Of a stretch of DNA of 64,000 nucleotides, positions 1-64,000 are shown piece after piece. The position numbers and the translations under genes were made by a program. The notes beneath the pieces were generated by a model. The model had not been told where the DNA came from. It was given only the letters and a program-made list of their open reading frames with translations, and did not search any database. The DNA comes from Alistipes finegoldii. GTDB taxonomy: Bacteria > Bacillota > Clostridia > Christensenellales > UBA1242. The number at the start of each line of letters is the position of its first letter. Position 1 is the first letter of the stretch. Location of the stretch: the NCBI GenBank assembly GCA_963614045.1, contig CAVEBU010000002.1, positions 676-64,675 of the forward strand. Direction: 5' to 3'.

Positions 1-1
1 T

Positions 2-136
2 GTAGTACCGCGTAATTTGTCCGCTGAAAAGTCACACGATGTGCAGGTGATTTTCGCCACGATGTTGTGTGGGGTCAGCGACCTTTACAGCGAGTACAGT
101 GATTATATTAATTTGGAGGTTAAAGATGTTTATTAA
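2..136 (+). CDS. 3' end of a Prp-like ribosomal-processing cysteine protease gene (truncated by window edge)
   Basis: Frame is open from the window edge to TAA 134-136 (...[32 protein letters not shown]) and overlaps the rpmA ATG by 11 nt. The call rests on the conserved rplU-prp-rpmA order and on the L27 N-extension; the catalytic motifs would lie outside the window. Confidence 0.4.
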
Positions 137-401
137 TATTCAGCTGTTTGCCCACAAGAAAGGACAGGGTAGTAGTAAAAACGGTCGTGATAGTGAAGCA
201 AAGCGTTTGGGAATCAAGCGTAGCGACGGCACGAGTGTTCTTGCTGGCGAAATTTTGGTTCGTCAACGTGGCACGCAATTTTACCCTGGCGTAAATGTTG
301 GTTGCGGTAGAGATTACACATTGTTTGCAAAAGTTGCAGGCAAGGTTAAGTTTGACCGCACGAAAGAGAACAAGAAACGTGTTTCTGTAATCGCAGAATA
401 G
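126..401 (+). CDS. rpmA: 50S ribosomal protein L27
   Basis: ATG 126 is preceded by GGAGG (115-119). [31 protein letters not shown]... is the L27 signature, with a short N-terminal extension of the kind removed by Prp in Firmicutes. Confidence 0.95.
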
Positions 402-596
402 TTAGTTGTTCAGTTTTAGATTAGTATTTACGGCAAGCAAATTAGTTTTATATCAACAAAAGTCGTTTTGTAGTGGCAAAATGGCTTTTTTATTTTTATA
501 AAATTTGTGGCGTGCGTTAAATTCGTTCTGTGCGGGTTTTGTGGAAATCGAAAGTTTGCGAAACGTTAATTTTGTTCAAAAATTGCATGTATTTAA

Positions 597-625
597 TTGA
601 CTAAATGTGTAATTTTTGGTAATAT
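597..625 (+). promoter_or_regulatory. sigma-A type promoter for the 664 gene
   Basis: TTGACT (597-602), 17-nt spacer, TAATAT (620-625) with an upstream TG. Confidence 0.5.
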
Positions 626-663
626 TTAACTACAAAAATTGGAGGAAAAAACAAATAGGATAA

Positions 664-1419
664 ATGAAATACGGAAAATATGCGGAACAAATTCAATTTA
701 TGATAAATTCGGCGCTTTTGGGGTATCGAATTGTTAAGAGCAACCGCCACTTGCGTGTTATGGACAAGGGGAAATTCGACGTCGTGACGAATCTTGACCT
801 TGAAATCGAGGCGATGATTCTCAAAAAACTGCAAAAGGAATTCCCTGACGTCCCGATTGTGAGCGAGGAATTCAACAGTAGCGAAGATTTTCCGCCAAAA
901 TGCTTTGTGATTGACCCAATCGACGGCACGAAAAATTTTTATCATAGTTTGCCGTTCTGGGGGATTCAAATGGCGTATGTGGAAAACGGAAGCCCAGTCG
1001 CAAGCGTTATGTACTGCCCCGAACTCAATATTGATGTCGTTGCGGGCGATGATATCGGGGTTTTTGTGAACGATAAGCGAGTTACTTACGAGCGAAAGAA
1101 CCTCGAGCACAGTCTAATTATGGTGGACGGGCCGAAAGCACACCGCTGGCACATTATCCCCGAACTTGACGAGTTTGTGCAAGGAATTCGCATAATCGGG
1201 TCGACTTGTGTGGGCTTTAGCCTTGCGGTGAGCGGTAAAACTGAGGGCTACATTTATATGTGCCGTCACCCTTGGGATTTGCTTCCTGGTCTTTGCGCTT
1301 GCAAAAATTCTGGGCTGTATGTTTACGACCATAATGAACAGATGTGCTTGGTTGCGAACTCCCCCGAATTGCTCGAACTGATGAAAAAAACCGTCTTGAA
1401 TCGGCTTGCAAAGGCCTAA
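664..1419 (+). CDS. inositol monophosphatase family protein
   Basis: Metal-binding motif VIDPIDGTKNF and a C-terminal PWDLLPG (variant of WDxxAG); GGAGG-type RBS upstream. Confidence 0.85.
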   Translation: MKYGKYAEQIQFMINSALLGYRIVKSNRHLRVMDKGKFDVVTNLDLEIEAMILKKLQKEFPDVPIVSEEFNSSEDFPPKCFVIDPIDGTKNFYHSLPFWGIQMAYVENGSPVASVMYCPELNIDVVAGDDIGVFVNDKRVTYERKNLEHSLIMVDGPKAHRWHIIPELDEFVQGIRIIGSTCVGFSLAVSGKTEGYIYMCRHPWDLLPGLCACKNSGLYVYDHNEQMCLVANSPELLELMKKTVLNRLAKA

Positions 1420-1509
1420 AAAGTCCACTCTCCTGACAGTAGAGTGCGAATTTTTGACTTTTTTGCATAAAATATTTGCTTTATTTGGGGATTTTGGTAT
1501 AATAGTAGT

Positions 1510-2358
1510 ATGAATTATGTAGTAGAGCAAGATTGTATTCGCATAGAAGACGCTGACACGTACGAGCCGAAGAGCATTCTCACAAGCGGGCAGTTGTTTC
1601 GTTTTGGCGAGAAGAATTCGGGTAATTGGTGGGTCGCTTCGGGCGAAAATTATGCGGAAATTGAGAAGACTGGCGATGCCTCATATGTAATTCACACGAC
1701 GAACCCTGCGTATTTTGTGGAATTTTTCGACCTGAATACCGATTACGGCGGAATTGTTGAGCGACTTGGGAATTTCGCCCAAATTAAACCCGCTGTCGAA
1801 TTCGGGCGAGGTGTTAGGCTTATGCGTCAGCCACTTTGCGAGGTGATTATCGGCTTTATAATTTCGGCGAACAACAATATCCCGCGAATTCGCAAGTCCA
1901 TCGAGGCGATTTGCGAGAATTTCGGGACAAAATGCGATTGGGGTTATGCGTTCCCTACGCTTGAGCAGTTGCAAAAGGTGGGGGAATGCGATTTTGCGAA
2001 ATTCGGTTGCGGGTATCGTTCGGCGTATTTGGTTGACACGATTCGCACGCTTGCAAATTCGCAAATTTTAGACGAACTTGCTTCGGCGGGCGACACAACT
2101 TCGGCTCGAAAATGCTTGCTGTCGCTGAAAGGCGTCGGGCAGAAAGTTGCCGATTGCATTTTGCTGTTCGGCTTGGGGCGGTACGATGTTTTTCCTGTTG
2201 ATACTTGGATTGATAAGGTTTATCGGGAAGATTTTGGCGGGAATTTAACGAACCGCAAGCAAATTTCGGACTGGTTTGTGCAGAAATTCGGCGCAGACAG
2301 TGGTTATTGCCAGCAGTACTTGTTTTATTACAAGCGTAAAAACATTGAGTTAAAATAA
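1510..2358 (+). CDS. 8-oxoguanine DNA glycosylase / HhH-GPD base-excision repair enzyme
   Basis: LKGVGQKVADCILLFGLG...FPVDTW is the HhH-GPD signature with catalytic Lys and Asp of OGG1-type enzymes. Confidence 0.8.
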   Translation: MNYVVEQDCIRIEDADTYEPKSILTSGQLFRFGEKNSGNWWVASGENYAEIEKTGDASYVIHTTNPAYFVEFFDLNTDYGGIVERLGNFAQIKPAVEFGRGVRLMRQPLCEVIIGFIISANNNIPRIRKSIEAICENFGTKCDWGYAFPTLEQLQKVGECDFAKFGCGYRSAYLVDTIRTLANSQILDELASAGDTTSARKCLLSLKGVGQKVADCILLFGLGRYDVFPVDTWIDKVYREDFGGNLTNRKQISDWFVQKFGADSGYCQQYLFYYKRKNIELK

Positions 2359-2374
2359 TTGGAGGAAAAAATAT

Positions 2375-3025
2375 ATGCAAATTGCTTTGTTTATCGATAT
2401 TGACAACGCAAAAGTGAGCTTGCCTGTTTTTAAGGACATTTTGGAGCAGGTGAAAAAATTTGGGAAACTGTCTTACTGCAAGGTTTACGGTTTTAACGAG
2501 CGTAAACACATTAAATTTGACGAAATTATTGAGAGGTACGGCTTCGATTCCGTACCGACAATGCGTTACAAAAAGCGTGCAAAATCGCAACTCGACACAC
2601 GAATTATTATCGATGCGGTGGATGTTTTCCACACCCGCCCATTTATTAACGGGTTCTGTTTTGTGACGGGCGAGGGCGACCTTGTGCCTTTGTTGTCGTT
2701 CTTGCGTGCGGGCGGAAAAACTTTGTTGACTGTTGAAACTGAGGGGGCGGACGGAAATGAGCATATGTTTGACCAAAAATTGCAGTTAGACATCCAGTAC
2801 AACCGCCCAAGCAAGATTTCTAAGGACGAGTTGAGCGAAAAATTGCGTAATATTAGCGCTCGTAGTTCGGCGATTAATAGCGACGACGAGGACGAGGCGG
2901 AGGCGCAACGGCAAGATTTGGTTGGCGAGATTGAGGAGTTGCTTGCGACCAAAGGCGAGGATCTCGACGAGGAGGAGGCTGACCTTTACTCTAGTCTTGA
3001 GGACCTTTTGATGATATTGAAATAG
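2375..3025 (+). CDS. NYN/LabA-like (DUF88) domain protein with acidic C-terminal tail
   Basis: IALFIDIDN... and VTGEGDLVPLLSFLRAGGK patterns are typical of NYN domains; the C-terminus is D/E-rich. Confidence 0.6.
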   Translation: MQIALFIDIDNAKVSLPVFKDILEQVKKFGKLSYCKVYGFNERKHIKFDEIIERYGFDSVPTMRYKKRAKSQLDTRIIIDAVDVFHTRPFINGFCFVTGEGDLVPLLSFLRAGGKTLLTVETEGADGNEHMFDQKLQLDIQYNRPSKISKDELSEKLRNISARSSAINSDDEDEAEAQRQDLVGEIEELLATKGEDLDEEEADLYSSLEDLLMILK

Positions 3026-3197
3026 GATTTGCCCTTTGGGGCTTTTTCTTTTTTCGGAAATTCCGTTTTGTTTTGCGGAGGTTTACCAAATTTCAACTTT
3101 ATCATATTATAATATTGGGCAAAAAATTGTCTTTTTTGCTGTTTTTTGAGTAAAAAAGTGCATTTTTTTGCGAATTTTACAAAGTTGAGGTAAAAAT

Positions 3198-4451
3198 TTG
3201 AGCAAATACATAATTACTGGCGGGTACAAATTGGACGGGAAAATCGCTGTTGATTGTGCGAAAAATTCGTATCTTCCTATTATGGCGGGCAGTTTGATGT
3301 GTTCGGGCGAGGTCGTTTTGCGGAACTGCCCGAAGTTCGTGGATGTTGAGAATATGGCAAAAATTCTGCAAATTCTTGGCGTAAAAGTGCGATTCGAGGG
3401 GGACGCAATGATTTTGGATAGTTCGGGAGCGACGGCGAAATTCGTGCCTGTCGAGGTTGCGAAAATGCTCCGCTCGTCGATTTTTATGCTTGGGCCACTG
3501 CTGGCGAGATTTCGGACGGCTCGAGTTGCCTACCCTGGCGGTTGCGATATTGGGTTGCGCCCGATAGATTTGCATTTGCGGGGGCTAAGAGATTTGGGGG
3601 CGAAAATTCAAGAACTGCACGGCGTCATCAATTGCGACGGCAGTAAAATGGCGGGCGGAAAAGTTGTGCTTGATTTTGCGAGCGTTGGAGCGACGGAAAA
3701 TTTGATTATGGCATCCGTTTTGGGACATGGGCGGACGGAAATTCTCAATAGCGCTAGAGAACCTGAAATTGTGGATTTGGCGAATTTTTTGAATAAATGC
3801 GGGGCGAAAATCTACGGCGCTGGCACAAATTGTATTGAAATTGAGGCGGTGCAACGCTTGAGTGGTTGCGAATATACTCCGATTGGCGACCGCATAATTG
3901 CGGGTACATATTTGGTTGCGACGGCGATTACGGGGGGTAAAATTGAGATTTCGGGGGTAAATCCTCAAATTTTTGCCAATTTAATTGACAAATTGCATAA
4001 TTCTGGTTGCGTTTTTGGTATAAAAAGTGGTAAAATTTATATGCGGAGTCCTAAGGTTTTGAAAAGCGTGGGTTTCGTTGAAACGGAAGTTTATCCTGGC
4101 TTCCCGACTGATTTGCAAGCGCAAATGCTTTCGCTTATGGCTGTCGCTCGTGGTTGCTCGATTATTCAAGAGAATCTGTTTGAGGCGAGGTTTAAATCTG
4201 TCCCCGAACTGATTAAAATGGGGGCGAGCATTCGTGTCAAAGAGAGGTCGGCAATTGTTGAGGGTGTGCCGTTTTTGAGCGGGGCGGAAGTTTTTGCGAA
4301 AGATTTGCGGGGCGGGGCGAGTTTGGTTCTTGCAGGGCTAAACGCTCATGGGTACACGACTGTGAACGATATTTTTCACATCGAGCGAGGGTATTGCGAT
4401 TTGGATAAGGCGCTCAATAGCTTGGGGGCGTGCATTAAAAGAGAGGATTAG
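3198..4451 (+). CDS. murA: UDP-N-acetylglucosamine 1-carboxyvinyltransferase
   Basis: 417 aa with a TTG start. The catalytic-Cys loop YPGGCDIGLRPIDLHL is present, and similarity to MurA runs the full length. Confidence 0.93.
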   Translation: MSKYIITGGYKLDGKIAVDCAKNSYLPIMAGSLMCSGEVVLRNCPKFVDVENMAKILQILGVKVRFEGDAMILDSSGATAKFVPVEVAKMLRSSIFMLGPLLARFRTARVAYPGGCDIGLRPIDLHLRGLRDLGAKIQELHGVINCDGSKMAGGKVVLDFASVGATENLIMASVLGHGRTEILNSAREPEIVDLANFLNKCGAKIYGAGTNCIEIEAVQRLSGCEYTPIGDRIIAGTYLVATAITGGKIEISGVNPQIFANLIDKLHNSGCVFGIKSGKIYMRSPKVLKSVGFVETEVYPGFPTDLQAQMLSLMAVARGCSIIQENLFEARFKSVPELIKMGASIRVKERSAIVEGVPFLSGAEVFAKDLRGGASLVLAGLNAHGYTTVNDIFHIERGYCDLDKALNSLGACIKRED

Positions 4452-4464
4452 GAGGTGAAACTGC

Positions 4465-5241
4465 TTGTCAAAAAATGGTAAAATAGCGATAATTGTGTCG
4501 GTTTTGGCGTTTGTTGCGGTCGTTGTGGTGCTTGCAAGTGCGGTTTTTTGTGTGAAAAAAGTCGAAATTGTGTGGTACAAAACACCGACTACCACCACCG
4601 CCTCGATTACGCAGGAGCAATTTCTGGAAAAAAGCGGGGTTGCGAACAGCAGTGTATTTCTTCTCGATAGGGAAAAGGCGGTCAAAAATATTGAAAGCAC
4701 TTATCCCGACGTTCGTGTGATTAGTCTTGAAGTGCTTTGGCCAAATGTGATGAAAATTCATGCCGTCGAGCGTGAAGAAGTCTATGCTTTGCCGATTAAA
4801 AACGGGAAATTTGCGCTAGTTGACGAATATTTTAAGGTTTTGGACGTCGTTGACACGTTTACAAGTACAAAAACTAACGCAATTTTGATAAACACCACCG
4901 CCACGAGCGAGCTTGAAGTGAAGCGTGCGGACGAAATTAGTATGTTCGGGCAATCGGTTTGGAGTAATATTTATAACGCTTTTCTTGAGTTAGAACGCAA
5001 TATTATCGATTTTCGCGCGATTATTTCCAACGCAACCTTAAGCGAATCGACTTTGACAATCAACACGCATATGGGGGTTACGATAAAACTCGATAAGCCG
5101 TTTGCGAATACCCGCCCAAAGATGAGGCTGGCGCTGAAAGTTTTTGACCTAATGACGACGGAAGATTACGCAAACAAAGTGATTGAAGTTTTTGTAAATG
5201 ACAATAACGAGTTGGAATCAAGAATTTATAATAATAATTAA
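4465..5241 (+). CDS. FtsQ/DivIB-like cell-division protein (single TM + POTRA)
   Basis: TTG start 9 nt after AGGAGG. It has an N-terminal TM helix followed by a POTRA-like segment (VKKVEIVW...VISLEVLWPNVMKIHAVEREEVYAL). It sits directly after murA. Confidence 0.6.
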   Translation: MSKNGKIAIIVSVLAFVAVVVVLASAVFCVKKVEIVWYKTPTTTTASITQEQFLEKSGVANSSVFLLDREKAVKNIESTYPDVRVISLEVLWPNVMKIHAVEREEVYALPIKNGKFALVDEYFKVLDVVDTFTSTKTNAILINTTATSELEVKRADEISMFGQSVWSNIYNAFLELERNIIDFRAIISNATLSESTLTINTHMGVTIKLDKPFANTRPKMRLALKVFDLMTTEDYANKVIEVFVNDNNELESRIYNNN

Positions 5242-5428
5242 AAAATGCAGTCCTTTACCTAATTGGCAAAACGACTGCACTTTTTATTTTACGGCACCGA
5301 GTAAAGAGGGAGAGAAAAGAGAGATTTTTGCGTGGAGGATTGCTCCTCCATTTTCATAATATGTTTTAAATTTAGATTGTGTTCGTTATTTTAGTATTTA
5401 TTTTATTTTTCAGTATTTTTTTGTGATT

Positions 5429-6484
5429 TTATTTAAGCGGAATATTTCTAAAATTTGTTAAAATTTCGTAAGGAATTGTGTGACATCCGCTTGCGAGGAT
5501 ATTTGCGTTTAATGTAGGTAAGTCGCTCAAAATTGTAGCATAGTCGCCAATTTTTGCGGGTATCCCCCCAATTTCTGCAAAAGTTGCTTCCATACATATA
5601 TTACCGACGATTTTTGCGGGGCGGTTATTTATCAGCACGAAACCGTCTTTTCCCCACAGCCGTGGCAAGCCTTTTGCGTACCCGATTGCGAGGGTTGCGA
5701 TATGTGTTTTTTCTGTTGCAATATGTTCTAAACCGTAGCCGATATAGTCGCCTTTTTGAACCTCTTGAATCGCTATTATTTTTGCATAAACTTGCATTAC
5801 AGGTTTTAAATATTCATTACCGTATCCATATAGCGCAAGCCCGCAACGAACCATATTCATATGTTCGGCGGGGTGGGTTAGGGTGTTTTGCGTGTTGCAA
5901 AAATGCCTAGTTATTACGCTTGGGAGGTGGTCGCTTAAGTTGTGAAAAACGGCAATTTGATTTTCCGCACGCAAGTCCATAAAGCCGTCCCCCGAACCAA
6001 AATGCGAGTAAATTCCTGTGAGGCGAGCGTGGGGGAGTTTGCGTTGCGTGATGGCAAGGATTTCGTCTTTTTGTGACACGCCGAAACGATTCATTCCGCT
6101 GTTGATTTGAAGATGGAAATAAGCGATTTTGTTGAGTTTGCGGGCGGTCGAATTTAGCGTAAGTAGTTCGTCCAAACTTTGCACGCTAAATGTTGCGTTT
6201 AGGCGAATTGCGTCCGCTAGTTCGTGCTTACTTACGGGGCTTAAAATTAGGCAAGGTTTCGAGGGGTGGCGTGTTTTTAGGGCGATTGCCTCAAGGTTAT
6301 TTGCAACTGCAAAACAGTCGATTTTTTCGCTAATTAAATCGCTAATTTTGTTCGCATTGTGGCCGTAAGCGTCACTTTTTACGACGGCACAAAGTTTGCT
6401 TTTGTGAAGTTTTTTGCGTAAAAAATTAATGTTAAACAATAAATTTGCACGATTTATGGTCTTAAAACAGTCTTTTTTGGGCAT
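5429..6484 (-). CDS. alr: alanine racemase
   Basis: PLP-lysine motif AVVKSDAYGHNA (consensus AVVKANAYGHG); 351 aa; GGAGGG RBS. Confidence 0.9.
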   Translation of the reverse strand: MPKKDCFKTINRANLLFNINFLRKKLHKSKLCAVVKSDAYGHNANKISDLISEKIDCFAVANNLEAIALKTRHPSKPCLILSPVSKHELADAIRLNATFSVQSLDELLTLNSTARKLNKIAYFHLQINSGMNRFGVSQKDEILAITQRKLPHARLTGIYSHFGSGDGFMDLRAENQIAVFHNLSDHLPSVITRHFCNTQNTLTHPAEHMNMVRCGLALYGYGNEYLKPVMQVYAKIIAIQEVQKGDYIGYGLEHIATEKTHIATLAIGYAKGLPRLWGKDGFVLINNRPAKIVGNICMEATFAEIGGIPAKIGDYATILSDLPTLNANILASGCHTIPYEILTNFRNIPLK

Positions 6485-6520
6485 TTTCCCTCCGATTTGA
6501 TTTAATTTAATTAAAAAGTG

Positions 6521-6549
6521 TTGACTTATTTTACTCTCAATTGTATAAT
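6521..6549 (+). promoter_or_regulatory. sigma-A type promoter for pgi
   Basis: TTGACT (6521-6526), 17 nt, TATAAT (6544-6549). This shows that the ORF-track start at 6518 is not the real start. Confidence 0.55.
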
Positions 6550-6565
6550 TACAGTAGGAGATTTT

Positions 6566-7942
6566 ATGGCAAAATTAGTTTATGATTTTAGCAACTTATT
6601 AGGTGATAATTTGGGCAATAAAAAAGCACTCTCACGACAAGAGATATGCGAAAATTCGTATATTGCGAGCGAAATTTTGGCAAATGTTTTTGTGAATTCG
6701 ACCCCTGAACACAAGGCTGTTTTTGACATTTTAGACGAAGTTAATTTGGCTAAAATCAAGCAACTAGCTGGTGATGTTCGTAACGAATGCGAGGATTTTG
6801 TTGTGCTTGGAATTGGCGGTTCTTCGCTTGGAAGCTGTGCGATTTTTAATGCGCTAAAAAATATAGGATATAATTATCAGCCACGTGAAATTCGTGGAGC
6901 GCCTCGCTTCTTTGTTGAGGATAGTGTTGACCCTGAATCTGTTGCGGGATTGCTTGCGATGATTGATTTGGAAAAGACGATTTTTTGCGTTGTTAGTAAG
7001 AGCGGAAAAACTACGGAAACACTGACGCAGTTTCTGTATATGCGTGATTTGTGCGAGACGAAATTCGGCGAAAATTGGGTTAAACACTTCGTTATTTTGA
7101 CTGACGATAATGAGAATTTTTTGCATAATTATGCGAAAGCAAACGGCTTAAGAACGTTGTTAATTCCTACAAAATTGGGCGGAAGATATTCGGTTTTGAG
7201 TGCGGTGGGTATGTTTCCGTCTGCGGTATTGGGGCTTGATGTTGAGGCGATTATTTCGGGAGCAAAATCTATGCTTGAAATCGGGAAACGGCAAAATATT
7301 TGGGAAAACGCACCGCTTTTGAGTGCTTTATGCAACTTTTTCAACTACAAAAAGGGCAGTAATATCACCGTGATGATTCCGTATAGCGAATCTTTGAGCG
7401 TTTTTGATGACTGGTTTTGTCAACTTTGGGGCGAGAGTATCGGGCGAAATGTTACGGCTGACGGTCGGGCGTTGACGGGCGACGAAAGAATTGGGCAAAC
7501 ACCGATTCAGGTGACGGGGCCGAGCGTCCAGCATAGCCAATTTCAGTTGTATTTAGAGGGGCCTGACGACAAGACGTTTACTTTTGTGGGTATCAAGAAT
7601 TTCAAACAAGATTTAGCTCTGCCGTCGCAATTGGGTGAAGTTTTTGGCAAAAATATTTCGCCTGGTAGAACTTTTGGCGACTTGCTAAATGTGGAACGTG
7701 TTTCCGCCGAACGCTCGCTGAAGCTTTTCAAAAAACCGAGCGAGAGCATTATCGTGGAGCGACTTGATGAAGATTCTATGGGCAAATTGTTTATGTTTTT
7801 TATCCTCAAAATGCTTTTTACTGGCGCATTGCTAAATATTAACCCGTTCGGACAGCCCGCTGTGGAGAGTATCAAGAGCGAGGTTGCTAGGCTGATTGAC
7901 GAAAATTTGCTATTTGAGGGTGAAAATTGCATAGAAATTTAA
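6566..7942 (+). CDS. pgi: glucose-6-phosphate isomerase
   Basis: GIGGSSLG and VSKSGKTTET motifs; ATG 6566 is preceded by AGGAG. Confidence 0.9.
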   Translation: MAKLVYDFSNLLGDNLGNKKALSRQEICENSYIASEILANVFVNSTPEHKAVFDILDEVNLAKIKQLAGDVRNECEDFVVLGIGGSSLGSCAIFNALKNIGYNYQPREIRGAPRFFVEDSVDPESVAGLLAMIDLEKTIFCVVSKSGKTTETLTQFLYMRDLCETKFGENWVKHFVILTDDNENFLHNYAKANGLRTLLIPTKLGGRYSVLSAVGMFPSAVLGLDVEAIISGAKSMLEIGKRQNIWENAPLLSALCNFFNYKKGSNITVMIPYSESLSVFDDWFCQLWGESIGRNVTADGRALTGDERIGQTPIQVTGPSVQHSQFQLYLEGPDDKTFTFVGIKNFKQDLALPSQLGEVFGKNISPGRTFGDLLNVERVSAERSLKLFKKPSESIIVERLDEDSMGKLFMFFILKMLFTGALLNINPFGQPAVESIKSEVARLIDENLLFEGENCIEI

Positions 7943-7980
7943 AAATTTTTTGAATTTTTAGAGAAATTTGCAAAAAACCC

Positions 7981-8009
7981 TTGAAATATTGTAAAAAATG
8001 TGATATACT
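7981..8009 (+). promoter_or_regulatory. promoter of tRNA-Lys(CUU)
   Basis: TTGAAA (7981-7986), 17 nt, TATACT (8004-8009) with TGTGA upstream; the tRNA starts at 8019. Confidence 0.6.
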
Positions 8010-8018
8010 AATAAGGTA

Positions 8019-8094
8019 TATCCAACATGGACAATTAGCTCAGTTGGTAGAGCAACTGACTCTTAATCAGTGGGTCCAGAGTTCGAGTCTCTGA
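8019..8094 (+). tRNA. tRNA-Lys (anticodon CTT), CCA encoded
   Basis: Cloverleaf read by eye: acceptor GGACAAT/ATTGTCC, anticodon arm ACTGA-CTCTTAA-TCAGT, T arm CAGAG-TTCGAGT-CTCTG, 3' ACCA. Confidence 0.9.
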
Positions 8095-8138
8095 TTGTCC
8101 ACCAAGATAGGAAAAGATGCTGTAGTGGTGTCTTTTTT
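8081..8138. repeat. 58-bp direct repeat, copy 1 (last 14 nt of tRNA-Lys + 44 nt downstream)
   Basis: Identical to 8406-8463 at every position compared by eye. Confidence 0.9.
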
Positions 8139-8151
8139 TGTTACCACTGAT
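8134..8151. repeat. 18-nt inverted copy of the tRNA-Lys anticodon arm
   Basis: CCACTGATTAAGAGTCAG is the exact reverse complement of tRNA positions 8046-8063 (CTGACTCTTAATCAGTGG). Confidence 0.9.
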
Positions 8152-8271
8152 TAAGAGTCAGGAGTGGGGTACCCCGCAAAATTGAAGATTTTGTGGGGAG
8201 AGGAGGTACCAAGCGAGAATGAGCGTGCTTACTGTCCAAAAGGACTAAGCAAGCGAATTAGCGAAGTTTGT

Positions 8272-8419
8272 GTGCCGACGAAATCAGTGGGTCCAGAGTT
8301 CGCACCGTAACCGACTATTCGTCGCTTACTCTCACGGCCCGAACGCAAAACACATTTTTGCGTCCCGTTCGGGCTAAAAATTAGCCACTGGCTAATTTTC
8401 TTAACGCTTCACGCCCTGA
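8272..8419 (+). pseudogene. partial second copy of tRNA-Lys 3' half, interrupted in the T-loop by 113 nt
   Basis: 8272-8292 equals tRNA 8055-8075. Unrelated structured sequence follows at 8293-8405, and CTGATTGTCCACCA resumes at 8406. There is no 5' half. Confidence 0.75.
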
Positions 8420-8463
8420 TTGTCCACCAAGATAGGAAAAGATGCTGTAGTGGTGTCTTTTTT
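8406..8463. repeat. 58-bp direct repeat, copy 2
   Basis: Identical to 8081-8138. Confidence 0.9.
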
Positions 8464-8684
8464 TGTTACCACTAAATTTAAAAATTAAATTAAGTATATA
8501 ATGACTCGATTTTTGATTAAATAATTGTATAAATCAGCGAGCTGTTTGGGTAATTTGTAAAGTCGGTGGGGTGATTAGAATTTTTGCGGTAATTCTAATC
8601 ACATCAAAATTGAGTTCGATGGCGGGCATATTTTTGTTAAAATTCATAAAAAACTACTTAATTTCGTGTGATTTTAGTATAAAA

Positions 8685-8716
8685 AAGTAAAAAACGCAAT
8701 AAAAACACTGCGTTTT
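8685..8716 (-). terminator. intrinsic terminator after degV (8724)
   Basis: AAAACGCA / TGCGTTTT stem (8691-8698 / 8709-8716), with a T-rich run following on the minus strand. Confidence 0.5.
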
Positions 8717-8723
8717 TGTGGAT

Positions 8724-9608
8724 TTATTCGGCGAACGGACAGCGCTTGTTTGCAAAAAACGCAATCAAAACGGAACCCGAACCGACGTGTGCGCCAACGA
8801 TTGGCGAGAGAAGACGGCGTTTGATTGTGCAATCGGGTGCGATTTTTTTGATAATTTCCGTCATTTCGTCCGCAGTTGCGCTTTCGTTGGCGTCGATTAT
8901 GTATACGTTTTTGGAAATCGTCGGGTCAAAATTCTCCTTAAAATACTCGCCCATAACTTGCAGACTTTTTTTGATACCTTTCTGCTTATTTATCATATGC
9001 AAGCCCCCGCCGTAAATCGTGATAATCGGCTTGATATTGAGAATTGAGCCGAAAAAAGCGGTTGCGGAACCGATTCGCCCTGTGCGTTTCAGCGAATTTA
9101 AATCGTCAACGACGAGGTAGCCTTGAATTAAATTTTTCATTTCGTTCAAGTCGTCGGCGTTCTCCGTAATCGACTTGCCTGCGAGTTTGTTTTCCGCCAT
9201 ACGCTCCGCCAAAAGCCCCATTGGAGCGGTGGCGAGTAGGGAGTCAACGGCGACCAAATCGACGTCAGGGAATCCCGTCTTGAGATTTCTGATAGCTGTT
9301 TGAACGGACTGAAAAGTTGATGACAAACCGCTAGACAAACAAACATAAAGGGCAGATTTTCCGCTCGCAAGATATGGCCTAAAGAAATCTTCATAAAGCG
9401 CAGGGTTGATTAAAGACGTAGAAAATGAGCATTTTTGCTTAATTTTATCATAAAAATCCACCAAATTCATACCATTTTCGTCTGCAGTGTATGTTTGTGG
9501 CTCGTTATCGAGCGTTACTTCCATCGGCAAAAATTTAATATCGTGCTGTTTTGCGAATTCGCCGTCAATGTCGCCCGCAACGTCCATAAACAATAAATAA
9601 TCTCTCAT
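8724..9608 (-). CDS. DegV family fatty-acid-binding protein
   Basis: 294 aa with a DegV-type LSSGLSSTFQS serine motif and family-length similarity. Confidence 0.85.
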   Translation of the reverse strand: MRDYLLFMDVAGDIDGEFAKQHDIKFLPMEVTLDNEPQTYTADENGMNLVDFYDKIKQKCSFSTSLINPALYEDFFRPYLASGKSALYVCLSSGLSSTFQSVQTAIRNLKTGFPDVDLVAVDSLLATAPMGLLAERMAENKLAGKSITENADDLNEMKNLIQGYLVVDDLNSLKRTGRIGSATAFFGSILNIKPIITIYGGGLHMINKQKGIKKSLQVMGEYFKENFDPTISKNVYIIDANESATADEMTEIIKKIAPDCTIKRRLLSPIVGAHVGSGSVLIAFFANKRCPFAE

Positions 9609-9675
9609 AATTTGTCCTTTTGTGTTTACTTTTTAACAAAATTTTGATATAATAACAGCAATTACAAATGTAATA

Positions 9676-9702
9676 CCTATAATTTCATTATATATTATAA
9701 GG
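9676..9702. promoter_or_regulatory. imperfect inverted repeat, possible TetR operator in the divergent degV/tetR intergenic region
   Basis: CCTATAAT (9676-9683) ... ATTATAAGG (9694-9702). Confidence 0.25.
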
Positions 9703-9754
9703 ACGCAAAAATCAAATTATAGCAAACGCAAATGACAAAAAGGGGGATATTGTA

Positions 9755-10309
9755 ATGACTGTTGACAAGACAAGCGGATTAAAGGCGCATAACGAAAATT
9801 TGAATAGAGTCGTGTGCGAAAGTTTGCAACAAGCGTTGTTGATGTTAATGGATAGCAAAGATTTTACTAAAATTAGCATTACCGAACTTTGCAAAAAGGC
9901 GGGGGTGTCCCGTATGGCGTTTTATGGAAATTACGACAGCATTGACGACTTGCTCGAGGAAATTGTGCGGGAATATAGCGCTGATTTGATATACAGAATC
10001 GGTAGCCCGTTTCGGCACGATGTGACGCTAAAATGGTATGAGAAAATGTTTGCTCGTGTTGAGGCTAATGCGGATATTTTGGGGTTACTTTTTCGTGCTG
10101 GGTTCAAGTACAAATACCTTTCAATCGTCAATAATTCGGTGTTGCACAACCCAGATATTTCTACGCATAAGAAATATTTACGGCTAGTTTGGGCGGGTAG
10201 TATCGTCAACATAATCATACATTGGATAGATAACAATCTCGCTGAAAGTGTTAGCGAAATTGCTAAATTTTGTTATCAAAATCTCAACACGATCGCCGAA
10301 AAATCATAG
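9755..10309 (+). CDS. TetR/AcrR family transcriptional regulator
   Basis: N-terminal HTH ISITELCKKAGVSRMAFYGNYDSIDDLL; GGGGG RBS. Confidence 0.85.
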   Translation: MTVDKTSGLKAHNENLNRVVCESLQQALLMLMDSKDFTKISITELCKKAGVSRMAFYGNYDSIDDLLEEIVREYSADLIYRIGSPFRHDVTLKWYEKMFARVEANADILGLLFRAGFKYKYLSIVNNSVLHNPDISTHKKYLRLVWAGSIVNIIIHWIDNNLAESVSEIAKFCYQNLNTIAEKS

Positions 10310-10416
10310 ATTATTTTGGCAAAAAATAAAAAAACGCATTTAAATTTACCATATTTTTTAGGAATTTTGGTGCGTTTTTTCTTTCAATTTTTATATCAAA
10401 AAATGCTCAAAAAAAG

Positions 10417-10438
10417 TGCGTAGTACCTGCATAATACC
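10417..10438. repeat. two degenerate units of the 11-bp TGCATAGTACC motif
   Basis: TGCGTAGTACC TGCATAATACC, in a convergent intergenic region. Confidence 0.6.
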
Positions 10439-10538
10439 TTAAAATTTGCGATTTTTTTGCGTTTTTTCTATGTTTTTTGGTAATTTTGCAGGTTTTTGAG
10501 TTGCTAAAGTTCTATCAAAAAATTTCGTAATTTGGGGG

Positions 10539-12374
10539 TTATTTTTCGGATTCGGTTGGAAGCGAGTCGAGTTTTTTCTTGCGTTTATGCAGGATGATTA
10601 AAACGATGATTGTTATCACGACACTGACCCCCATTAAAGCGAGTCCGATTATTTGCGCAGTGGTTAAGTTGCCGTTGTCCAAATTCTCCGATTTGCAATA
10701 GCCCGCTTTGATTGTTTCGGTTTCGCCCTCCGAAACAGAATATTCGATTTTGGACACTCCGTTTAGCGTGCTAATGATTTTTACCGAACTTCCTTTTGCC
10801 AAAACATCTACTTCGTTGAAGCAACTTTTTTCGCTATAGATAGTGGTTTCGGTATTGGTTTTTGCGTTCGGCACGTATTTCGAGTCGGCTACAACCAAAA
10901 TGCTTGAAACGAGCGTACGGCTGTCGATATAACCGATGTATTCGGTGCTATTTTTGGTGTATTTTACTGCAACAAAAGTTGCCCCGTTGCTATCGGCTGG
11001 CAGTATCGGACTTGCGATTATCCCGATTGTGTCGCCGTAATTCAACTGCCCCAAGCTTGCAACATACGTGTTAGTTGCGACCGCTTGGCTGATTGGCATA
11101 ACGAAAATTTTGGTCACGCCCGTAACAACTTTTCCCGCCTTGTTGTCGACGAATTCGCTAGCAATTTCGTTAGCGACCGTTTCGCAGTCGGTTTTTAGGA
11201 TATAACCCAAACTAAAGCCCTCCGAAGTTGCGCTATTATTGTCAAAAACGTAGTAAAATTGCGAATAACTATCATCCAAAAGTATTAATCGCTTGCCGAT
11301 TTCGTACTCAACGGCAGGGGATAGCAGGCTCGGAAATTGATACAGACGGGCGGTTTTAGTCGTTGAAACGGCGGAAATAACCGTCGTGCTTGCGGGAATA
11401 TTAGCAAGTCTGACTTTTGGGGCGATTTGTGAGTAATTTGTAACAAAATTCTCGTTATTTGCGTAAATCTCCGTCACAAACACCTCATTTTCGCTTGTTA
11501 TGTAGTAAATTTTTCCGTTCACGAAGTCGATATCGAAACTAATTGCATTATTAGGGAGCGATGCCGTCGTGGTGTTTGCGGGGTCATCGTTGTATTTAAA
11601 AATCGTGTTTTGATTGCCGTAGTAAATGTTGCCCAAATTGTCCGTATTTAGATATGTGATATTGCTTGAAGATGTCCCCGCTTCCGAAATTTCGTGAGTT
11701 TCTGTGTCAATTTTGTAGATTTTTGTGCCGATTGAGAAGTAAATCACCGAATTATCTTCCGTCACGCAAAATCCACCGCCCGCCTCGAAACTGAGTTTGG
11801 CTTCGTTGTATGTGAGTGTTTCAAAAAGTTCAAGTTGATTTTTGCTATCATTATAATATAGGATATTGTTGCCGAAAATCATATAAGTTATGCCGTCCGC
11901 ACTGCTTGTCAAAGTTTGTTGAGATAGAACGGCTTGGTCGTTCTCAGAATTTTCGATTTTGTACGAACTTAGACTCTGTTTGCTCGGCGCCGAAGTCGAA
12001 GCGTCAACCAAATCGACAAAAAGCGTCGTTGTGGAAACAAAATATTTTTCGCCAAGACTTACAATGTCGTACGGCTGAGTTTTCGTTTTGTCGTCAGTGC
12101 TGTCGGTGTTGTGAATAATCGTGTCGGCGGTGTCGGTATGCTTGATAACTTTTCTGCCGTCCGAATCGATTAGATAAACTGCGTTGTCAAAATAGCGCAC
12201 ACGAGTGAATTTCCCAACAGTGTAATTCTCAATAGCAATCTTAATTTGCGTGGTGTTCTTGAGTTCGTAGGCGGGGAGTTCTGCAAGCAAAATCGGTGCA
12301 ATCAAGCAACTTAGCAAAATCATAATTCCGCCACACAAACTGATTATAAAACCTAAATAAACTCTTTTCTTCAT
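10539..12374 (-). CDS. large surface protein, N-terminal signal/anchor and C-terminal TM anchor, function unknown
   Basis: 611 aa with a hydrophobic N-terminus and a C-terminal TM helix followed by HKRKKK. Repeated ..IYY/..IYK.. strands suggest a beta-propeller, and two C-terminal segments look SH3b-like (weak, by eye). Confidence 0.55.
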   Translation of the reverse strand: MKKRVYLGFIISLCGGIMILLSCLIAPILLAELPAYELKNTTQIKIAIENYTVGKFTRVRYFDNAVYLIDSDGRKVIKHTDTADTIIHNTDSTDDKTKTQPYDIVSLGEKYFVSTTTLFVDLVDASTSAPSKQSLSSYKIENSENDQAVLSQQTLTSSADGITYMIFGNNILYYNDSKNQLELFETLTYNEAKLSFEAGGGFCVTEDNSVIYFSIGTKIYKIDTETHEISEAGTSSSNITYLNTDNLGNIYYGNQNTIFKYNDDPANTTTASLPNNAISFDIDFVNGKIYYITSENEVFVTEIYANNENFVTNYSQIAPKVRLANIPASTTVISAVSTTKTARLYQFPSLLSPAVEYEIGKRLILLDDSYSQFYYVFDNNSATSEGFSLGYILKTDCETVANEIASEFVDNKAGKVVTGVTKIFVMPISQAVATNTYVASLGQLNYGDTIGIIASPILPADSNGATFVAVKYTKNSTEYIGYIDSRTLVSSILVVADSKYVPNAKTNTETTIYSEKSCFNEVDVLAKGSSVKIISTLNGVSKIEYSVSEGETETIKAGYCKSENLDNGNLTTAQIIGLALMGVSVVITIIVLIILHKRKKKLDSLPTESEK

Positions 12375-12595
12375 ACGTAACTCCTACCACTATAATTATA
12401 TCATATTGTAAGGCAATTTAAAAATATTTTTGCGAATTTCTTTAAAATTCTTTATTTCGACAGTTAATGTCGTAAATTTATAATTATACTATGCTCATAT
12501 GTTCGAAAATACGACAAAAAAGTCACAAAAAGGTGTTTTTGTAACATAAAATTCAAAAATATTACAAAAATTTGCAAAAAAGTTGTCTCAAAGTG

Positions 12596-12624
12596 TTGAC
12601 AATGCGAAAAAGTTGTAATATATT
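12596..12624 (+). promoter_or_regulatory. sigma-A type promoter of the 12680 regulator
   Basis: TTGACA (12596-12601), 17 nt, TATATT (12619-12624). Confidence 0.55.
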
Positions 12625-12679
12625 TGATTTCGGAAAAGGGCAAAGAACTTTTTCGGGCAAATAAAAATAGGGGGCGCAA

Positions 12680-13222
12680 ATGAAAAAATTAGTATGGGCT
12701 AAGACGCTATTAGAATCTTACAGGTATCTATCTAGGGTGATTAAAAGCTTGGATAGATTGGTGGTGGAGCGGAGTGCAAAAAGTCACTCGGCGGGCTGGT
12801 ACGGAATGACTACGATGGAACAGATGGAGCAAATTATTGACTTGATTTTGCGTAAAAAACGACTGCAGACTGTCAAGATGCTGATTGAAGAATCGCTCAA
12901 AAATATGGAGCGAAATTCGGCGAGAGTGCTAGTAAAATTTTTTATGGAAAACGTCGATTTGGAGGATTTGGCGGAGGAGTATGGTGTCACAAAACGAACG
13001 ATGAATCGCAGGCTAAATTCTATGGCGCTTGACGTAATTGACAAGATTCGTGACTTGGGTTACGGGCTAGATAAGATAGAAATTTTGCTAGAAAACGAGG
13101 GCTGGATAATTGGAATTTTCAATAAATATGCAAGTCGATTTTCGGGCGAAAATGAGGTTAAACCACTGCTGTTGCCTTCGCTTCCGAGGATGGAAAGATT
13201 GTTTTGGCAATATTGCAAATGA
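12680..13222 (+). CDS. sigma-70 region-4-like HTH protein, putative phage late-gene regulator
   Basis: C-terminal ...LEDLAEEYGVTKRTMNRRLNSMALDVIDKI is a region-4-type HTH. It sits upstream of the terminase, as RinA/ArpU-type activators do. Confidence 0.45.
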   Translation: MKKLVWAKTLLESYRYLSRVIKSLDRLVVERSAKSHSAGWYGMTTMEQMEQIIDLILRKKRLQTVKMLIEESLKNMERNSARVLVKFFMENVDLEDLAEEYGVTKRTMNRRLNSMALDVIDKIRDLGYGLDKIEILLENEGWIIGIFNKYASRFSGENEVKPLLLPSLPRMERLFWQYCK

Positions 13223-13238
13223 GTGCTTGAAACGGGGG

Positions 13239-13282
13239 TGCATAGTACCTGCATAGTATGTGCATAGTACCTGCATAGTACC
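13239..13282. repeat. four tandem 11-bp units TGCATAGTACC
   Basis: TGCATAGTACC TGCATAGTATG TGCATAGTACC TGCATAGTACC, read directly from the sequence. Confidence 0.9.
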
Positions 13283-13312
13283 GTAAAATCGGCGTTTTTT
13301 GGGGGCAAAATC

Positions 13313-14128
13313 TTAAAAATCGAAGTCATTTACATCGGTTTTGTCGGGTAGTGAAATTTGGTTAAGCGACTTGATTTGACGTTTCGCTTGGGTGGAGCGA
13401 TTGCGTTTTGGCTTGATAATTAGTAACAAAATTATGACCGCTGGAATAGTAAGCAGAAGTATGAGAAGCAAGTTGTTTGTGCTACTAAGTTCGGGGGCGA
13501 GAATGTTGGCGCTCGTTTGAATTGTCGGCTCGAGTTGGACGACTTCGGTGTTCATTTCAAATGGTGTAAGAGCGGTCGTTAGCGAAGCGTGAACGTAACC
13601 GATTTTTGTGCCTCCGCCGCTTTCGACGAACTTGCACAAGTACCAAATTCCGTCGTCGCTAACGTTGATTTTTTGACCCGTTGTTGAACCGATATAGACA
13701 ATGTCGGTTGTGCCGTACGGGATACTTGTTAGGTATTCCGATTCGGTGGTCGGCTCAGCCCAAACGGTTGCGTTGGCGGTCTTGAGTAAGGCAAAAGTTT
13801 GCAAGCTAAAAGGTGTGGTTGGGGTAGAGTAAACGGGGGTGAGCGAATCGCTTTTGACCGCTCCCGAAATTCCCAAATACGTCACTGAAATGAACCCGTC
13901 AGCGAGTGTTTTTACGGGCTTGACGAAGTAGGTTGCTGGCAAGTTGCAAATCGCTGTTTCGGTTACAGTTTCGTCCTCGGAAATTTGGTACAAAATCGTA
14001 TTTTCGGCAGTAATTCTGTAAAAAACAGGGTCGGTTGAGCTTGCAAACGCAGGGGTCGGGCTTGCGATAAAAATTGCCAACAAAATGAATAAATATGCAG
14101 TATAAATGTATAAATATTTACGCATCAA
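13313..14128 (-). CDS. secreted/C-terminally anchored protein with two SH3b-like segments, function unknown
   Basis: Signal peptide ...ASPTPAFASS, a C-terminal TM helix followed by KPKRNRS, and an opposite-strand insertion between the regulator and terL. Confidence 0.5.
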   Translation of the reverse strand: MMRKYLYIYTAYLFILLAIFIASPTPAFASSTDPVFYRITAENTILYQISEDETVTETAICNLPATYFVKPVKTLADGFISVTYLGISGAVKSDSLTPVYSTPTTPFSLQTFALLKTANATVWAEPTTESEYLTSIPYGTTDIVYIGSTTGQKINVSDDGIWYLCKFVESGGGTKIGYVHASLTTALTPFEMNTEVVQLEPTIQTSANILAPELSSTNNLLLILLLTIPAVIILLLIIKPKRNRSTQAKRQIKSLNQISLPDKTDVNDFDF

Positions 14129-14248
14129 AAAATCTCCTTATAAAATTATAGCAAAACAGTAATTGATTTCAATATGCAATTATTGTTTTTTTTACGAGTT
14201 TTATACAAAAGTTAAACGAATTTTAAGAAAAAAACGAAAAGGTGAAGT

Positions 14249-15706
14249 ATGGATTTGCGAAAAGCGATTTGTGAGTTGGAGCAAGTTGATTTGGAAATCA
14301 AACGGCGAAAGCGGTGCAATAAACTTGCTGAATATAATACGGGCAAAAAAGTCCACTTAAAGCAGTTGGCTTTTCACAAATGCACAAAACGAAATCGCTG
14401 GGTTTTTGGAGGAAATCGAAGTGGCAAGTCGCAGTGCGGTGCGGTGGAAGTTGTTTGGCTTGCGAGAGGGAATCATCCGTATAAGCAAAACAAGTCGAGT
14501 ACGGACGGCTGGGTGGTTAGTTTGAGCCAACAAGTTCAGCGAGATGTGGCGCAACAGAAAATTTTGTACTATCTCAACCCCGACTGGATTGTGGACATTG
14601 TGATGTTGAGCGGGCGCAAAGATTCCGCAAGCAACGGGGTAATTGACTACATTTTGGTGCGTAATGTTTCGGGCGAAATTAGTAAAATCGGGTTCAAAAC
14701 TTGCGACCAAGGGCGTGAAAAATTTCAGGGAACGAGTCTTGATTATGTGTGGTTTGATGAAGAACCGCCGTTTGATATCTATTTGGAGTGTCGAATGCGT
14801 GTTTTGGACAAAGTTGGCGAAATTTTCGGCACGATGACACCGTTGAAGGGTTTGACTTGGGTTTATAACCACATTTATTTGAACGAAAGTGGCGACCCTG
14901 AAATTTGGTACGAAGAAATTGAGTGGGCGGACAATCCGTTTTTGGACGAAAAAGAAATTGCTTCGATGTCGCAAATTCTGTCGCCTGATGATTTGGAAAG
15001 TCGTCGTTACGGAAAATTTGCGAGCTACGGCGGTATGGTTTACAGCGAATTTCAAGAAAATTTGCATGTAATTGAGCCTTTTAACGTCCCGCCCGAGTGG
15101 TTTGACAAAATTAGCATTGATCCAGGTCTGCATAATCCGTTAAGTTGTCACTGGTATGCTGTTGACTATGACGGGAATATTTACGTAATTGCGGAACATT
15201 ACGAAGCTGGCAAAACTTTGGAGTATCACGCCTCAAAAATCATAGAAAAATGCGAAAAATTGGGGTGGAAGAAGGGTTTTAACGGCAAATATGAGTGCTT
15301 AATCGACTCGGCGGCGAATCAAAAGACACTTTCAGGGACGAAAAGCGTGGCGGAATTGTTCCTTGATTACGGAATTAACGTCAATACTTCGGTTAACAAG
15401 GACTTGCTGTCTGGAATTTCTCGGGTTAAAAGCTATTTGTTGAACGTAAATCACGAAACGAAGCTGTATATTTTCAAAAATTGCGTGAATATGATACGAG
15501 AAATCAAGGGGTATTGGTGGGGAAATGAAGATGCGCCAGTGAAAAAAGACGATCACGCAATGGACGATTTGCGTTATTACATAATGTCCCGCCCTGAAAA
15601 TGCGGTGCAAAAATCTCCACCGCTAAATGCGGTTCAGTTGCATAAACAAAAATTGATGAACAGGGTGCGACAACAAAATTTACACAGGAGGTGGTACGGT
15701 GATTGA
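14249..15706 (+). CDS. phage terminase large subunit
   Basis: Walker A GGNRSGKS and Walker B-like LDYVWFDEEP, plus a C-terminal nuclease-type segment ...DDHAMDDLRY; 485 aa. Confidence 0.9.
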   Translation: MDLRKAICELEQVDLEIKRRKRCNKLAEYNTGKKVHLKQLAFHKCTKRNRWVFGGNRSGKSQCGAVEVVWLARGNHPYKQNKSSTDGWVVSLSQQVQRDVAQQKILYYLNPDWIVDIVMLSGRKDSASNGVIDYILVRNVSGEISKIGFKTCDQGREKFQGTSLDYVWFDEEPPFDIYLECRMRVLDKVGEIFGTMTPLKGLTWVYNHIYLNESGDPEIWYEEIEWADNPFLDEKEIASMSQILSPDDLESRRYGKFASYGGMVYSEFQENLHVIEPFNVPPEWFDKISIDPGLHNPLSCHWYAVDYDGNIYVIAEHYEAGKTLEYHASKIIEKCEKLGWKKGFNGKYECLIDSAANQKTLSGTKSVAELFLDYGINVNTSVNKDLLSGISRVKSYLLNVNHETKLYIFKNCVNMIREIKGYWWGNEDAPVKKDDHAMDDLRYYIMSRPENAVQKSPPLNAVQLHKQKLMNRVRQQNLHRRWYGD

Positions 15707-15992
15707 CGAAAAAGATGCTGAAAAACTGACTAAATCGCTATTAAAAAAGGCGATTGGCTATACGGTTGACGAAGTCGTTGAGGAGTATGTAAACAGCGAA
15801 AATGCGGAAAATTTGCACTTAATTAAGCGAAAAATCACAAAAAAACACATTCCGCCCGACATTTCTGCGGTAAAAACGCTCTTGGAAACGACGGAAGACA
15901 ATTTTGAAAAATATCGAAAAATGAGTGATGAAGAATTGCTGAAAAAACGAGACGAGTTGCTAAAACAAATCTCAAAAGGAGGGAGCGGATGA
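15699..15992 (+). CDS. small phage protein, possibly small-terminase-related
   Basis: GTG start overlaps the terL stop, with an AGGAGG RBS. KKHIPPDISAVKTLLE resembles a conserved segment of some TerS proteins (weak). Confidence 0.3.
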   Translation: MIDEKDAEKLTKSLLKKAIGYTVDEVVEEYVNSENAENLHLIKRKITKKHIPPDISAVKTLLETTEDNFEKYRKMSDEELLKKRDELLKQISKGGSG

Positions 15993-16183
15993 AGGTATTT
16001 TTAACAAATAAGCGAGTTAAATGTACTGGGAAGGTCGACTGCAAAAATGAAATTTACTGCAATATCAAATTCAGCAAAGCGAGTATAAATTTGTGCAGGT
16101 CGTGTGCGGTGGAGTTGTACGAAAAGTTAGCCCAGTCGCTTGTGCCGAAATCGGTAAAAAGTAAATTTTATATGCAAAAATAA
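15989..16183 (+). CDS. small Cys-rich (putative zinc-ribbon) phage protein
   Basis: 64 aa; C-x5-C ... C-x2-C pattern; ATGA overlap with the upstream gene. Confidence 0.4.
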   Translation: MKVFLTNKRVKCTGKVDCKNEIYCNIKFSKASINLCRSCAVELYEKLAQSLVPKSVKSKFYMQK

Positions 16184-16201
16184 CGAAAAAGTGAGGTTTT
16201 T

Positions 16202-18124
16202 ATGCAAAAAAATCAAAAAATTGAGCAAAAAAGTAAATCTTCCAAGCAAAAAGAGTTGGTTGCTGAAATTAAGAAAGATTTCGAAAGGCGTCAAGAAGAA
16301 CGCAAGCCGTTCGATGCGCAGTGGCAACTTAATATGAATTTTGTGATGGGAAATCAGTACTGCGGAATCGGGCTAAATGACACTTTGGACGATTTCGACA
16401 AGCAGTACTTTTGGCAAGAGCGTGAAGTTTATAATCATTTGGCGCCGTTGGTTGAGACGAGGCTATCGAAATTGGCAAAAGTTCGTCCGACGATGACGGT
16501 TTTGCCCGCAAGTGCGGACGCTGACGATATAAATAACGCTCATATTTGCAAAAATATACTAAAAGCGGTCGCTGACAAGCTGGAATTGAGCGAACTTGTG
16601 GCGCAAGCGACTCGCTGGAGTGAGATTTGCGGTACGTCTTTCTACAAAATTATTTGGAACGATTCCGCAGGCTCTGTCGTTGGGCTAACGACTTTAGGGC
16701 AGAAAATTTACGAGGGCGATGTGGACATTATGGTTTGTTCGCCGTTCGAAATTTACCCCGATAGTAACACCGCAGAATCTCTCAGTGACTGCCAAAGTGT
16801 CATTCACGCACGTGCTTATGACGTTCGAACTATCAAAAAACACTGGGGTGTGGACATAAAAGGCGAGGATATTGACACCTATAATTTGCAAAATTCGCAA
16901 GTTGCGGGCGGTTTGGGGTACACCTCTCGGTCGGCAAAAGTGTCAAAAACGGTCAAACACAATCACGCAATGGTGATTGAGCGGTACGAAATGCCGAATA
17001 ATGAGTTCCCAAATGGGCGCTTGGTGATAATTGCGGGCGATGAATTGGTTTATGACGGAGATTTGCCATATTTGAATTTGCAAAACGGCGAAAGAGGTTT
17101 CCCGTTTGTTCGCCAAATCAGTACTGGTCAGCCGTCGTTGTTTTGGGGAACGAGTATAGTTGAGCGCTGTATTCCTATTCAAAGAGCATATAATGCGGTA
17201 AAAAATCGCAAACACGAGTTTATGAACAGGCTTTCTATGGGTGTTATGAGTGTGGAGGACGGCTCTGTCGATGTGGATAATTTGGAGGAAGAGGGCTTGA
17301 GTCCTGGCAAAGTCCTGATTTATAGACAAGGTTCTCGAGCTCCTCAAATGCTCACGAGTTCGAGTTTGCCGGTCGATTTTCGTGAAGAAGAAGAGAATTT
17401 GATATCAGAATTCCTTAATATTAGTGGTGTAAACGACCTTTTTGGCACAAATGCCGCCGCTTTGACTCAAATGAGTGGTGTCGCCCTGCAACTTTTGATT
17501 GAACAAGAGGATATGCGTGTGTCGGCGAGTGGCGAGTATATCAAATTTGCTCTAAAGGAAATCGGTCGCCAGATTTTGAGAATTTATAAGCAGTTCATTA
17601 CGACGCAAAGAATCAACAAAATTATCGGTGAAAACGGCTCAAGTGAGCTTTTTTACTGGGACGGAAGCGAAATTACTAGCGATGACGTTACTTTTGAAAC
17701 GGAAAGCGAACTTGGTGAAACTGTGGCGCAAAAGCGCAGTATGGTGTTTGATTTGTACAACGCAGGGCTTCTGCACGACGAAAATGGGAAAATGTCTAAC
17801 GCTATGCGCATAAAAGTTATGGAAATGTTGGGGCTTGGAATTTGGGAAAACGCTATGGACAACAATTCTCTGCAAGTCGAAAAAGCAAAACGAGAAAATA
17901 TTGAATTTGCTGAGGGCAAAGAGCCTGAAGTTCTTGAAATTCACGACCACGATTTGCATATAAATTCGCATATTGCATTTATGCTTGGTGCCGATTTTGA
18001 GAAATTAACAGCAAAGAAAAAGGATATTCGTGAAAAACTTTTGCAACACATTAGAAAGCACAAACAATTTAAAAGACTTACCATTAAAGCGGATAGCCAA
18101 ATGCTCCAAGAGGTAAGCAAATAA
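16202..18124 (+). CDS. phage portal protein
   Basis: 640 aa. The N-terminal FDAQWQLNMNFVMGNQY motif is typical of portal proteins, and the gene sits between terminase and scaffold. Confidence 0.85.
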   Translation: MQKNQKIEQKSKSSKQKELVAEIKKDFERRQEERKPFDAQWQLNMNFVMGNQYCGIGLNDTLDDFDKQYFWQEREVYNHLAPLVETRLSKLAKVRPTMTVLPASADADDINNAHICKNILKAVADKLELSELVAQATRWSEICGTSFYKIIWNDSAGSVVGLTTLGQKIYEGDVDIMVCSPFEIYPDSNTAESLSDCQSVIHARAYDVRTIKKHWGVDIKGEDIDTYNLQNSQVAGGLGYTSRSAKVSKTVKHNHAMVIERYEMPNNEFPNGRLVIIAGDELVYDGDLPYLNLQNGERGFPFVRQISTGQPSLFWGTSIVERCIPIQRAYNAVKNRKHEFMNRLSMGVMSVEDGSVDVDNLEEEGLSPGKVLIYRQGSRAPQMLTSSSLPVDFREEEENLISEFLNISGVNDLFGTNAAALTQMSGVALQLLIEQEDMRVSASGEYIKFALKEIGRQILRIYKQFITTQRINKIIGENGSSELFYWDGSEITSDDVTFETESELGETVAQKRSMVFDLYNAGLLHDENGKMSNAMRIKVMEMLGLGIWENAMDNNSLQVEKAKRENIEFAEGKEPEVLEIHDHDLHINSHIAFMLGADFEKLTAKKKDIREKLLQHIRKHKQFKRLTIKADSQMLQEVSK

Positions 18125-18167
18125 TCAAATTTGCTCGTCAGCAAACAAAAATCTTTAAGGAGTTTTT

Positions 18168-18962
18168 ATGCAAAATAATGATTTTTATACAGAACCAGCA
18201 AGTGAAGAAAATGGACAACAGGAAGAGGTTGACTTGGGTACTTTTAAGTCAGTAAAAACCTTAAAAGAAGCTTACGATTGTTTAAGAAAAGCGTTTACTC
18301 AAAACGCAATGAAGCTAGCGGAATACAAGAAAAATGAAAGCAAAAGTGAAGAAAGTGAAATTTCTGACGCAACTGAAAACTCTTCAAGAATTGATGAAAA
18401 TAGTGAAAAAACTATAAAAAATGATGAAAAAACAGCAAATTTCACTCAAAACAGTGAAACTTTGGAAAATTTGGGAATTAAAGAAACTGCTATTGAGTCA
18501 GACAAGGTGGAAGCCACCCCTGACTTGAATATGGAAAAAGTGGACAAAGATTTCTCTCCCACTTTGACTCGCTTTGAGGGTGAGGATTGGCAAAAGAAAA
18601 TACAAGATTTCTTTGCCGAAAATGAAGATGCGAGGCAATACGCAAAGGAAATTGGTTGCATAATTATGCAAAATGAAAACGTTCGTAATAGTGCTGACCC
18701 TTTGGATAAAGCGTGGATTAAAGTGTTGAAAAATAATTCCACAACTGCTATAGATGATACCAAATTAGAGCAGTATGTTTTGCAAAATGACGCATTAAAA
18801 CAAAAAGTTATTGAGCAATATTTAAAGGAATTACAACACAAAAAGTCTGCTCCCAAAGTAATTTCGGAGCGTGGCGGAACGCAAATGAATGCTACAAAAA
18901 CTCCTCACGCACTCAGTATGGCGGAAGCCAAGGAATTGGCAAAAAAGATTATGATTAAATAG
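18168..18962 (+). CDS. putative capsid scaffolding protein
   Basis: Acidic, low-complexity 264-aa protein located between portal and capsid genes. Confidence 0.5.
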   Translation: MQNNDFYTEPASEENGQQEEVDLGTFKSVKTLKEAYDCLRKAFTQNAMKLAEYKKNESKSEESEISDATENSSRIDENSEKTIKNDEKTANFTQNSETLENLGIKETAIESDKVEATPDLNMEKVDKDFSPTLTRFEGEDWQKKIQDFFAENEDARQYAKEIGCIIMQNENVRNSADPLDKAWIKVLKNNSTTAIDDTKLEQYVLQNDALKQKVIEQYLKELQHKKSAPKVISERGGTQMNATKTPHALSMAEAKELAKKIMIK

Positions 18963-18971
18963 GAGAAAATT

Positions 18972-20147
18972 ATGATTAGTTTAACAACTGCTCAAAATGC
19001 ACTGAAAAATGTGTATTTGGACGTCGTAAGTGAACAGCTGAATTTTCATGTTGACCCGATTTTTGCAATGATTAAGCAAAGTTCGGCTGATGTTTACGGC
19101 AAAAACATTATCAAACTTGTGCCATATGGAATAAATGGCGGTGTTGGTTCGGGAACGGAAGATGGCGCTTTGCCACCTTGCAAAGAGACTCATTATGTGA
19201 ATTTTTCATCAACACTTAAGAATTTATTCGGTACGATTGAAATTACTGACAAGGCTATTCGTGCTTCGGAAAACGACGAGGGCGCTTTTGTGAATTTACT
19301 GTCTGCGGAGATGGAAAGTCTGCTTTCTGCAAGCAAATTCAACCTAGAGCGTATGTTTTACGGCGATTCTACGGGTTCTTTGGCAAATATTACCGAAATT
19401 AGCAACGCTTCTAAATATTTTGTGGCGGACAATGTTGCGCCTTTCGAGACGGGAATGTTGCTTGATTTTTACAATAACGGGGTACTTGACGCAAATATGA
19501 CGGGTGTTCGGGTGGTGACTGTGGATCGCACGAACAAAAAAGTTGTACTTGACAAGGTTTCCACGAATTTTACGACTGCAAATTTGAGCAAATACAAATG
19601 CTATGTTCAAGGTAGTAAAGACAACGAATTGACGGGTTTGGGCGAGATTTTCGGCTCAAGTACCACACTTTACGGGCTAAATCGTGCTGATTATAAGGCT
19701 TTAATGCCATATTCGGCCACTCAGGGCGCTAGTACGACTTTGAGCGAAAGCTTTATTCAAGAGTGTTTGGATGATGTCGAATTGTGTTCGGGCTATCAAC
19801 CTCAAATTATGGTTGCGTCGCCTGACGCTTATTACTCTTTAGTAAAATTGATTATGTCTTACACGAAAAATGTGGAGGCGGTGAACCTAAAATGCGGTGT
19901 TACAAGTGTCGCTTATAATGGAATTCCGCTCACACGCAATAAATATGTCAGCCCTAAAACCGTTTTAATGTTGAATCCTGACTTGTTTACGCTTCACCAA
20001 TTGTGCGATTGGGAGTGGCTAACAAGCAATAATGGTGCAATTCTGACGCAAAAAGAGGGTTATCCTACATATTCGGCAACTTTGGTAAAATATGCGGACC
20101 TAATTTGTAATCGCCCTAACGCACAGGGTAAGATTACTTTGGTCTAA
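18972..20147 (+). CDS. phage major capsid protein, paralog 1
   Basis: 391 aa in the position after the scaffold. The C-terminal ...LHQLCDWEWL...YSATLVKYADLICNRPNAQ pattern is typical of HK97-type MCPs. Confidence 0.8.
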   Translation: MISLTTAQNALKNVYLDVVSEQLNFHVDPIFAMIKQSSADVYGKNIIKLVPYGINGGVGSGTEDGALPPCKETHYVNFSSTLKNLFGTIEITDKAIRASENDEGAFVNLLSAEMESLLSASKFNLERMFYGDSTGSLANITEISNASKYFVADNVAPFETGMLLDFYNNGVLDANMTGVRVVTVDRTNKKVVLDKVSTNFTTANLSKYKCYVQGSKDNELTGLGEIFGSSTTLYGLNRADYKALMPYSATQGASTTLSESFIQECLDDVELCSGYQPQIMVASPDAYYSLVKLIMSYTKNVEAVNLKCGVTSVAYNGIPLTRNKYVSPKTVLMLNPDLFTLHQLCDWEWLTSNNGAILTQKEGYPTYSATLVKYADLICNRPNAQGKITLV

Positions 20148-20161
20148 GAGGGGGTAATTAT

Positions 20162-21340
20162 ATGATTTCATTAAAAACAGCGGACAGCGCTCTCAAAAAT
20201 GTGTATTTGGAAGTGCTAAAGAACCAGTTTGACTACAATGTTGACCCATTTTTTAGTCAAATTGAGAAAACAAGCAACGATATTTCGGGCGGAACGGTTT
20301 GCAAAATAGTTTCGCCAGGTGTAAATGGCGGAATTGGTGCTGGTGCTGAAACTGGCAGTTTGCCGTCTGCGGTTGGGGCAAGTTATGTGAAACTTACCGC
20401 TCCGCTTAAGAATTTGTATGCGCAAATCGAGATTTCAGACAAGGCTTTGCGTGCTTCAGCAAACGATTCGGGTGCTTTTGTGAACCTTTTGAATGCTGAA
20501 ATGGATAATTTGATAGAATCGAGCAAGTTCAATATGCGTCGAATGATTTACGGCGACGGCTCAACAAGTATGGGCGAAGTTTTGGATTATACTTTAAACA
20601 GTCCTACATATAAAGTGGAAAATATTGAAAGATATATCGTCGGAATGCGAGTAAACGGCACAATTGACGCTCTAACTGTGACAAATATGAACGATTTGGA
20701 TGTTTTGGACGTCGATTATGTGAACAGCAAAATAACTGTGGAAAGCAGGGGAGTTCTGACTTCTGATGTTGAAGACGACGAGGTTTTTGAAATTTGTTTA
20801 ACCAACAATTACCACCCAATTACTGGTATTGGCAAGCATTTTTCGGTGAAAAACGGCACAATTTTTGGTATTGCAAAGGAAGAAAATGAATTTATGATGC
20901 CAAATTGGGTCAGCGTTGCTAGTTCAAAATTTGATTACATTTCGCTTTTGCAAGCGATTGATATGACAAGAATGGACAAGGGTGCTAACACTGATTTTAT
21001 CGTAACCAGCTTCGATTTTCGCCGTACAGTGCAAAAATTGCTGAAAAATAACGCAATTAACTGCGATTTGCAGGTGTTGGAGGGTGGCTTCCGCACGTTG
21101 AGTATTGACGGCGTTCCTCTATATGCTAATAGATTTATACCAGAGAGGACGGCTTATTTGCTTGATTCAAGTTCGTTTGCGTTACATCAATTATGTGATT
21201 GGTCGTGGTTGACAAACGATAAAGGCGAAATTTTACGACAAAAAGAGGGTTATGCGGCACATAATGCGACTTTGGTTAAATATTGCGAGCTAATTCCTAA
21301 CAAAATGAGTTCTAACACAAAAATTTTGTTAACTCAATAA
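20162..21340 (+). CDS. phage major capsid protein, paralog 2
   Basis: 392 aa, colinear with 18972-20147. About half the positions are identical in the segments I aligned by eye (MISL.TA..ALKNVYL.V...; LHQLCDW.WLT...G.IL.QKEGY....ATLVKY). Confidence 0.8.
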   Translation: MISLKTADSALKNVYLEVLKNQFDYNVDPFFSQIEKTSNDISGGTVCKIVSPGVNGGIGAGAETGSLPSAVGASYVKLTAPLKNLYAQIEISDKALRASANDSGAFVNLLNAEMDNLIESSKFNMRRMIYGDGSTSMGEVLDYTLNSPTYKVENIERYIVGMRVNGTIDALTVTNMNDLDVLDVDYVNSKITVESRGVLTSDVEDDEVFEICLTNNYHPITGIGKHFSVKNGTIFGIAKEENEFMMPNWVSVASSKFDYISLLQAIDMTRMDKGANTDFIVTSFDFRRTVQKLLKNNAINCDLQVLEGGFRTLSIDGVPLYANRFIPERTAYLLDSSSFALHQLCDWSWLTNDKGEILRQKEGYAAHNATLVKYCELIPNKMSSNTKILLTQ

Positions 21341-21357
21341 CAAAAAGTGAGGTTTTT

Positions 21358-21738
21358 ATGGCGTTAATCAAGATTTTTAGCGATGTTTTTGATATCGCTC
21401 AGCGAGTAAAAGAGATAGATTCGGGCTATTTTATTGTTTATAATACAAAAAAACACAGGTATGAAGTGCATAATAGTCACCAATTCGGGTCAACTTTCTG
21501 TATAGTTTGCGATAGCGGGTTGAATAGCACTGTAATTACAAAGTTAAGAAAGTCAAAAATCGAGAACATAGACAAGATTTTGCGTGAAATTGATGAAAAT
21601 AACGCAAAAAATGAGCAAAATGTAGCAAAAAAGCTGAAAAATGAGGCTTCTTTTAAGCTAAAGGAAATGTTTGATTACGCAAAGAAACGGGAGTCCGATA
21701 GTGATTTTAGCGAAAGTTATAAGACTATTTGGGCGTAA
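21358..21738 (+). CDS. phage protein, unknown function
   Basis: 126 aa. Its translation-initiation region is identical to that of the portal gene (AAAAAGTGAGGTTTTTATG). Confidence 0.5.
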   Translation: MALIKIFSDVFDIAQRVKEIDSGYFIVYNTKKHRYEVHNSHQFGSTFCIVCDSGLNSTVITKLRKSKIENIDKILREIDENNAKNEQNVAKKLKNEASFKLKEMFDYAKKRESDSDFSESYKTIWA

Positions 21739-21753
21739 ATAGGAGGTTAATAA

Positions 21754-22326
21754 ATGACTGTTTTAGATGTTGTAAAATTGGTTGCGCAATATATTGGTGA
21801 TGCAGATTTGCTGTCAACGACGACACTTGGCGGGCAAACGTCACCGACTGAACAGCAAACAAGCAAAATAAACACGTTAGTTAGTTGTGTTAATGATACT
21901 GTGCAAAATTTGGCGATTATGTATTTCCCACTCAAAAAAGAGGAAGTTGTGACCAGTTCAAACGGTTCGTATTCGTTTACTCTATTTTCAAAGCCGTTGC
22001 TTGATATTCTCAAAATTGTGGACAATCGGCTTAAATTTTCGGTAGATTATGCTATGTTTCCTGATTATTTTGAGTCAAAAGCGGGCAGTTTGTTCGTTTC
22101 ATACACATATTTGCCGAGCGAAGTTAGTTCGATGTCCTCAAAATTAGAGGTTGTGGAGAATAAAGTTACTGCCAGGATGATTGCGTTGGGTGTTGCGAGT
22201 AGATATTTTTTGATTGTTGGAATGTATCAAGACGCAAACAACTGGAACGAAATGTTTGAGCGTGCGATTTTGGTGGCTCAAAGAAGAAAAGACAACATAG
22301 TTCTCAAAAAGAGAAGGTGGTTATAG
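21754..22326 (+). CDS. phage structural protein, possible head-tail connector
   Basis: 190 aa; the call rests only on position after the capsid genes. Confidence 0.3.
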   Translation: MTVLDVVKLVAQYIGDADLLSTTTLGGQTSPTEQQTSKINTLVSCVNDTVQNLAIMYFPLKKEEVVTSSNGSYSFTLFSKPLLDILKIVDNRLKFSVDYAMFPDYFESKAGSLFVSYTYLPSEVSSMSSKLEVVENKVTARMIALGVASRYFLIVGMYQDANNWNEMFERAILVAQRRKDNIVLKKRRWL

Positions 22327-23811
22327 GTGTTTTATAAGCAAAAAATACCTCAAAATACCAAATCTAACGTGAAAATTCAGCTAACTGACTTTTCGAAAGG
22401 AATTAACACACAAATTACACAAAATCTTTTGCCATTGAATTATGCTGTAAATAGTTACAATTTTGACTTCAATAAGCGCAGTTTGGCGACAGGACTTGGG
22501 ATTAAGGAGTTGTCGATTCCTTATAGTGAGACGCTTTCAAAGTCTTTCGTGCCGTCCGATTCGGTACATCAGCTTTACAGATTTTGGCAATATACGAAAT
22601 ACGACGAAACGTCAGACAGCTATATTCCGTTGCTAATGTTGTATGGCGATGACGAATTTTTGTATTATGCGAGGCTAAAAACTAGCCAAACGAACTTCAA
22701 TTTGCTAAATGTGACATTTCCGGATATTCCGAACGGTCTTAACTATAGAACGGACGACGGCGACTGCTTTTATGCGTGCGGTGATAGTAAAATTGTGAAA
22801 TTTTCGGCTTCGACGACGGAAACTTTCAGTGATAGCGTACCTAGAATTACCTCAATAGCGCTTCACGCAGGCAGACTTTTTGCTACAGTTAACGGCGACC
22901 AAAATGTTGTTTGGTTTAGTGATGACCTTGACCCAACTAACTGGAAAGTTAGCAGTTTTGAGGGCGGTTACATCGAATTAACGGGCGAAAGGGGAGTTTG
23001 CAAAAAGGTTATTGAAGCAAATAATTTGCTTTACGTGATTCGGGAGTACGGTATCAGTAAAATTTCTGGCTGGGGCTTGCAGGACGATTTTGTTGTCAAA
23101 AATATGTATTTAACGACGGGAAAATTGTATCACGAAACTGCAAGATTATGCGGTCGAATTGTGATAATGCTTTGTACCGACGGACTGTATTATTTCGACG
23201 GAAGCAGTATGAATAAGATAAATTTGGGCATTGAAGAAATGTTTGCTGGAGTCGACAATAGCAGTGCTTTTGGGGCTTTTTTGGACGGAAAATACTATTT
23301 AGCGTGCAAAATGAACTATAATGACGGGGTTTTTGTGGGGTGTGAGAGCAATTCTTATGTAAATAACACCTTGCTAGAACTCGACCTCAACACCTTCGAT
23401 ATCAACATTTTGCGGGGCGTTGATGTGGTTTATATGGACGGTATAAGATTTAATAATTATACAAAATTAGGTATAATATTAAACGGCACAAACGGGAATA
23501 AATTATATGAATTGACGCACACTGGCGAAGTGAACGGAGTGGCAACGTCGAAATATTGGTGTTCACCGCTGACGGATATGGGGTATCCAAATTATCGCAA
23601 GGCGATTAAGAGTTTGACGATAAATACAAAGACGGATATAACTGTGATTTTTGATGCTGACGGCAAGAAGTATAGTTTCGCTGTCAAGGGAAGTGATGTT
23701 CCGTCGAAAATTCCGATTAATATTTTTTGCTCAAAATTCAGCGTGGCATTTTCTTGTGCGACAAAAGCGTGTGAAATTTCCGACCCGCTAATTCAAGTTG
23801 CGTTGGTGTAG
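22327..23811 (+). CDS. phage structural protein, unknown (possible short-tail/neck component)
   Basis: 494 aa with a GTG start abutting the upstream stop. Repeated beta-strand-like motifs; no family recognised. Confidence 0.3.
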   Translation: MFYKQKIPQNTKSNVKIQLTDFSKGINTQITQNLLPLNYAVNSYNFDFNKRSLATGLGIKELSIPYSETLSKSFVPSDSVHQLYRFWQYTKYDETSDSYIPLLMLYGDDEFLYYARLKTSQTNFNLLNVTFPDIPNGLNYRTDDGDCFYACGDSKIVKFSASTTETFSDSVPRITSIALHAGRLFATVNGDQNVVWFSDDLDPTNWKVSSFEGGYIELTGERGVCKKVIEANNLLYVIREYGISKISGWGLQDDFVVKNMYLTTGKLYHETARLCGRIVIMLCTDGLYYFDGSSMNKINLGIEEMFAGVDNSSAFGAFLDGKYYLACKMNYNDGVFVGCESNSYVNNTLLELDLNTFDINILRGVDVVYMDGIRFNNYTKLGIILNGTNGNKLYELTHTGEVNGVATSKYWCSPLTDMGYPNYRKAIKSLTINTKTDITVIFDADGKKYSFAVKGSDVPSKIPINIFCSKFSVAFSCATKACEISDPLIQVALV

Positions 23812-23818
23812 GTAGTAT

Positions 23819-24253
23819 ATGGATTATATATTAAATGATTTGATTGATAGGGTTGATATGCTTGAGAATCTGGTGTATCAATTGAAAAAAGATTGTCTAA
23901 ATATGCCGTTTAGTCAGTTTGTAAAGCAAGATTTAACTCAAACTTTTACAATTTCGGGAGCGAATTCTTTTGAAATTGGGAGCTTGAGCGGTGTAGGTAG
24001 TGCTGAAATTTATATTTTATGTAAAATTAGTTGTTCGGTTGAAACTGAGGTGTTCGTCGATATTGGGAATTCTGTGGAGTGTAGCAAGAAAGTTGCTTCG
24101 AACAGCCAAAATTCGATATGCACATTTGCAATTAAAACTAGCGATATAGGGAGCGTTAAATTGAGAATTGAAAATAGTTCGATTACGGGGTCTATAAGCG
24201 AAATTAGTGTAATTGTGAGCAAAAATGCGACATTTAGTAGTGTTTTTGCATAA
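23819..24253 (+). CDS. phage protein, unknown function
   Basis: 144-aa ORF with tight spacing to the upstream gene. Confidence 0.4.
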   Translation: MDYILNDLIDRVDMLENLVYQLKKDCLNMPFSQFVKQDLTQTFTISGANSFEIGSLSGVGSAEIYILCKISCSVETEVFVDIGNSVECSKKVASNSQNSICTFAIKTSDIGSVKLRIENSSITGSISEISVIVSKNATFSSVFA

Positions 24254-24261
24254 AATTGGGT

Positions 24262-24295
24262 AGTACTATGCACTGCATAGTACCTGCATAGTACT
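24262..24295. repeat. TGCATAGTACC motif: one inverted unit followed by two direct units (palindromic core)
   Basis: AGTACTATGCA-C-TGCATAGTACC-TGCATAGTACT, about 100 bp upstream of the 24399 ATG. Confidence 0.85.
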
Positions 24296-24398
24296 GTTTA
24301 AAGGTCGTGAAATATGGTAAAATATAGTAAATTATATGGCAAAATTTTATTAAAACAGAAAAGGTTTGAAATATATTTAAAGAGTAAAGGAGGAAATT

Positions 24399-25289
24399 AT
24401 GTCAACGGAAAATATCTTAGATGAAACTATGAAAAATGAACAAAAAATGTCAAAATCCACTGAAAATTTTGATATTGAAGGGATTAAAGTTGCTTTGGAA
24501 GGGATTGAAAAGAAGTATGAGGCGGAATATCCGAGCTTGAATCCTGATGAAAGCACTATGCCTCAGTATAAGGATAATTCTTCAAAGAGTTATGAGGAGA
24601 TTTCACAAGAAGCAAAAGAGGCTTTGAGTGAGTATCAAATGTCAAATATTGGGCAAATTCAGGACGAATATGCTGAAAAAATGCAAGAATTGAACCTAAA
24701 AGAGCAAAAAATCAATATGGAATCCGATTATGACACCGAAGATTTGAAAGCTGAAGCGCAGTTGGAGTTGGAGAAAAAGAAAGCCGACCTAATTTCGCAA
24801 GGAATTGAACGCAGTAGTATTGCGCAAAATTCCAAGCAGGCAGTAGTTTCGCAATATGACAGCGAGTTAATAAGGGCGATTGAGGAAAAGCAAATAGCGA
24901 TTTCGGAAATTGAACTCAAACGCTCAATGCTTCAAAACGATATGAACGCCGCTTTGGAGAAATTCGACATCGCTTACGCTTCAAAATTGGAGAGTAAAAT
25001 TGAGGAACTGTCCAAAAAATACGACGAGGAAATGATTGCGCTTGAAAAGTACAATGCGAAAATTTCTGAACTTCGTAACGCAAGAAATCAAGAGTGGGCG
25101 AAGTGGGTGAAGGAAAAAACTTCCGAGATTGATGCCACAAAATCTCGCAAAAAAGTGGAATATTTGGTAGATGTAATCAAAAATTTGTCAAAAGAAGAGG
25201 CGCAAGCATTAATGCGTGACCAAGAAATCATCGATTCTTTGGGTGATTATTATCAAATCGTCCTCGATTTTGCAAACCGCAGAAGGTAG
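24399..25289 (+). CDS. coiled-coil phage protein, unknown function
   Basis: 296 aa, E/K/Q-rich heptad-like sequence, AGGAGG RBS. Confidence 0.45.
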   Translation: MSTENILDETMKNEQKMSKSTENFDIEGIKVALEGIEKKYEAEYPSLNPDESTMPQYKDNSSKSYEEISQEAKEALSEYQMSNIGQIQDEYAEKMQELNLKEQKINMESDYDTEDLKAEAQLELEKKKADLISQGIERSSIAQNSKQAVVSQYDSELIRAIEEKQIAISEIELKRSMLQNDMNAALEKFDIAYASKLESKIEELSKKYDEEMIALEKYNAKISELRNARNQEWAKWVKEKTSEIDATKSRKKVEYLVDVIKNLSKEEAQALMRDQEIIDSLGDYYQIVLDFANRRR

Positions 25290-25292
25290 TTT

Positions 25293-25793
25293 ATGAACGA
25301 TTTATTAAAAGACAAACTAAAATCTTATAGCTTTTGGGTGTCGTTAGCAAGTGCGATTTTACTTTTGGTGCAAACCATCGGCAGACCGTTGGGTTTGGTA
25401 ATTGACGAATCGACTTATATGTCAATTGTAAATAGCGTTTTGGGTGTGTTTGTCGTGCTGGGAATTATTAGTCATCCCGCACAAAATTTGTTAAAAACTA
25501 GCACAACACAACATGAAGAAATTACTGAAGATGAGAAAACAAATTCAAAAGATGAAAATGCTAAAAATGATGACTATGTTGCAAAAAATAGCGGGAATAC
25601 TGCAGAAAATTGCGGGATAGTCGCAAAAAATTGCACTTCATCATCCGAAAATGAGGGGCTAGTGATAGATTCTAAAAGCGGTTGCGATGGCGGTGAAATT
25701 GATACTTCTAATAATGAGAATAGCGACTTAAAAGACTTGTCGAGCGAACGAATTCAGCAAGCAAAACAAGATTTTATCAACTTATATAAGTAG
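25293..25793 (+). CDS. phage holin-like protein with long C-terminal tail
   Basis: Two TM helices lie in the first ~65 aa (FWVSLASAILLLVQTIG, VLGVFVVLGIISHP), arranged as in phi-LC3/SPP1-type holins. It is the last gene of the cluster. Confidence 0.6.
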   Translation: MNDLLKDKLKSYSFWVSLASAILLLVQTIGRPLGLVIDESTYMSIVNSVLGVFVVLGIISHPAQNLLKTSTTQHEEITEDEKTNSKDENAKNDDYVAKNSGNTAENCGIVAKNCTSSSENEGLVIDSKSGCDGGEIDTSNNENSDLKDLSSERIQQAKQDFINLYK

Positions 25794-25800
25794 TTGAATT

Positions 25801-25824
25801 GAGGGGGCACGCCCCCTCTTTTTT
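25801..25824. terminator. bidirectional intrinsic terminator
   Basis: GAGGGGGC-AC-GCCCCCTC followed by TTTTTT, between convergent genes. Confidence 0.8.
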
Positions 25825-26815
25825 ATGCAAAAATTATACATAAAAACCAGCACACAAAAGCACTAATTATTGCTTGTGAAAATTTTTGCAACATATAAAA
25901 TCGGGGGTTAATATTGCAGTTTTGTAGAAAGGTTAAAGCTTGCAGTTGAATACTGATTCCGCCCCAAGAAATTAGCCCGCAAATTAGCGGTGCGACGGTT
26001 TGAATTGGTAACGAAATTGTTGATAAATCCTTGCAACCACGAGTAATTTCGACGATTCCGTTAGTAATTCCTGTGCCGACATTTGCACTACAACCGAACA
26101 CCCCAGCAAGACTGTTTATACAGTTTGCAACTACGGTAAGAACCCCGATACTATTGAGCATATCAATCAAAATATTTGCAATGACGATATATCCGCCGAC
26201 TATCAAAATTGAAATAATTGAATCGTACAAAGTGGATGAAATTGAGGTATTTAAGCTTGGAGAATTTTGTATATTTATGCAATTTTTCTGCTTGTGGTGA
26301 TAGTTGCGATAAAGCAATCCGTTTAGCAATGCACCAACTAGATGGGCGACGAGTAGGATTATCCCGATTGTGTGATTGTAGAGCATTCCAACCCCGACCG
26401 CACCGATAATAAAAAGCGGGCCTGATGTGGAGGCGAAAGCGTTAATTCGCACGACTTCATCCTTATCAAAAATGCCTTTTTGATATAAATCGCTCGTAAT
26501 TTTTGCCCCGACAGGATAACCCGAAATTATGCTAATTAAGTAGATTACACCGCTTGAACCTGATGTATGGAACGTTTTTTGCATAATTTTTGATAGTTTT
26601 TTGCCTAAAATGTCTAGCACTTGCAATTTTGTAAGCAACCCGCTAAAAAAGAAAAAAGGGAATAAAGCGGGCAGAACGGACAGTCCCCAAATACTAATGC
26701 CGTTTAAACAAGATTGCATATATTTGTCGGGATTTATGGCAAGCATACACATTACAAAAATTGCGATAATGCTTAAAAATACACCGCTTTTGTCGTGAAT
26801 TTTTGCAAATTTCAT
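25823..26815 (-). CDS. YlbJ-like integral membrane protein (nucleoside-recognition/Gate domains)
   Basis: LNGISIWGLSVLPALFPFFFFSGLL..., ISGYPVGAKIT and FASTSGPLFIIGAVG match the YlbJ pattern. Confidence 0.75.
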   Translation of the reverse strand: MKFAKIHDKSGVFLSIIAIFVMCMLAINPDKYMQSCLNGISIWGLSVLPALFPFFFFSGLLTKLQVLDILGKKLSKIMQKTFHTSGSSGVIYLISIISGYPVGAKITSDLYQKGIFDKDEVVRINAFASTSGPLFIIGAVGVGMLYNHTIGIILLVAHLVGALLNGLLYRNYHHKQKNCINIQNSPSLNTSISSTLYDSIISILIVGGYIVIANILIDMLNSIGVLTVVANCINSLAGVFGCSANVGTGITNGIVEITRGCKDLSTISLPIQTVAPLICGLISWGGISIQLQALTFLQNCNINPRFYMLQKFSQAIISAFVCWFLCIIFA

Positions 26816-27015
26816 AGTTTAATATATGTTTGATTATGGTTTTTTATGAAAAAAATATGATTGTTTGATTATTTATTTTTACGAATTTTATACAGTCAAA
26901 ATATTTTACTTAATGCTTTTAATCAAAAAAGATAGTCAAAAAACGGGTTTTTGGCTTAAAAATGTAATTTTATGCAAAAAAATGATAAAAATATGCACTT
27001 TTTTATAAAAATATA

Positions 27016-27043
27016 TTGACAAATTTTAATTTTGTGGTATAAT
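27016..27043 (+). promoter_or_regulatory. sigma-A type promoter
   Basis: TTGACA (27016-27021), 16 nt, TATAAT (27038-27043), with a TGG extended -10. Confidence 0.6.
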
Positions 27044-27073
27044 ATAACTATAAGAAAGTGATGGGGGTATTTT

Positions 27074-28816
27074 ATGGCAAATCGTATGGATTATAAGGAA
27101 ATGTTGAATAACGCAAGAAATTCGGGGCTTGACAAAACTTCAGGAAAGGGGGCAGGCTCTAAAACAAAAAGTTTCAAGCAATATGATAACGGCTTGGCAA
27201 TTTTGAGTAGATTGGGGCGCTCTTTTATCAATGCTGGTGGTTTTGTTTATGGCGGTGCAAAAAAAGTTTACAAAAAAGCAAGTCAAAATCGTACTGAGGC
27301 AAAAAGTTACAAGCAGTCTAAAAAGCAAATAGGTGGGCGTACTGTTAGTTTTGTGTCAAAGCAGGCGGGCAAGCTTTTGAAGAAAGAAACATACGCAAAT
27401 ATGGTTAATTATGCGAAAAACATCAATTTTACTAAGATTATTCCGTCAAGAAACGTTGTTAAAGGGTGGAACAACACTCAATTTCAAAAACTTGACAAAC
27501 GTGCTTTAGCTAAAATTGATTATGGAACCAAAACTAAAACTAAAAAAGAAAAAGAGAAAGAAAAAAGGCAAAATGGCTTGAGCGAGAAAATTTATCACGC
27601 TCTTGGTTCGGCTTACAGACCTAGAAAGCCAATTGTGATTTTGGATAAAAGCCAAACTGCTTATCCTATAGGCAGATTTAGTTATAATTCTTTGGGTGAT
27701 GGTTATTCTTGGGGAGGGATGACTTTCCCTCGTGATGAGTTTAAAATATATATTGAAGACAGTTTGACAAGTGCTGAAACTTTAAAAAAGATTGAACGAA
27801 TTCGCAAATTTGGGGTTGATACCGATCCTTATACTGCGTATGCTGACCTTGTTGCTAGGCGTGAAGCGGAAAGAGAGGCAAAAGCTAAGAAAGACGCCAA
27901 AAAAGCTGAAAAAAATGACAAAAAAGCCTCAAAAACCGGTAAAAAGGTCGCAAAAGTCAAGAAAACTAACAGCGCTCGCAAATACAATCCTTGGATTAGT
28001 GCGGTAAAAAGAGTCGCTCCATTTGGTTTGGCAGCGTTACCAAGCGGTTTAGCTCTTGGGTTCACTCTTAGCAATGCTCAAGGGCTAACCAACAAGTTTA
28101 ATTACATTCAAGCTCGGATTGCTGATGAGGAGGCGACTAATATTGCTAGAGAAAATTTCTTGCAGGAAATGGGTAATATTAATGCAAGTCAGTGGATTGA
28201 TGCTCAAGAAGTTGCGAGTCCTCTCGCTGAAAAGGTAAAGGAGCAGTACTTAATAAATTATCCGAACGACTTGGACGGTGCGCAAGCAGTTTATGACCAA
28301 GCGTATGCTAATAGTATGGCGAGTAGTTTGGGGCTTTCTCCTGAAAATTATGAGTTGTTCACCGAATTGCATGCACCACTTGCTGAAAAATGTTCTGAGA
28401 ATATTGGCGAATTGATTAACGAGGGCTGGCGTTCTTTGGGTTATGAGAGTATGTCTGATGCTATAGAAAAGAATCAGGATTTGCTAGAAAGAGCATTAAA
28501 TGGTGATACTGAGGCTAACGAAACTTGGAATAATATGGTAAAAGAAGCGTCTGCCTATTATCTTGATCAGGAAATATTCGATAAAATTAAAGATCAAGCA
28601 AGTGAATTTGCTATAGAAAACATATTTGAGACAGGGAATTATACTGATATTTCTGTTGGCGAATATCTTTCGGCACACCCAGAAGCTGGAGTTTTGGGCG
28701 TCGTTGGAGCTCTTGGTGTAGGTGTAGCTACTTACGGCGTAAGTCGTTATCTCATCAATCACTCAAGCAAAAAAGACGGTGCGGAAACTACGGCGGAAGA
28801 AACGCATTCGTTATAA
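27074..28816 (+). CDS. Lys-rich protein with C-terminal TM anchor, function unknown
   Basis: 580 aa. It has a basic low-complexity N-terminal half (KKEKEKEKR, KAKKDAKKAEKNDKKASKTGKK), two hydrophobic segments and a C-terminal GVLGVVGALGVGVATYGV helix. Confidence 0.5.
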   Translation: MANRMDYKEMLNNARNSGLDKTSGKGAGSKTKSFKQYDNGLAILSRLGRSFINAGGFVYGGAKKVYKKASQNRTEAKSYKQSKKQIGGRTVSFVSKQAGKLLKKETYANMVNYAKNINFTKIIPSRNVVKGWNNTQFQKLDKRALAKIDYGTKTKTKKEKEKEKRQNGLSEKIYHALGSAYRPRKPIVILDKSQTAYPIGRFSYNSLGDGYSWGGMTFPRDEFKIYIEDSLTSAETLKKIERIRKFGVDTDPYTAYADLVARREAEREAKAKKDAKKAEKNDKKASKTGKKVAKVKKTNSARKYNPWISAVKRVAPFGLAALPSGLALGFTLSNAQGLTNKFNYIQARIADEEATNIARENFLQEMGNINASQWIDAQEVASPLAEKVKEQYLINYPNDLDGAQAVYDQAYANSMASSLGLSPENYELFTELHAPLAEKCSENIGELINEGWRSLGYESMSDAIEKNQDLLERALNGDTEANETWNNMVKEASAYYLDQEIFDKIKDQASEFAIENIFETGNYTDISVGEYLSAHPEAGVLGVVGALGVGVATYGVSRYLINHSSKKDGAETTAEETHSL

Positions 28817-28854
28817 TTTGAGTGTAATTTTACTAAAAAATAGTATAAAAATCG

Positions 28855-28887
28855 CAAAAAACCAGTTTTTTAGCTGGTTTTTTTGTA
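28855..28887 (+). terminator. intrinsic terminator
   Basis: AAACCAG...CTGGTTT stem followed by a T run. Confidence 0.6.
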
Positions 28888-28961
28888 TTTTTACGGGTTT
28901 TGTTGTGGCTTTGCTTGTAAAAATTACTAAAATTTGATAGAATTATGCTTGTGAGGAGCAA

Positions 28962-29900
28962 GTGATGAGGGAAAATATCAAAAATATCGTAAATTATTGT
29001 GTTTTTAGTGCGATTTTGACTATTTTTGCGGTCGCTTTTGTTGTATGTTATAATTTTTATGACTCATTTAAGGGGTGCTATATTGTGCCAGGCAGTTCAA
29101 TCGAGTTGAATGAAGTGACTGACAATACGATTTCTGTTATGACTTACAATATCCGATATGATTTTTGGGCGCAAACCGAAGAAGAAAAGCTAAATTCGTG
29201 GAAAAATCGTGCGCCGATTATGTCAAAACTGTTAAACGAGTGCAAGCCGGCTATTATTTGTATGCAAGAAGTCACGCATTCGCAAGAATTTTATATGAAG
29301 CGGTTCTTGAAAGGCTACAATGTTGTTGTAAATTATAGAGAAAATGGAATTTCCGCTGAGGGTACGATGATTTTTTATAGGACTGATTTATTTGATTTGG
29401 TTAAGAGCGAAACTTTTTGGCTGAGCGAAACCCCCGATGTTGTTAGCAAAAGTTGGGGTTCTACGAATTACAGAACGTGTACTATAAATGTCTTAAAAGA
29501 TAAACGAACGCAAGCGACTTTTTTGGTGGCGGACACTCATCTTGACACAAAAAGCGATTCTGTAAGACTAAAACAAGTCTGTGTAATTTTGAACAAAATA
29601 AAAAGCTATAATTTGCCCACCTTGTTAATGGGGGACTTTAATAGTAGCTATTATTCTGAAACGATTCAAGAAGTAAAAACCTCTTTGTCTGATATTGGTG
29701 TGGGGTGGGCGGATGAAAAGGCTGGAACCTATAACGGCTTCCGTTCGGGCGCTATTTCTTATGGCGCAAAAATCGACTGGATATTTAAAACTAATGATAG
29801 TTTTGTTGTGAATAAATATGCAGTAATTACTAACAGCTACGACGGAAGATACCCCAGCGACCATTTCCCTATTTATGCAGAACTTATGCAAAATCTGTAA
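28962..29900 (+). CDS. endonuclease/exonuclease/phosphatase (EEP) family protein with N-terminal TM
   Basis: MTYNIRYD near the N-terminus of the domain and a C-terminal SDHFPIYAEL motif. Confidence 0.8.
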   Translation: MMRENIKNIVNYCVFSAILTIFAVAFVVCYNFYDSFKGCYIVPGSSIELNEVTDNTISVMTYNIRYDFWAQTEEEKLNSWKNRAPIMSKLLNECKPAIICMQEVTHSQEFYMKRFLKGYNVVVNYRENGISAEGTMIFYRTDLFDLVKSETFWLSETPDVVSKSWGSTNYRTCTINVLKDKRTQATFLVADTHLDTKSDSVRLKQVCVILNKIKSYNLPTLLMGDFNSSYYSETIQEVKTSLSDIGVGWADEKAGTYNGFRSGAISYGAKIDWIFKTNDSFVVNKYAVITNSYDGRYPSDHFPIYAELMQNL

Positions 29901-30239
29901 TTTAGGTGTAGGTGGTTAGTGAAAATTAATTTTGCGAAAAAATCTAAAAAAATCTAAAAAAATGAATTTGTTTGTGATTTTTTATAATTTTGCGAGCGTT
30001 TTTTTAAGTTGATTTTTCTGGTATTTTTTTGCGAATTATTTTAGATATTAATAAATATTAAAAATGTAGAATAAAATCAAGGTTTCGTAGTGATGAATAG
30101 ATTTGCAAGCGATATTTTAATTATTATAAAAATTAAATAATATGCACTGCGAAAATTTTTGAAATACAGCCTTGTTTTACGCAAAATAACTATCTTTTAA
30201 AATTCGTCAAAATACTGCGATAAAATTAGTCAAAAACAT

Positions 30240-30268
30240 TTGCCGAAATCAAATTTTTGCTATATAAT
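30240..30268 (+). promoter_or_regulatory. sigma-A type promoter
   Basis: TTGCCG (30240-30245), 17 nt, TATAAT (30263-30268). Confidence 0.5.
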
Positions 30269-30297
30269 ATAATATACTTTAATTATGGAGAATTATA

Positions 30298-30969
30298 TTG
30301 GGAATTTTTAGCTTTTTTGATTCGGGGTTGAGTGCTGTTGAAATTTTGATTACTTTGGGTGCGTGGGTTATTGCTATTTTGATAGCACTTGTCTTGCGTG
30401 AGGTTGTGCGTGGGTGTGTTGCTGTAAAAATGGGGGACAACACCCCGAAAGTGTCGGGACGACTTAGTTTGAACCCAGCGAAACACTTTGACTTGATTGG
30501 TTTCTTGTGTATCTTAATTGTCGGTTTCGGTTGGTCTAAAGGTATGCCGATTAACGCAAACAATTTTAGAGATATAAAAAAGGGGCAAATTCTTTGCTCC
30601 GTTTCGGGAATCATCACTAACTTTGTGATTTTTATCGTGTTCACATTTTTGTATGTTGTTTGCGCTTTATTCTTTAGTCAGTCGGTATTGATTTTAAAAT
30701 TTTTGACGCTCATTTGCTATTATACTGCAATGATTAACTTGTTTATCGGCATATTTAACTTGCTACCGATTTATCCTTTGGATATGTTTGGGTTGGTGGA
30801 AACGTTCTGCCGTTACGACAATCGCTATGTGAATTTTATGTACCGTTACGGAAGTTTAATCTTGCTAGCAGTCGTAATGGCTTTGGCGTGCTTCCCTGTG
30901 CTTACAAACTGGATTTACTACGATGTATTTAAGGGGCTTGCAGGGTTGTTTGGAATGATTTTTAGCTAA
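30298..30969 (+). CDS. site-2 protease (peptidase M50) family homolog lacking the HExxH zinc ligands
   Basis: Family pattern ...GD.T....GRLSLNP..H.D.IG... and NLLPIYPLD is present, but the expected HExxH reads REVVR (CGT GAG GTT GTG CGT). Confidence 0.7.
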   Translation: MGIFSFFDSGLSAVEILITLGAWVIAILIALVLREVVRGCVAVKMGDNTPKVSGRLSLNPAKHFDLIGFLCILIVGFGWSKGMPINANNFRDIKKGQILCSVSGIITNFVIFIVFTFLYVVCALFFSQSVLILKFLTLICYYTAMINLFIGIFNLLPIYPLDMFGLVETFCRYDNRYVNFMYRYGSLILLAVVMALACFPVLTNWIYYDVFKGLAGLFGMIFS

Positions 30970-30987
30970 ATGCAAGGTGGATAAAAA

Positions 30988-31848
30988 ATGGAGAACGAAT
31001 TTGAAAACAAACAAAACAAGCTTGATTTGGGCGAATTTGAAAGTGTTGCCGACGAGCTTGATTTGAACGGAATTACGCAAGATGATGTGAGCGAAGTCAG
31101 TGAAATGGTCTTTTATTTTGAAAATCACGAAGGCCCGCTCGACGTACTTTGGAGGCTAGTCAAGTCCACAAAACTTGACATTAAGGCTGTGAAAATTGCT
31201 GACATCACTAGCCAATACCTCGATTACATTCACAATCTTAAGGACATTGATATGGAAAGTATGAGCTGGTTTATTAGGGAAGCGTCGAAGCTTTTGGAAG
31301 TTAAATCGAATTCGCTTTTGCCGAAGCCTGAAGCTCAAGACGAGGCGGACGAAGTGGATTTGGAAGAACTTTACAAGCGCCGTATGGAAATGTACCGACT
31401 TTTCAAGGAAACGAGCGAAACTTTGGGGGAGCGAGAAAATACTGACCGCTTTTATAAAGAGCCTGAAAAGTCCGCAAACGACTACCGAATTGTGCTGAAA
31501 AATATGAATATGCAAAATTTGGTGGACGCTTTCAGCAAGCTTTTGGTGAAAGTTGAACAAAAAAATGCGCCGATTGTGGAACGAAAAGTTCAAAAGGATC
31601 GCTTCACTGTGCGGGAGTGCTTCGACAATATTCAGACGAAATTAGACACGAACAAAAAAGTGCGTTTCGACGAACTTTTTGGGGCGGATTTCACTAAAAG
31701 CGAGATTATTAACACGTTTTTGGCGCTGTTGGAGTTGCTGAAAATTCAATATGCGAGAGTTTTGCAGGCGGATTTGTTCGGCGAAATTGATATTGAGAAA
31801 AAAGAGGGGGAAACAGTAAATGCTGAAGAACTTACCGAGTATAATTGA
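30988..31848 (+). CDS. scpA: segregation and condensation protein A
   Basis: HEGPLDVLWRLVKSTKLDIKAVKIADITSQYLDYI matches the ScpA N-terminal signature; scpB follows. Confidence 0.85.
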   Translation: MENEFENKQNKLDLGEFESVADELDLNGITQDDVSEVSEMVFYFENHEGPLDVLWRLVKSTKLDIKAVKIADITSQYLDYIHNLKDIDMESMSWFIREASKLLEVKSNSLLPKPEAQDEADEVDLEELYKRRMEMYRLFKETSETLGERENTDRFYKEPEKSANDYRIVLKNMNMQNLVDAFSKLLVKVEQKNAPIVERKVQKDRFTVRECFDNIQTKLDTNKKVRFDELFGADFTKSEIINTFLALLELLKIQYARVLQADLFGEIDIEKKEGETVNAEELTEYN

Positions 31849-32479
31849 GGGAATTATGTTTGTCGCTGGCGCAGGCGTTAGCGTGACGGATATTGCGGAA
31901 AAATTGGGCGTGACTGAGGACGAAGTTAAAGCGGGCGTGTATGTTTTGCAAAAGAAATACGACGAAACTAGCGGAATTCAAATCATTACTTATAAGGGGA
32001 AAATTCAGTTCTGCACCAATCCCGAATTCGCCGACCCAATTAGTCTGGTGCTGAATCCGATTAAAGAGCGGGCGCTGACAAAAACCGCTCTTGAAACTGT
32101 GGCAATTATCGCTTATCAGCAACCGATTACTCGGCTTGAAGTTGAAAATATTCGTGGGGTTGGGTGCGATTATGCGATTCAGCTATTGCTTGCGCACAAC
32201 CTTATTGAAGTCGTTGGGCGGAAAGACGTTATCGGAAAACCGCTACTTTTCGGTACGACGGACGAATTTTTGAAGAGGTTCGAACTGCAGAGCTTGGACG
32301 ATTTGCCGAAATACGAGGAACTTATGGCGCAAATTAAAGTTCTCAACTCTGGCGCTGACAACGACTCAATCTATAACGAATTCGATATTGACGAGAATGC
32401 GGACAGCGAGGGCGAAACTGTTATTGCGGACGGAGAAACGGAAGCCGAAGCGTCGGAAAAATGTGTTGCTTGCGGTTAA
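31820..32479 (+). CDS. scpB: segregation and condensation protein B
   Basis: IIEGIMFVAGAGVSV..., ETVAIIAYQQPITRLEVENIRGV and GKPLLFGTTDEFLKRF motifs; overlaps the scpA end. Confidence 0.85.
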   Translation: MLKNLPSIIEGIMFVAGAGVSVTDIAEKLGVTEDEVKAGVYVLQKKYDETSGIQIITYKGKIQFCTNPEFADPISLVLNPIKERALTKTALETVAIIAYQQPITRLEVENIRGVGCDYAIQLLLAHNLIEVVGRKDVIGKPLLFGTTDEFLKRFELQSLDDLPKYEELMAQIKVLNSGADNDSIYNEFDIDENADSEGETVIADGETEAEASEKCVACG

Positions 32480-32487
32480 GTAGGGGC

Positions 32488-32574
32488 GGGGGCTTGGTGC
32501 ATACGCTGAAAGCGTATGCCGTCCTGCTTCGCAGGACGGGGTGCGTTCGGCACGAACGCACGCACCAAGCCCCC
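32488..32574 (+). other. GC-rich four-way-junction element (13-bp closing stem + three perfect hairpins)
   Basis: GGGGGCTTGGTGC (32488-32500) pairs with GCACCAAGCCCCC (32562-32574). Inside are ATACGC-TGAAA-GCGTAT, CGTCCTGC-TTC-GCAGGACG and GTGCGTTCG-GCA-CGAACGCAC. Confidence 0.7.
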
Positions 32575-32610
32575 CGTGTCCTTCGAAGTGACATTGTTGT
32601 TGTTTTGGTA

Positions 32611-32656
32611 AAATTCTAGACAGTTGCGTATTTTTGCCTGCCTAGAATTTTTTATT
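32611..32656 (+). terminator. probable intrinsic terminator of scpAB
   Basis: AAATTCTAG.CAG / CTG.CTAGAATTT stem followed by TTTTATTT. Confidence 0.5.
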
Positions 32657-32770
32657 TACGCTTCTTTTGTTTGTAAATTCCTCAAAATATTTGTCGTAAA
32701 AATACTTAAAATTACTAAATAAAAAAATTTAAAAAAATTAAAAATTTTTTAAAAAACTTGTCGAAATCGC

Positions 32771-32795
32771 TTGACAATATATATATATATATATA
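32771..32795 (+). promoter_or_regulatory. promoter-like element with (TA) repeat in the spacer
   Basis: TTGACA (32771-32776) is followed by ATATATATATATATATA (32777-32793), and TATAAT (32790-32795) overlaps the end of that tract. The spacer is only 13 nt as sequenced. Confidence 0.4.
32777..32793. repeat. dinucleotide (AT)8A microsatellite
   Basis: Read directly from the sequence. Confidence 0.95.
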
Positions 32796-32831
32796 ATTGA
32801 TATGAGGCTTTTAAAAAAGGAGATAAAAAAA

Positions 32832-33671
32832 ATGACAAAAGCTATTAAACAAACAATTTTGGCGTTATTTGCGGTTTTGTTGTTTGTGTCGTGTGCGTTT
32901 ATGTTTTCGGCTTGTGGTAAGGACGACAACAAATCTTCAAAGGACAACACTTCAACAACTGATGTTCAGTTGACAAATGAGCAGTGTGCGACTGCTTGTA
33001 CTGCGGTATCGACAATGTTAAAGGAGCAGTACAACAAAGGTGCTTCAAGCGAGAGTTCTTCAGAGACAAAAACTGCTGACACACTTTCGCTAGTTCCAGA
33101 TAGTAAGTTGGGTAATATTGATACTGTTGATTATAGTGGTGTGGGGAGATTCCTCGCTTTTGGTATTTCAAGTGCTGCGTTTGATTCTTCGGTTTTGGTG
33201 TGTAGGGGTGAATACGCAAGAAACACTGTTGTTGAGGGAGACATAAAAGTTATCAACGACACGAGTGCTAAGGCGAAGCTTACAATTGTAGGTCTCAATA
33301 GCATTATCAAGGGTGAATGTGTTGTTACTGTGATGGGTAAGGAGAGCTACGCTTACTATGTAAACTACTCAGTTAGGTATGACTTCACAAAGGGAAGTCT
33401 TGAAGAATATGAATTGTATGTGTTTGACAACAATGCTGAAAGTCGTGGCGAATTGTTGTATGTTGTAAATTACGACAAGACAAAAGGTATGCGTGGGTAC
33501 ATAGAATCTTCAGCAACAAATGACAATAATCCTCAAACTTCGATTACAACAACAGCAAAAACATCTGCTTCTACTTTCTACGCAAAGACGGCTGTAAAAT
33601 CTGACTACGACTTTACGGAATGCTTTGAGAGATATTTGTCTTCAACTTCCTCATCTCAAGCGGTTGCTTAG
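32832..33671 (+). CDS. lipoprotein, function unknown
   Basis: ATG 32832 lies after AGGAG. The signal peptide has a lipobox ...FMFSAC-GKDD. Confidence 0.7.
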   Translation: MTKAIKQTILALFAVLLFVSCAFMFSACGKDDNKSSKDNTSTTDVQLTNEQCATACTAVSTMLKEQYNKGASSESSSETKTADTLSLVPDSKLGNIDTVDYSGVGRFLAFGISSAAFDSSVLVCRGEYARNTVVEGDIKVINDTSAKAKLTIVGLNSIIKGECVVTVMGKESYAYYVNYSVRYDFTKGSLEEYELYVFDNNAESRGELLYVVNYDKTKGMRGYIESSATNDNNPQTSITTTAKTSASTFYAKTAVKSDYDFTECFERYLSSTSSSQAVA

Positions 33672-33684
33672 ATTATTAAATTGC

Positions 33685-33713
33685 AAAAAGGCGGTGCATT
33701 GCCGTCTTTTTTT
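33685..33713 (+). terminator. intrinsic terminator
   Basis: AAAAAGGCGG-TGCATTG-CCGTCTTTTT. Confidence 0.65.
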
Positions 33714-33836
33714 GTTTTTATGGCGGTTTTGAGCGGTGATAGATGTTTGTTAATTTTTAATTAATCAAAAAATTGGGAAAAGTGTGAATTCTTAGGTTTT
33801 TTAATAATAATTTGGTAAAAAATCTGAATTTGGGTA

Positions 33837-33865
33837 TTGAAAAAGTGGGGAAACTGTGTTATAAT
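33837..33865 (+). promoter_or_regulatory. sigma-A type promoter
   Basis: TTGAAA (33837-33842), 17 nt, TATAAT (33860-33865). This rules out the ORF-track start at 33869. Confidence 0.55.
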
Positions 33866-33898
33866 TGAGTGTATGAATTCATTAGAGGGGAGCAAAAA

Positions 33899-35308
33899 AT
33901 GTTTTACAAAAAAGATAACGTGGGTTTGTTCGAGGCGATTTGCGACGAGTTGGGGCTAGATGCGGATAAACAAGTTATGTTGGCGAAATCAAAATTGGAT
34001 GAAGTAACTAAGCTTGAAATTAATCACGACACTTGCGACAAACTTGGTGTAGATTCAAGTAAATTGACCGTATTGCCAAAGGTTAGTTCGAAAAAGAAAA
34101 TCAACGTGCAAAGTTTGAAAGGTATCGAGCAGTTAGCTAATTTGCAATATTTTGCGATTTTTGGCGATAATTTGCAAAAATATGCTTATTTGCCGAAAGA
34201 AGAGGTCACGAGTGAGCTTGTTGAGAAGTGCGAAAAGTATAGAGATTATAATCAAGTTACAGATTATTCGCCTTTGCGGAATTGCCCGAAATTACAGCAA
34301 GTAGTTTTGTTTGAGCAACACAAAGCGGAATTTGTCGACCTTGGGAATTGTGCGGGACTTGTTGACGTGCGATTTTTAAATTGTGGTAATTTAAAGACGG
34401 TTTCGGGGCTAAACGATTCGGCTAAAACGGGTACGCTAAAGCGGGTATATTTTGACGGCTGTGACAATTTGCAGTGTATGTTGGACGAAAAAGAATTTTT
34501 TGTAAGTTTGAGGTCGCAACCTGAGTTGTTTTGTTCTTTGCCACCGTCTTATGCGATTAGTTTGTTAAAAAGAGATTCAAAATTTGCGGGAATCTTGATA
34601 AAATCTTCACAGCAAATTGAATTCTTGGATTCGTTTGCTTTGCGGGGGCTTTCGGCAGAGCAGATGGTGTTGGCTTATGACAAGCTTAAAAAGATTGAAA
34701 ATGAAATGTGTGCTTTTGATGAATCTCCAAAGCAACAGTTTGTGAGTTTTTATAGATTTTTTTGCGATACAAAAGAGCGGTATCCTATAAAATCTTGCGA
34801 TGATGAGACGGCGGAGCAGAGAGAAATTCGAGAGAGTGTCGAAGCAAGAGTGTCGAAGCAAAAGATTTACGAATCGTGTATTGCGCTATTATTGGGGAAT
34901 TACGGCAACGAATTAGGTTGCGCTGGGACGCTGAATTTGTGCGGACAATATTTGGGTGTTGCGCTTGAAACGTATTTGGGGAAAAGTTGCGACGACGAAA
35001 AAAACGTTGCGGTTTCTCGATTGAAATATGAGCCTTGGAGCAACGAGAAGCCTAACGCTACGTATTTTGATTTGTTTAGAGATTTGGGTAGTGAGCAGTC
35101 GGAATATTTTGATTTAACCCACGAGCAATTAGTCGCAAAGGGGAATTTTGAGCCTTTATCAGTAAATGATTCGGGCGACTATGCAAGCGAAGATATTCAA
35201 GGTATAATAAAGGATATGGGCTATTTGGTCACATCAGCATATAATAAAACGCTTATAAATAAGCAAAATGCTAGCGAATCCAATGAGAAACAAATGGCGT
35301 TGCAATAA
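33899..35308 (+). CDS. leucine-rich-repeat protein with unassigned Cys-rich C-terminal domain
   Basis: ATG 33899 lies after GAGGGGA. LRR-like units are present (LKGIEQLANLQYFAIFG, LRNCPKLQQVVLF, LGNCAGLVDVRFLNCGNLKTVSGL). No signal peptide. Confidence 0.55.
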   Translation: MFYKKDNVGLFEAICDELGLDADKQVMLAKSKLDEVTKLEINHDTCDKLGVDSSKLTVLPKVSSKKKINVQSLKGIEQLANLQYFAIFGDNLQKYAYLPKEEVTSELVEKCEKYRDYNQVTDYSPLRNCPKLQQVVLFEQHKAEFVDLGNCAGLVDVRFLNCGNLKTVSGLNDSAKTGTLKRVYFDGCDNLQCMLDEKEFFVSLRSQPELFCSLPPSYAISLLKRDSKFAGILIKSSQQIEFLDSFALRGLSAEQMVLAYDKLKKIENEMCAFDESPKQQFVSFYRFFCDTKERYPIKSCDDETAEQREIRESVEARVSKQKIYESCIALLLGNYGNELGCAGTLNLCGQYLGVALETYLGKSCDDEKNVAVSRLKYEPWSNEKPNATYFDLFRDLGSEQSEYFDLTHEQLVAKGNFEPLSVNDSGDYASEDIQGIIKDMGYLVTSAYNKTLINKQNASESNEKQMALQ

Positions 35309-35428
35309 TTCAAAGATTTTTATGCGGGCGGGGTGGTACTCAGCCCGTTTTTGATGCTTGAAATTTGTGTGTTGGTTCAAAATATTAAAAAATTTGCAAA
35401 AAAAATCAAAAAAATTGCGAATAATATC

Positions 35429-35457
35429 TTGATTGTTGTGCGATTTTGTGATATAAT
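35429..35457 (+). promoter_or_regulatory. sigma-A type promoter of typA
   Basis: TTGATT (35429-35434), 17 nt, TATAAT (35452-35457), with a TGTGA extended -10. Confidence 0.6.
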
Positions 35458-35476
35458 TAATGCACAATTTGCAGTT

Positions 35477-35508
35477 TAGAGCGTGAAACTACGCTCTATA
35501 TTGTTTTT
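35477..35508 (+). promoter_or_regulatory. leader hairpin with terminator-like tail in the typA 5' UTR
   Basis: TAGAGCGT-GAAACT-ACGCTCTA followed by TATTGTTTTT. Confidence 0.35.
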
Positions 35509-35548
35509 AAAAACGAAAAAAGAGAGAGATTTTTAGGGAGAAAATACA

Positions 35549-37384
35549 ATGGAACAAAGCAAAATTAGAAATATTGCCATAATTGCGCACGTTGACCATG
35601 GTAAAACAAGCCTTGTCAACGAGTTGTTGAAGCAGGGTGGTGTGTTTAGGAGCAATCAAGAGGTCGGCGACAGGGTTATGGATTCAAACGACCTTGAGCG
35701 TGAACGTGGAATTACTATCCTAGCCAAAAATGCGGCAATTCACTACAAGGACTACAAAATTAACGTGATTGATACGCCAGGCCACGCAGATTTCGGTGGC
35801 GAAGTTGAGCGTGTTCTCAAAATGGTGGATGGTGTTTTGTTGGTCGTTGATGCCTTTGAGGGTACTATGCCACAGACCCGTTTTGTGCTAGAAAAGGCGC
35901 TTGCGCTTAATCTAAAAGTGATTGTGGTTATCAACAAAATTGACCGCCCTGACGCACGAATTCCTGAAGTTGAGGACGAAGTTTTGGAGTTGCTGTTTGA
36001 CTTAAATGCGAACGAAGACCAGCTTAACAGCCCTGTAATTTACGCAAGTGCAAGGCAAGGAATTGCGAGCAACAAGCGTGACGAAAAGGGCGTAAATATG
36101 GTTCCGCTTTTTGAGGAAATTATCAACCATATTCCTAGCCCAAGCGGTGACAGTAGCGCACCTTTCCAAATGCTTGTCAGCAATACAGAGCATAACGACT
36201 TTTTGGGTAAACTTGCTGTCGGCAAAATCGAGAACGGCAAAATAAAAGTCGGGCAAATGGTGGCGATTACTAACTATTTCCACCCCGAGCAAGTGACAAA
36301 AATTCGTGTTCAGCAGTTGTTCGTTTACGACGGGATGAAAAAGGCGGAAACTCAAGAGTGTGGTGCGGGCGATATCGTTTGTATTGCGGGGCTTGGCGAC
36401 ATTAAAATCGGTGATACGGTGTGTGACGTCGACAACCCTAATGCGCTTGAGTTTGTGAAAATCAGTGAGCCAAGTGTTGAGATGACTTTTATGGTAAACG
36501 ACAGTCCCTTTGCTGGTAAAGAAGGGAAATTCGTGACGAGTCGCCACTTGCGTGACCGCTTGCAAAAAGAAATGGTCAAGGACTTGTCTTTACGTGTAGA
36601 ACCTACTGATTCAACGGACGCTTTTCGTGTTCGTGGTCGTGGCGAAATGCACTTGTCTATCCTTATTGAGAATATGCGTAGGGAAGGGTACGAGTTCCAA
36701 GTTTCTATGCCGAAAGTTTTGTTCAAAGAGGACGAAAACGGCAAGAAAATGGAGCCTATTGACCGCCTTGTCGTTGACGTTCCCGAAGATTGCGTCGGCG
36801 CAGTTATGAGCAAAATGGGTGTGCGCAAAGGTGACCTTTTGGAAATGAAACCGCAAGGAAGCAGGACAAGACTTGAGTTTTTGATTCCGAGTCGTGGGCT
36901 TTTCGGGTACAAGTCCGAATTGCTGACCGATACACGTGGTGAAGGTATTATGAGTAGCGTTCACTATGGTTACGACTACTACAAGGGCGACATTGAACGC
37001 AGAATTTGTGGCGCTTTGGTCGCACACGAGGCGGGCGAGTGTATCGGCTACGGCTTGGCAAACGCTCAGGAACGTGGTGCGCTGTTCGTTAAGCCTGGCG
37101 ATAAAGTTTACGGCGGTATGATTGTCGGCGAGAACCCTAAGGGCGAAGACTTGGTTGTAAACGTTTGTAAGCGCAAGCAGTTGAGCAATATGCGTAGCTG
37201 TTCGTCCGATGATGCGTTGCGTTTGATTCCGCCGAAAATTATGAGCCTTGAAAAAGCGATTGAGTTCCTAAACGACGACGAATTGCTGGAAGTTACGCCC
37301 GAGTCGATTCGTTTACGCAAGACGATTCTTGATCACGACAAGCGAGCTGTGGCAAGATTCAAGGCAAAAAACAGCGGGAAATAA
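35549..37384 (+). CDS. typA: translational GTPase TypA/BipA
   Basis: [28 protein letters not shown] and NKIDR G-motifs; 611 aa. Confidence 0.93.
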
Positions 37385-37406
37385 TTGAAAAATTTGTGTT
37401 AATAGA

Positions 37407-37440
37407 AACGGCGAGATGAATTTTCTCTCCGTTTTTGTTT
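37407..37440 (+). terminator. intrinsic terminator after typA
   Basis: ACGGCGAGA / TCTCTCCGT stem (one mismatch) followed by TTTTT. Confidence 0.55.
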
Positions 37441-37538
37441 TATAAACTTTTTGAGAGATTTAGTCAAAAATTAATTAAAAATTGTTGTGTTTTTGCGTTT
37501 AATGTGGTATTATAATACTATCTTTTAAGGAGGAATTT

Positions 37539-38153
37539 ATGAACAAAACTAAAAGAAAATTACAATTAACCGCCGCCATAATTAACATTGTGTTGGGCGT
37601 AGTTAGTATTATTGCCTGCATTATTTTGTTAACAAGCATTGGCACATTTATTGATAGACTTTGTGCTAACGACCCGCAACTTGCCGATTTTATTAAGGAA
37701 ATCGGTGAGGGTGTGATTTATGGTGCAGTTATCATAGCGATGTTGTTTAGCATTGTTATAATTATTTGCGCTGGTTTTATGTGCCCTAATCCTGACAAGA
37801 AAAATACGCAATACAAGGGCTTGACAATCACGCTTTTGGTGTTCGACATCTTGCTGTTGCTGTCTAGTTTCGCAAATTGCTCCGACGCAGCGGGAATTAT
37901 TGACGTGATTCTTTGCTTGATTAACGTCGGCTTGCTGATTGCTTCTTTGTGCATTAAAGACACAACAAAGGGTGAAACTATTTGCGTTAACCAAAATGGC
38001 GAAACTACGAAATATTCTACTTCGCAATCGAACGAACAACAAGCGCACGCAACGGGTAATGACAACATTGACTCAATTCGTAAACTGCACGAAGACGGCG
38101 TAATTTCTGAAGAAGAAATGAAGACGCTGATTAAGAAAGAATTGGACAAATAA
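37539..38153 (+). CDS. multi-pass membrane protein with C-terminal SHOCT-like motif
   Basis: Four hydrophobic helices; the C-terminus IDSIRKLHEDGVISEEEMKTLIKKEL resembles a SHOCT domain. Confidence 0.55.
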   Translation: MNKTKRKLQLTAAIINIVLGVVSIIACIILLTSIGTFIDRLCANDPQLADFIKEIGEGVIYGAVIIAMLFSIVIIICAGFMCPNPDKKNTQYKGLTITLLVFDILLLLSSFANCSDAAGIIDVILCLINVGLLIASLCIKDTTKGETICVNQNGETTKYSTSQSNEQQAHATGNDNIDSIRKLHEDGVISEEEMKTLIKKELDK

Positions 38154-38203
38154 GCGCCAATTTAAGACGAATAAGTCATAATTTGTGGTTTTGAACCAAA
38201 GAG

Positions 38204-38229
38204 AAAAGGGTAACTGCCCTTTTCTTTTA
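38204..38229 (+). terminator. intrinsic terminator
   Basis: AAAAGGG-TAACTG-CCCTTTT followed by CTTTT. Confidence 0.6.
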
Positions 38230-38295
38230 CTATATTTGCGCATTGGAAAACGAAAACTCCCTAGCGATTTGCTAGAGAGCTTTCCACCAAAAATT

Positions 38296-38371
38296 TGGTG
38301 ACCCGTCCGCGACTCGAACGCGGGACAACTTGATTAAAAGTCAAGTGCTCTACCTACTGAGCTAACGGGCC
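38296..38371 (-). tRNA. tRNA-Lys (anticodon TTT)
   Basis: The reverse complement GGCCCGTTAGCTCAGTAGGTAGAGCACTTGACTTTTAATCAAGT...GACGGGTCACCA folds as a cloverleaf. Confidence 0.9.
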
Positions 38372-38374
38372 ATA

Positions 38375-38449
38375 TGGCAGGGGTGGCAGGATTTGAACCT
38401 ACGGGTGCTAGAGTCAAAGTCTAGTGCCTTACCGCTTGGCTACACCCCT
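38375..38449 (-). tRNA. tRNA-Gln (anticodon TTG)
   Basis: Reverse complement AGGGGTGTAGCCAAGCGGTAAGGCACTAGACTTTGACTCTAG...CACCCCTGCCA. Confidence 0.85.
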
Positions 38450-38494
38450 ATAATACGGGTCTTATACAAGCTGGTGCTTGATGCCCAAAAGATG

Positions 38495-38569
38495 TGGCAG
38501 GGGCAGAAGGATTTGAACCCACGAATGCTTGAGTCAGAGTCAAGTGCCTTACCGCTTGGCGATGCCCCT
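38495..38569 (-). tRNA. tRNA-Gln (anticodon CTG)
   Basis: Reverse complement AGGGGCATCGCCAAGCGGTAAGGCACTTGACTCTGACTCAAG...GCCCCTGCCA. Confidence 0.85.
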
Positions 38570-38643
38570 ACGATGTAGTTTACTTTTGGTAAACTAGATA
38601 CTCAAGGAACTTGTTCTCATAAAAGACAGCTTAAATCTGTCAC

Positions 38644-38720
38644 TGGGGTGAATAGTGGGGTTCGAACCCACGACCTCCAGAGCCACAATCTGGCGCTCTC
38701 CCAGCTGCGCTATATCCACC
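38644..38720 (-). tRNA. tRNA-His (anticodon GTG) with encoded G-1
   Basis: Reverse complement GGTGGATATAGCGCAGCTGGGAGAGCGCCAGATTGTGGCTCTGG...TATTCACCCCA, with an extra 5' G opposite the discriminator C. Confidence 0.85.
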
Positions 38721-38797
38721 ATAATTGAGTGATACAAGTTAAGAAGTCCCCAAAAAGCGAACTGCATTTAGAAAACCAGAGAGTTATTCGTCTGGAA

Positions 38798-38874
38798 TGG
38801 TGCGCCCAGAGAGACTCGAACCCCCAACCTTCACCTTAGAAGGGTGTTGCTCTATCCTGTTGAGCTATGGGCGC
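38798..38874 (-). tRNA. tRNA-Arg (anticodon TCT)
   Basis: Reverse complement GCGCCCATAGCTCAACAGGATAGAGCAACACCCTTCTAAGGTGA...TGGGCGCACCA. Confidence 0.85.
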
Positions 38875-38927
38875 AAGTGTAAGCAACTCATAAATGCAAT
38901 TGCATCCTACGATTAGGATACTAGACT

Positions 38928-38956
38928 ATTCTATCACAAATCGGACAATATGTCAA
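38928..38956 (-). promoter_or_regulatory. promoter of the five-tRNA operon
   Basis: On the minus strand: TTGACA (38951-38956), 17 nt, TAGAAT (38928-38933), with TGTGA upstream of the -10. Confidence 0.6.
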
Positions 38957-39159
38957 CATTTATTTTACAAAAAGTCAAAAAATTTTTAGAAAATGTCAAC
39001 TTTTGCGTTGTTCGTTTAAGTTACAAGGTAAATATGCCGAGTTAACGCCATTTTGCCGTCGATTTTTAATGCAAATTCGCTTCGATTTGGCGGTTATATT
39101 TTAAAAATTTTGGACCTAAATTTGCGAATTTTGGGCAGTGTGGAGTTGTGCTTGTCTTT

Positions 39160-39939
39160 TTAATTTCCTAGGACGCAAAGCATATAATTCGTTTGCCGAA
39201 TCACGCTAATCAGAGTTTTGAGGCTATCTTGATAGGTGTTTTCGTTTGCGAGGTATTTCAATTGGCTTGCGACATAAAGTGACAATCTATAAATCGGGTG
39301 GAGCGGGTGATTGCTCTTTTTATTTTCGCCGTCGCTAGCGGAATTTATTTTGTGAGCTAAAATTTCCGCTCGCTGTTCCCACAAAAGAGCGAGTTCGTTA
39401 ATTCGCATTAGGGTATAGCTTTGCGAAATCTCGTTTGTGTCCAAATTGTACGATAATTCATATAAATTTTGTAGCGTTTCGTGATATTTTTGGTTAATGG
39501 TAGTTGTAATTTGAACCTCGTCGTCCGTCATATTATTAAGAGAAAAAATCGGCAGACGAAGTGCTTTTACTTGTGTTGAAATACCTTGTTCATCAAGTTG
39601 TTTTGCGACAACCAGAGCGCTTTTTTCGGTCGGGTAAACAGCCAAAACCACGCCAAAATTCGTGTCGTTTTTAATTACAACCCCCGCACCGCCCCGAGCC
39701 TTAAATTCCACCGCTTTTGCTTCCGCCGTTTCGTAAGTTTTTGCGTCAATATTTGTGTAAATTAAGTAGTAATTTTGAGTATCCGTTTTCGGCACAAAAA
39801 ACAGTGATTTTAGGGTAAAAAATATCGCAAAAAAAATTCCGCAAAAAATCGTAAAAAATAGCAAAAAAATCTTGAGTTTGCTTTTTCGCCGTTTTTTGCC
39901 GATTAAAATTACTTCGTGATATTCTTTTTTGACCCGCAT
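39160..39939 (-). CDS. membrane-anchored SPOR-like domain protein
   Basis: Basic N-terminus plus a TM helix, then YYLIYTNI...AEAKAVEFKARGGAGVVIK...FGVVLAVYPTEKSALVVAKQLDEQGI, which resembles a SPOR repeat. Confidence 0.5.
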   Translation of the reverse strand: MRVKKEYHEVILIGKKRRKSKLKIFLLFFTIFCGIFFAIFFTLKSLFFVPKTDTQNYYLIYTNIDAKTYETAEAKAVEFKARGGAGVVIKNDTNFGVVLAVYPTEKSALVVAKQLDEQGISTQVKALRLPIFSLNNMTDDEVQITTTINQKYHETLQNLYELSYNLDTNEISQSYTLMRINELALLWEQRAEILAHKINSASDGENKKSNHPLHPIYRLSLYVASQLKYLANENTYQDSLKTLISVIRQTNYMLCVLGN

Positions 39940-39995
39940 AAGATAAAATATGTAACTTTTTTATAAAATATTGCAAAAAAAGTGTCTCAAACTGA

Positions 39996-40023
39996 TTACA
40001 AATCGCAAAATGTGTGGTAAAAT
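39996..40023 (+). promoter_or_regulatory. groESL promoter
   Basis: TTACAA (39996-40001), 16 nt, TAAAAT (40018-40023), with TGTGG upstream. Confidence 0.5.
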
Positions 40024-40074
40024 ATATGCAGTTTGTATGACGAGCAAACTTTATACTTAGAATGAGGTGAGTTT

Positions 40075-40359
40075 ATGAAAATTGAACCATTATTTGACAG
40101 AATTGTCATAAAACAAATCGATAAGGAGACGACGACCGCAAGCGGAATTTTGCTACCAGAAAATTCGCAAGAGAAACCGCAAATCGCTACGGTTGTGGCT
40201 GTCGGTCCAGGTGGAATTATTGACGGAAAGGAAATTAAAATGGTAATTTCGGTTGGCGATAAAATTTTGTATCCGAAGTACGCAGGAAGTGAGTTCAAGT
40301 TTGAAAACGAAGACTACATTATTTTGCGTCAGTCGGACGTTTTGGCAAAAATCAATTAA
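40075..40359 (+). CDS. groES: co-chaperonin GroES
   Basis: MKIEPLFDRIVIKQ...TASGILLPE...GDKILYPKYAG. Confidence 0.95.
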   Translation: MKIEPLFDRIVIKQIDKETTTASGILLPENSQEKPQIATVVAVGPGGIIDGKEIKMVISVGDKILYPKYAGSEFKFENEDYIILRQSDVLAKIN

Positions 40360-40362
40360 TAA

Positions 40363-41997
<1,635 letters not shown>

Positions 41998-42042
41998 AGC
42001 GGTTGCCGTTAATCTCAAAAATGCGCTTATTTGAGTACGACA

Positions 42043-42070
42043 AAAAGCACCTTTAACAAGGTGCTTTTTT
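42043..42070 (+). terminator. intrinsic terminator after groEL
   Basis: AAAAGCACC-TTTAACAA-GGTGCTTTTTT. Confidence 0.8.
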
Positions 42071-42528
42071 AATTGAGATAAGGGGGATAGTTGCTAAAAT
42101 TTGCGGGTTTCCTGCAAATTTTAGCGGGTAAGTGGCTGTTTTGTGTGTTTTTTGTTAAAATTTAATTGGTTAATAGATTGCTTTAACTTTCTAAAAAAAT
42201 GTTTTCGTGTTTTTCATTTGCTATATTTTGTTTATTTTTAAGTTTCATTTTTGTTGTAATTAATTGTATTTATTTTTGTGTAAATATAGTACCTCCTAAA
42301 TATATATTTGTACATAAGTTAAATAAAAAAAGAGTTTTATTGTTCTAGTGTTTTGTGCGTTGTGTCACTAGATGTTAAAGCTCTTTTTTATTAATTTATA
42401 TTGGATTTTTATTAATTTAATCATATTTATTTAGTATTTTTATTTTTCTTTATTCTTAAATAGAAAAAAGCAAAAAAATATCAAAAAAAATCATATTTTT
42501 CATATTTTTTCTTAATTTTTTGTGATTT

Positions 42529-42795
42529 TTACAGTTTTTTAATGATATTTTTTGCACGTTTGATAGGAATAGGGGCAAGTTGACTTGAAAGGTTTCGCTC
42601 GATTTTTTCGACAGTGCCGACGAGTTCTGAAGCAGGGTAGCCGTACGGCACAACTACTTTGTCGCCAATTTTTAATTCTAAAATATCGGTTGTGTACCAG
42701 CCGATTTTGTTTTCGCCCAAATAGTCAAAACGGACTTTTACAAAGTCCGCAAATTCCAAATCTTTAATTTTGCCACCCGCAAGTGAATGTATCAT
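42529..42795 (-). CDS. small protein, function unknown (downstream partner of rhuM)
   Basis: ATG 42795 is preceded by GGAG (the ORF-track GTG at 42825 lacks an RBS); 88 aa; no family recognised. Confidence 0.4.
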   Translation of the reverse strand: MIHSLAGGKIKDLEFADFVKVRFDYLGENKIGWYTTDILELKIGDKVVVPYGYPASELVGTVEKIERNLSSQLAPIPIKRAKNIIKKL

Positions 42796-42879
42796 ATTTA
42801 CTCCATTTTTGGTTATTTTTGCCACAAAAAAGTGATTTTTATGTATTTTTTACGTATTTTTATATATTTTTTGTGATTT

Positions 42880-43902
42880 TTACTTATTTGTAAGTAGTTT
42901 TTCAGCTTGTTTAATACTCGCCAAAAAGTCCTTTTCAACCTGAGTCAATTCGTCTATACTCTTTTGTTTATATTTCTCATATTCCTTAAGAGCTTTTGCT
43001 CGTGCTTCAATTTGACTGATTTTTCCTGGATTTTCGAGGGTATTTCGGTGATTTATCGAGATAAATTCGTCCAATTCCTTAATCCAGTCCCGCATATACA
43101 TAGGGCGTTCTTCTATCGCTTGGATTTCGGCGATGTCAAAATAAGCGGACACAAGACGATTCAAGACGGCAAGTTCTTTCTCATTTAGGTAATTTTTTGC
43201 GACTAAAACCTCGCTTTTGGTAGGCCTTGCACCTTTGAAACAGGTCAGCCCCATAAAAGGAAGTTCCGCATTTGCTCGTGCTTCAATCAATTCGCTAGCA
43301 GTTTTGCCATGCGTTGCGTAGTGGAACTTGTTTTGCATAGCCTTGAAAAAATTTTGAGCGGTCTCGCTTTTGCCGTCGTAGTCAATGCTTGTGGCGAAAA
43401 GATCCAAAACTTGACGATACATAACTTTTTCGGATGAGCGAATGTCACGAATTCTTTCTAGCAATTCTTTGAAATAATTGCCACCGCCCGCTTGTTTGAG
43501 AAGTTCATCGTTCATTGCAAACCCCTTAACGAGATACTCTTTCAGCACCGTATTCGCCCAAATTCTAAACTGCGTACCACGAAGCGATTTAACACGATAA
43601 CCGACCGAAATAATCACATCAAGGTTGTAGAATTTCTTATTGCGGGAAACTCTCCTATTGCCTTCTTGTTGAACTTGTAAGAAATCCTTACAAGTTGAAC
43701 TTTCCTCTAGTTCGCCCTCTGCATATACGTTACCAATGTGCATGGTGATATTTTGCGGAGAAGTTTCAAAAAGCTCGGACATTTGTGCCTGCGTGAGCCA
43801 AACTGTATCGTTGTCGAATTTGACATCGATTTTAGTTTTGCCGTCCACTGTTGTGTACATAATAAATGAAGTGTTTTTTTCTACGATTTCGTCTTTTGCC
43901 AT
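42880..43902 (-). CDS. RhuM family protein
   Basis: ...IDVKFDNDTVWLTQAQMSELF..., FYNLDVIISVGYRVKS.RGTQFRIWA..VLKEY matches the conserved RhuM core as I recall it. Confidence 0.75.
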   Translation of the reverse strand: MAKDEIVEKNTSFIMYTTVDGKTKIDVKFDNDTVWLTQAQMSELFETSPQNITMHIGNVYAEGELEESSTCKDFLQVQQEGNRRVSRNKKFYNLDVIISVGYRVKSLRGTQFRIWANTVLKEYLVKGFAMNDELLKQAGGGNYFKELLERIRDIRSSEKVMYRQVLDLFATSIDYDGKSETAQNFFKAMQNKFHYATHGKTASELIEARANAELPFMGLTCFKGARPTKSEVLVAKNYLNEKELAVLNRLVSAYFDIAEIQAIEERPMYMRDWIKELDEFISINHRNTLENPGKISQIEARAKALKEYEKYKQKSIDELTQVEKDFLASIKQAEKLLTNK

Positions 43903-44111
43903 ATGTTACCTCACTAAACTTATTATTAAATAATAGCATAAATCAAGAAAAATTTCAAGCATTTACGAATTACTCTTTATATTAAAAAGTTTCTAGTGAT
44001 ACAAAAAAATCTAAAAAAATATAAAAAAATCGCAAAAAATACATAAAAAATGCAAAAAAATCAGCATTTTTGCGGTGTTTATGACGTAAAAACAAAAGAA
44101 GTAGCAAATCG

Positions 44112-44834
44112 CTACTTCTTGCTTACGTAGGTTTCAAGCACTTTTTTTGCCAAATACTTGTGACCTTCTTCAGACAAGTGAATACCGTCGTCGCAGTAGA
44201 GTTGTTTCCAATTCTTATTTTTTTGAATCAAACTTCGCAAGTCGAGGAGTTTTACATTTTCGCTTTTTGCGATTTCAATTATGCGTTCGTTAAACATAAT
44301 TTGTGCGCTCAGCAGGTTATTTACATCGTTGTCAAGATAAAACATAATGTTGTGTGCGCTCCCGAGTTTCGACACAACAGTGTCAAAGTATAATTTCGGC
44401 ACGAACGGGAGCAGGGTACACATATAAACCTCAAAGCCGTTTTCACGCAAAAAGTGTATAGCTTCACGATAGTATTTCTCAAAATTGTCAAGGTTCGTCT
44501 TTGAAGAGTGCGGAGTAGTCGGCTCTTTGCTGACTTTTGACCAATCATAGTCCGAATCGTTTCCGCCCAGATTGATTACTACAAGATTGCGCAAAGTGTC
44601 GCTCTTGTATTGCAAAACTTTCTGCACGAAACCCTTCTTGTACGCCTTTTCCAAAGTTTGACCAAAAAAGGAAATGTTGTGCGTCTGACAACCAACACTT
44701 TCGCTTATAATGTTGACAGTGCTATTGGGTGCGACTACATACTTGTCTTGAATGTCACGAACGACCCCTTTGGCGTTTGAGTCGCCCAAAATTACCAAAT
44801 TGGTTTGCTTATTCAAGGTTATTTTTTCCTCCAT
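44112..44834 (-). CDS. SGNH/GDSL hydrolase
   Basis: Start MEEKITL... at 44834. Block I LVILGDSNAKG and block V DDGIHLSEEGH are present. Confidence 0.8.
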   Translation of the reverse strand: MEEKITLNKQTNLVILGDSNAKGVVRDIQDKYVVAPNSTVNIISESVGCQTHNISFFGQTLEKAYKKGFVQKVLQYKSDTLRNLVVINLGGNDSDYDWSKVSKEPTTPHSSKTNLDNFEKYYREAIHFLRENGFEVYMCTLLPFVPKLYFDTVVSKLGSAHNIMFYLDNDVNNLLSAQIMFNERIIEIAKSENVKLLDLRSLIQKNKNWKQLYCDDGIHLSEEGHKYLAKKVLETYVSKK

Positions 44835-45660
44835 CAAACAAAATACCAATGCAATTTGGCCCGCAGTGGCAACAAATTGTGCCGTTTGCAAAGGTGTCGT
44901 AAACGTGCTTGAACCCACGTTTTGCTAAACCGCTCTTAAACATCTCCACAATTTCAGGCATATCGGACGAGTGAGTAATAAAAACATAATCAAGATTCGG
45001 GTTAGGGTAGTCCTGCAAAAGTGCGCTGATGTACTTGTCCGCAGCGGACTTCATATTGCCCATAAATTTGCGTTTCACTGTCAATTTTCCGTCTTTCATC
45101 TGAATTTGTGGCTTAATTTTGAGAATATTCGCACCCAAAAGCGCCAAAGCACTGCATCTGCCACCTTTATATAAATAGTTAAGATTTTCAAGGATGAACC
45201 CCGTCTGAATCTGCGGAACTTTCTTGTTAAGCAGTTCCACAATTTCGTTTAATTCCTTGCCCTCATCAACAAGTTGCCGTGCGTAAATCGCCAAAAGCGC
45301 AATCCCTGTTGAAAGCTGTAGGGAGTCGATTATATAAACGTTTTCAAATTCTTCCGCCGCCAATCTTGCGTTAGAGCAGGCACTACTGATTCCGCTACTT
45401 AATGAAATGTGAATTATTGCATCATAATTTTCTTTAACTTTGCCAAAAAATTCCGTATAGTCTGTCATATTAATTGCCGCAGTTTTTGGCAACTGTTTTT
45501 TCTCTGCAACGTAGTCATAAATCTTTTGCGAAACGCCCTCATAGTCCGCAATATAATCGTCGCCCAAAACTACATAAAAAGGTATAGTTTGAATGCCGTA
45601 CTCATCTAGCAAATTCTGTGGCAAATCAACAGTACTTTCCGCCGTAATTGCTATTTTCAT
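44809..45660 (-). CDS. DegV family fatty-acid-binding protein
   Basis: MKIAITAESTVDLP..., ISLSSGISSACSNA; ATG 45660 lies after GAGGT. Confidence 0.9.
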   Translation of the reverse strand: MKIAITAESTVDLPQNLLDEYGIQTIPFYVVLGDDYIADYEGVSQKIYDYVAEKKQLPKTAAINMTDYTEFFGKVKENYDAIIHISLSSGISSACSNARLAAEEFENVYIIDSLQLSTGIALLAIYARQLVDEGKELNEIVELLNKKVPQIQTGFILENLNYLYKGGRCSALALLGANILKIKPQIQMKDGKLTVKRKFMGNMKSAADKYISALLQDYPNPNLDYVFITHSSDMPEIVEMFKSGLAKRGFKHVYDTFANGTICCHCGPNCIGILFDGGKNNLE

Positions 45661-45923
45661 AATTAAATTTACCTCGCTTTTTTGTATATATACAATTTTA
45701 TTTATTTTTAATAGATTTTGCACCCTAATAAAGAAAAAATAACTCTCTTGCGCTTAGATACAACTCTCTTGAAACAAACAACAACTCTCCTGGCAAGAGA
45801 ATTGCCCATTTTTTACTAAAAAATTGTTGATTTTTTGATGATTTTATGCTATATTTAGTGTGAAGTTTGGCCAAAAAGAATTTTTTAACATTTTTTATTA
45901 ATTAAATTAAGGAGAGAATTTTT

Positions 45924-46514
45924 GTGACTGAGGACGAAATTAAACAGAATTTTTCACATAATTTATTGCGATTGCGCAAGGCGAAAAATCTCACTCAAAA
46001 CAAACTTGCTGAAGCGCTTAATTACTCGGATAAAGCGGTGTCAAAATGGGAGGTTGGAGCGGTACTTCCTGACGTGGAAACTATGGTGAATATTGCTGAT
46101 TTTTTTGATGTAAAAGTTAACGATTTAATTTATACAAAAAAGCGGAATATTGACCGTAAATTTAAACTAAAATATTTTATTATAAGTATGCTAAGCATTG
46201 TCGGTGTTTGGCTTGCTGCGGTTGTTGCTTATTTTGTGTGCTATTCTAGTGGGGTGACGGACAGAATTTGGCTAATTTTTATTGGGGCAGTGCCTGTAAG
46301 TTTTGTGCTAGCGATAATTTTTAGTGCGTTGTGGTTTAATCGTTTTGTGCTTTTTGTGGCAATTACGGGCTTCGTTTGGTCGGCTATTGGAACGATTTAC
46401 GTGCTATTAAATTCCACGCATTATTGGTTCATTTTTATAGTTGGTGTGGTTGCGGAATTGCTGGTAATTTTGGGTTGTTTTTTAAACAAACTGACTTCCA
46501 AAAAGACGCTGTAA
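45924..46514 (+). CDS. XRE-family HTH protein fused to four TM helices
   Basis: GTG start after AGGAGAG. The HTH is LRLRKAKNLTQNKLAEALNYSDKAVSKWE, and the C-terminal half is hydrophobic. Confidence 0.75.
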   Translation: MTEDEIKQNFSHNLLRLRKAKNLTQNKLAEALNYSDKAVSKWEVGAVLPDVETMVNIADFFDVKVNDLIYTKKRNIDRKFKLKYFIISMLSIVGVWLAAVVAYFVCYSSGVTDRIWLIFIGAVPVSFVLAIIFSALWFNRFVLFVAITGFVWSAIGTIYVLLNSTHYWFIFIVGVVAELLVILGCFLNKLTSKKTL

Positions 46515-46523
46515 TTAGTAAAC

Positions 46524-46570
46524 AAAAAAGGCTCTTTGGTGACATAAAAGTCACAAAAAGAGTCTTTTTT
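46524..46570. terminator. bidirectional hairpin between convergent genes
   Basis: AGGCTCTTTGGTGAC-ATAAAA-GTCACAAAAAGAGTCT (imperfect), flanked by A and T runs. Confidence 0.5.
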
Positions 46571-46626
46571 CATTAAAAAACGCATAAAAAATTGATTTTT
46601 TATGATTTTTTGCGTATTTTTTATAA

Positions 46627-48159
46627 TTAATGCTGTTGCGCTTGTTGATTTTGTTGCGGTGCAGGTGAGGTGCTGTAGTCGATGTTGCCTCGTATGTAAT
46701 CACGATGATATTCATCGTACTTTGACGCCGTTTCGGTGTTCATAAAAATGTAATCGGGCGATAGGTGATGTTCCTCTAAGTCAGCACCAAAAATTTGTGA
46801 GAAATTCTCAGCGTTGAGTTTTTCTTGTAGCAACTTTTCGCCACCCAAAGTGTTAAAAATCTCTCTGTGGAAATTGAAATTAAGGTCAAGCTGGTCGCAA
46901 TATTTTGCACCCTCGATGGTGCTAATTTTCTTTATGTTTTTCAAATCGTCATGCGAGTTCTCTCGTTTTGTATATGTTGGAAGAACGATATTTTGCCTTA
47001 AGGGTTCGCCCGATTGAATTGACTTGTAAAGCGCATTACCCAAAGCGTCTATGTCTTTTGCCATTTGACTTTCAGGGTTCGTTTTTGCTTTCAAAAACTG
47101 CTCCCAAAGTTCGTCATAATATGCTTTAGATTGCAAATCAGCGTTGGTTTTGGCATTTGCATATTTTGTCTTCATTTCATGAATTTTATCACACGTTTTT
47201 TGCCAAGCGGTGTATTTTGAGAAATTTTCCGCATTGTAACCCTTTTTGCCGACCGAGTAGATTGCGTTTTTGTAGTCTAGTTCGGACATAATATCAGAGT
47301 ACAATTTGTGAAAACGAGGTGTTATCGCTTTGCAAAATTCGGAGTTAAATGATGAGCGTACATATTTAGGCTCGTCGGCAATTCCGCAATACGACGTAAA
47401 CGGAGCGTAAAACGGCATTTTGCAGTCGGCAGGCTCAAGATATTCAGGGTGATGCTCTTGTAGTTGATTCAAGAAATGCACGACTTCAGGCAACTGCTCT
47501 TCGTTTGTGTACAACACTAAAGTGTCACTGCGCACTTTATCGGTGTGAAATTTGCAAAAAAATCTCGTTTCTGGCGACATTTGCATATATTCCGCCATTT
47601 CTCGAATTATATTCAAGCTGTTGGCAGGCGAAACATTAAAGTAAAGCCGTTTAGTAATTTCTCTACTATCGACTTCGCTATTCGTTTTGTTTGGCCAGCC
47701 GTTCGGACAAAAATGGATAAAATCGTGTGATGCATCTTTTTTTAAATCGCCTTCTTCATAAGGATAAATCGAGCAATTTTGCGTGTGAGTGCCAAGAAGA
47801 AATGGAAGATTTTGGTAACGAACAAAAGCCAACTTAAAACATAATTCTGGTGTTACGGTTTCGGGTGTCTCGAATTCGATTTCTGGGCTGTATTTGGCGA
47901 CTAGTTGGGGGTACATTGTGGTGTACAAGTCCTTTGCGAACAGTGACAAGTCTTCGTTCGTTAGTGATTTGCAATTTGTGGAATCCTTTCGCAGTAGTTT
48001 GTAAATAGACGGTTTCAGCTTAAAAGATCGAGTATCAACTATATCGAGCATTTTCCCGTTTCGCACAATGTCTTGCAAAAAATTTACGGCGTTGGCTTTT
48101 GCCTCTCGTGAAACTTGCGGATTTTTGATTAAATATTCAAAAAAATAGTTAGATTTCAT
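46627..48159 (-). CDS. large cytoplasmic protein of unknown family, paralog A
   Basis: 510 aa, colinear with 48214-49974; no signal peptide. Confidence 0.6.
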   Translation of the reverse strand: MKSNYFFEYLIKNPQVSREAKANAVNFLQDIVRNGKMLDIVDTRSFKLKPSIYKLLRKDSTNCKSLTNEDLSLFAKDLYTTMYPQLVAKYSPEIEFETPETVTPELCFKLAFVRYQNLPFLLGTHTQNCSIYPYEEGDLKKDASHDFIHFCPNGWPNKTNSEVDSREITKRLYFNVSPANSLNIIREMAEYMQMSPETRFFCKFHTDKVRSDTLVLYTNEEQLPEVVHFLNQLQEHHPEYLEPADCKMPFYAPFTSYCGIADEPKYVRSSFNSEFCKAITPRFHKLYSDIMSELDYKNAIYSVGKKGYNAENFSKYTAWQKTCDKIHEMKTKYANAKTNADLQSKAYYDELWEQFLKAKTNPESQMAKDIDALGNALYKSIQSGEPLRQNIVLPTYTKRENSHDDLKNIKKISTIEGAKYCDQLDLNFNFHREIFNTLGGEKLLQEKLNAENFSQIFGADLEEHHLSPDYIFMNTETASKYDEYHRDYIRGNIDYSTSPAPQQNQQAQQH

Positions 48160-48213
48160 TTTTTTACCCTTTGCTTATATTTTTATCATTTAGTGCTTGA
48201 CGGCTCAGGGAGT

Positions 48214-49974
48214 TTACTGACGCTCTTGTGGTTCGCCGGTTTGAGACTCTGCTTTAAACATATCTCTGTAATTGTATTTTTGGTTAGAATTAGTTGAGTT
48301 AGAATTTGCTGGGTTGGGATTTCTTGGGTTGGGATTTCTTGGGTTGGGATTTGTCGGATTAGAATTTGCTGGGTCGGAATTTATTGGAAGTGGTCTTATG
48401 GTATCGCTATCAGGCAAACCATCAAAAGGAGATGATTGGTTTATAACAAAGTTATCAGTTGTTTGAGGTTTTCTAATACGGTCGGCTTGACGCTCGCGTT
48501 GATATGCGTCAAAATCCTCAGCTGTTTCAGTAGTAATAAAAATATGGTCAGGGGAAATGTGGTGTTCCTTTAATTTAGCACCAAAATTTTGTGAGAAATT
48601 CGCAGTGTTGAGTTTCTCTTGTAGCAATTTTTCGCCACCCAAAGTGTTAAAAATCTCTCTGTGGAAATTGAAACCAAGGTCAAGTTGGTCGCAATACTTT
48701 ACGCCATCTTTGGTGTTAATTTTCTTTGCATTTTTCAAATCGTAAAACGGGTGCTTTTGTTTTGTATATATTGGAAGAGTGATATCTTGTCTCAAAGGTT
48801 CGCCTGTTTGAATTGACTTGTAAAGCGCATTACCCAAAGCGTCTATGTCTTTTGCCATTTGACTTTCAGGGTTCGTTTTTGCTTTCAAAAACTGCTCCCA
48901 AAGTTCGTCATAATATGCTTTAGATTGCAAATCAGCGTTGGTTTTGGCATTTGCATATTTTGTCTTCATTTCATGAATTTTATCACACGTTTTTTGCCAA
49001 GCGGTGTATTTTGAGAAATTTTCCGCATTGTAACCCTTGTTGCCGACTGAGTAGATTGCGCTTTTGCAATTAAGCTTTTGCATAATTTGAGAATACAAAT
49101 CGTTAATCGGTGCGGATAACGTTTCAGAAACTTCGTCCTCAAAGCTTATTCCTCTTAAGCGGTTTTGGTCAGAAATTCCGCAAGCTTGTCCGAACTGAGC
49201 GCAAAAAGGCAGGTTACAATCGGCTGGCTCAAGATATTCGGGGTGGGTAGTTTGCAATTCGTTCAAAAATTCCTCAACTTCGCTTAATTGTCTGTCGTCC
49301 GTCCGGAATACAAACGAATTACTACTTTCAGGGTCGGTATTAAAATAGCACACAAAACGTTTATGAGCGGTTGCTACTTCTCGAGCAACGTTAAGACAAT
49401 TTTGGGGTGAAATATTGAGATAAACATATTTCGAAGTTGCTTGAGGTTGTACTGAGCCAGAAAGGTTGAAATCTTTATCATAAGGGTTAAAACGAATTAA
49501 TGCGTGTTCTGCTGGCGCTAAAGGATTAAGTTCCTTAAAAGGCTTGAAGTACTTGTCTAAAAGGAATTCACCCATCCAACTATCGTAGTTATAACAGAAT
49601 TCGGGCTGTGCTGAAGGGTCTTCCAAAACTAATGGCTCTAGCTTCCAACCGTCCGCATTAAACGATAAATTAAAGCATTCCTCTGGCGTAATTGTATCAG
49701 GCGACTTTGTGTGTCTGCCACTTCTTTCTTCTAACATTTTAGGATACAAAATTGTATAAATATCCTTTGAAAACAACGCCAAATCCCTATTGGTTATAGG
49801 GGCGTTTTTGGTGGCGTCCTTATTAAATAGATTACGTGCGCCCTGTCCTTTGCTCGAATCGAGAAGTTTGCCGTTTCGTACAGCGTCTTGCAAATAGCGG
49901 ACTGTCTGCTCCTTTACTTGCCTGGATAGTCCTGGGTTCTTGATTAAGTATTCAAAAAAATAATTGTATTCCAT
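48214..49974 (-). CDS. large cytoplasmic protein of unknown family, paralog B, with N/P-rich repeat tail
   Basis: 586 aa. The N-terminus MEYNYFFEYLIKNPGLSRQVK... parallels MKSNYFFEYLIKNPQVSREAK... in paralog A. Confidence 0.6.
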   Translation of the reverse strand: MEYNYFFEYLIKNPGLSRQVKEQTVRYLQDAVRNGKLLDSSKGQGARNLFNKDATKNAPITNRDLALFSKDIYTILYPKMLEERSGRHTKSPDTITPEECFNLSFNADGWKLEPLVLEDPSAQPEFCYNYDSWMGEFLLDKYFKPFKELNPLAPAEHALIRFNPYDKDFNLSGSVQPQATSKYVYLNISPQNCLNVAREVATAHKRFVCYFNTDPESSNSFVFRTDDRQLSEVEEFLNELQTTHPEYLEPADCNLPFCAQFGQACGISDQNRLRGISFEDEVSETLSAPINDLYSQIMQKLNCKSAIYSVGNKGYNAENFSKYTAWQKTCDKIHEMKTKYANAKTNADLQSKAYYDELWEQFLKAKTNPESQMAKDIDALGNALYKSIQTGEPLRQDITLPIYTKQKHPFYDLKNAKKINTKDGVKYCDQLDLGFNFHREIFNTLGGEKLLQEKLNTANFSQNFGAKLKEHHISPDHIFITTETAEDFDAYQRERQADRIRKPQTTDNFVINQSSPFDGLPDSDTIRPLPINSDPANSNPTNPNPRNPNPRNPNPANSNSTNSNQKYNYRDMFKAESQTGEPQERQ

Positions 49975-50003
49975 AAATTATACCTCGTTTTATAGTTTAA
50001 CTA

Positions 50004-50032
50004 ATTATACCAAAATTAATTACAATAGTCAA
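50004..50032 (-). promoter_or_regulatory. promoter of the paralog pair
   Basis: On the minus strand: TTGACT (50027-50032), 17 nt, TATAAT (50004-50009), with a TGG extended -10. Confidence 0.6.
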
Positions 50033-50197
50033 CACTTCTTTGCAACTCTTTTTAATTTAGTGCATAATTGTGGGGGTAAAAAAAGGAGGGGGGTAAAATT
50101 TTATGCAAAAAAGTCTTGGGCGAACCGACTTAAAGCCGAGCGAAATTTTGACAAAATAACTAAATTGTTCAATTTGAAAAAAATTGACAAAAAAGTA

Positions 50198-50225
50198 TTG
50201 CATTGTTCAATTTTTGTGATATAAT
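50198..50225 (+). promoter_or_regulatory. promoter of the MMPL gene (about 180-nt leader)
   Basis: TTGCAT (50198-50203), 16 nt, TATAAT (50220-50225), with a TGTGA extended -10. Confidence 0.5.
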
Positions 50226-50408
50226 TAATCCCGTTAGTTTGAGGCGAATTTCACTTTTTGGTGAATAAAGATATATTATTGTTTTTATATGGACTTAAAC
50301 TCCCCTGAAAAATATTTTTCAGTATTTTAAGACACTTTTGTATCAAAAACATTCGCAAAAACTTTTTTATTTTAATATAATACTTATTATTAAAAGGAGA
50401 TTAGGAAA

Positions 50409-53360
50409 ATGAATTTTCCAAACAAGATTGCAGATTTTGTAGTCAAAGCGAGATGGTACTTTTTCGGGTTCTTTATGCTACTAATTATTGGTAGTTTGAT
50501 TCTTATTCCAATGGTTGGTACGAACTACGATATGACAAAGTACTTGCCGAGCGATTCTGACACAAAAATTGCGCTAGAAGTAATGACGGACGAGTTCGGT
50601 AGTAGTGGAACGGCGAGTATTGTAATTACTAACGCAACACCCGAGCAAGTTGCGGAAGTTGCTGGATTAGCGTCACAAATTAAAGGCGTAAAAAATGCGA
50701 TTTTTTCCAATACGAAAGACTACTATAATTCCGAAACCAAAGCGGGATTGATTCAAATTTTCTTTGAACACGGTAACTACGAGGTTGAAACTGAGCAAGC
50801 GCTTGCTGATTTGCGGGAACTGTGTGAAAGCAAAAATGCGGACGCTTCGTTCTGTGGTGATTCGGTAGACGCAGTGGCTTCCAAGAACGCAATTACCAAC
50901 GAAATGTGGATAATTTTGCTTGTTGCAGTTGCGATAATGTTGGGCATTTTGTTCTTGACCTCACGCAGTTGGATTGAACCGCTGATTTACTTGATTGTAA
51001 TTGGTACGTCTATCATTATTAATATGGGAACGAACTTAATTATGGGCGAAATTTCCTATATTACGAAGTCCATTAGCACGATTATGCTTATGGCAATTAT
51101 TATGGACTACTGTATTGTTTTGTGCAGTAGATATAGGGAAGAAAGTGAAAAAGGTGGCACGCCGACCGACATTATGACGAGGGCGCTTGCGGGGTCGTTT
51201 AATGCGATTTTGGCTTGTTCGCTAACCGTTCTTGTGGGACTTGTGGCGCTGTGCTTTATGAACTTTAAAATCGGGCTTGATTTGGGTGTTGTATTGGCAA
51301 AAGGTGTAGCAATCAGTATTTTTGCGGTGCTGTTCTTTATGCCAAGCGTAATTCTTATGTTCCAACACGCAATGCACTCGTGGCAACACAAGAGCTTCTT
51401 GCCTCGTCTCAACAAACTCGGCACATTTGCCCACAAAACAAGATGGGTTATGCCTGTAATTATGCTGGGCTTAATCGTTAGCGCAATCGTTTTGCAGTCC
51501 AACATAACCTTTACTTACGTGGTTGACAACCACCTTGACGGCAGTCAGTTGGAAAAAGAGGAACAAGTTATTGAAGCAAACTTCGGCAAGCAAAACACAC
51601 TTGTAATTATGGTGCCAAAAGGCGATATTGCGAGCGAAAGTAGGCTTTTGACCGAACTTATGGAAATGAAAGTTGGCGATGACGGAACTGTTACCATTAA
51701 CAAGGCGAGCGGTTTTGCGAATACCGAACTTGCAACTGTTATGAACGCCAGCGCTATTAAAAACAAATTCTATTTGTCCGACGACGCAGTGAATAGTATT
51801 TTTAAGAAATTCGACAAAAACCCTGAAAGCGACACTTTGTACTTGTATCAAGTTATTGAAACTTTGCAAGCGGACAATGATTTGATTAAAAATTCATTTG
51901 CAGAAAAACAAACTACTTTTGACACAAGTTATAAATTCTTGGCGGGCTTCAAGATTTCGCCAAGCAAAGAAGCAAGCGAATTTAACATCTACTCGCAAGA
52001 AAATTATACAACTATGTATGCTAACCTAAAGGGCGATTCAGCACCAGCAACTGATGAACAAGTTTTCGCTGTAATTTATGCTCAAATTTTGGGTAAAGAA
52101 GTAACAGCAGTAACGGACAAAGATGTTTTGCCTGCTTATGCTGTGATTGCGGGAATGCAAACTGCAGCGACTAGCAGTTTGATTGACTTAAACAATTATC
52201 CAAATCTATCTGAGACAGTTTTGAGCCCAACTTATTCTTCGTTTGTTTATACGCAAATGACAAAAGCGCAAGTTGTTCAACAAGGCTTGACGCAGGAAAC
52301 CGTTGACGCAATTTTTAAAGTATATAATATCAAAGACGACGGCACGATTCTATCTTGTCAGCTTATTCAGGCACTTTGCAATCGTGACGCAGAGACTGGC
52401 AAGACAATTATGGATCAATATTGCGATGCGGAAATTGCGACCGTTGCCAGTGCTTATGCAAGCGATATGACCGCACAAGAAATGTACTACAGCGACGATT
52501 ACGCAAGATTGCTATTTAACATTAATGCAAGCGTTGACGAGCAAATTGCGATTGACACAGTCAACAAATTGCGTGAAATTCTTAACAAAGAATATGTAGA
52601 GGCAGGGGTTTACGAGAAATATTACATTGTAAACTCAACACAAAACCTTATTGACACAATGAACGTCTTTAGTGGCGACCGCACACAAACCGACTTAATT
52701 ACGATTATTGGCGTGTTCTTGCTCGTGCTACTTTTGATGCGTAGCTTGAGTATTCCTGTGCTTCTTGTGTTCCTTATTCAAGGTGCAATTTGGATAAACT
52801 TGGCAGTCGGCACGTTCTTCGGCGAATCAATCTTCTTCGTGTGCTACTTGCTCGCTATGGTTATCCAAATGGGTGCGACAATCGACTATGCGATTTTGAT
52901 GACGGACAGATATGTGTTCTTCCGTAAAACTCAAGGCAGACAACAAGCGATTAAAACTGCACTGAATTCCGCTTTCCCAACGGTGATTACTTCAGGCTCG
53001 ATTTTGATTGTTGCTGCGTACTCAATTCACTTCATTTCAACGTTGCCACTCTTGAAATCAATCGGTGGACTGATTGGTCGTGGTGCGTTAATCAGTGTAA
53101 TTGCGGTAATGTTTGTATTGCCGTCCGTATTGCTATTGTTTGATAAAATCATATGCAAAACGACACTCAAGGCGGACTTCCTCGATGAGAAGAAAAATCT
53201 CATTATCGTCGAACCTGAAACCGTAAACGGCGCTCCTGTGAACGCAAACACGACCGCTTGCGAAACGACTGCCGAATCAGTTGCAGGGGAGAAAAAGGCA
53301 ACAAATACACAACCAAAAACTGCCAAAAAATCTCACAAAAAATCTAAGACTAGCAAGTAA
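50409..53360 (+). CDS. MMPL/RND-superfamily membrane transporter
   Basis: 983 aa with two 5-6 helix bundles separated by large extracytoplasmic domains, the typical MMPL layout; Lys-rich C-terminal tail. Confidence 0.8.
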   Translation: MNFPNKIADFVVKARWYFFGFFMLLIIGSLILIPMVGTNYDMTKYLPSDSDTKIALEVMTDEFGSSGTASIVITNATPEQVAEVAGLASQIKGVKNAIFSNTKDYYNSETKAGLIQIFFEHGNYEVETEQALADLRELCESKNADASFCGDSVDAVASKNAITNEMWIILLVAVAIMLGILFLTSRSWIEPLIYLIVIGTSIIINMGTNLIMGEISYITKSISTIMLMAIIMDYCIVLCSRYREESEKGGTPTDIMTRALAGSFNAILACSLTVLVGLVALCFMNFKIGLDLGVVLAKGVAISIFAVLFFMPSVILMFQHAMHSWQHKSFLPRLNKLGTFAHKTRWVMPVIMLGLIVSAIVLQSNITFTYVVDNHLDGSQLEKEEQVIEANFGKQNTLVIMVPKGDIASESRLLTELMEMKVGDDGTVTINKASGFANTELATVMNASAIKNKFYLSDDAVNSIFKKFDKNPESDTLYLYQVIETLQADNDLIKNSFAEKQTTFDTSYKFLAGFKISPSKEASEFNIYSQENYTTMYANLKGDSAPATDEQVFAVIYAQILGKEVTAVTDKDVLPAYAVIAGMQTAATSSLIDLNNYPNLSETVLSPTYSSFVYTQMTKAQVVQQGLTQETVDAIFKVYNIKDDGTILSCQLIQALCNRDAETGKTIMDQYCDAEIATVASAYASDMTAQEMYYSDDYARLLFNINASVDEQIAIDTVNKLREILNKEYVEAGVYEKYYIVNSTQNLIDTMNVFSGDRTQTDLITIIGVFLLVLLLMRSLSIPVLLVFLIQGAIWINLAVGTFFGESIFFVCYLLAMVIQMGATIDYAILMTDRYVFFRKTQGRQQAIKTALNSAFPTVITSGSILIVAAYSIHFISTLPLLKSIGGLIGRGALISVIAVMFVLPSVLLLFDKIICKTTLKADFLDEKKNLIIVEPETVNGAPVNANTTACETTAESVAGEKKATNTQPKTAKKSHKKSKTSK

Positions 53361-53391
53361 AAAGTGATTTTTGGTTAGAAATAAATTTAGC

Positions 53392-53416
53392 AAAAAGCCT
53401 CTTTGTCGGGCTTTTT
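53392..53416 (+). terminator. intrinsic terminator
   Basis: AAAAGCCT-CTTTGTC-GGGCTTTTT. Confidence 0.7.
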
Positions 53417-53472
53417 GTTGTTTGTAAAAGTCGTTTGCGAAAACGAATTTAAAGGAAAGCAAGGCAAAGTAC

Positions 53473-53501
53473 TTGCAAAATGGCAAAAAATAGTATATAA
53501 T
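53473..53501 (+). promoter_or_regulatory. glyQS promoter (about 190-nt leader)
   Basis: TTGCAA (53473-53478), 17 nt, TATAAT (53496-53501). Confidence 0.55.
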
Positions 53502-53697
53502 ATCATTATATTTTATATTTTGCGAGTTCGCAAGCACACGAAAACACGAAAAACAAACGAATTTTATACTAAATTTTGTAAGATTGCGTGTGAATTTGTG
53601 GGGTGTTTTTGCCCTCAAAATTCGCCGAACTATGCGTAAAATTAAAAAATTACAATAAAAATGCGAGAATTTTGAATTAATTTAGGAGAATAAATAA

Positions 53698-55104
53698 ATG
53701 AAAGACGATTTGACGATGACTGATTTGGTCGCACTTTGCAAAAATAGGGGTTTTGTGTTCGCAAGCAGTGAAATTTACGGCGGACTGAGTAATTCGTGGG
53801 ATTATGGTCCGCTCGGTGTGGAGTTGAAAAACAACCTCAAATCTGCGTGGTGGAAACGCTTTGTGCAAGAAGAACCGCACAACGTCGGGCTTGATAGTGC
53901 GATTATTATGAACCCGAAAGTTTGGAAGGCGAGCGGACACCTAGACGGCTTTAGCGACCCGCTTATCGACTGCAAAAATTGTAAGACACGTCATCGTGCG
54001 GACAAGTTGATTGAGGAGTGGGTTTTTGCCAAAGAGCAGAAGGGCGAAAAGGTTAATATTGGCAGTGTGGAGGCGATGAGCGATGAGCAGTTGCAAACGT
54101 TTATTGCGGAAAACCACATCACTTGCCCGAACTGTAACAAGTGCGATTTTACGCCGATTCGCAAGTTCAATTTGATGTTCAAGACCTTTATTGGCGTGAC
54201 GGAAGATAGCGTCAATACTGTGTATTTGCGTCCCGAAACCGCTGGCGGAATTTTCGTAAATTTCAAAAATGTTCAGCGTGCGACCCGCAGTAAAATGCCG
54301 ATGGGCGTGTGCCAAATTGGTAAGGCTTTTCGTAACGAAATCACTCCAGGGAATTTCATCTTCCGCACTCGTGAGTTTGAGCAAATGGAAATGGAATTTT
54401 TCTGCCATCCCGACACCGCAAAATCGTGGCACGAGTACTACCGCAAAGAGTGTTATAATTTCCTTTTGAGCTTGGGAATTCAAGCGGATTTGTTGCGCTT
54501 GCGTGACCACAGCCCAGAGGAATTATGCTTTTATTCGGAAGCGACCACCGATATCGAGTTTAAATTCCCGTTCGGTTGGGGCGAATTGTGGGGTATTGCG
54601 AATAGGACGAATTACGACCTAACTCAGCACCAAAATGCGAGCGGGGAGGATATGAGTTACACTGACCCATTTACTAATGAGAAGTATATTCCGTACGTAG
54701 TTGAGCCAAGCGTCGGTGTTGATAGAATGTTTTTGGCGGTCTTGTGTAGCGCTTATCGTGAGGAAAAACTAGCCGACGACGATACCCGTATTGTTCTAGG
54801 GTTTGACCCGAAAATCGCACCTATCAAAGTTGCCGTTTTGCCATTAAGCAAGAAACTAGAGGAATCTGCTTACGACTTATTCAAGAAACTGAACAGCAAA
54901 TTCCGTTGCGAATTTGACGTAACAGGCTCAATTGGTAAACGTTACCGCCGTCAAGACGAAATCGGCACGCCGTACTGCGTCACAGTTGATTTTGATACCG
55001 AAAACGACCACTGCGTCACCGTCCGCAACCGTGACACAATGGAGCAAGAACGAGTAAATTTGTCCGACCTCGACGCCTACCTATTCACCAAGATTTACGG
55101 GTAA
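53698..55104 (+). CDS. glyQS: glycine--tRNA ligase (single-chain GlyQS type)
   Basis: [35 protein letters not shown] and [28 protein letters not shown] class II motifs. Confidence 0.93.
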
Positions 55105-55262
55105 AAAAGGGGATTTTATTGCAAAAAATCGGTCATAATAAATTGAGATTTTAAAATCAAAATAATTAATCAAAAGAAAAACCACTTGCAAAAAGCGAGG
55201 AACGGGAAGGAGTTTCTGGCATAAAGGGCTAGCAATTTTGAAACTAGCAAAAATTTTATTTA

Positions 55263-55293
55263 GGACTCTAATTTTTATTAGAGTTCTTTTTTT
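55263..55293 (+). terminator. intrinsic terminator at the left edge of the AT-rich island
   Basis: GGACTCTAAT-TTTT-ATTAGAGTTC followed by TTTTTTT. Confidence 0.65.
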
Positions 55294-55324
55294 AATAAAA
55301 TATTCAGCCTTATGAATAATATAT

Positions 55325-55353
55325 TTGCATATTTGAAATTAATGTGATATAAT
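55325..55353 (+). promoter_or_regulatory. promoter of the island operon
   Basis: TTGCAT (55325-55330), 17 nt, TATAAT (55348-55353), with a TGTGA extended -10. Confidence 0.55.
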
Positions 55354-55384
55354 ACAACATATAAATAACAAATTGGAGAAGGCA

Positions 55385-55600
55385 ATGGCTATTTCTTATA
55401 ATAAACTTTGGAAACAATTGATAGATAAAAATATGACAAAAACAGATTTGAGGTTAAAGGCAGATATTGGGACAGCAACACTTGCTAAGCTTGGGAAAAA
55501 TGAACAAGTGAGTATGGATGTTCTTTTGCGCATTTGCAATGTTCTTAACTGTGATATATCTGAAATAATGGAATTAGCAAAGGAGTCTAAAAATGTGTAA
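55385..55600 (+). CDS. small XRE-family HTH protein (possible R-M controller)
   Basis: ATG 55385 lies after GGAGAAGG. MTKTDLRLKADIGTATLAKLGKNEQVSMDVLLRICNVLNCDISEIM is an HTH_26-like pattern, and the stop overlaps the methylase start. Confidence 0.75.
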   Translation: MAISYNKLWKQLIDKNMTKTDLRLKADIGTATLAKLGKNEQVSMDVLLRICNVLNCDISEIMELAKESKNV

Positions 55601-56498
55601 AGGAGTTGCAAAGCCTTTTTTGAAATGGGCTGGCGGTAAAGGACAACTTATGAATACATTTGATGAAATGTTCTCAAATGAACTTATAGAAGACAAAATA
55701 AAAACATACATCGAACCTTTCGTTGGTGGTGGTGCAGTCCTTTTCCATGTTTTACAAAATTACCACATTGAAAAAGCCTACATAAACGACATAAATAAAG
55801 AACTTATAAATTGTTATCGTTGCATAAAAGCGGATGTAAATGAAGTTATAAAGCAACTTGAAGTTCTTGAAAAAGAATATTTATCTTGTGATGATAGGAC
55901 AAATTATTTTTATAACGTTCGGGACAGATATAACTCAATTCATTTAAATGGACATTACGATTTTGAAAAGTGCGCTGATTTTATATTTTTAAACCACACT
56001 TGTTTTAATGGACTTTATAGAGTTAACAAAAGTGGTAAATTTAATGTGCCACATGGCAAATATAAAAATCCTTTGATTTGTGATAAAGAAAATTTGTTAC
56101 TTTGTTCAAAATTGTTGCAAAAAGTTGAGATTAGTTTTGGTAGTTATGAACAAGTTTTAAGCAATGCAGATAAAAACACTTTCGTTTATTTTGACCCACC
56201 TTATCGCCCACTTATTGAGAATAATTCATTTGTAAGTTATGATAAGTCAGGGTTTGATGATAAAGACCAAATTGAACTTGCTGAAAATTTTAAAGATTTA
56301 GATAAAAAAGATTGTTTACTTATGCTTTCAAATTCCGACCCTAAAAACACAAATGAAAATGATAACTTTTTTGATGACTTATATAATGGCTTTGAAATTG
56401 AAAGAGTTTATGCAAAACGAATGATTAACTGTCAGGCAAGTAAGCGTGGAGATATAACAGAAATTGTTGTAATGAATTACAAAAGGAGAAAAAAATGA
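55593..56498 (+). CDS. Dam/DpnM-like (D12 class) N6-adenine DNA methyltransferase
   Basis: KPFLKWAGGKGQL, EPFVGGGAV and FVYFDPPY motifs. Confidence 0.85.
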   Translation: MCKGVAKPFLKWAGGKGQLMNTFDEMFSNELIEDKIKTYIEPFVGGGAVLFHVLQNYHIEKAYINDINKELINCYRCIKADVNEVIKQLEVLEKEYLSCDDRTNYFYNVRDRYNSIHLNGHYDFEKCADFIFLNHTCFNGLYRVNKSGKFNVPHGKYKNPLICDKENLLLCSKLLQKVEISFGSYEQVLSNADKNTFVYFDPPYRPLIENNSFVSYDKSGFDDKDQIELAENFKDLDKKDCLLMLSNSDPKNTNENDNFFDDLYNGFEIERVYAKRMINCQASKRGDITEIVVMNYKRRKK

Positions 56499-57149
56499 AT
56501 ATTTTTACAAACATAACAGATTCTTTGATTTATGAAAAAGAATTTAATAAAAACAAAAATGCTATAGAACTGGTTAGATTTAATTCTAATTATGATAAAG
56601 TAATTGCCCATCACGATAAAGAAAATCTATGTTTTAGATTTTTCAAGGAATTGAATTTAAAAAGAAATGACAAGTTGATTGATAACCACGATAATATTTA
56701 TTTTGTTGATGAGGTGATTGTTAATCAACCATACTTAATAAAAAAAAGACGGATTAATATCTGGAGAGAAAGAATTTCAAACAACAATTGTAAAGTATAC
56801 AAAACAGTTAATAGAATTACCAGACAGCATAAAACAATGTGTTAAAATTGAAACAAATATTAACATTGATGCAAAAAATTCCCAATTCTCAGGTGGATTA
56901 GCTAATTATAACATAAATCAAACAGCTTCATATAATCAAATTTTTGACTTTATGAAAGTGTTATGTAACAATACTTTCAACGTAAAAGAATTGCAACCAT
57001 TTTTACATGGGATTGAAGGCAGTATGAAAGATAAAAAGCCTATTGAAGAAAAATGGTACAAAAAGTTTTTTAAATTTATGGGCACTCAATTGTTAGAAAT
57101 TGCAAAGCAATTTATTGTAGCATATGCTACATCGCTAGCAACCAAATAG
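56495..57149 (+). pseudogene. unknown gene split by a +1/-2 frame change at an A8 run (ORFs 56495-56845 and 56742-57149)
   Basis: ATGA overlap with the upstream methylase. The second frame is open from 56742, directly after the A8 run at 56740-56747, and runs to 57149. Removing one A fuses the two into about 218 aa. Confidence 0.6.
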
Positions 57150-57158
57150 GAGAAAAAT

Positions 57159-58016
57159 ATGAAAAGAAATTTTAAAGAATGGTTTAATACTTTCACTGAT
57201 AGCATTGCGACTTACGAATATTATACAGATTTCAATACAGTCTATAAAAACATTAACAAAATTAAAGTTGAATTAAATATAATGAATTCACTTGTTGGTT
57301 CTAAAAATATTGAAAAAGATTTTGACAACCTCTTCAACAGTTATCCAGAAATTAGAAAATGTTTACCACTTTTAATTGCTGTGAGAGAAAAAGAAATTAA
57401 AGTTGTTGATGATGGTGAAAAGTTAAAATACAACTTTACAAATATTGACGATATTGAACTTTTGAAAAGATTTATGAGAAAAACTGGTTTGTTTGACTTA
57501 ATTTCAAGTCATTTAGTAAACAATCTTGTAGATTATGCTACTGGTGTTGAAGTTGGTCTTGGCTCTAATGGAAGAAAAAATCGTGGAGGGCATCTTATGG
57601 AAGATGTTTTGCAAGGTTTTATTGAGAAAGAAGGTTTTGTTTTAAATCAAACTTATTTTAAAGAAATGTACTTGAAAGATATTGAGAACAAATGGAACAT
57701 TGATTTATCTTCTTTATCCAATCTTGGCAAAGTTGCAAAAAGATTTGATTATGTTGTAAAAACTGATAATTGTATTTATGCTTTTGAAACAAACTTTTAC
57801 TCTAGCTCAGGTTCAAAACTTAATGAAACTGCGAGAAGTTACAAAATGATTGCAGAAGAAAGCAAACATATTAAAGGATTTGCTTTTGTTTGGGTTACTG
57901 ATGGTTTAGGTTGGGTTGATGCTAGAAACAACCTTGAAGAAACTTTTGATGTAATGGACAACCTTTATAACATTAAAGATTTGTCTAATGGCAAGTTGAA
58001 GGAAATTTTAAAATAG
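57159..58016 (+). CDS. DpnII/MboI-family type II restriction endonuclease (GATC expected)
   Basis: YYTDFNTVYKNINKIKVELNIMNSLVGSKNIEKDF, TGVEVGLGSNGRKNRGG and NFYSSSGSKLNETARSYKMIAEE closely track the DpnII sequence as I recall it. Confidence 0.85.
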   Translation: MKRNFKEWFNTFTDSIATYEYYTDFNTVYKNINKIKVELNIMNSLVGSKNIEKDFDNLFNSYPEIRKCLPLLIAVREKEIKVVDDGEKLKYNFTNIDDIELLKRFMRKTGLFDLISSHLVNNLVDYATGVEVGLGSNGRKNRGGHLMEDVLQGFIEKEGFVLNQTYFKEMYLKDIENKWNIDLSSLSNLGKVAKRFDYVVKTDNCIYAFETNFYSSSGSKLNETARSYKMIAEESKHIKGFAFVWVTDGLGWVDARNNLEETFDVMDNLYNIKDLSNGKLKEILK

Positions 58017-58736
58017 ATGGAAGAAAAATTTGAATTAGAAACTAACACTGTTTGGTCGTTTCCAAATCGTGGCAAATGGGCAACCCATGATGCAAAATAT
58101 CGCGGAAACTTTTCCCCTTATGTTGCTAAAAATATCATTTTGAGATATTCGAAGCCAAATGATTTGGTGCTTGACCAATTTGTTGGTGGTGGTACTACTC
58201 TTATTGAATGTAAATTAAATAATCGTAATGCAATTGGTATTGACATAAACCCAAAGGCTGTTGAGATTACAAAGAGCAAACTTGATTTCGATTGTGAATT
58301 TAACAATGAAATAAAAGTTGAACTTGGTAATGCTTGTGATTTGAAAAATATTCAAAATGAAAGTGTCGATTTAATTTGTACCCATCCACCTTATGCAGAT
58401 ATTATTAAATATAGCGAAGATATTGATGAGGATTTATCTCATCTAAAATATAAAGATTTTCTTGTGGCAATTGAAAAAGTTGCTAGCGAGTGTTATAGGA
58501 TTTTAAAGAAAGATAAATTTTGTGCTATTGTTATGGGTGATACTCGCAAAAACGGAATGGTTCAACCACTCGGTTTTGAAGTTATGCAAAGATTTATAAA
58601 CGCAGGCTTTAAACAAAAAGAAATTATCATAAAAGAACAACACAATTGTAAAGCAACAGGTTTTTGGAAAACAAATAGTGAAAAATACAACTTTTTGCTA
58701 TTGGCACATGAGTATGTGTTTGTGTTTAAGAAATAG
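58017..58736 (+). CDS. SAM-dependent DNA methyltransferase, FxGxG before (H)PPY
   Basis: LVLDQFVGGGTTLIEC (motif I) lies about 75 aa before LICTHPPYADI (motif IV). The start abuts the REase stop. Confidence 0.7.
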   Translation: MEEKFELETNTVWSFPNRGKWATHDAKYRGNFSPYVAKNIILRYSKPNDLVLDQFVGGGTTLIECKLNNRNAIGIDINPKAVEITKSKLDFDCEFNNEIKVELGNACDLKNIQNESVDLICTHPPYADIIKYSEDIDEDLSHLKYKDFLVAIEKVASECYRILKKDKFCAIVMGDTRKNGMVQPLGFEVMQRFINAGFKQKEIIIKEQHNCKATGFWKTNSEKYNFLLLAHEYVFVFKK

Positions 58737-58770
58737 TATTTATTTTAATATGTTAAATGAAGGATTGAAG

Positions 58771-59883
58771 ATGAAAAAAGAAAAATTAAAACCTTTACTA
58801 AAGTATCCTGGAGGAAAAACTTCAGAATTGGGTGTTATTAATGAAAATTTGCCCTCTAATATTAATAATTATATTGAGCCTTTTGTTGGCGGTGGTGCAG
58901 TCTATTTCGATTTAAATAATAAGAATAATTTTATCAATGATAAATCTGAAGAACTAATTTTATTATATAAATATATAAAAGAGAATAATCCTACTTTTTA
59001 TAATGAACTTGACATTATAATATCTAATTGGAATAAACTCAAAGAATTAGCAAATAATGATCGAATAACAAATTTATACATTAAATATAGAAATGATGAG
59101 AAATTTGATATGCATCAAGAATTGCAAGATATCATAAACATTGGTATAGAGAAAGTACCTATGTTTACATTGAGAAAAAGTATTAAATTCGAAAGTTTCC
59201 TAGTAGATTGTCTATATCAAAAATTCAGTTTAATAAAAAGAAACGAAATTAAGAAAAAAGAATTATTAGAGCATAGTCCATTGATAGATAATATAGAGGC
59301 TGGAATAAAAGCGGCATACTATACATATTTAAGGGATGTATATAATAAACCAAGTGAATATAATAAATTAACAAGACCTAGAAAAGTCGCTATATATTTA
59401 TTTATAAGGGAGTATTGCTACTCTTCAATGTTTAGATTTAATAAAAATGGTGGATTTAATGTGCCATACGGAGGAGTTTCGTATAATAAAAAAACTTTAG
59501 AAACAAAAATCACATATTATAAGACAAAAGAAGTTAAAAACATTTTAAACCATACTCAATTATATAATGAAGATTTTTATAGTTTTTTAAATAAAATTAA
59601 GATAGATAAGAATGACTTTATGTTTTTAGATCCTCCTTACGATACAACCTTTAGTGAATATGATAGAAATTCATTTGGGATGGAAGATCAAAAAAGATTG
59701 GCAAATTATTTAATCAATGAATGTCCATGTAGATTTATGTTAATTATAAAGAAAACTGATTTTATAGAGAGCTTATATATTAATCAGGGGCTAAAAATAT
59801 TAGAACAAGATAAAACTTATTTTGTTAGTTTTAAAAATAGAAACAAAAAAGATGTAAAACATTTAATTATAATGAATTATTAG
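58771..59883 (+). CDS. second D12-class N6-adenine DNA methyltransferase with enlarged middle region
   Basis: ATG 58771. Motifs LLKYPGGKTSE, EPFVGGGAV, FNVPYGG and FMFLDPPYD are present; about 370 aa against about 300 for the first Dam-like gene. Confidence 0.8.
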   Translation: MKKEKLKPLLKYPGGKTSELGVINENLPSNINNYIEPFVGGGAVYFDLNNKNNFINDKSEELILLYKYIKENNPTFYNELDIIISNWNKLKELANNDRITNLYIKYRNDEKFDMHQELQDIINIGIEKVPMFTLRKSIKFESFLVDCLYQKFSLIKRNEIKKKELLEHSPLIDNIEAGIKAAYYTYLRDVYNKPSEYNKLTRPRKVAIYLFIREYCYSSMFRFNKNGGFNVPYGGVSYNKKTLETKITYYKTKEVKNILNHTQLYNEDFYSFLNKIKIDKNDFMFLDPPYDTTFSEYDRNSFGMEDQKRLANYLINECPCRFMLIIKKTDFIESLYINQGLKILEQDKTYFVSFKNRNKKDVKHLIIMNY

Positions 59884-59892
59884 GAGATTAAT

Positions 59893-61383
59893 ATGGAAGA
59901 TAAAAGATACACTGAAGAAGATTTAATAGATCCAGCATTGTTTCAGATGTATAAACGTGGTGGGAAAATAACCACCGGTGAACTTATAATAGAATTAATC
60001 AATGTCCTAAAACCAACAGGACAAGATGCAGAGTTGTTATTTGGGAGAAAAGATAACAGATTTAGTCAAAAGGTTCGAAATTTAATATCGCATAAAAAAA
60101 TTTATCCTAAATATGTCGAATATGATGGTGATACCTCGTTAATGAGTATTAATAGCGAAGGAGAACAAAGACTTTTTGCATCTAATTATTTTTTATATAA
60201 CTCAAATAAATTAACAGAAAATAGTTATGATGAGCAAAATGATGAGGATCTTTCACCAATTGATGAAAGTGATGATTTTGAAAACATAGACAAAAAATAT
60301 GTAGAATGTGAACCTGTTAACTATTCGGTATATGAGTTAAAAAGGCGCTATGATAGAGCCAAACTAAATAATAGTAATGGGGTTATTAAATTAGATGATT
60401 CCTTTCAGCGCAATACGGTTTGGACGAGGAAACAAAAAAGTCAATTAATAGAAAGTTTACTTTTGGGAATTCCTATTCCATATATATATGTATATGAAGG
60501 CAAAAATAGCAATCTTATAGTTATTGATGGTAGACAAAGATTATCTGCTATATTTGATTTTTTAGATAATAAATATTCACTTACTGGGCTAGAATTTTTA
60601 ACAAAATTAGATGGAAAAAAATGCAAAGATTTAGTAGACAATTTGCTTGAAGATTTAGAAAAGTTTAAAGCAAAATTGGAAGATGCCCATCTTCATGTGA
60701 TAAAAGTAGGATTTGAAACTTCCGAAATTTTTAAGTTAAAAATATTTCAAAGAGTAAATCAGGGTGGAACAAAATTAAATAACCAAGAATTGAGACATGC
60801 TCTACACCAAGGAGCTATTACCAATATGCTAAAGGAGTTATCGGATTCGTTAGATATATTGTCATCTGTGAGTGCAAAAAGCAGAATGAAAGATAGATAT
60901 TTGATTCTAAGATATATATCAATGAGGTTATATATTCTAAATCAATTAAAATTTTATGGCAACAAAGGAAACTTAAATATACCATATAATGAAATTAATA
61001 CATTTTTAGCAAATTCTATGGATGCAATAAATACTTTTGATGATAAACAAATGCTCGAAATAAAAATTGATTTTGTTGAATCTTATAAGTTAGCTTTAGA
61101 GTTGTTGGGAGACAAAGCTTTTAGATTAGAAGAGAATTCTCCTATTAATATGATATTATTTGAAATCACATTATTATTTATTAGTCTGTCAAAAGCAAAA
61201 CATGTTTCTCTTGACAATTTATCATGTATGATAGATGATTTTAAAAATTACGATAAAGAAAATATAGATTCTGATGGAAATACTCCTTTTTTTCAAAATA
61301 TAAAATATCACAGAGATTCTAAGAAAAACTTTGAAGAAAGGATAGAATGGCTCAATAATATTATTTTAAAATATAAAGGATAA
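59893..61383 (+). CDS. DUF262 (ParB/GmrS-like NTPase) protein with N-terminal winged-helix-like domain; no DUF1524/HNH half seen
   Basis: DDSFQRNTVWTRKQKSQLIESLLLGIPIPYIYV...IDGRQRLSAIFDFL is the DUF262 core. The N-terminal ~150 aa resembles Mrr_N-type wHTH (GELIIELINVL...RFSQKVRNLISH). Confidence 0.75.
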   Translation: MEDKRYTEEDLIDPALFQMYKRGGKITTGELIIELINVLKPTGQDAELLFGRKDNRFSQKVRNLISHKKIYPKYVEYDGDTSLMSINSEGEQRLFASNYFLYNSNKLTENSYDEQNDEDLSPIDESDDFENIDKKYVECEPVNYSVYELKRRYDRAKLNNSNGVIKLDDSFQRNTVWTRKQKSQLIESLLLGIPIPYIYVYEGKNSNLIVIDGRQRLSAIFDFLDNKYSLTGLEFLTKLDGKKCKDLVDNLLEDLEKFKAKLEDAHLHVIKVGFETSEIFKLKIFQRVNQGGTKLNNQELRHALHQGAITNMLKELSDSLDILSSVSAKSRMKDRYLILRYISMRLYILNQLKFYGNKGNLNIPYNEINTFLANSMDAINTFDDKQMLEIKIDFVESYKLALELLGDKAFRLEENSPINMILFEITLLFISLSKAKHVSLDNLSCMIDDFKNYDKENIDSDGNTPFFQNIKYHRDSKKNFEERIEWLNNIILKYKG

Positions 61384-61388
61384 CTATT

Positions 61389-62749
61389 ATGTTACGACAG
61401 ATAAAACTGCAAAATTTTAAGTGTTTCAAAAAAGTAAATATTAATTTAAAAAACTTCAATGTCATTTGCGGACCAAATTCATCGGGAAAAACAACTATAA
61501 ATCAAAGTATATTGCTACATTTACAAAATAATAGGATAGATAAAGAGCATTTTATAACAAATGGTAAAATGTACATTTTGATGATTATGCTGAGATAAAA
61601 AATTCAACTACTTCATCTGATAAAAGTGTTGTTATAGAATTGTTAGATAACAAAAATAGAAAACGAAAAATTATTATCACTTCAGAAGATGATGGAAAAA
61701 AAATAAAGTGTAAAGAATATGTTTCTGAATTTGAAATGTTAGATGAAAAAAATATTTTTTATTTATCAGCGAACAGAATAGGGCCAGAAGATGTTTACAA
61801 CAAATTTACTAATGAACTTATTGAACAATATGGGCAAAATGCCATAGGATTTTTAGCAAAGTATCAAAATCAACCGATAGATGAAAAATATGCATTTATT
61901 AAATCTCCAACAAAAGATTATCAATTTATTAAAGAAATAAATTATTGGCTTAATGAAATAGTTGAGGAACAAGTCCATGTGACAGAACTTTCTAGAACAG
62001 ATAAAAGTACGGCAACGTACAGCCATAAAATAAATCCGTTAGAAGTTAGGAATAAGAATACTGGTAGCGGTGTAAGTTACGTAATTGCTATTATTGTAAT
62101 GACTTTTAGTCTTGCAATTAAAGAAAACACCGAAAAACCTCTTATTATAATTGAAAATCCTGAAATACATCTTCATCCACTAGGGCAAATAAAGTTAATG
62201 ACATTCTTAAAGTTCATGTCTCAATTTTGTCAAATTATTCTAGAAACACATAGTGACCATATTATAAAAAATTTTTTGCAGTATACAAATGGTCAAGTTA
62301 TAAAACTAAATAAAGATTTTGTGCCGATTTACTATAATAAAAGAAGTAAATACACATTAAAAACATTGACTTTAGGAGAAGTCCAATGGGAAGCTTTTGA
62401 TTTGCCAACCATAGATTTCCATATTGCTTTGCTCTCATATTTACAAGCAAAATTTAATCAATTTTCTTTAAATCACTTAGATGATTTAATTAGAGACACA
62501 GGAACATTTAAGTCAAACTGCGAGAAATATGATACTAAATGTATGAGATACAAAAATCATATAGATTCAAAGTCCAAATTTGAAACATTGCCTATTTATA
62601 TTCGAAATGTCATAGATCATCCTGTCAGAAAGAAAGGAAGTGGCGAACCTCCAAGGAAAAAATATAGAAAAACTGAAAGCGAATTTTATGAGGCTTTAAA
62701 AAATTCAATTCAATTTATGCTAGATATAATAAAAGAAAAAGGTTGGTAA
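61389..62749 (+). pseudogene. ABC/AAA_21-type ATPase (DUF3696-like) interrupted by a 1-nt frame change; C-terminal domain with RNxxxH motif
   Basis: Walker A ICGPNSSGKTT lies in ORF 61389-61598. Walker B/D-loop LIIIENPEIHLHP and H-loop ETHSDH lie in ORF 61640-62749. The second frame is open from 61568, so an extra A in the A4 run at 61566-61569 would restore ...NGKNVHFDDYAEIKN.... Confidence 0.75.
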
Positions 62750-62769
62750 TTATTAGTATGGCATTTAAA

Positions 62770-62827
62770 CGTGTGCTTGTTTTGATACAAGTCGGTGTCG
62801 CTTCGCTCCACCGAAGACAAGCACACG
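62770..62827 (+). other. long nested hairpin just after the island operon
   Basis: CGTGTGCTTGT (62770-62780) pairs with ACAAGCACACG (62817-62827); the inner pair is TCGGTG / CACCGA. Confidence 0.6.
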
Positions 62828-62865
62828 AACATAAAAACAATTAAGTAAAAAGGCATATACAAACA

Positions 62866-62931
62866 TTGCCGAGTGAAAAAGAGGTTTGCGCGCAGGCTTT
62901 TCGCAAAACCTCTTTTTTTACCACTCGGCAA
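62866..62931 (+). terminator. 66-nt double-stem hairpin with internal T7 run (terminator-like)
   Basis: Outer stem TTGCCGAGTG / CACTCGGCAA; inner stem GAGGTTTGCG / CGCAAAACCTC followed by TTTTTTT. Confidence 0.55.
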
Positions 62932-63329
62932 ATTGTATCGTAATTTGTTTTCAAATTTCAATATTGTTGTTTTTGAAAAGATATTAATTTTTTTCAAAAG
63001 ACATTTTTCAAATGCATAACCATAAGCATTGTTAATGTTCTTAGTTATTCCAAAATTATTAAAGTATGTTTTCTTTACTTAACCTCCTTTACTCGCTTTT
63101 GGTGTCTCTTGTAGCACAGTTTTCCCCTAAGTCAAGGGAAACAAATATTGTTTATGTAATCTACTAGATTGAATATTCAGTCTAGTATTTTTTTATTGCA
63201 ATAATATTTCAACCCAATATTTCTTTCTTCTTCCTTGACTTCTTGTATTAGAAGTTCAAGGGGTTAGTGTGTAATCCAAACTCTGCTCCAACGACTTTGC
63301 CAAAAGGCGGATAAAGGAGAAAAATATAT

Positions 63330-63959
63330 ATGGAAAAAAGAAAAAATTTAGTATTAAATGATGATGTAAAAATTAGTTTGGATAACATCGAAGATTTATC
63401 TAAAATTATTGCACTATCAAGTTTAAGAAACTTTGAAAAGTTTGCTTATAGCAACTCAAAGTTAGTTGAAAAATTGCACAAGCAATTACAAAAAGACATT
63501 TGTCATCATAGTGAGTTAGACAACTATTTTGATGCTTACGATTTAGTCCAAGAAGCGAGTTTGTTTTTGTTAAACTTTATAGGTCGTAAACTTGGAGATA
63601 CTTGCACTTTTATAAAATCTACTTCAAAAGCACCACAAATTATACCAATTAGAATGGCTTGTTTTAAGACATTGTTTGCATATCTAAGAAAAGAAATGAA
63701 AAACGGAACTACCGAAGATGAAGAATACCTCGAATTCGTTCCGGCAGAAAATACACTTGACAAAGAAGAACCTGACTACACAAAAGTAAAAGAAATTATT
63801 AGAAAAATTGTAACAAACGAACTTGAAAAGAAAATTTTGGAATACACATACAACGGAGTTGAAGTTAAAGATATTGCCGAATTCCTAAACATTAGTATTT
63901 GGAAGATTTACAAACGACGAAGAAAATTCAAAGACAGATATTTAGCATATTGTGTTTAA
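63330..63959 (+). CDS. sigma-70-like protein (region 2 and region 4 remnants), mobile-element type
   Basis: DLVQEASLFLLNF (region-2-like) and LEKKILEYTYNGVEVKDIAEFLNISIWKIYKRRRKF (region-4 HTH). Confidence 0.5.
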   Translation: MEKRKNLVLNDDVKISLDNIEDLSKIIALSSLRNFEKFAYSNSKLVEKLHKQLQKDICHHSELDNYFDAYDLVQEASLFLLNFIGRKLGDTCTFIKSTSKAPQIIPIRMACFKTLFAYLRKEMKNGTTEDEEYLEFVPAENTLDKEEPDYTKVKEIIRKIVTNELEKKILEYTYNGVEVKDIAEFLNISIWKIYKRRRKFKDRYLAYCV

Positions 63960-64000
63960 TATTGTGTTTAATAACTTAATACCAAAAAACAAATTCCCAT

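Follow-up and report, generated by a model that had tools for sequence, protein, structure and literature searches.

A predicted two-gene operon in a 64-kb stretch of DNA (hereafter the window) from a Christensenella-like Clostridium encodes two paralogs, par2 (586 aa) and par1 (510 aa), that appear to be lineage-specific tandem copies. They belong to an uncommon group of long-form proteins within the HopA1/LanY/OspF superfamily of phospho-Ser/Thr beta-elimination lyases. The pair probably consists of a stand-alone phospholyase and a pseudoenzyme partner: lyase activity is predicted for par1 and a non-catalytic role for par2, with a C-terminal docking function common to both and a protein as the substrate.

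Both open reading frames were found on the minus strand, exactly where the preliminary description of this DNA had placed them (Table 1), and annotation of the neighbouring genes agreed that they are flanked by an XRE-family regulator with transmembrane helices (XRE-TM) on one side and an MMPL transporter on the other; DegV, GDSL, RhuM and GlyRS genes are also among the neighbours. The one strong promoter previously proposed for the pair was recovered as a consensus prediction, matching the sigma-70 consensus at 11 of 12 positions (the top site within 45800-50500) and located approximately 30 nt 5' of the par2 start codon, with a GAGG Shine-Dalgarno sequence before the par2 ATG. No terminator-like or otherwise significant structure was detected in the spacer between par2 and par1 (folding versus shuffles, z -0.03). 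The region 3' of par1 contains a hairpin (-25 kcal/mol over 116 nt, z -5.5, with none of 200 shuffles folding equally well) that is likely to be a bidirectional intrinsic terminator common to par1 and the convergent XRE-TM gene; every close relative keeps this regulator gene in synteny. From these sequence features, par2 and par1 would be transcribed as a two-gene operon from a single promoter close to consensus, the only terminator being the one that follows par1. The only Rfam matches across the window are tRNAs, and the 434-nt leader/intergenic region has none. Neither protein has a signal peptide or transmembrane segment by hydropathy (maximum Kyte-Doolittle scores of 0.87 and 0.42 in a 19-residue window, with 2.84 for the neighbouring XRE-TM protein as a control), in keeping with the cytoplasmic location suggested before.

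Table 1. Features of the par2-par1 locus (positions are those of the window).
Feature	Position	Strand	Remarks
XRE-family HTH regulator with C-terminal TM helices	45924..46514	+	convergent to par1
Hairpin flanked by A- and U-runs, 3' of par1	46524..46570	-	folding versus shuffles
par1, 510 aa	46627..48159	-	operon gene 2; long-form HopA1/LanY-like, predicted pSer/pThr beta-elimination lyase
C-terminal domain of par1, aa 271-510	46630..47349	-	helical bundle and small beta-sheet (AF2)
Gene-conversion tract, par1 side, 231 nt	47014..47244	-	identical to par2 48808-49038
Lyase core of par1, aa 140-280	47320..47742	-	family conservation and Pfam HopA1 match
Intergenic spacer, 54 nt	48160..48213	-	AAGGG Shine-Dalgarno for par1
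par2, 586 aa	48214..49974	-	operon gene 1; HopA1/LanY-like paralog, predicted pseudoenzyme
Asn/Pro-rich low-complexity tail of par2	48289..48387	-	15-nt tandem repeat, 6.6 copies
Gene-conversion tract, par2 side, 231 nt	48808..49038	-	identical to par1 47014-47244
Degenerate lyase core of par2, approximately aa 152-287	49114..49521	-	21 of 35 conserved core positions changed
Predicted sigma-70 promoter	50004..50032	-	TTGACT, 17-nt spacer with TG extension, TATAAT

The two proteins are colinear paralogs, as had been noticed (BLASTP 55% identity over 506 aligned residues, E = 0), and the motifs quoted earlier (M..NYFFEYLIKNP, Y.N.SP.N.LN and HPEYLEPADC) are all present; what had been missed is that the identity is very uneven along their length. 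The N-terminal and core regions are only 41-48% identical between par1 and par2 and are saturated at synonymous sites (dN/dS approximately 0.17 in the core). Synonymous divergence falls to a dS of 0.09 over codons 301-400 and is saturated elsewhere. Inside the C-terminal domain, the copies share a perfectly identical tract within a zone of approximately 540 nt that is 78-100% identical, and this uninterrupted run of 231 nt indicates gene conversion. Gene conversion is possible without selection for a shared function. Judged by sequence, the pair is a lineage-specific tandem duplication. The Asn/Pro-rich tail of par2 has no equivalent in par1. A 517-aa protein (P0002) that joins the N-terminus of par2 to the C-terminus of par1 was considered as a fusion by unequal crossing-over and rejected, because the sequence comes from a scaffold that contains a 10-N gap and the assembly had switched copies by way of the identical tract.

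Neither protein scores above the curated threshold of any Pfam or NCBIfam family, consistent with the earlier remark that no domain could be named with confidence, and NCBIfam gave no match for par1, par2 or ten relatives. A faint likeness to HopA1 that had been pointed out proved to be remote homology, on profile as well as fold evidence. The match of par1 to PF17914 (HopA1) scores 17.9 bits (E 0.003; aa 141-279 on HMM positions 4-138 of 170), below the curated gathering threshold of 22.7 bits; par2 has no PF17914 match in Pfam, and weak ones were obtained for four of seven members of the close family. When a profile of the family was used for searching, 96 relatives were retrieved, and in an alignment of 97 members that takes in par1 and par2 (approximately 10% mean column identity), 50 sequences match PF17914 at E <= 1e-3, the best at 4e-13, with several relatives passing the curated cut-off. 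Alignment by hhalign of the close family with four such threshold-passing members of PF17914 gave a probability of 97.8% (E 8.9e-13, 251 columns) and brought their RLYxN and K..R.D....Y motifs into register. Searches of PDB-chain sequences returned nothing relevant for full-length profiles of the close family and of the 97 members; a core-only profile reached HopA1 (4rsx) at an E of only 0.49, and in this weak direct alignment the Arg and Lys of the family align with HopA1 residues. No clear match to a housekeeping family emerged.

Structure prediction agreed. The AlphaFold (AF2) model of par1, the member of the pair that was modelled, has a pLDDT of 90.9 and a pTM of 0.90, and its top two Foldseek matches in the PDB are HopA1 structures (4rsx and 4rsw; E 1.5e-4 and 1.8e-4, prob 1.0, approximately 290 aligned columns, target-normalised TM 0.50-0.51), followed in third place by the lanthipeptide lyase LxmY (9dk1_B; E 1.3e-3) and, weakly, by SpvC at ranks 6-8 (E 0.1-0.3). 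According to the model, par1 has a HopA1-type alpha/beta fold; both proteins comprise an N-terminal helical region, a core of this type and a C-terminal domain of approximately 240 aa. Modelled alone (pLDDT 89.9), the C-terminal domain of par1 has no significant fold match by Foldseek (best E 0.25 in the PDB and 0.57 in BFVD); a kinase-like identity for this domain was rejected on the fold search with the isolated-domain model.

Ten residues of the par1 core (H149, R171, Y173, N175, K203, R210, D212, Y217, P238 and S270) are at least 90% conserved in the family, and the R, K, R, D and Y positions are conserved at 92-96% across the 97 very divergent sequences. In the lanthipeptide lyase CaoY, mutagenesis has established that R187, K219 and R229 are required for phosphate elimination (PMC9486802). 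The counterparts of these residues and of CaoY Y236 are R171, K203, R210 and Y217 of par1, with the same spacing in both proteins for the first Arg and the Lys (32; R171/K203 and CaoY R187/K219) and for the second Arg and the Tyr (7; R210/Y217 and CaoY R229/Y236). Thus par1 appears to keep the full LanY-type catalytic set, along with H149 and D212, the equivalence with CaoY being drawn from spacing and family conservation.

The corresponding positions of par2 are occupied by Y183, Y210, S217, N219 and R224, with His changed to Arg at position 161, so that all six residues of the par1 catalytic set are replaced; par2 is the sole member among the 97 aligned that lacks all of R, K, R, D and Y. 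This loss of the whole set went unmentioned in the preliminary description. The core of par2 is 35-43% identical to that of every other family member, and the core of par1 is 56-59% identical to those of its orthologs. Such a complete loss with a faster-diverging core, in a gene seen in no more than two assemblies, both from a single species, is what would be expected if par2 were a decaying, functionless duplicate and the pair had no joint mechanism, but this we find hardly credible. The 586-codon reading frame is intact despite saturated dS, and when neutral evolution was simulated with 0.1-0.25 substitutions per site, the first 290 codons stayed open in no more than 0.02-1.6% of the runs (the lowest figure at 0.25), so that neutral drift is a very unlikely explanation for an open par2 frame at such divergence. 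Outside the core, par2 retains most of the conserved positions; it is also the promoter-proximal gene, has a good Shine-Dalgarno sequence and is found as a near-identical copy in a second strain. With catalysis lost, the reading frame constrained and the C-terminal domain homogenised, par2 is most likely a pseudoenzyme that shares the partner- or substrate-docking surface of par1.

A single-copy ortholog (P0008) has K-to-R, R-to-N and D-to-E changes at the catalytic positions, and its retention with a compromised site suggests that a non-catalytic function may matter. The persistence of P0008 and par2 with degenerate sites would also fit an unlikely alternative, that these are non-enzymatic, HopA1-like binding proteins in which the "catalytic" residues are kept for binding or for a stable fold, and par1 and par2 represent two binding variants. 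HopA1 has a described binding target and no demonstrated lyase activity (PMC9486802), and the N- and C-terminal regions of the family diverge very fast between species, as is often the case for interaction surfaces. However, conservation of R, K, R, D and Y to the degree observed is typical of a catalytic site and coincides with the proven residues of CaoY, and their total loss in par2 resembles release from catalytic constraint.

[quoted passage not shown] The second protein, par2, would have arisen by duplication of the same gene, losing the catalytic residues while its reading frame was kept intact and constrained, and gene conversion would hold its C-terminal domain nearly identical to that of par1. 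It may act as a heteromeric partner, or as a non-catalytic competitor or regulator. Phosphorylation of the substrate, if needed, would be carried out by a kinase encoded elsewhere in the genome.

The chemistry predicted for par1 is borrowed from the LanY branch (PMC9486802). HopA1 itself is not known to have any enzyme activity; it is the LanY branch that is active, and there the lyase depends on a complex with an APH-type kinase, of which none was detected here. The LanY lyases that take part in class V lanthipeptide and thioamitide biosynthesis (CaoY, LxmY 9DK1, SprH3 and ThoD/TvaD-type proteins) have the same fold and the same Arg/Lys/Arg/Tyr pattern and spacing as par1, but are proteins of approximately 310 aa that form an obligate heterodimer with the adjacent APH-like kinase LanK (PF01636) and act on a leader-containing precursor, whereas par1 and par2 are 150-250 aa longer and have the extra C-terminal domain, and par2 lacks the catalytic residues altogether. 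The role of LanY as the only proven biochemical function among PF17914 homologs (PMC9486802; PMC12141560), like the third place of LxmY among the structural matches, could be taken to mean that par1 is itself a RiPP dehydratase subunit of the class V lanthipeptide type whose kinase and precursor are encoded elsewhere. This is very improbable, given the length of the proteins and the gene neighbourhood. CaoY homologs have a high co-occurrence with APH kinases within 10 genes (PMC9486802), but no kinase domain was detected among the Pfam-scanned neighbours or the larger open reading frames of the window, nor were any kinase fusions among the long relatives. The 434-nt upstream region contains no precursor-like small open reading frames, and no cyclase (LanX-like), decarboxylase, reductase, exporter cluster or other RiPP tailoring genes were identified in the window neighbourhood. 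Eight distinct contexts of related loci (within L001-L015) are likewise devoid of kinase and RiPP genes; the contigs of two short-form relatives (P0035 and P0036) are too short to display neighbours. The association with lanthipeptide, kinase or effector genes that had been raised as a possibility was looked for here and at the loci of relatives, and not found.

The pair was also considered as a conflict system, whether a toxin/effector or a module directed against phages or competitors. Phosphorylated proteins, foreign or the cell's own, would be irreversibly inactivated by the lyase, with the dead paralog as decoy, sensor or antidote; this is compatible with the lyase biochemistry and differs in biological role. 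Several features of the locus point in that direction. Between genomes the gene is 35-48% identical and the four flanking genes are 76-96% identical; it occupies a variable slot in which relatives carry an extra fast-evolving lipoprotein; the duplication is lineage-specific; and mobile and defence genes, RhuM and an R-M/GmrSD island among them, lie nearby in the window. Nevertheless, we consider a conflict system rather improbable, since neither PHROGs nor tblastn against plasmid and phage collections gave a match, and PADLOC (PADLOC-DB 2.0) gave none for par1, par2 and six relatives other than a chance-level hit for P0008 (E 0.007). The proteins have no secretion signal, and no type III secretion, chaperone or other secretion genes were detected within the window, nor any secretion gene near the relatives' loci. 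Distant long-form relatives reside in housekeeping neighbourhoods, and the close clade is monophyletic and syntenic, which indicates that it is vertically inherited and not mobile. Scanning with the close family located only two Christensenella MAG loci among genomes and one more in metagenomes.

HopA1 of Pseudomonas syringae (PF17914; 4RSX and 4RSW), a type III effector that binds EDS1 in plants, is the best structural match and belongs to the same Pfam family as par1 and par2 by transitive and profile-profile evidence. It is a secreted protein of approximately 380 aa with a chaperone-binding N-terminus from a Gram-negative plant pathogen, whereas par1 and par2 come from a gut Firmicute without a secretion context, possess an additional C-terminal domain and are approximately 11-13% identical to it. 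OspF and SpvC (PF03536) belong to the same structural superfamily at a greater distance, and PF03536 and PF17914 have been linked in the literature (10.1101/2024.08.21.608992; PMC10604976). Both groups have the base Lys and the Tyr, but OspF has Lys and His where LanY and the par1 family have the enolate-stabilising Arg; there is no significant sequence match, nor any Pfam match of the pair to PF03536, and OspF-type proteins are either secreted effectors or fused to kinase and cyclase domains. Other enzyme/pseudoenzyme paralog pairs likewise combine an active and a dead copy that are co-expressed and share a non-catalytic domain, an arrangement that the sequences suggest here; no such pair in the HopA1/LanY family is described in the literature searched.

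To our knowledge, phospho-Ser/Thr lyases occur in two settings only: as secreted effectors, which irreversibly disable host MAP kinases, and in lanthipeptide dehydration, where a kinase is, as far as we know, their invariable partner. If gut Clostridia do have a branch that is kinase-less, non-secreted and chromosomally stable, this would point to bacterial cells as a third setting, in which the chemistry is used internally. Possibly, although this is doubtful, the branch is a hitherto undescribed class of stand-alone bacterial "phospho-erasers" that irreversibly convert pSer/pThr to dehydro-amino acids on endogenous, phage or competitor proteins, are targeted by the C-terminal docking domain and are controlled by a co-expressed pseudoenzyme twin competing for, or bridging to, the same target, with their very rapid evolution reflecting an arms race over this target. 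The tandem pair is a natural experiment, in which one copy has the full catalytic set, the other has none of it, and a freshly homogenised C-terminal domain is common to both; it offers a direct handle on what the accessory domain binds and on whether catalysis matters. As no member of the family bears a name in any of the sources, a functional assignment would propagate to approximately 100 representatives of 50%-identity clusters.

The preliminary description placed two co-oriented paralogs in the window, and par1 and par2 lie exactly at the coordinates given there (see the table); their products are 55% identical across 506 aligned residues (BLASTP), which bears out the claimed paralogy. 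A hydrophobic N-terminus and a TM segment are absent from both, in agreement with the reported lack of a signal peptide, and their Kyte-Doolittle scores over 19-residue stretches peak at 0.87 and 0.42, versus 2.84 for the neighbouring XRE-TM protein (an XRE-family HTH regulator with C-terminal TM helices). The proposed single strong promoter was recovered by prediction as a near-consensus site ~30 nt upstream of par2. As the 54-nt spacer between par2 and par1 is unstructured and a strong hairpin (z -5.5) with flanking A- and U-runs lies 3' of par1, the simplest reading of these predictions is a two-gene operon. The flanking XRE-TM and MMPL genes are also present as described: the convergent XRE-TM gene is on the side of DegV, GDSL hydrolase, RhuM and GroEL genes, and the divergent MMPL gene is on the side of GlyRS. 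The Asn/Pro-rich tail of par2 (…NSNPTNPNPRNPNPRNPNPANSNSTNSN…) is encoded by 6.6 copies of a 15-nt tandem repeat, identical in a second strain.

Coordinates of the gene pair and of other features in the window and in related loci
Feature	Sequence	Coordinates	Strand	Description
par2	window	48214-49974	minus	586 aa, promoter-proximal ORF
par1	window	46627-48159	minus	510 aa ORF
Predicted promoter of par2-par1	window	50032-50004	minus	TTGACT, 17 nt with TG, TATAAT
Identical run, par1 copy	window	47014-47244		231 nt
Identical run, par2 copy	window	48808-49038		231 nt
par2 tail repeat	window	48289-48387
DegV/GDSL overlap	window	44809-44918		110 nt
RhuM-family gene	window	42880-43902		low GC (0.34)
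Restriction and defence island	window	55593-62749		low GC (0.27)
Terminase and portal genes	window	14249-18124
Five clustered tRNA genes	window	38299-38874	minus
Another tRNA gene	window	8029-8101
Lipoprotein gene	L005	11969-14305	minus
Lipoprotein gene	L010	11712-13922	minus
Distant long-form relative	L012	7208-9485
Distant long-form relative	L013	7266-9581
Distant long-form relative	L015	2188-9443
Second assembly of the species	L016	1-3657		GCA_963638485.1, CAVHRR010000099.1
Scaffold gap	L016	1599-1608		10 N

Several other features of the window were noted. The RhuM-family gene, between the GDSL hydrolase and GroEL genes, is probably an insertion, since only an 88-aa ORF is found at that place in syntenic relatives. 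The DegV and GDSL genes overlap when their longest ORFs are taken, and the GDSL protein probably starts at a downstream codon, as the products in relatives are 234-245 aa long versus 268 aa here. Besides a Dam-type methyltransferase with a DpnII endonuclease, the restriction and defence island adjoining GlyRS encodes a second D12 methyltransferase, a GmrSD-like nuclease and an ATPase of AAA_15/AbiEii-like type. Genes for a T4-type large terminase and for a P22-like portal protein mark a prophage-like region.

Neither par1 nor par2 passes any curated Pfam or NCBIfam threshold, and no database source names any family member. Close homologs are extremely rare: 5.8 billion proteins contained six clusters, 185,579 species-representative genomes contained two loci, each in a Christensenella MAG, and 241 million metagenome records contained one locus. 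The match of par1 to the Pseudomonas syringae effector family HopA1 (PF17914) is sub-threshold (17.9 bits, cut-off 22.7, E 0.003, aa 141-279). An exhaustive HMM search with a close-family profile yielded 96 relatives at E <= 1e-3, in which profile positions ~150-280 were recurrently matched; PF17914 is found in 50 of the 97 aligned sequences (best E 4e-13), several above the curated cut-off, and hhalign of the close family against four threshold-passing PF17914 members gave 97.8% probability (E 8.9e-13, 251 columns). The confident AlphaFold2 model of par1 (pLDDT 90.9, pTM 0.90) has as best PDB matches two HopA1 crystal structures (E 1.5e-4), followed by LxmY, the lyase subunit of lexapeptide dehydratase (E 1.3e-3), and then the phosphothreonine lyase SpvC. 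In the literature, HopA1, LanY (lyases of class V lanthipeptide pathways), OspF/SpvC and the LanKC/LanL lyase domains are grouped together as structurally related pSer/pThr beta-eliminases of a single family (PMC9486802, PMC10604976, 10.1101/2024.08.21.608992). Thus, the faint HopA1 resemblance noted in the preliminary description reflects real, remote homology, and par1 and par2 are very probably members of the HopA1/LanY superfamily.

The LanY protein CaoY requires R187, K219 and R229 for phosphate elimination, according to mutagenesis, and its Y236 is conserved with the catalytic Tyr of SpvC (PMC9486802). In an alignment of 97 family members including par1 and par2 (mean column identity about 10%), R171, Y173, N175, K203, R210, D212, Y217, P238 and S270 (par1 numbering) are near-invariant, as are additionally Y53, Y79, Y83, F147 and H149 in the long-form subset, which has an extra C-terminal domain; par1 has all of these. 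The spacings R171-K203 (32 residues) and R210-Y217 (7) are the same as R187-K219 and R229-Y236 in CaoY. R171, K203, R210, D212 and Y217 correspond to Y, Y, S, N and R in par2, where H149 is also replaced by R, and par2 alone among the 97 lacks the whole catalytic-position set. Of 35 core positions conserved by 70% or more of the long-form members, 21 are changed in par2 and 8, all conservatively, in par1. The single-copy ortholog P0008 (531 aa, L005-L007) of a related Christensenella-like genome carries K203R, R210N, D212E and Y173F, and its lineage may have retained the gene in the absence of a standard active site.

Residues 271-510 of par1 are confidently predicted as a helical bundle with a small sheet (pLDDT 89.9, modelled alone). 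Fold searches gave best E-values of 0.25 (PDB) and 0.57 (BFVD), neither of them significant, and none of its residues reaches 90% conservation among long-form members. This domain is not kinase-like, and would be an accessory or docking domain.

Because close relatives (other Christensenella-like genomes) carry only one copy, at the corresponding syntenic position, the duplication is lineage-specific. Over the core (aa 140-280), par1 is 56-59% identical to the orthologs and 41% to par2, and par2 is 35-43% identical to the orthologs, which indicates that par2 has changed faster since the duplication. Over aa 296-400, the corresponding identities are 32-37%, 91% and 30-37%. Synonymous substitutions have reached saturation across the N-terminal and core halves, whereas dS is 0.09 in codons 301-400, where 231 consecutive nt are perfectly identical; this indicates recent gene conversion limited to the C-terminal domain. 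A decaying pseudogene was considered for par2 and rejected: its reading frame of 586 codons is uninterrupted, the core has a dN/dS of about 0.17 (only a rough figure, as dS is saturated), and in neutral simulations at 0.25 substitutions per site the first 290 codons stayed open in 0.02% of runs. Another assembly from this species (L016) also contains both genes, nearly unchanged. P0002, a 517-aa database protein with the par2 N-terminus and the par1 C-terminus, is not a real fusion but a scaffolding artefact, as the first piece of the gapped L016 scaffold passes from par2 into par1 through the identical tract.

Within the Christensenella-like clade, identity of the HopA1-like gene is 35-48% in every genome pair, and that of its neighbours is 82-95% (XRE-TM), 76-86% (DegV), 78-89% (GDSL) and 93-96% (GroEL); change is fastest in the N- and C-terminal regions of the HopA1-like gene. 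The clade is monophyletic (family E-values of 1e-125 or lower versus 1e-36 for the next relatives), so the gene has diverged fast by vertical descent and was not replaced from outside. The slot between the HopA1-like gene and XRE-TM is a variable region; in L005 and L010 it holds a fast-evolving predicted lipoprotein (~740-780 aa, lipobox FAGC, collagen-like G-x-y repeats) that shows just 38% identity between these two genomes and has no counterpart in the window.

The suggested co-occurrence with lanthipeptide, kinase or effector genes was not observed: near the pair, the window has no gene for a kinase, a RiPP precursor, a cyclase, secretion or immunity, and none of eight distinct related contexts (Christensenella-like L001, L005, L008, L010; distant L012, L013, L014, L015) has a kinase gene. 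Kinase fusions are likewise absent from the long relatives, and phage, plasmid, PADLOC and PHROGs collections gave no match to the family. In the distant contexts, a single gene lies amid housekeeping genes, beside cvpA, near spoIIGA-sigE-sigG and the dcw cluster, or beside tRNA synthetases. At L012, L013 and L015, long-form relatives lie in spore-forming Clostridia, twice directly downstream of cvpA and close to spoIIGA-sigE-sigG and ftsQAZ/dcw genes; distant long-form relatives may thus have a link to the biology of the envelope or to sporulation.

We propose that par1 would be a stand-alone lyase of HopA1/LanY type acting on pSer/pThr by beta-elimination, with specificity set by its fast-evolving N- and C-terminal regions, and that par2 would be a co-expressed pseudoenzyme, acting as heteromeric partner or competitor; since par2 keeps the N- and C-terminal regions, it probably makes the same partner or substrate contacts. 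The combination of predicted lyase and pseudoenzyme partner is somewhat favoured, and the specific role of par2 is held less firmly. Caution is due because HopA1 itself has no demonstrated activity (PMC9486802), LanY acts only with a bound kinase, of which there is none near par1 and par2, and P0008 has K-to-R, R-to-N and D-to-E changes. The literature searched describes neither stand-alone HopA1-family proteins in Firmicutes or Christensenella nor an active/dead pair in the HopA1 family. The fold and probable chemistry are already known; what is new is the architecture, the genomic setting and the arrangement of the paralogs.

Follow-up and report, generated by a model that had tools for sequence, protein, structure and literature searches.

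Type I restriction–modification (R-M) loci can carry an unrelated accessory defense gene within the R-M operon, examples being PrrC in the type Ic EcoprrI system and the restriction-linked ORFs (rlo) of type I loci. PrrC, an anticodon nuclease, is silenced by the R-M enzyme until a phage anti-restriction factor activates it (PMC1484252, PMC2610378). Two further groups of described systems are relevant to the locus reported here: the MboI/DpnII-type GATC cassettes and the phase-variable R-M genes, known as contingency loci and phasevarions. The locus, which lies in a 64-kb stretch of DNA that we analyzed as a whole (the window), shares something with each of them. Like the MboI/DpnII-type cassettes, it has a full-length D12 methylase, a PF04556 nuclease, and an N6_N4 methylase, with a GATC specificity that is putative here, its methylase–nuclease–methylase (M-R-M) order is the MboI arrangement, and an HTH controller-like gene lies ahead of these genes. 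Like the phase-variable R-M genes, it has a frameshift at a mononucleotide run in a gene of an R-M operon. And, as with PrrC in EcoprrI, the position of the frameshifted gene, which we call gene X, is one where stand-alone defense-type genes are found.

Results

Gene X lies inside a type II R-M operon

A terminator-like hairpin (55262–55287) follows glyQS, and just after it lies a promoter-like site on the + strand (55324–55353; TTTGCA-18-TG-TATAAT), which is the best such site upstream of the cassette and is a match to consensus only. All cassette genes are on the + strand. The first (55385–55600) encodes a 71-aa HTH_26 (Cro/C1-type) controller-like protein (Pfam E = 9e-18); the 71-aa form is the one in the protein collection, and this gene is also first in the cassettes of contigs L001, L018, and L022. 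It is followed by an intact 301-aa D12-class (Dam-like) N6-adenine DNA methylase (55593–56498; MethyltransfD12 E = 2e-62, profile positions 1–253 of 253), by gene X, by an intact 285-aa DpnII-family endonuclease (57159–58016; PF04556 E = 1.8e-102, profile positions 1–277 of 278), and by a second methylase of 239 aa, N6_N4 and DpnA/MboC-like (58017–58736; N6_N4_Mtase E = 2e-31). No + strand terminator-like site was found within 55373–58736, as would be expected of a single operon. By these profile matches, the host operon is a predicted type II R-M system of the DpnII/MboI type whose nuclease and two methylases are full length; loss of gene X leaves the R-M genes around it full length.

The shared cassette ends with the N6_N4 methylase, and homology to contigs L001–L005 and L013–L022 stops at 58735. 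This shared region (55390–58735) has a GC content of 29%, against 38% for the window. In relatives, the cassette is found on elements flanked by serine recombinases, beside AbiO/Nhi, OLD-like, and HEPN genes.

Gene X is one 217-codon gene disabled by an additional A

An earlier note on this DNA had described an open reading frame at 56495–56845 coupled to the Dam-like gene, an A8 tract inside it, and a second frame opening behind the tract and ending 9 nt before the endonuclease gene. Re-reading the sequence, we arrived at the same coordinates throughout. The ATG of the 56495–56845 frame overlaps the TGA of the D12 methylase gene (ATGA), the A8 run is at 56740–56747 on the + strand, and the shifted frame ends in a premature TAA (56843–56845), giving a 116-aa product made up of 84 native and 32 out-of-frame residues. 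In the +1 frame, the last stop is a TAA at 56737–56739, directly 5' of the A8 run, after which 135 codons stay open up to the TAG at 57147–57149; 9 nt then separate this stop from the ATG of the DpnII gene at 57159. When this segment (26% GC) was shuffled 20,000 times with its composition kept, no stop-free stretch of 135 codons arose, and this result, together with the existence of intact homologues, means that the downstream frame is not open by chance. Deleting one A from the A8 run joins the two frames, as had been proposed, into a single gene on the + strand (56495–57149). The predicted product of the repair had been misjudged, however: it has 217 aa and two lysines at the junction, reading ...VNQPYLIKKDGLISGEKEF... 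(LIKKDGLISG), whereas the "~218 aa" and "KKK" given before match the addition of two A rather than the loss of one.

We used the repaired gene X as a query against 5.8 billion protein clusters and recovered 16 relatives, 13 of which, 213–221 aa long, can be aligned over their full length, junction included. Homologues are intact proteins of 213–221 aa down to 59% identity. Twenty-four distinct sequences make up the closest cluster (99% identity); the 15 of them that were listed all have LIKKDGL and 217 aa, and they come from more than 50 contigs. The gene order HTH_26, D12 methylase, X, DpnII nuclease, N6_N4 methylase is kept in contigs L001–L005 and L013–L017, where gene X has 99%, 98%, 71%, and 59% protein identity to that of the window. 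We also searched the homologous loci for separate halves with their own starts and found none; relatives carry a single 217-aa gene, which bears out the earlier view that one gene has been split at the A run. At the DNA level, gene X differs from three near-identical contigs by three substitutions and one indel in 655 nt, and the sole indel is the A8 of the window against A7 in L001–L004.

We conclude that gene X is a real, single coding sequence of 217 codons that +1A has disabled. The frameshift deletes everything after residue 84, including an invariant FFKFMGTQ helix. Translation of the A8 allele would end after the 84 native and 32 out-of-frame residues, with loss of the conserved C-terminal half. 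The effect might also reach the neighboring gene. The GGAG ribosome-binding site of the DpnII gene overlaps the TAG stop of gene X (TAGGAGAAAAATATG), and since intact gene X terminates on this GGAG, translation of the nuclease may be coupled to that of gene X. On the A8 allele, ribosomes would come off ~310 nt short of the start codon of the DpnII gene, which could lower expression of the nuclease.

The A8 tract is most probably neither a maintained switch nor a recoding signal

The position of the tract was compared across the family. It reads ATAAAAGTTGAC in the 71% clade (L005 and L014–L017) and ATAAAGAATCCC in the 59% homologue (L013); the A run is confined to the closest clade, where the lysine-codon run is ATA AAA AAA GAC, and is missing at 74% identity and below. 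The KK dipeptide is likewise not conserved across homologues. P0018, the 116-aa product, is known from just one NCBI contig, 65,314 bp long, from which the window evidently derives. Exact look-ups of the 116-aa ORF, its 5'-partial version, the repaired 217-aa protein, and the 65-aa downstream ORF returned nothing outside this NCBI contig, and exact look-ups of GlyRS and NsnA, by which a close chromosomal relative was sought, returned 0 contigs. We then modeled the A6, A8, and A9 products on three common backgrounds; none of these nine sequences was present among ~15 billion proteins. The A8 allele of gene X is therefore a singleton, and its tract is not conserved.

The earlier note had put forward slipped-strand phase variation as one possible cause. 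Under this explanation the A run would act as a contingency tract by which gene X, and possibly expression of the downstream nuclease, is turned on and off, and the genome has been caught in the OFF state. A coding A7/A8 run in a gene of a defense island is a classic setting for such a switch, and the OFF state would uncouple termination of gene X from the ribosome-binding site of the nuclease. There is also a precedent for length variation 250 nt upstream. An A7 run at 56489–56495 (+ strand), at the 3' end of the methylase gene, covers the spacer after the gene X ribosome-binding site and the A of its ATG, and alignments show this run to be naturally polymorphic between strains: with A6 (L001–L003) the methylase has 313 aa and overlaps gene X by 41 nt, and with A7 (the window, L004, and the Logan contig L007) it has 301 aa and the ATGA overlap. 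The A7 of the window at this site is real, as both L004 and the independent Logan assembly have it too. The tract inside gene X behaves differently. A contingency tract should vary in length among strains, and this one is short, reads A7 in each close variant listed, and has no A6, A8, or A9 product elsewhere in a search that covered consensus assemblies and was thus blind to minority subpopulations. These results disfavor a selected switch, and we regard phase variation as very unlikely.

Programmed recoding, also raised in the earlier note, would yield full-length X from the A8 allele, either through a +1 shift of the ribosome on A AAA AAA AGA or through slippage of RNA polymerase. The sequence would allow it in principle, in that a P-site tRNA-Lys could re-pair +1 ahead of the AGA codon and give the exact LIKKDGL product, and poly-A and poly-T runs can sustain transcriptional slippage (PMC5009743). 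Yet the relatives all encode gene X in one frame, so that this contig would be the only one with a recoding site. No stimulatory structure was seen either: the 93 nt downstream of the A8 run fold at −6.9 kcal/mol (z = −0.23 versus shuffles), and Rfam has no match in 55000–59000. As for transcription, appreciable slippage by bacterial RNA polymerase takes 7 or more T and even more A (PMC6260861), and by that account rescue from an A8 run would be marginal. With A7 in near-identical relatives, no A run in distant ones (71% and 59% identity), and no other length alleles, programmed frameshifting has very little in its favor and is the least probable of the explanations we considered. Rare slippage of DNA or RNA polymerase could at most restore a little gene X product. 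We conclude that the split is very probably neither a recoding signal nor a maintained on/off switch.

The additional A is probably a genuine mutation

A more serious alternative is an assembly or sequencing artifact, in which the organism truly has A7 and an intact gene X and the extra A is a homopolymer miscall or consensus error. The lesion falls within a homopolymer, where assembly errors would fall; A8 is a singleton among all assemblies; and gene X is otherwise 99.4% identical to intact relatives and has no other decay except K104Q, a change unique to the window and located downstream of the shift. The independent Logan assembly of the run SRR13434609, made with a different assembler, is fragmented here. 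Two of its contigs are 100% identical to the window, 2.9 kb in total, spanning 55336–56570 (L007) and 61146–62811 (L008); L007 ends at 56570, upstream of the A8 tract, and neither allele's product is recorded from Logan.

We therefore asked how homopolymers fare in the rest of the window, which has 61 A/T runs of 7 nt and 7 of 8 nt (68 of at least 7 nt). We deleted or inserted one base at each run of at least 6 A/T or at least 5 G/C and looked for genes split as gene X is; there was no other convincing homopolymer-linked split gene in the 64 kb. Two candidates were rejected. The overlapping genes at 44112–45723 are separate DegV and GDSL genes, and the pair at 15699–15992 and 15989–16183 has no informative Pfam match and was kept as two small prophage genes. 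Three further coding A8 runs in the window are all in frame, and one of them, at 61696–61703, is confirmed by a Logan contig and by homologues; the A7 run at 56489–56495 is similarly reproduced by a Logan contig that matches at 100%.

The window has a second frameshift, in a neighboring gene for an NsnB-like ATPase (61389–62749, + strand; PADLOC NsnB). It consists of a 69-aa piece (61389–61598) and a 369-aa piece (61640–62749), which match positions 1–62 and 77–308 of the PADLOC NsnB profile, and intact relatives have 453 aa and read NGKYVHFDD (P0065/P0066). Loss of a T in GGTAAA[T]ATGTACAT, outside any homopolymer, is the most parsimonious cause of the break, which is present also in the Logan contig L008.

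The in-frame A8 runs, the 100% Logan match, and the reproduced NsnB frameshift argue that the gene X lesion is genuine rather than an artifact. We also counted toward a genuine lesion the K104Q change downstream of the shift and the broken slot cargo in other assemblies, described below. From these observations we infer that +1A is a genuine mutation, which we consider a good deal more probable than an assembly error; the artifact is unlikely, yet it is the strongest of the competing explanations. The genuine mutation would have arisen by replication-type slippage in the lysine-codon run, from A7 to A8, a single-base expansion that knocks out gene X.

Gene X is cargo in a variable slot between methylase and nuclease

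The alignment to sister cassettes is interrupted precisely at 56497/57148, the borders of gene X. Contigs L018–L021 align to the window over 55390–56497 and 57148–58735, and their methylase falls in the same 90% cluster as that of the window; where the window has gene X, they have a 64-aa ORF and a 174-aa protein with three TM segments. The 174-aa protein has a weak PADLOC match to PycTM (E = 1.7e-6); its PF18967 assignment appears only in a precomputed table and was not reproduced in our own Pfam scan, which gave no match.

We surveyed this slot more widely using the nuclease of the window as the query, which gave 71 metagenome loci, 55 of them with a complete methylase and nuclease. The gap between methylase and nuclease is 23 nt or less in 16 of the 55, 92–122 nt in 3, 248–310 nt in 4, and 349 nt or more in 32. 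The earlier note had considered the position of gene X unusual for a DpnII-type system. This holds only in part: with an insert of at least 349 nt in 32 of 55 loci, an occupied position is common, and what is rare is gene X itself, found in two loci, at 98% and 74% identity to that of the window. The other cargo is diverse: a PD-(D/E)XK protein in nine loci (PDDEXK_11, Pfam E = 1.9e-5), a DpnA-like methylase similar to the second methylase of the window in six (the canonical dpnM-dpnA-dpnB order), an Mrr_cat protein in five (PDC-S02 E = 5e-25), a DUF4357 protein in three (PDC-S14 E = 7e-92), a NucS_C/DUF5655 protein in two (PDC-S18 E = 4.5e-126), a TIR protein in one (Pfam TIR_2 E = 5e-14; PADLOC PDC-S66 E = 2e-17), the PycTM-like protein in one (E = 1.7e-6), and several orphan families with no match.

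Identities along the cassette are mosaic. Compared with L001, gene X is 99.4% identical and its flanks are 92–96%; compared with L026, gene X is 76% identical and its flanks are 90–91%. These values indicate that slot content is exchanged separately from the R-M genes. Of the nine PD-(D/E)XK cargo genes, two are broken: that of L057 has a frameshift and that of L058 an in-frame TAA, so inactivation of slot cargo recurs in nature. Gene X is cargo in a mobile C-M-[slot]-R-M cassette and stands outside the R-M core; it is dispensable in the sense that related cassettes go without X.

The gene X protein belongs to a rare family with no recognizable relatives

The earlier note recognized no family for this protein, and sequence searches of Pfam, PADLOC, PHROGs, NCBIfam, and the PDB were all negative. 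The best Pfam match, DUF4144, scored 17.6 bits where the cut-off is 27; none of the PADLOC models matched, PycTM included; PHROGs and NCBIfam gave scattered sub-threshold matches; and a profile search of the PDB reached E = 1.3. The family is also small. When HMMER was run over all 1.84 billion cluster representatives, 14 family proteins emerged, and 185,579 species genomes contained gene X at three loci, all in uncultured Clostridia MAGs. By tblastn it was absent from 50,697 phage records and 72,556 plasmid records, and three different alignments found it nowhere in IMG/VR.

An AlphaFold model of the fused sequence had been suggested as a check, and AF2 with a 14-sequence alignment gave a confident model (pLDDT 82, pTM 0.76). 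It begins with an N-terminal helix, followed by a beta domain (residues ~20–105), a linker, and three C-terminal helices; the linker is Asn-rich and of low confidence, yet it has a conserved I-N-I-x-A-x-N-S-x-F motif. For a known fold, we looked for a Foldseek E value of 1e-3 or better together with a meaningful TM-score. The best PDB match had E = 0.014 with TM-scores of 0.16–0.20, below this criterion, and the best BFVD match, to uncharacterized phage proteins, had E = 0.042 with TM-scores of 0.24–0.42. Inspection by eye around the conserved D59/D63 revealed no convincing D...(D/E)xK motif of the PD-(D/E)XK kind. In 16 of the 17 family members analyzed, no segment is as hydrophobic as the C-terminal helix, whose Kyte-Doolittle values (19-residue window) are only 0.9–1.2 in the clade of gene X and 1.3–1.7 in the most distant clade; it is amphipathic in the former and borderline transmembrane in the latter.

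Two distant homologues are not part of an R-M operon. One, an X-like gene with 27% identity, forms a pair with a 459-aa orphan beside an EcoRII system (L009–L012), and this partner has no Pfam or PADLOC match; a 32%-identical one sits in an integrase/ImmA/XRE element (L006).

The slot of gene X is empty or holds other defense-type genes in relatives, and for this reason gene X is probably an accessory defense gene. By analogy with PrrC, such an accessory defense-type protein could act as a second-line effector through its C-terminal helix, a role that we put forward tentatively.

Discussion

We interpret the split of gene X as a lineage-specific null allele that arose by a genuine +1A mutation in the cargo of a variable slot between methylase and nuclease, and we give this reading a probability of roughly two in three. 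The frameshift itself is of little weight, being one more broken accessory gene, and for annotation it means that gene X should be entered as a pseudogene or disrupted gene and not as two hypothetical proteins. The setting outweighs the split: an orphan without a known fold occupies a variable defense-cargo slot in a type II restriction operon, where Mrr-like, PD-(D/E)XK, and TIR proteins, candidate single-gene defenses, and orphans are interchangeable at a fixed position.

Taken together, these observations allow a broader proposal, which is speculative and which we consider possible but doubtful. Gene X would found a very rare, new-fold family of single-gene anti-phage or R-M-guard effectors, and the M-R junction would be a dedicated exchange slot at which second-line defense genes are placed under the control of the R-M operon. 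Recurrent loss of cargo, as in the X of the window and in L057 and L058, would then reflect the cost or toxicity of the cargo. If slot genes are indeed co-regulated with the nuclease or guarded by it, the logic of PrrC and EcoprrI would extend to type II systems, and inspecting the M-R slot would be a cheap route to new defense genes.

Set beside the described systems, the locus differs from each in a specific way. It departs from the MboI/DpnII-type cassettes in having a 217-aa gene of an orphan family between M and R; among its DpnII-type relatives, M and R are directly adjacent in 16 of 55 loci and the dpnM-dpnA-dpnB order is seen in 6 of 55. In contrast to phasevarions, the tract is not conserved and its other lengths are not seen elsewhere, and the gene that has been hit is cargo rather than a methylase or nuclease. 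The PADLOC candidate single-gene systems PDC-S14, PDC-S18, and PDC-S02 and the PycTM/2TM membrane effectors share the M-R slot with gene X in related cassettes, but gene X matches no model and has no detectable sequence similarity to them. Finally, the host operon of PrrC is type I and that of gene X is type II, and gene X has no NTPase or nuclease signature; its resemblance to PrrC is one of operon logic only.

The M–R junction is a variable slot in DpnII-type cassettes

We surveyed the region between the Dam-like methylase (M) and DpnII nuclease (R) genes (5903–6638 in locus L018, and its counterparts in L022–L092), and found this M–R junction to be a slot whose content varies among cassettes of the DpnII type. 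No insert was present in 16 of the 55 loci with complete M and R genes. Occupants in the remaining loci included Mrr_cat/PDC-S02, PDDEXK_11, DUF4357/PDC-S14, NucS_C+DUF5655/PDC-S18, TIR, PycTM-like and DpnA-like methylase genes, as well as orphan genes. The PycTM label, which belongs to a 174-aa slot protein (L018 5903–6427; L022 3266–3790), is tentative: a precomputed Pfam table assigns this protein to PF18967 PycTM, hmmscan against Pfam-A returned no match at E of 0.01 or better, and the PADLOC PycTM models match it weakly (E = 1.7e-6).

Disrupted cargo was also seen in the slots of other assemblies, where a PD-(D/E)XK gene is broken by a frameshift in L057 (1409–1925) and by an in-frame TAA in L058 (2608–3144); the intact counterparts encode 164 to 179 aa. 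At the 3′ end of the methylase gene (L001 5100–6041), an A run (window 56489–56495) differs in length among cassettes related to that of X, the frameshifted orphan gene in the window's slot. Seven A residues, found in the window, L004 and the Logan contig L007, give a 301-aa methylase with an ATGA overlap with X, and six, found in L001–L003, give a 313-aa methylase with a 41-nt overlap. This difference is a natural length polymorphism which alters both the methylase tail and the geometry of its coupling to X.

Neighboring genes in the window

Downstream of NsnA (59893–61383), we found a frameshifted NsnB-like AAA ATPase gene (61389–62749) in pieces of 69 and 369 aa, compared with 453 aa in intact relatives. 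Parsimony favors a single missing T in GGTAAA[T]ATGTACAT, close to 61567 and outside any homopolymer, and the break is also present in Logan contig L008 (SRR13434609). This gene is a second dead defense gene in the same island as X.

Between the cassette and NsnA lies a second D12-class methylase gene (58768–59883; 23.5% GC), whose longest ORF starts from a GTG at 58678, within the upstream methylase gene. Because it is located beyond the region common to other cassettes, it may be a partner of NsnAB or an orphan.

Elsewhere, a prophage or phage-like region (∼12000–42000; e.g., 14249–15706 and 16202–18124) carries a large-terminase gene (Terminase_6N/6C) together with one for a P22-like portal, and a RhuM-family gene occupies 42880–43902. 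Three stretches of 530 to 780 nt each (7942–8724, 38578–39160 and 41997–42529) contained no ORFs of at least 60 aa in a greedy gene map of the window.

A distant X-like gene adjoins an EcoRII system

L009–L012 encode a 234-aa protein that is distantly X-like (27% identity); its gene lies, without exception, 22 nt downstream of one for a 459-aa protein (both within 2798–4903 in L009) which had zero Pfam or PADLOC matches. The two genes may form a module, and the pair adjoins a Dcm/EcoRII system whose EcoRII is split into 122 and 269 aa in L009, versus 384 aa in L010.
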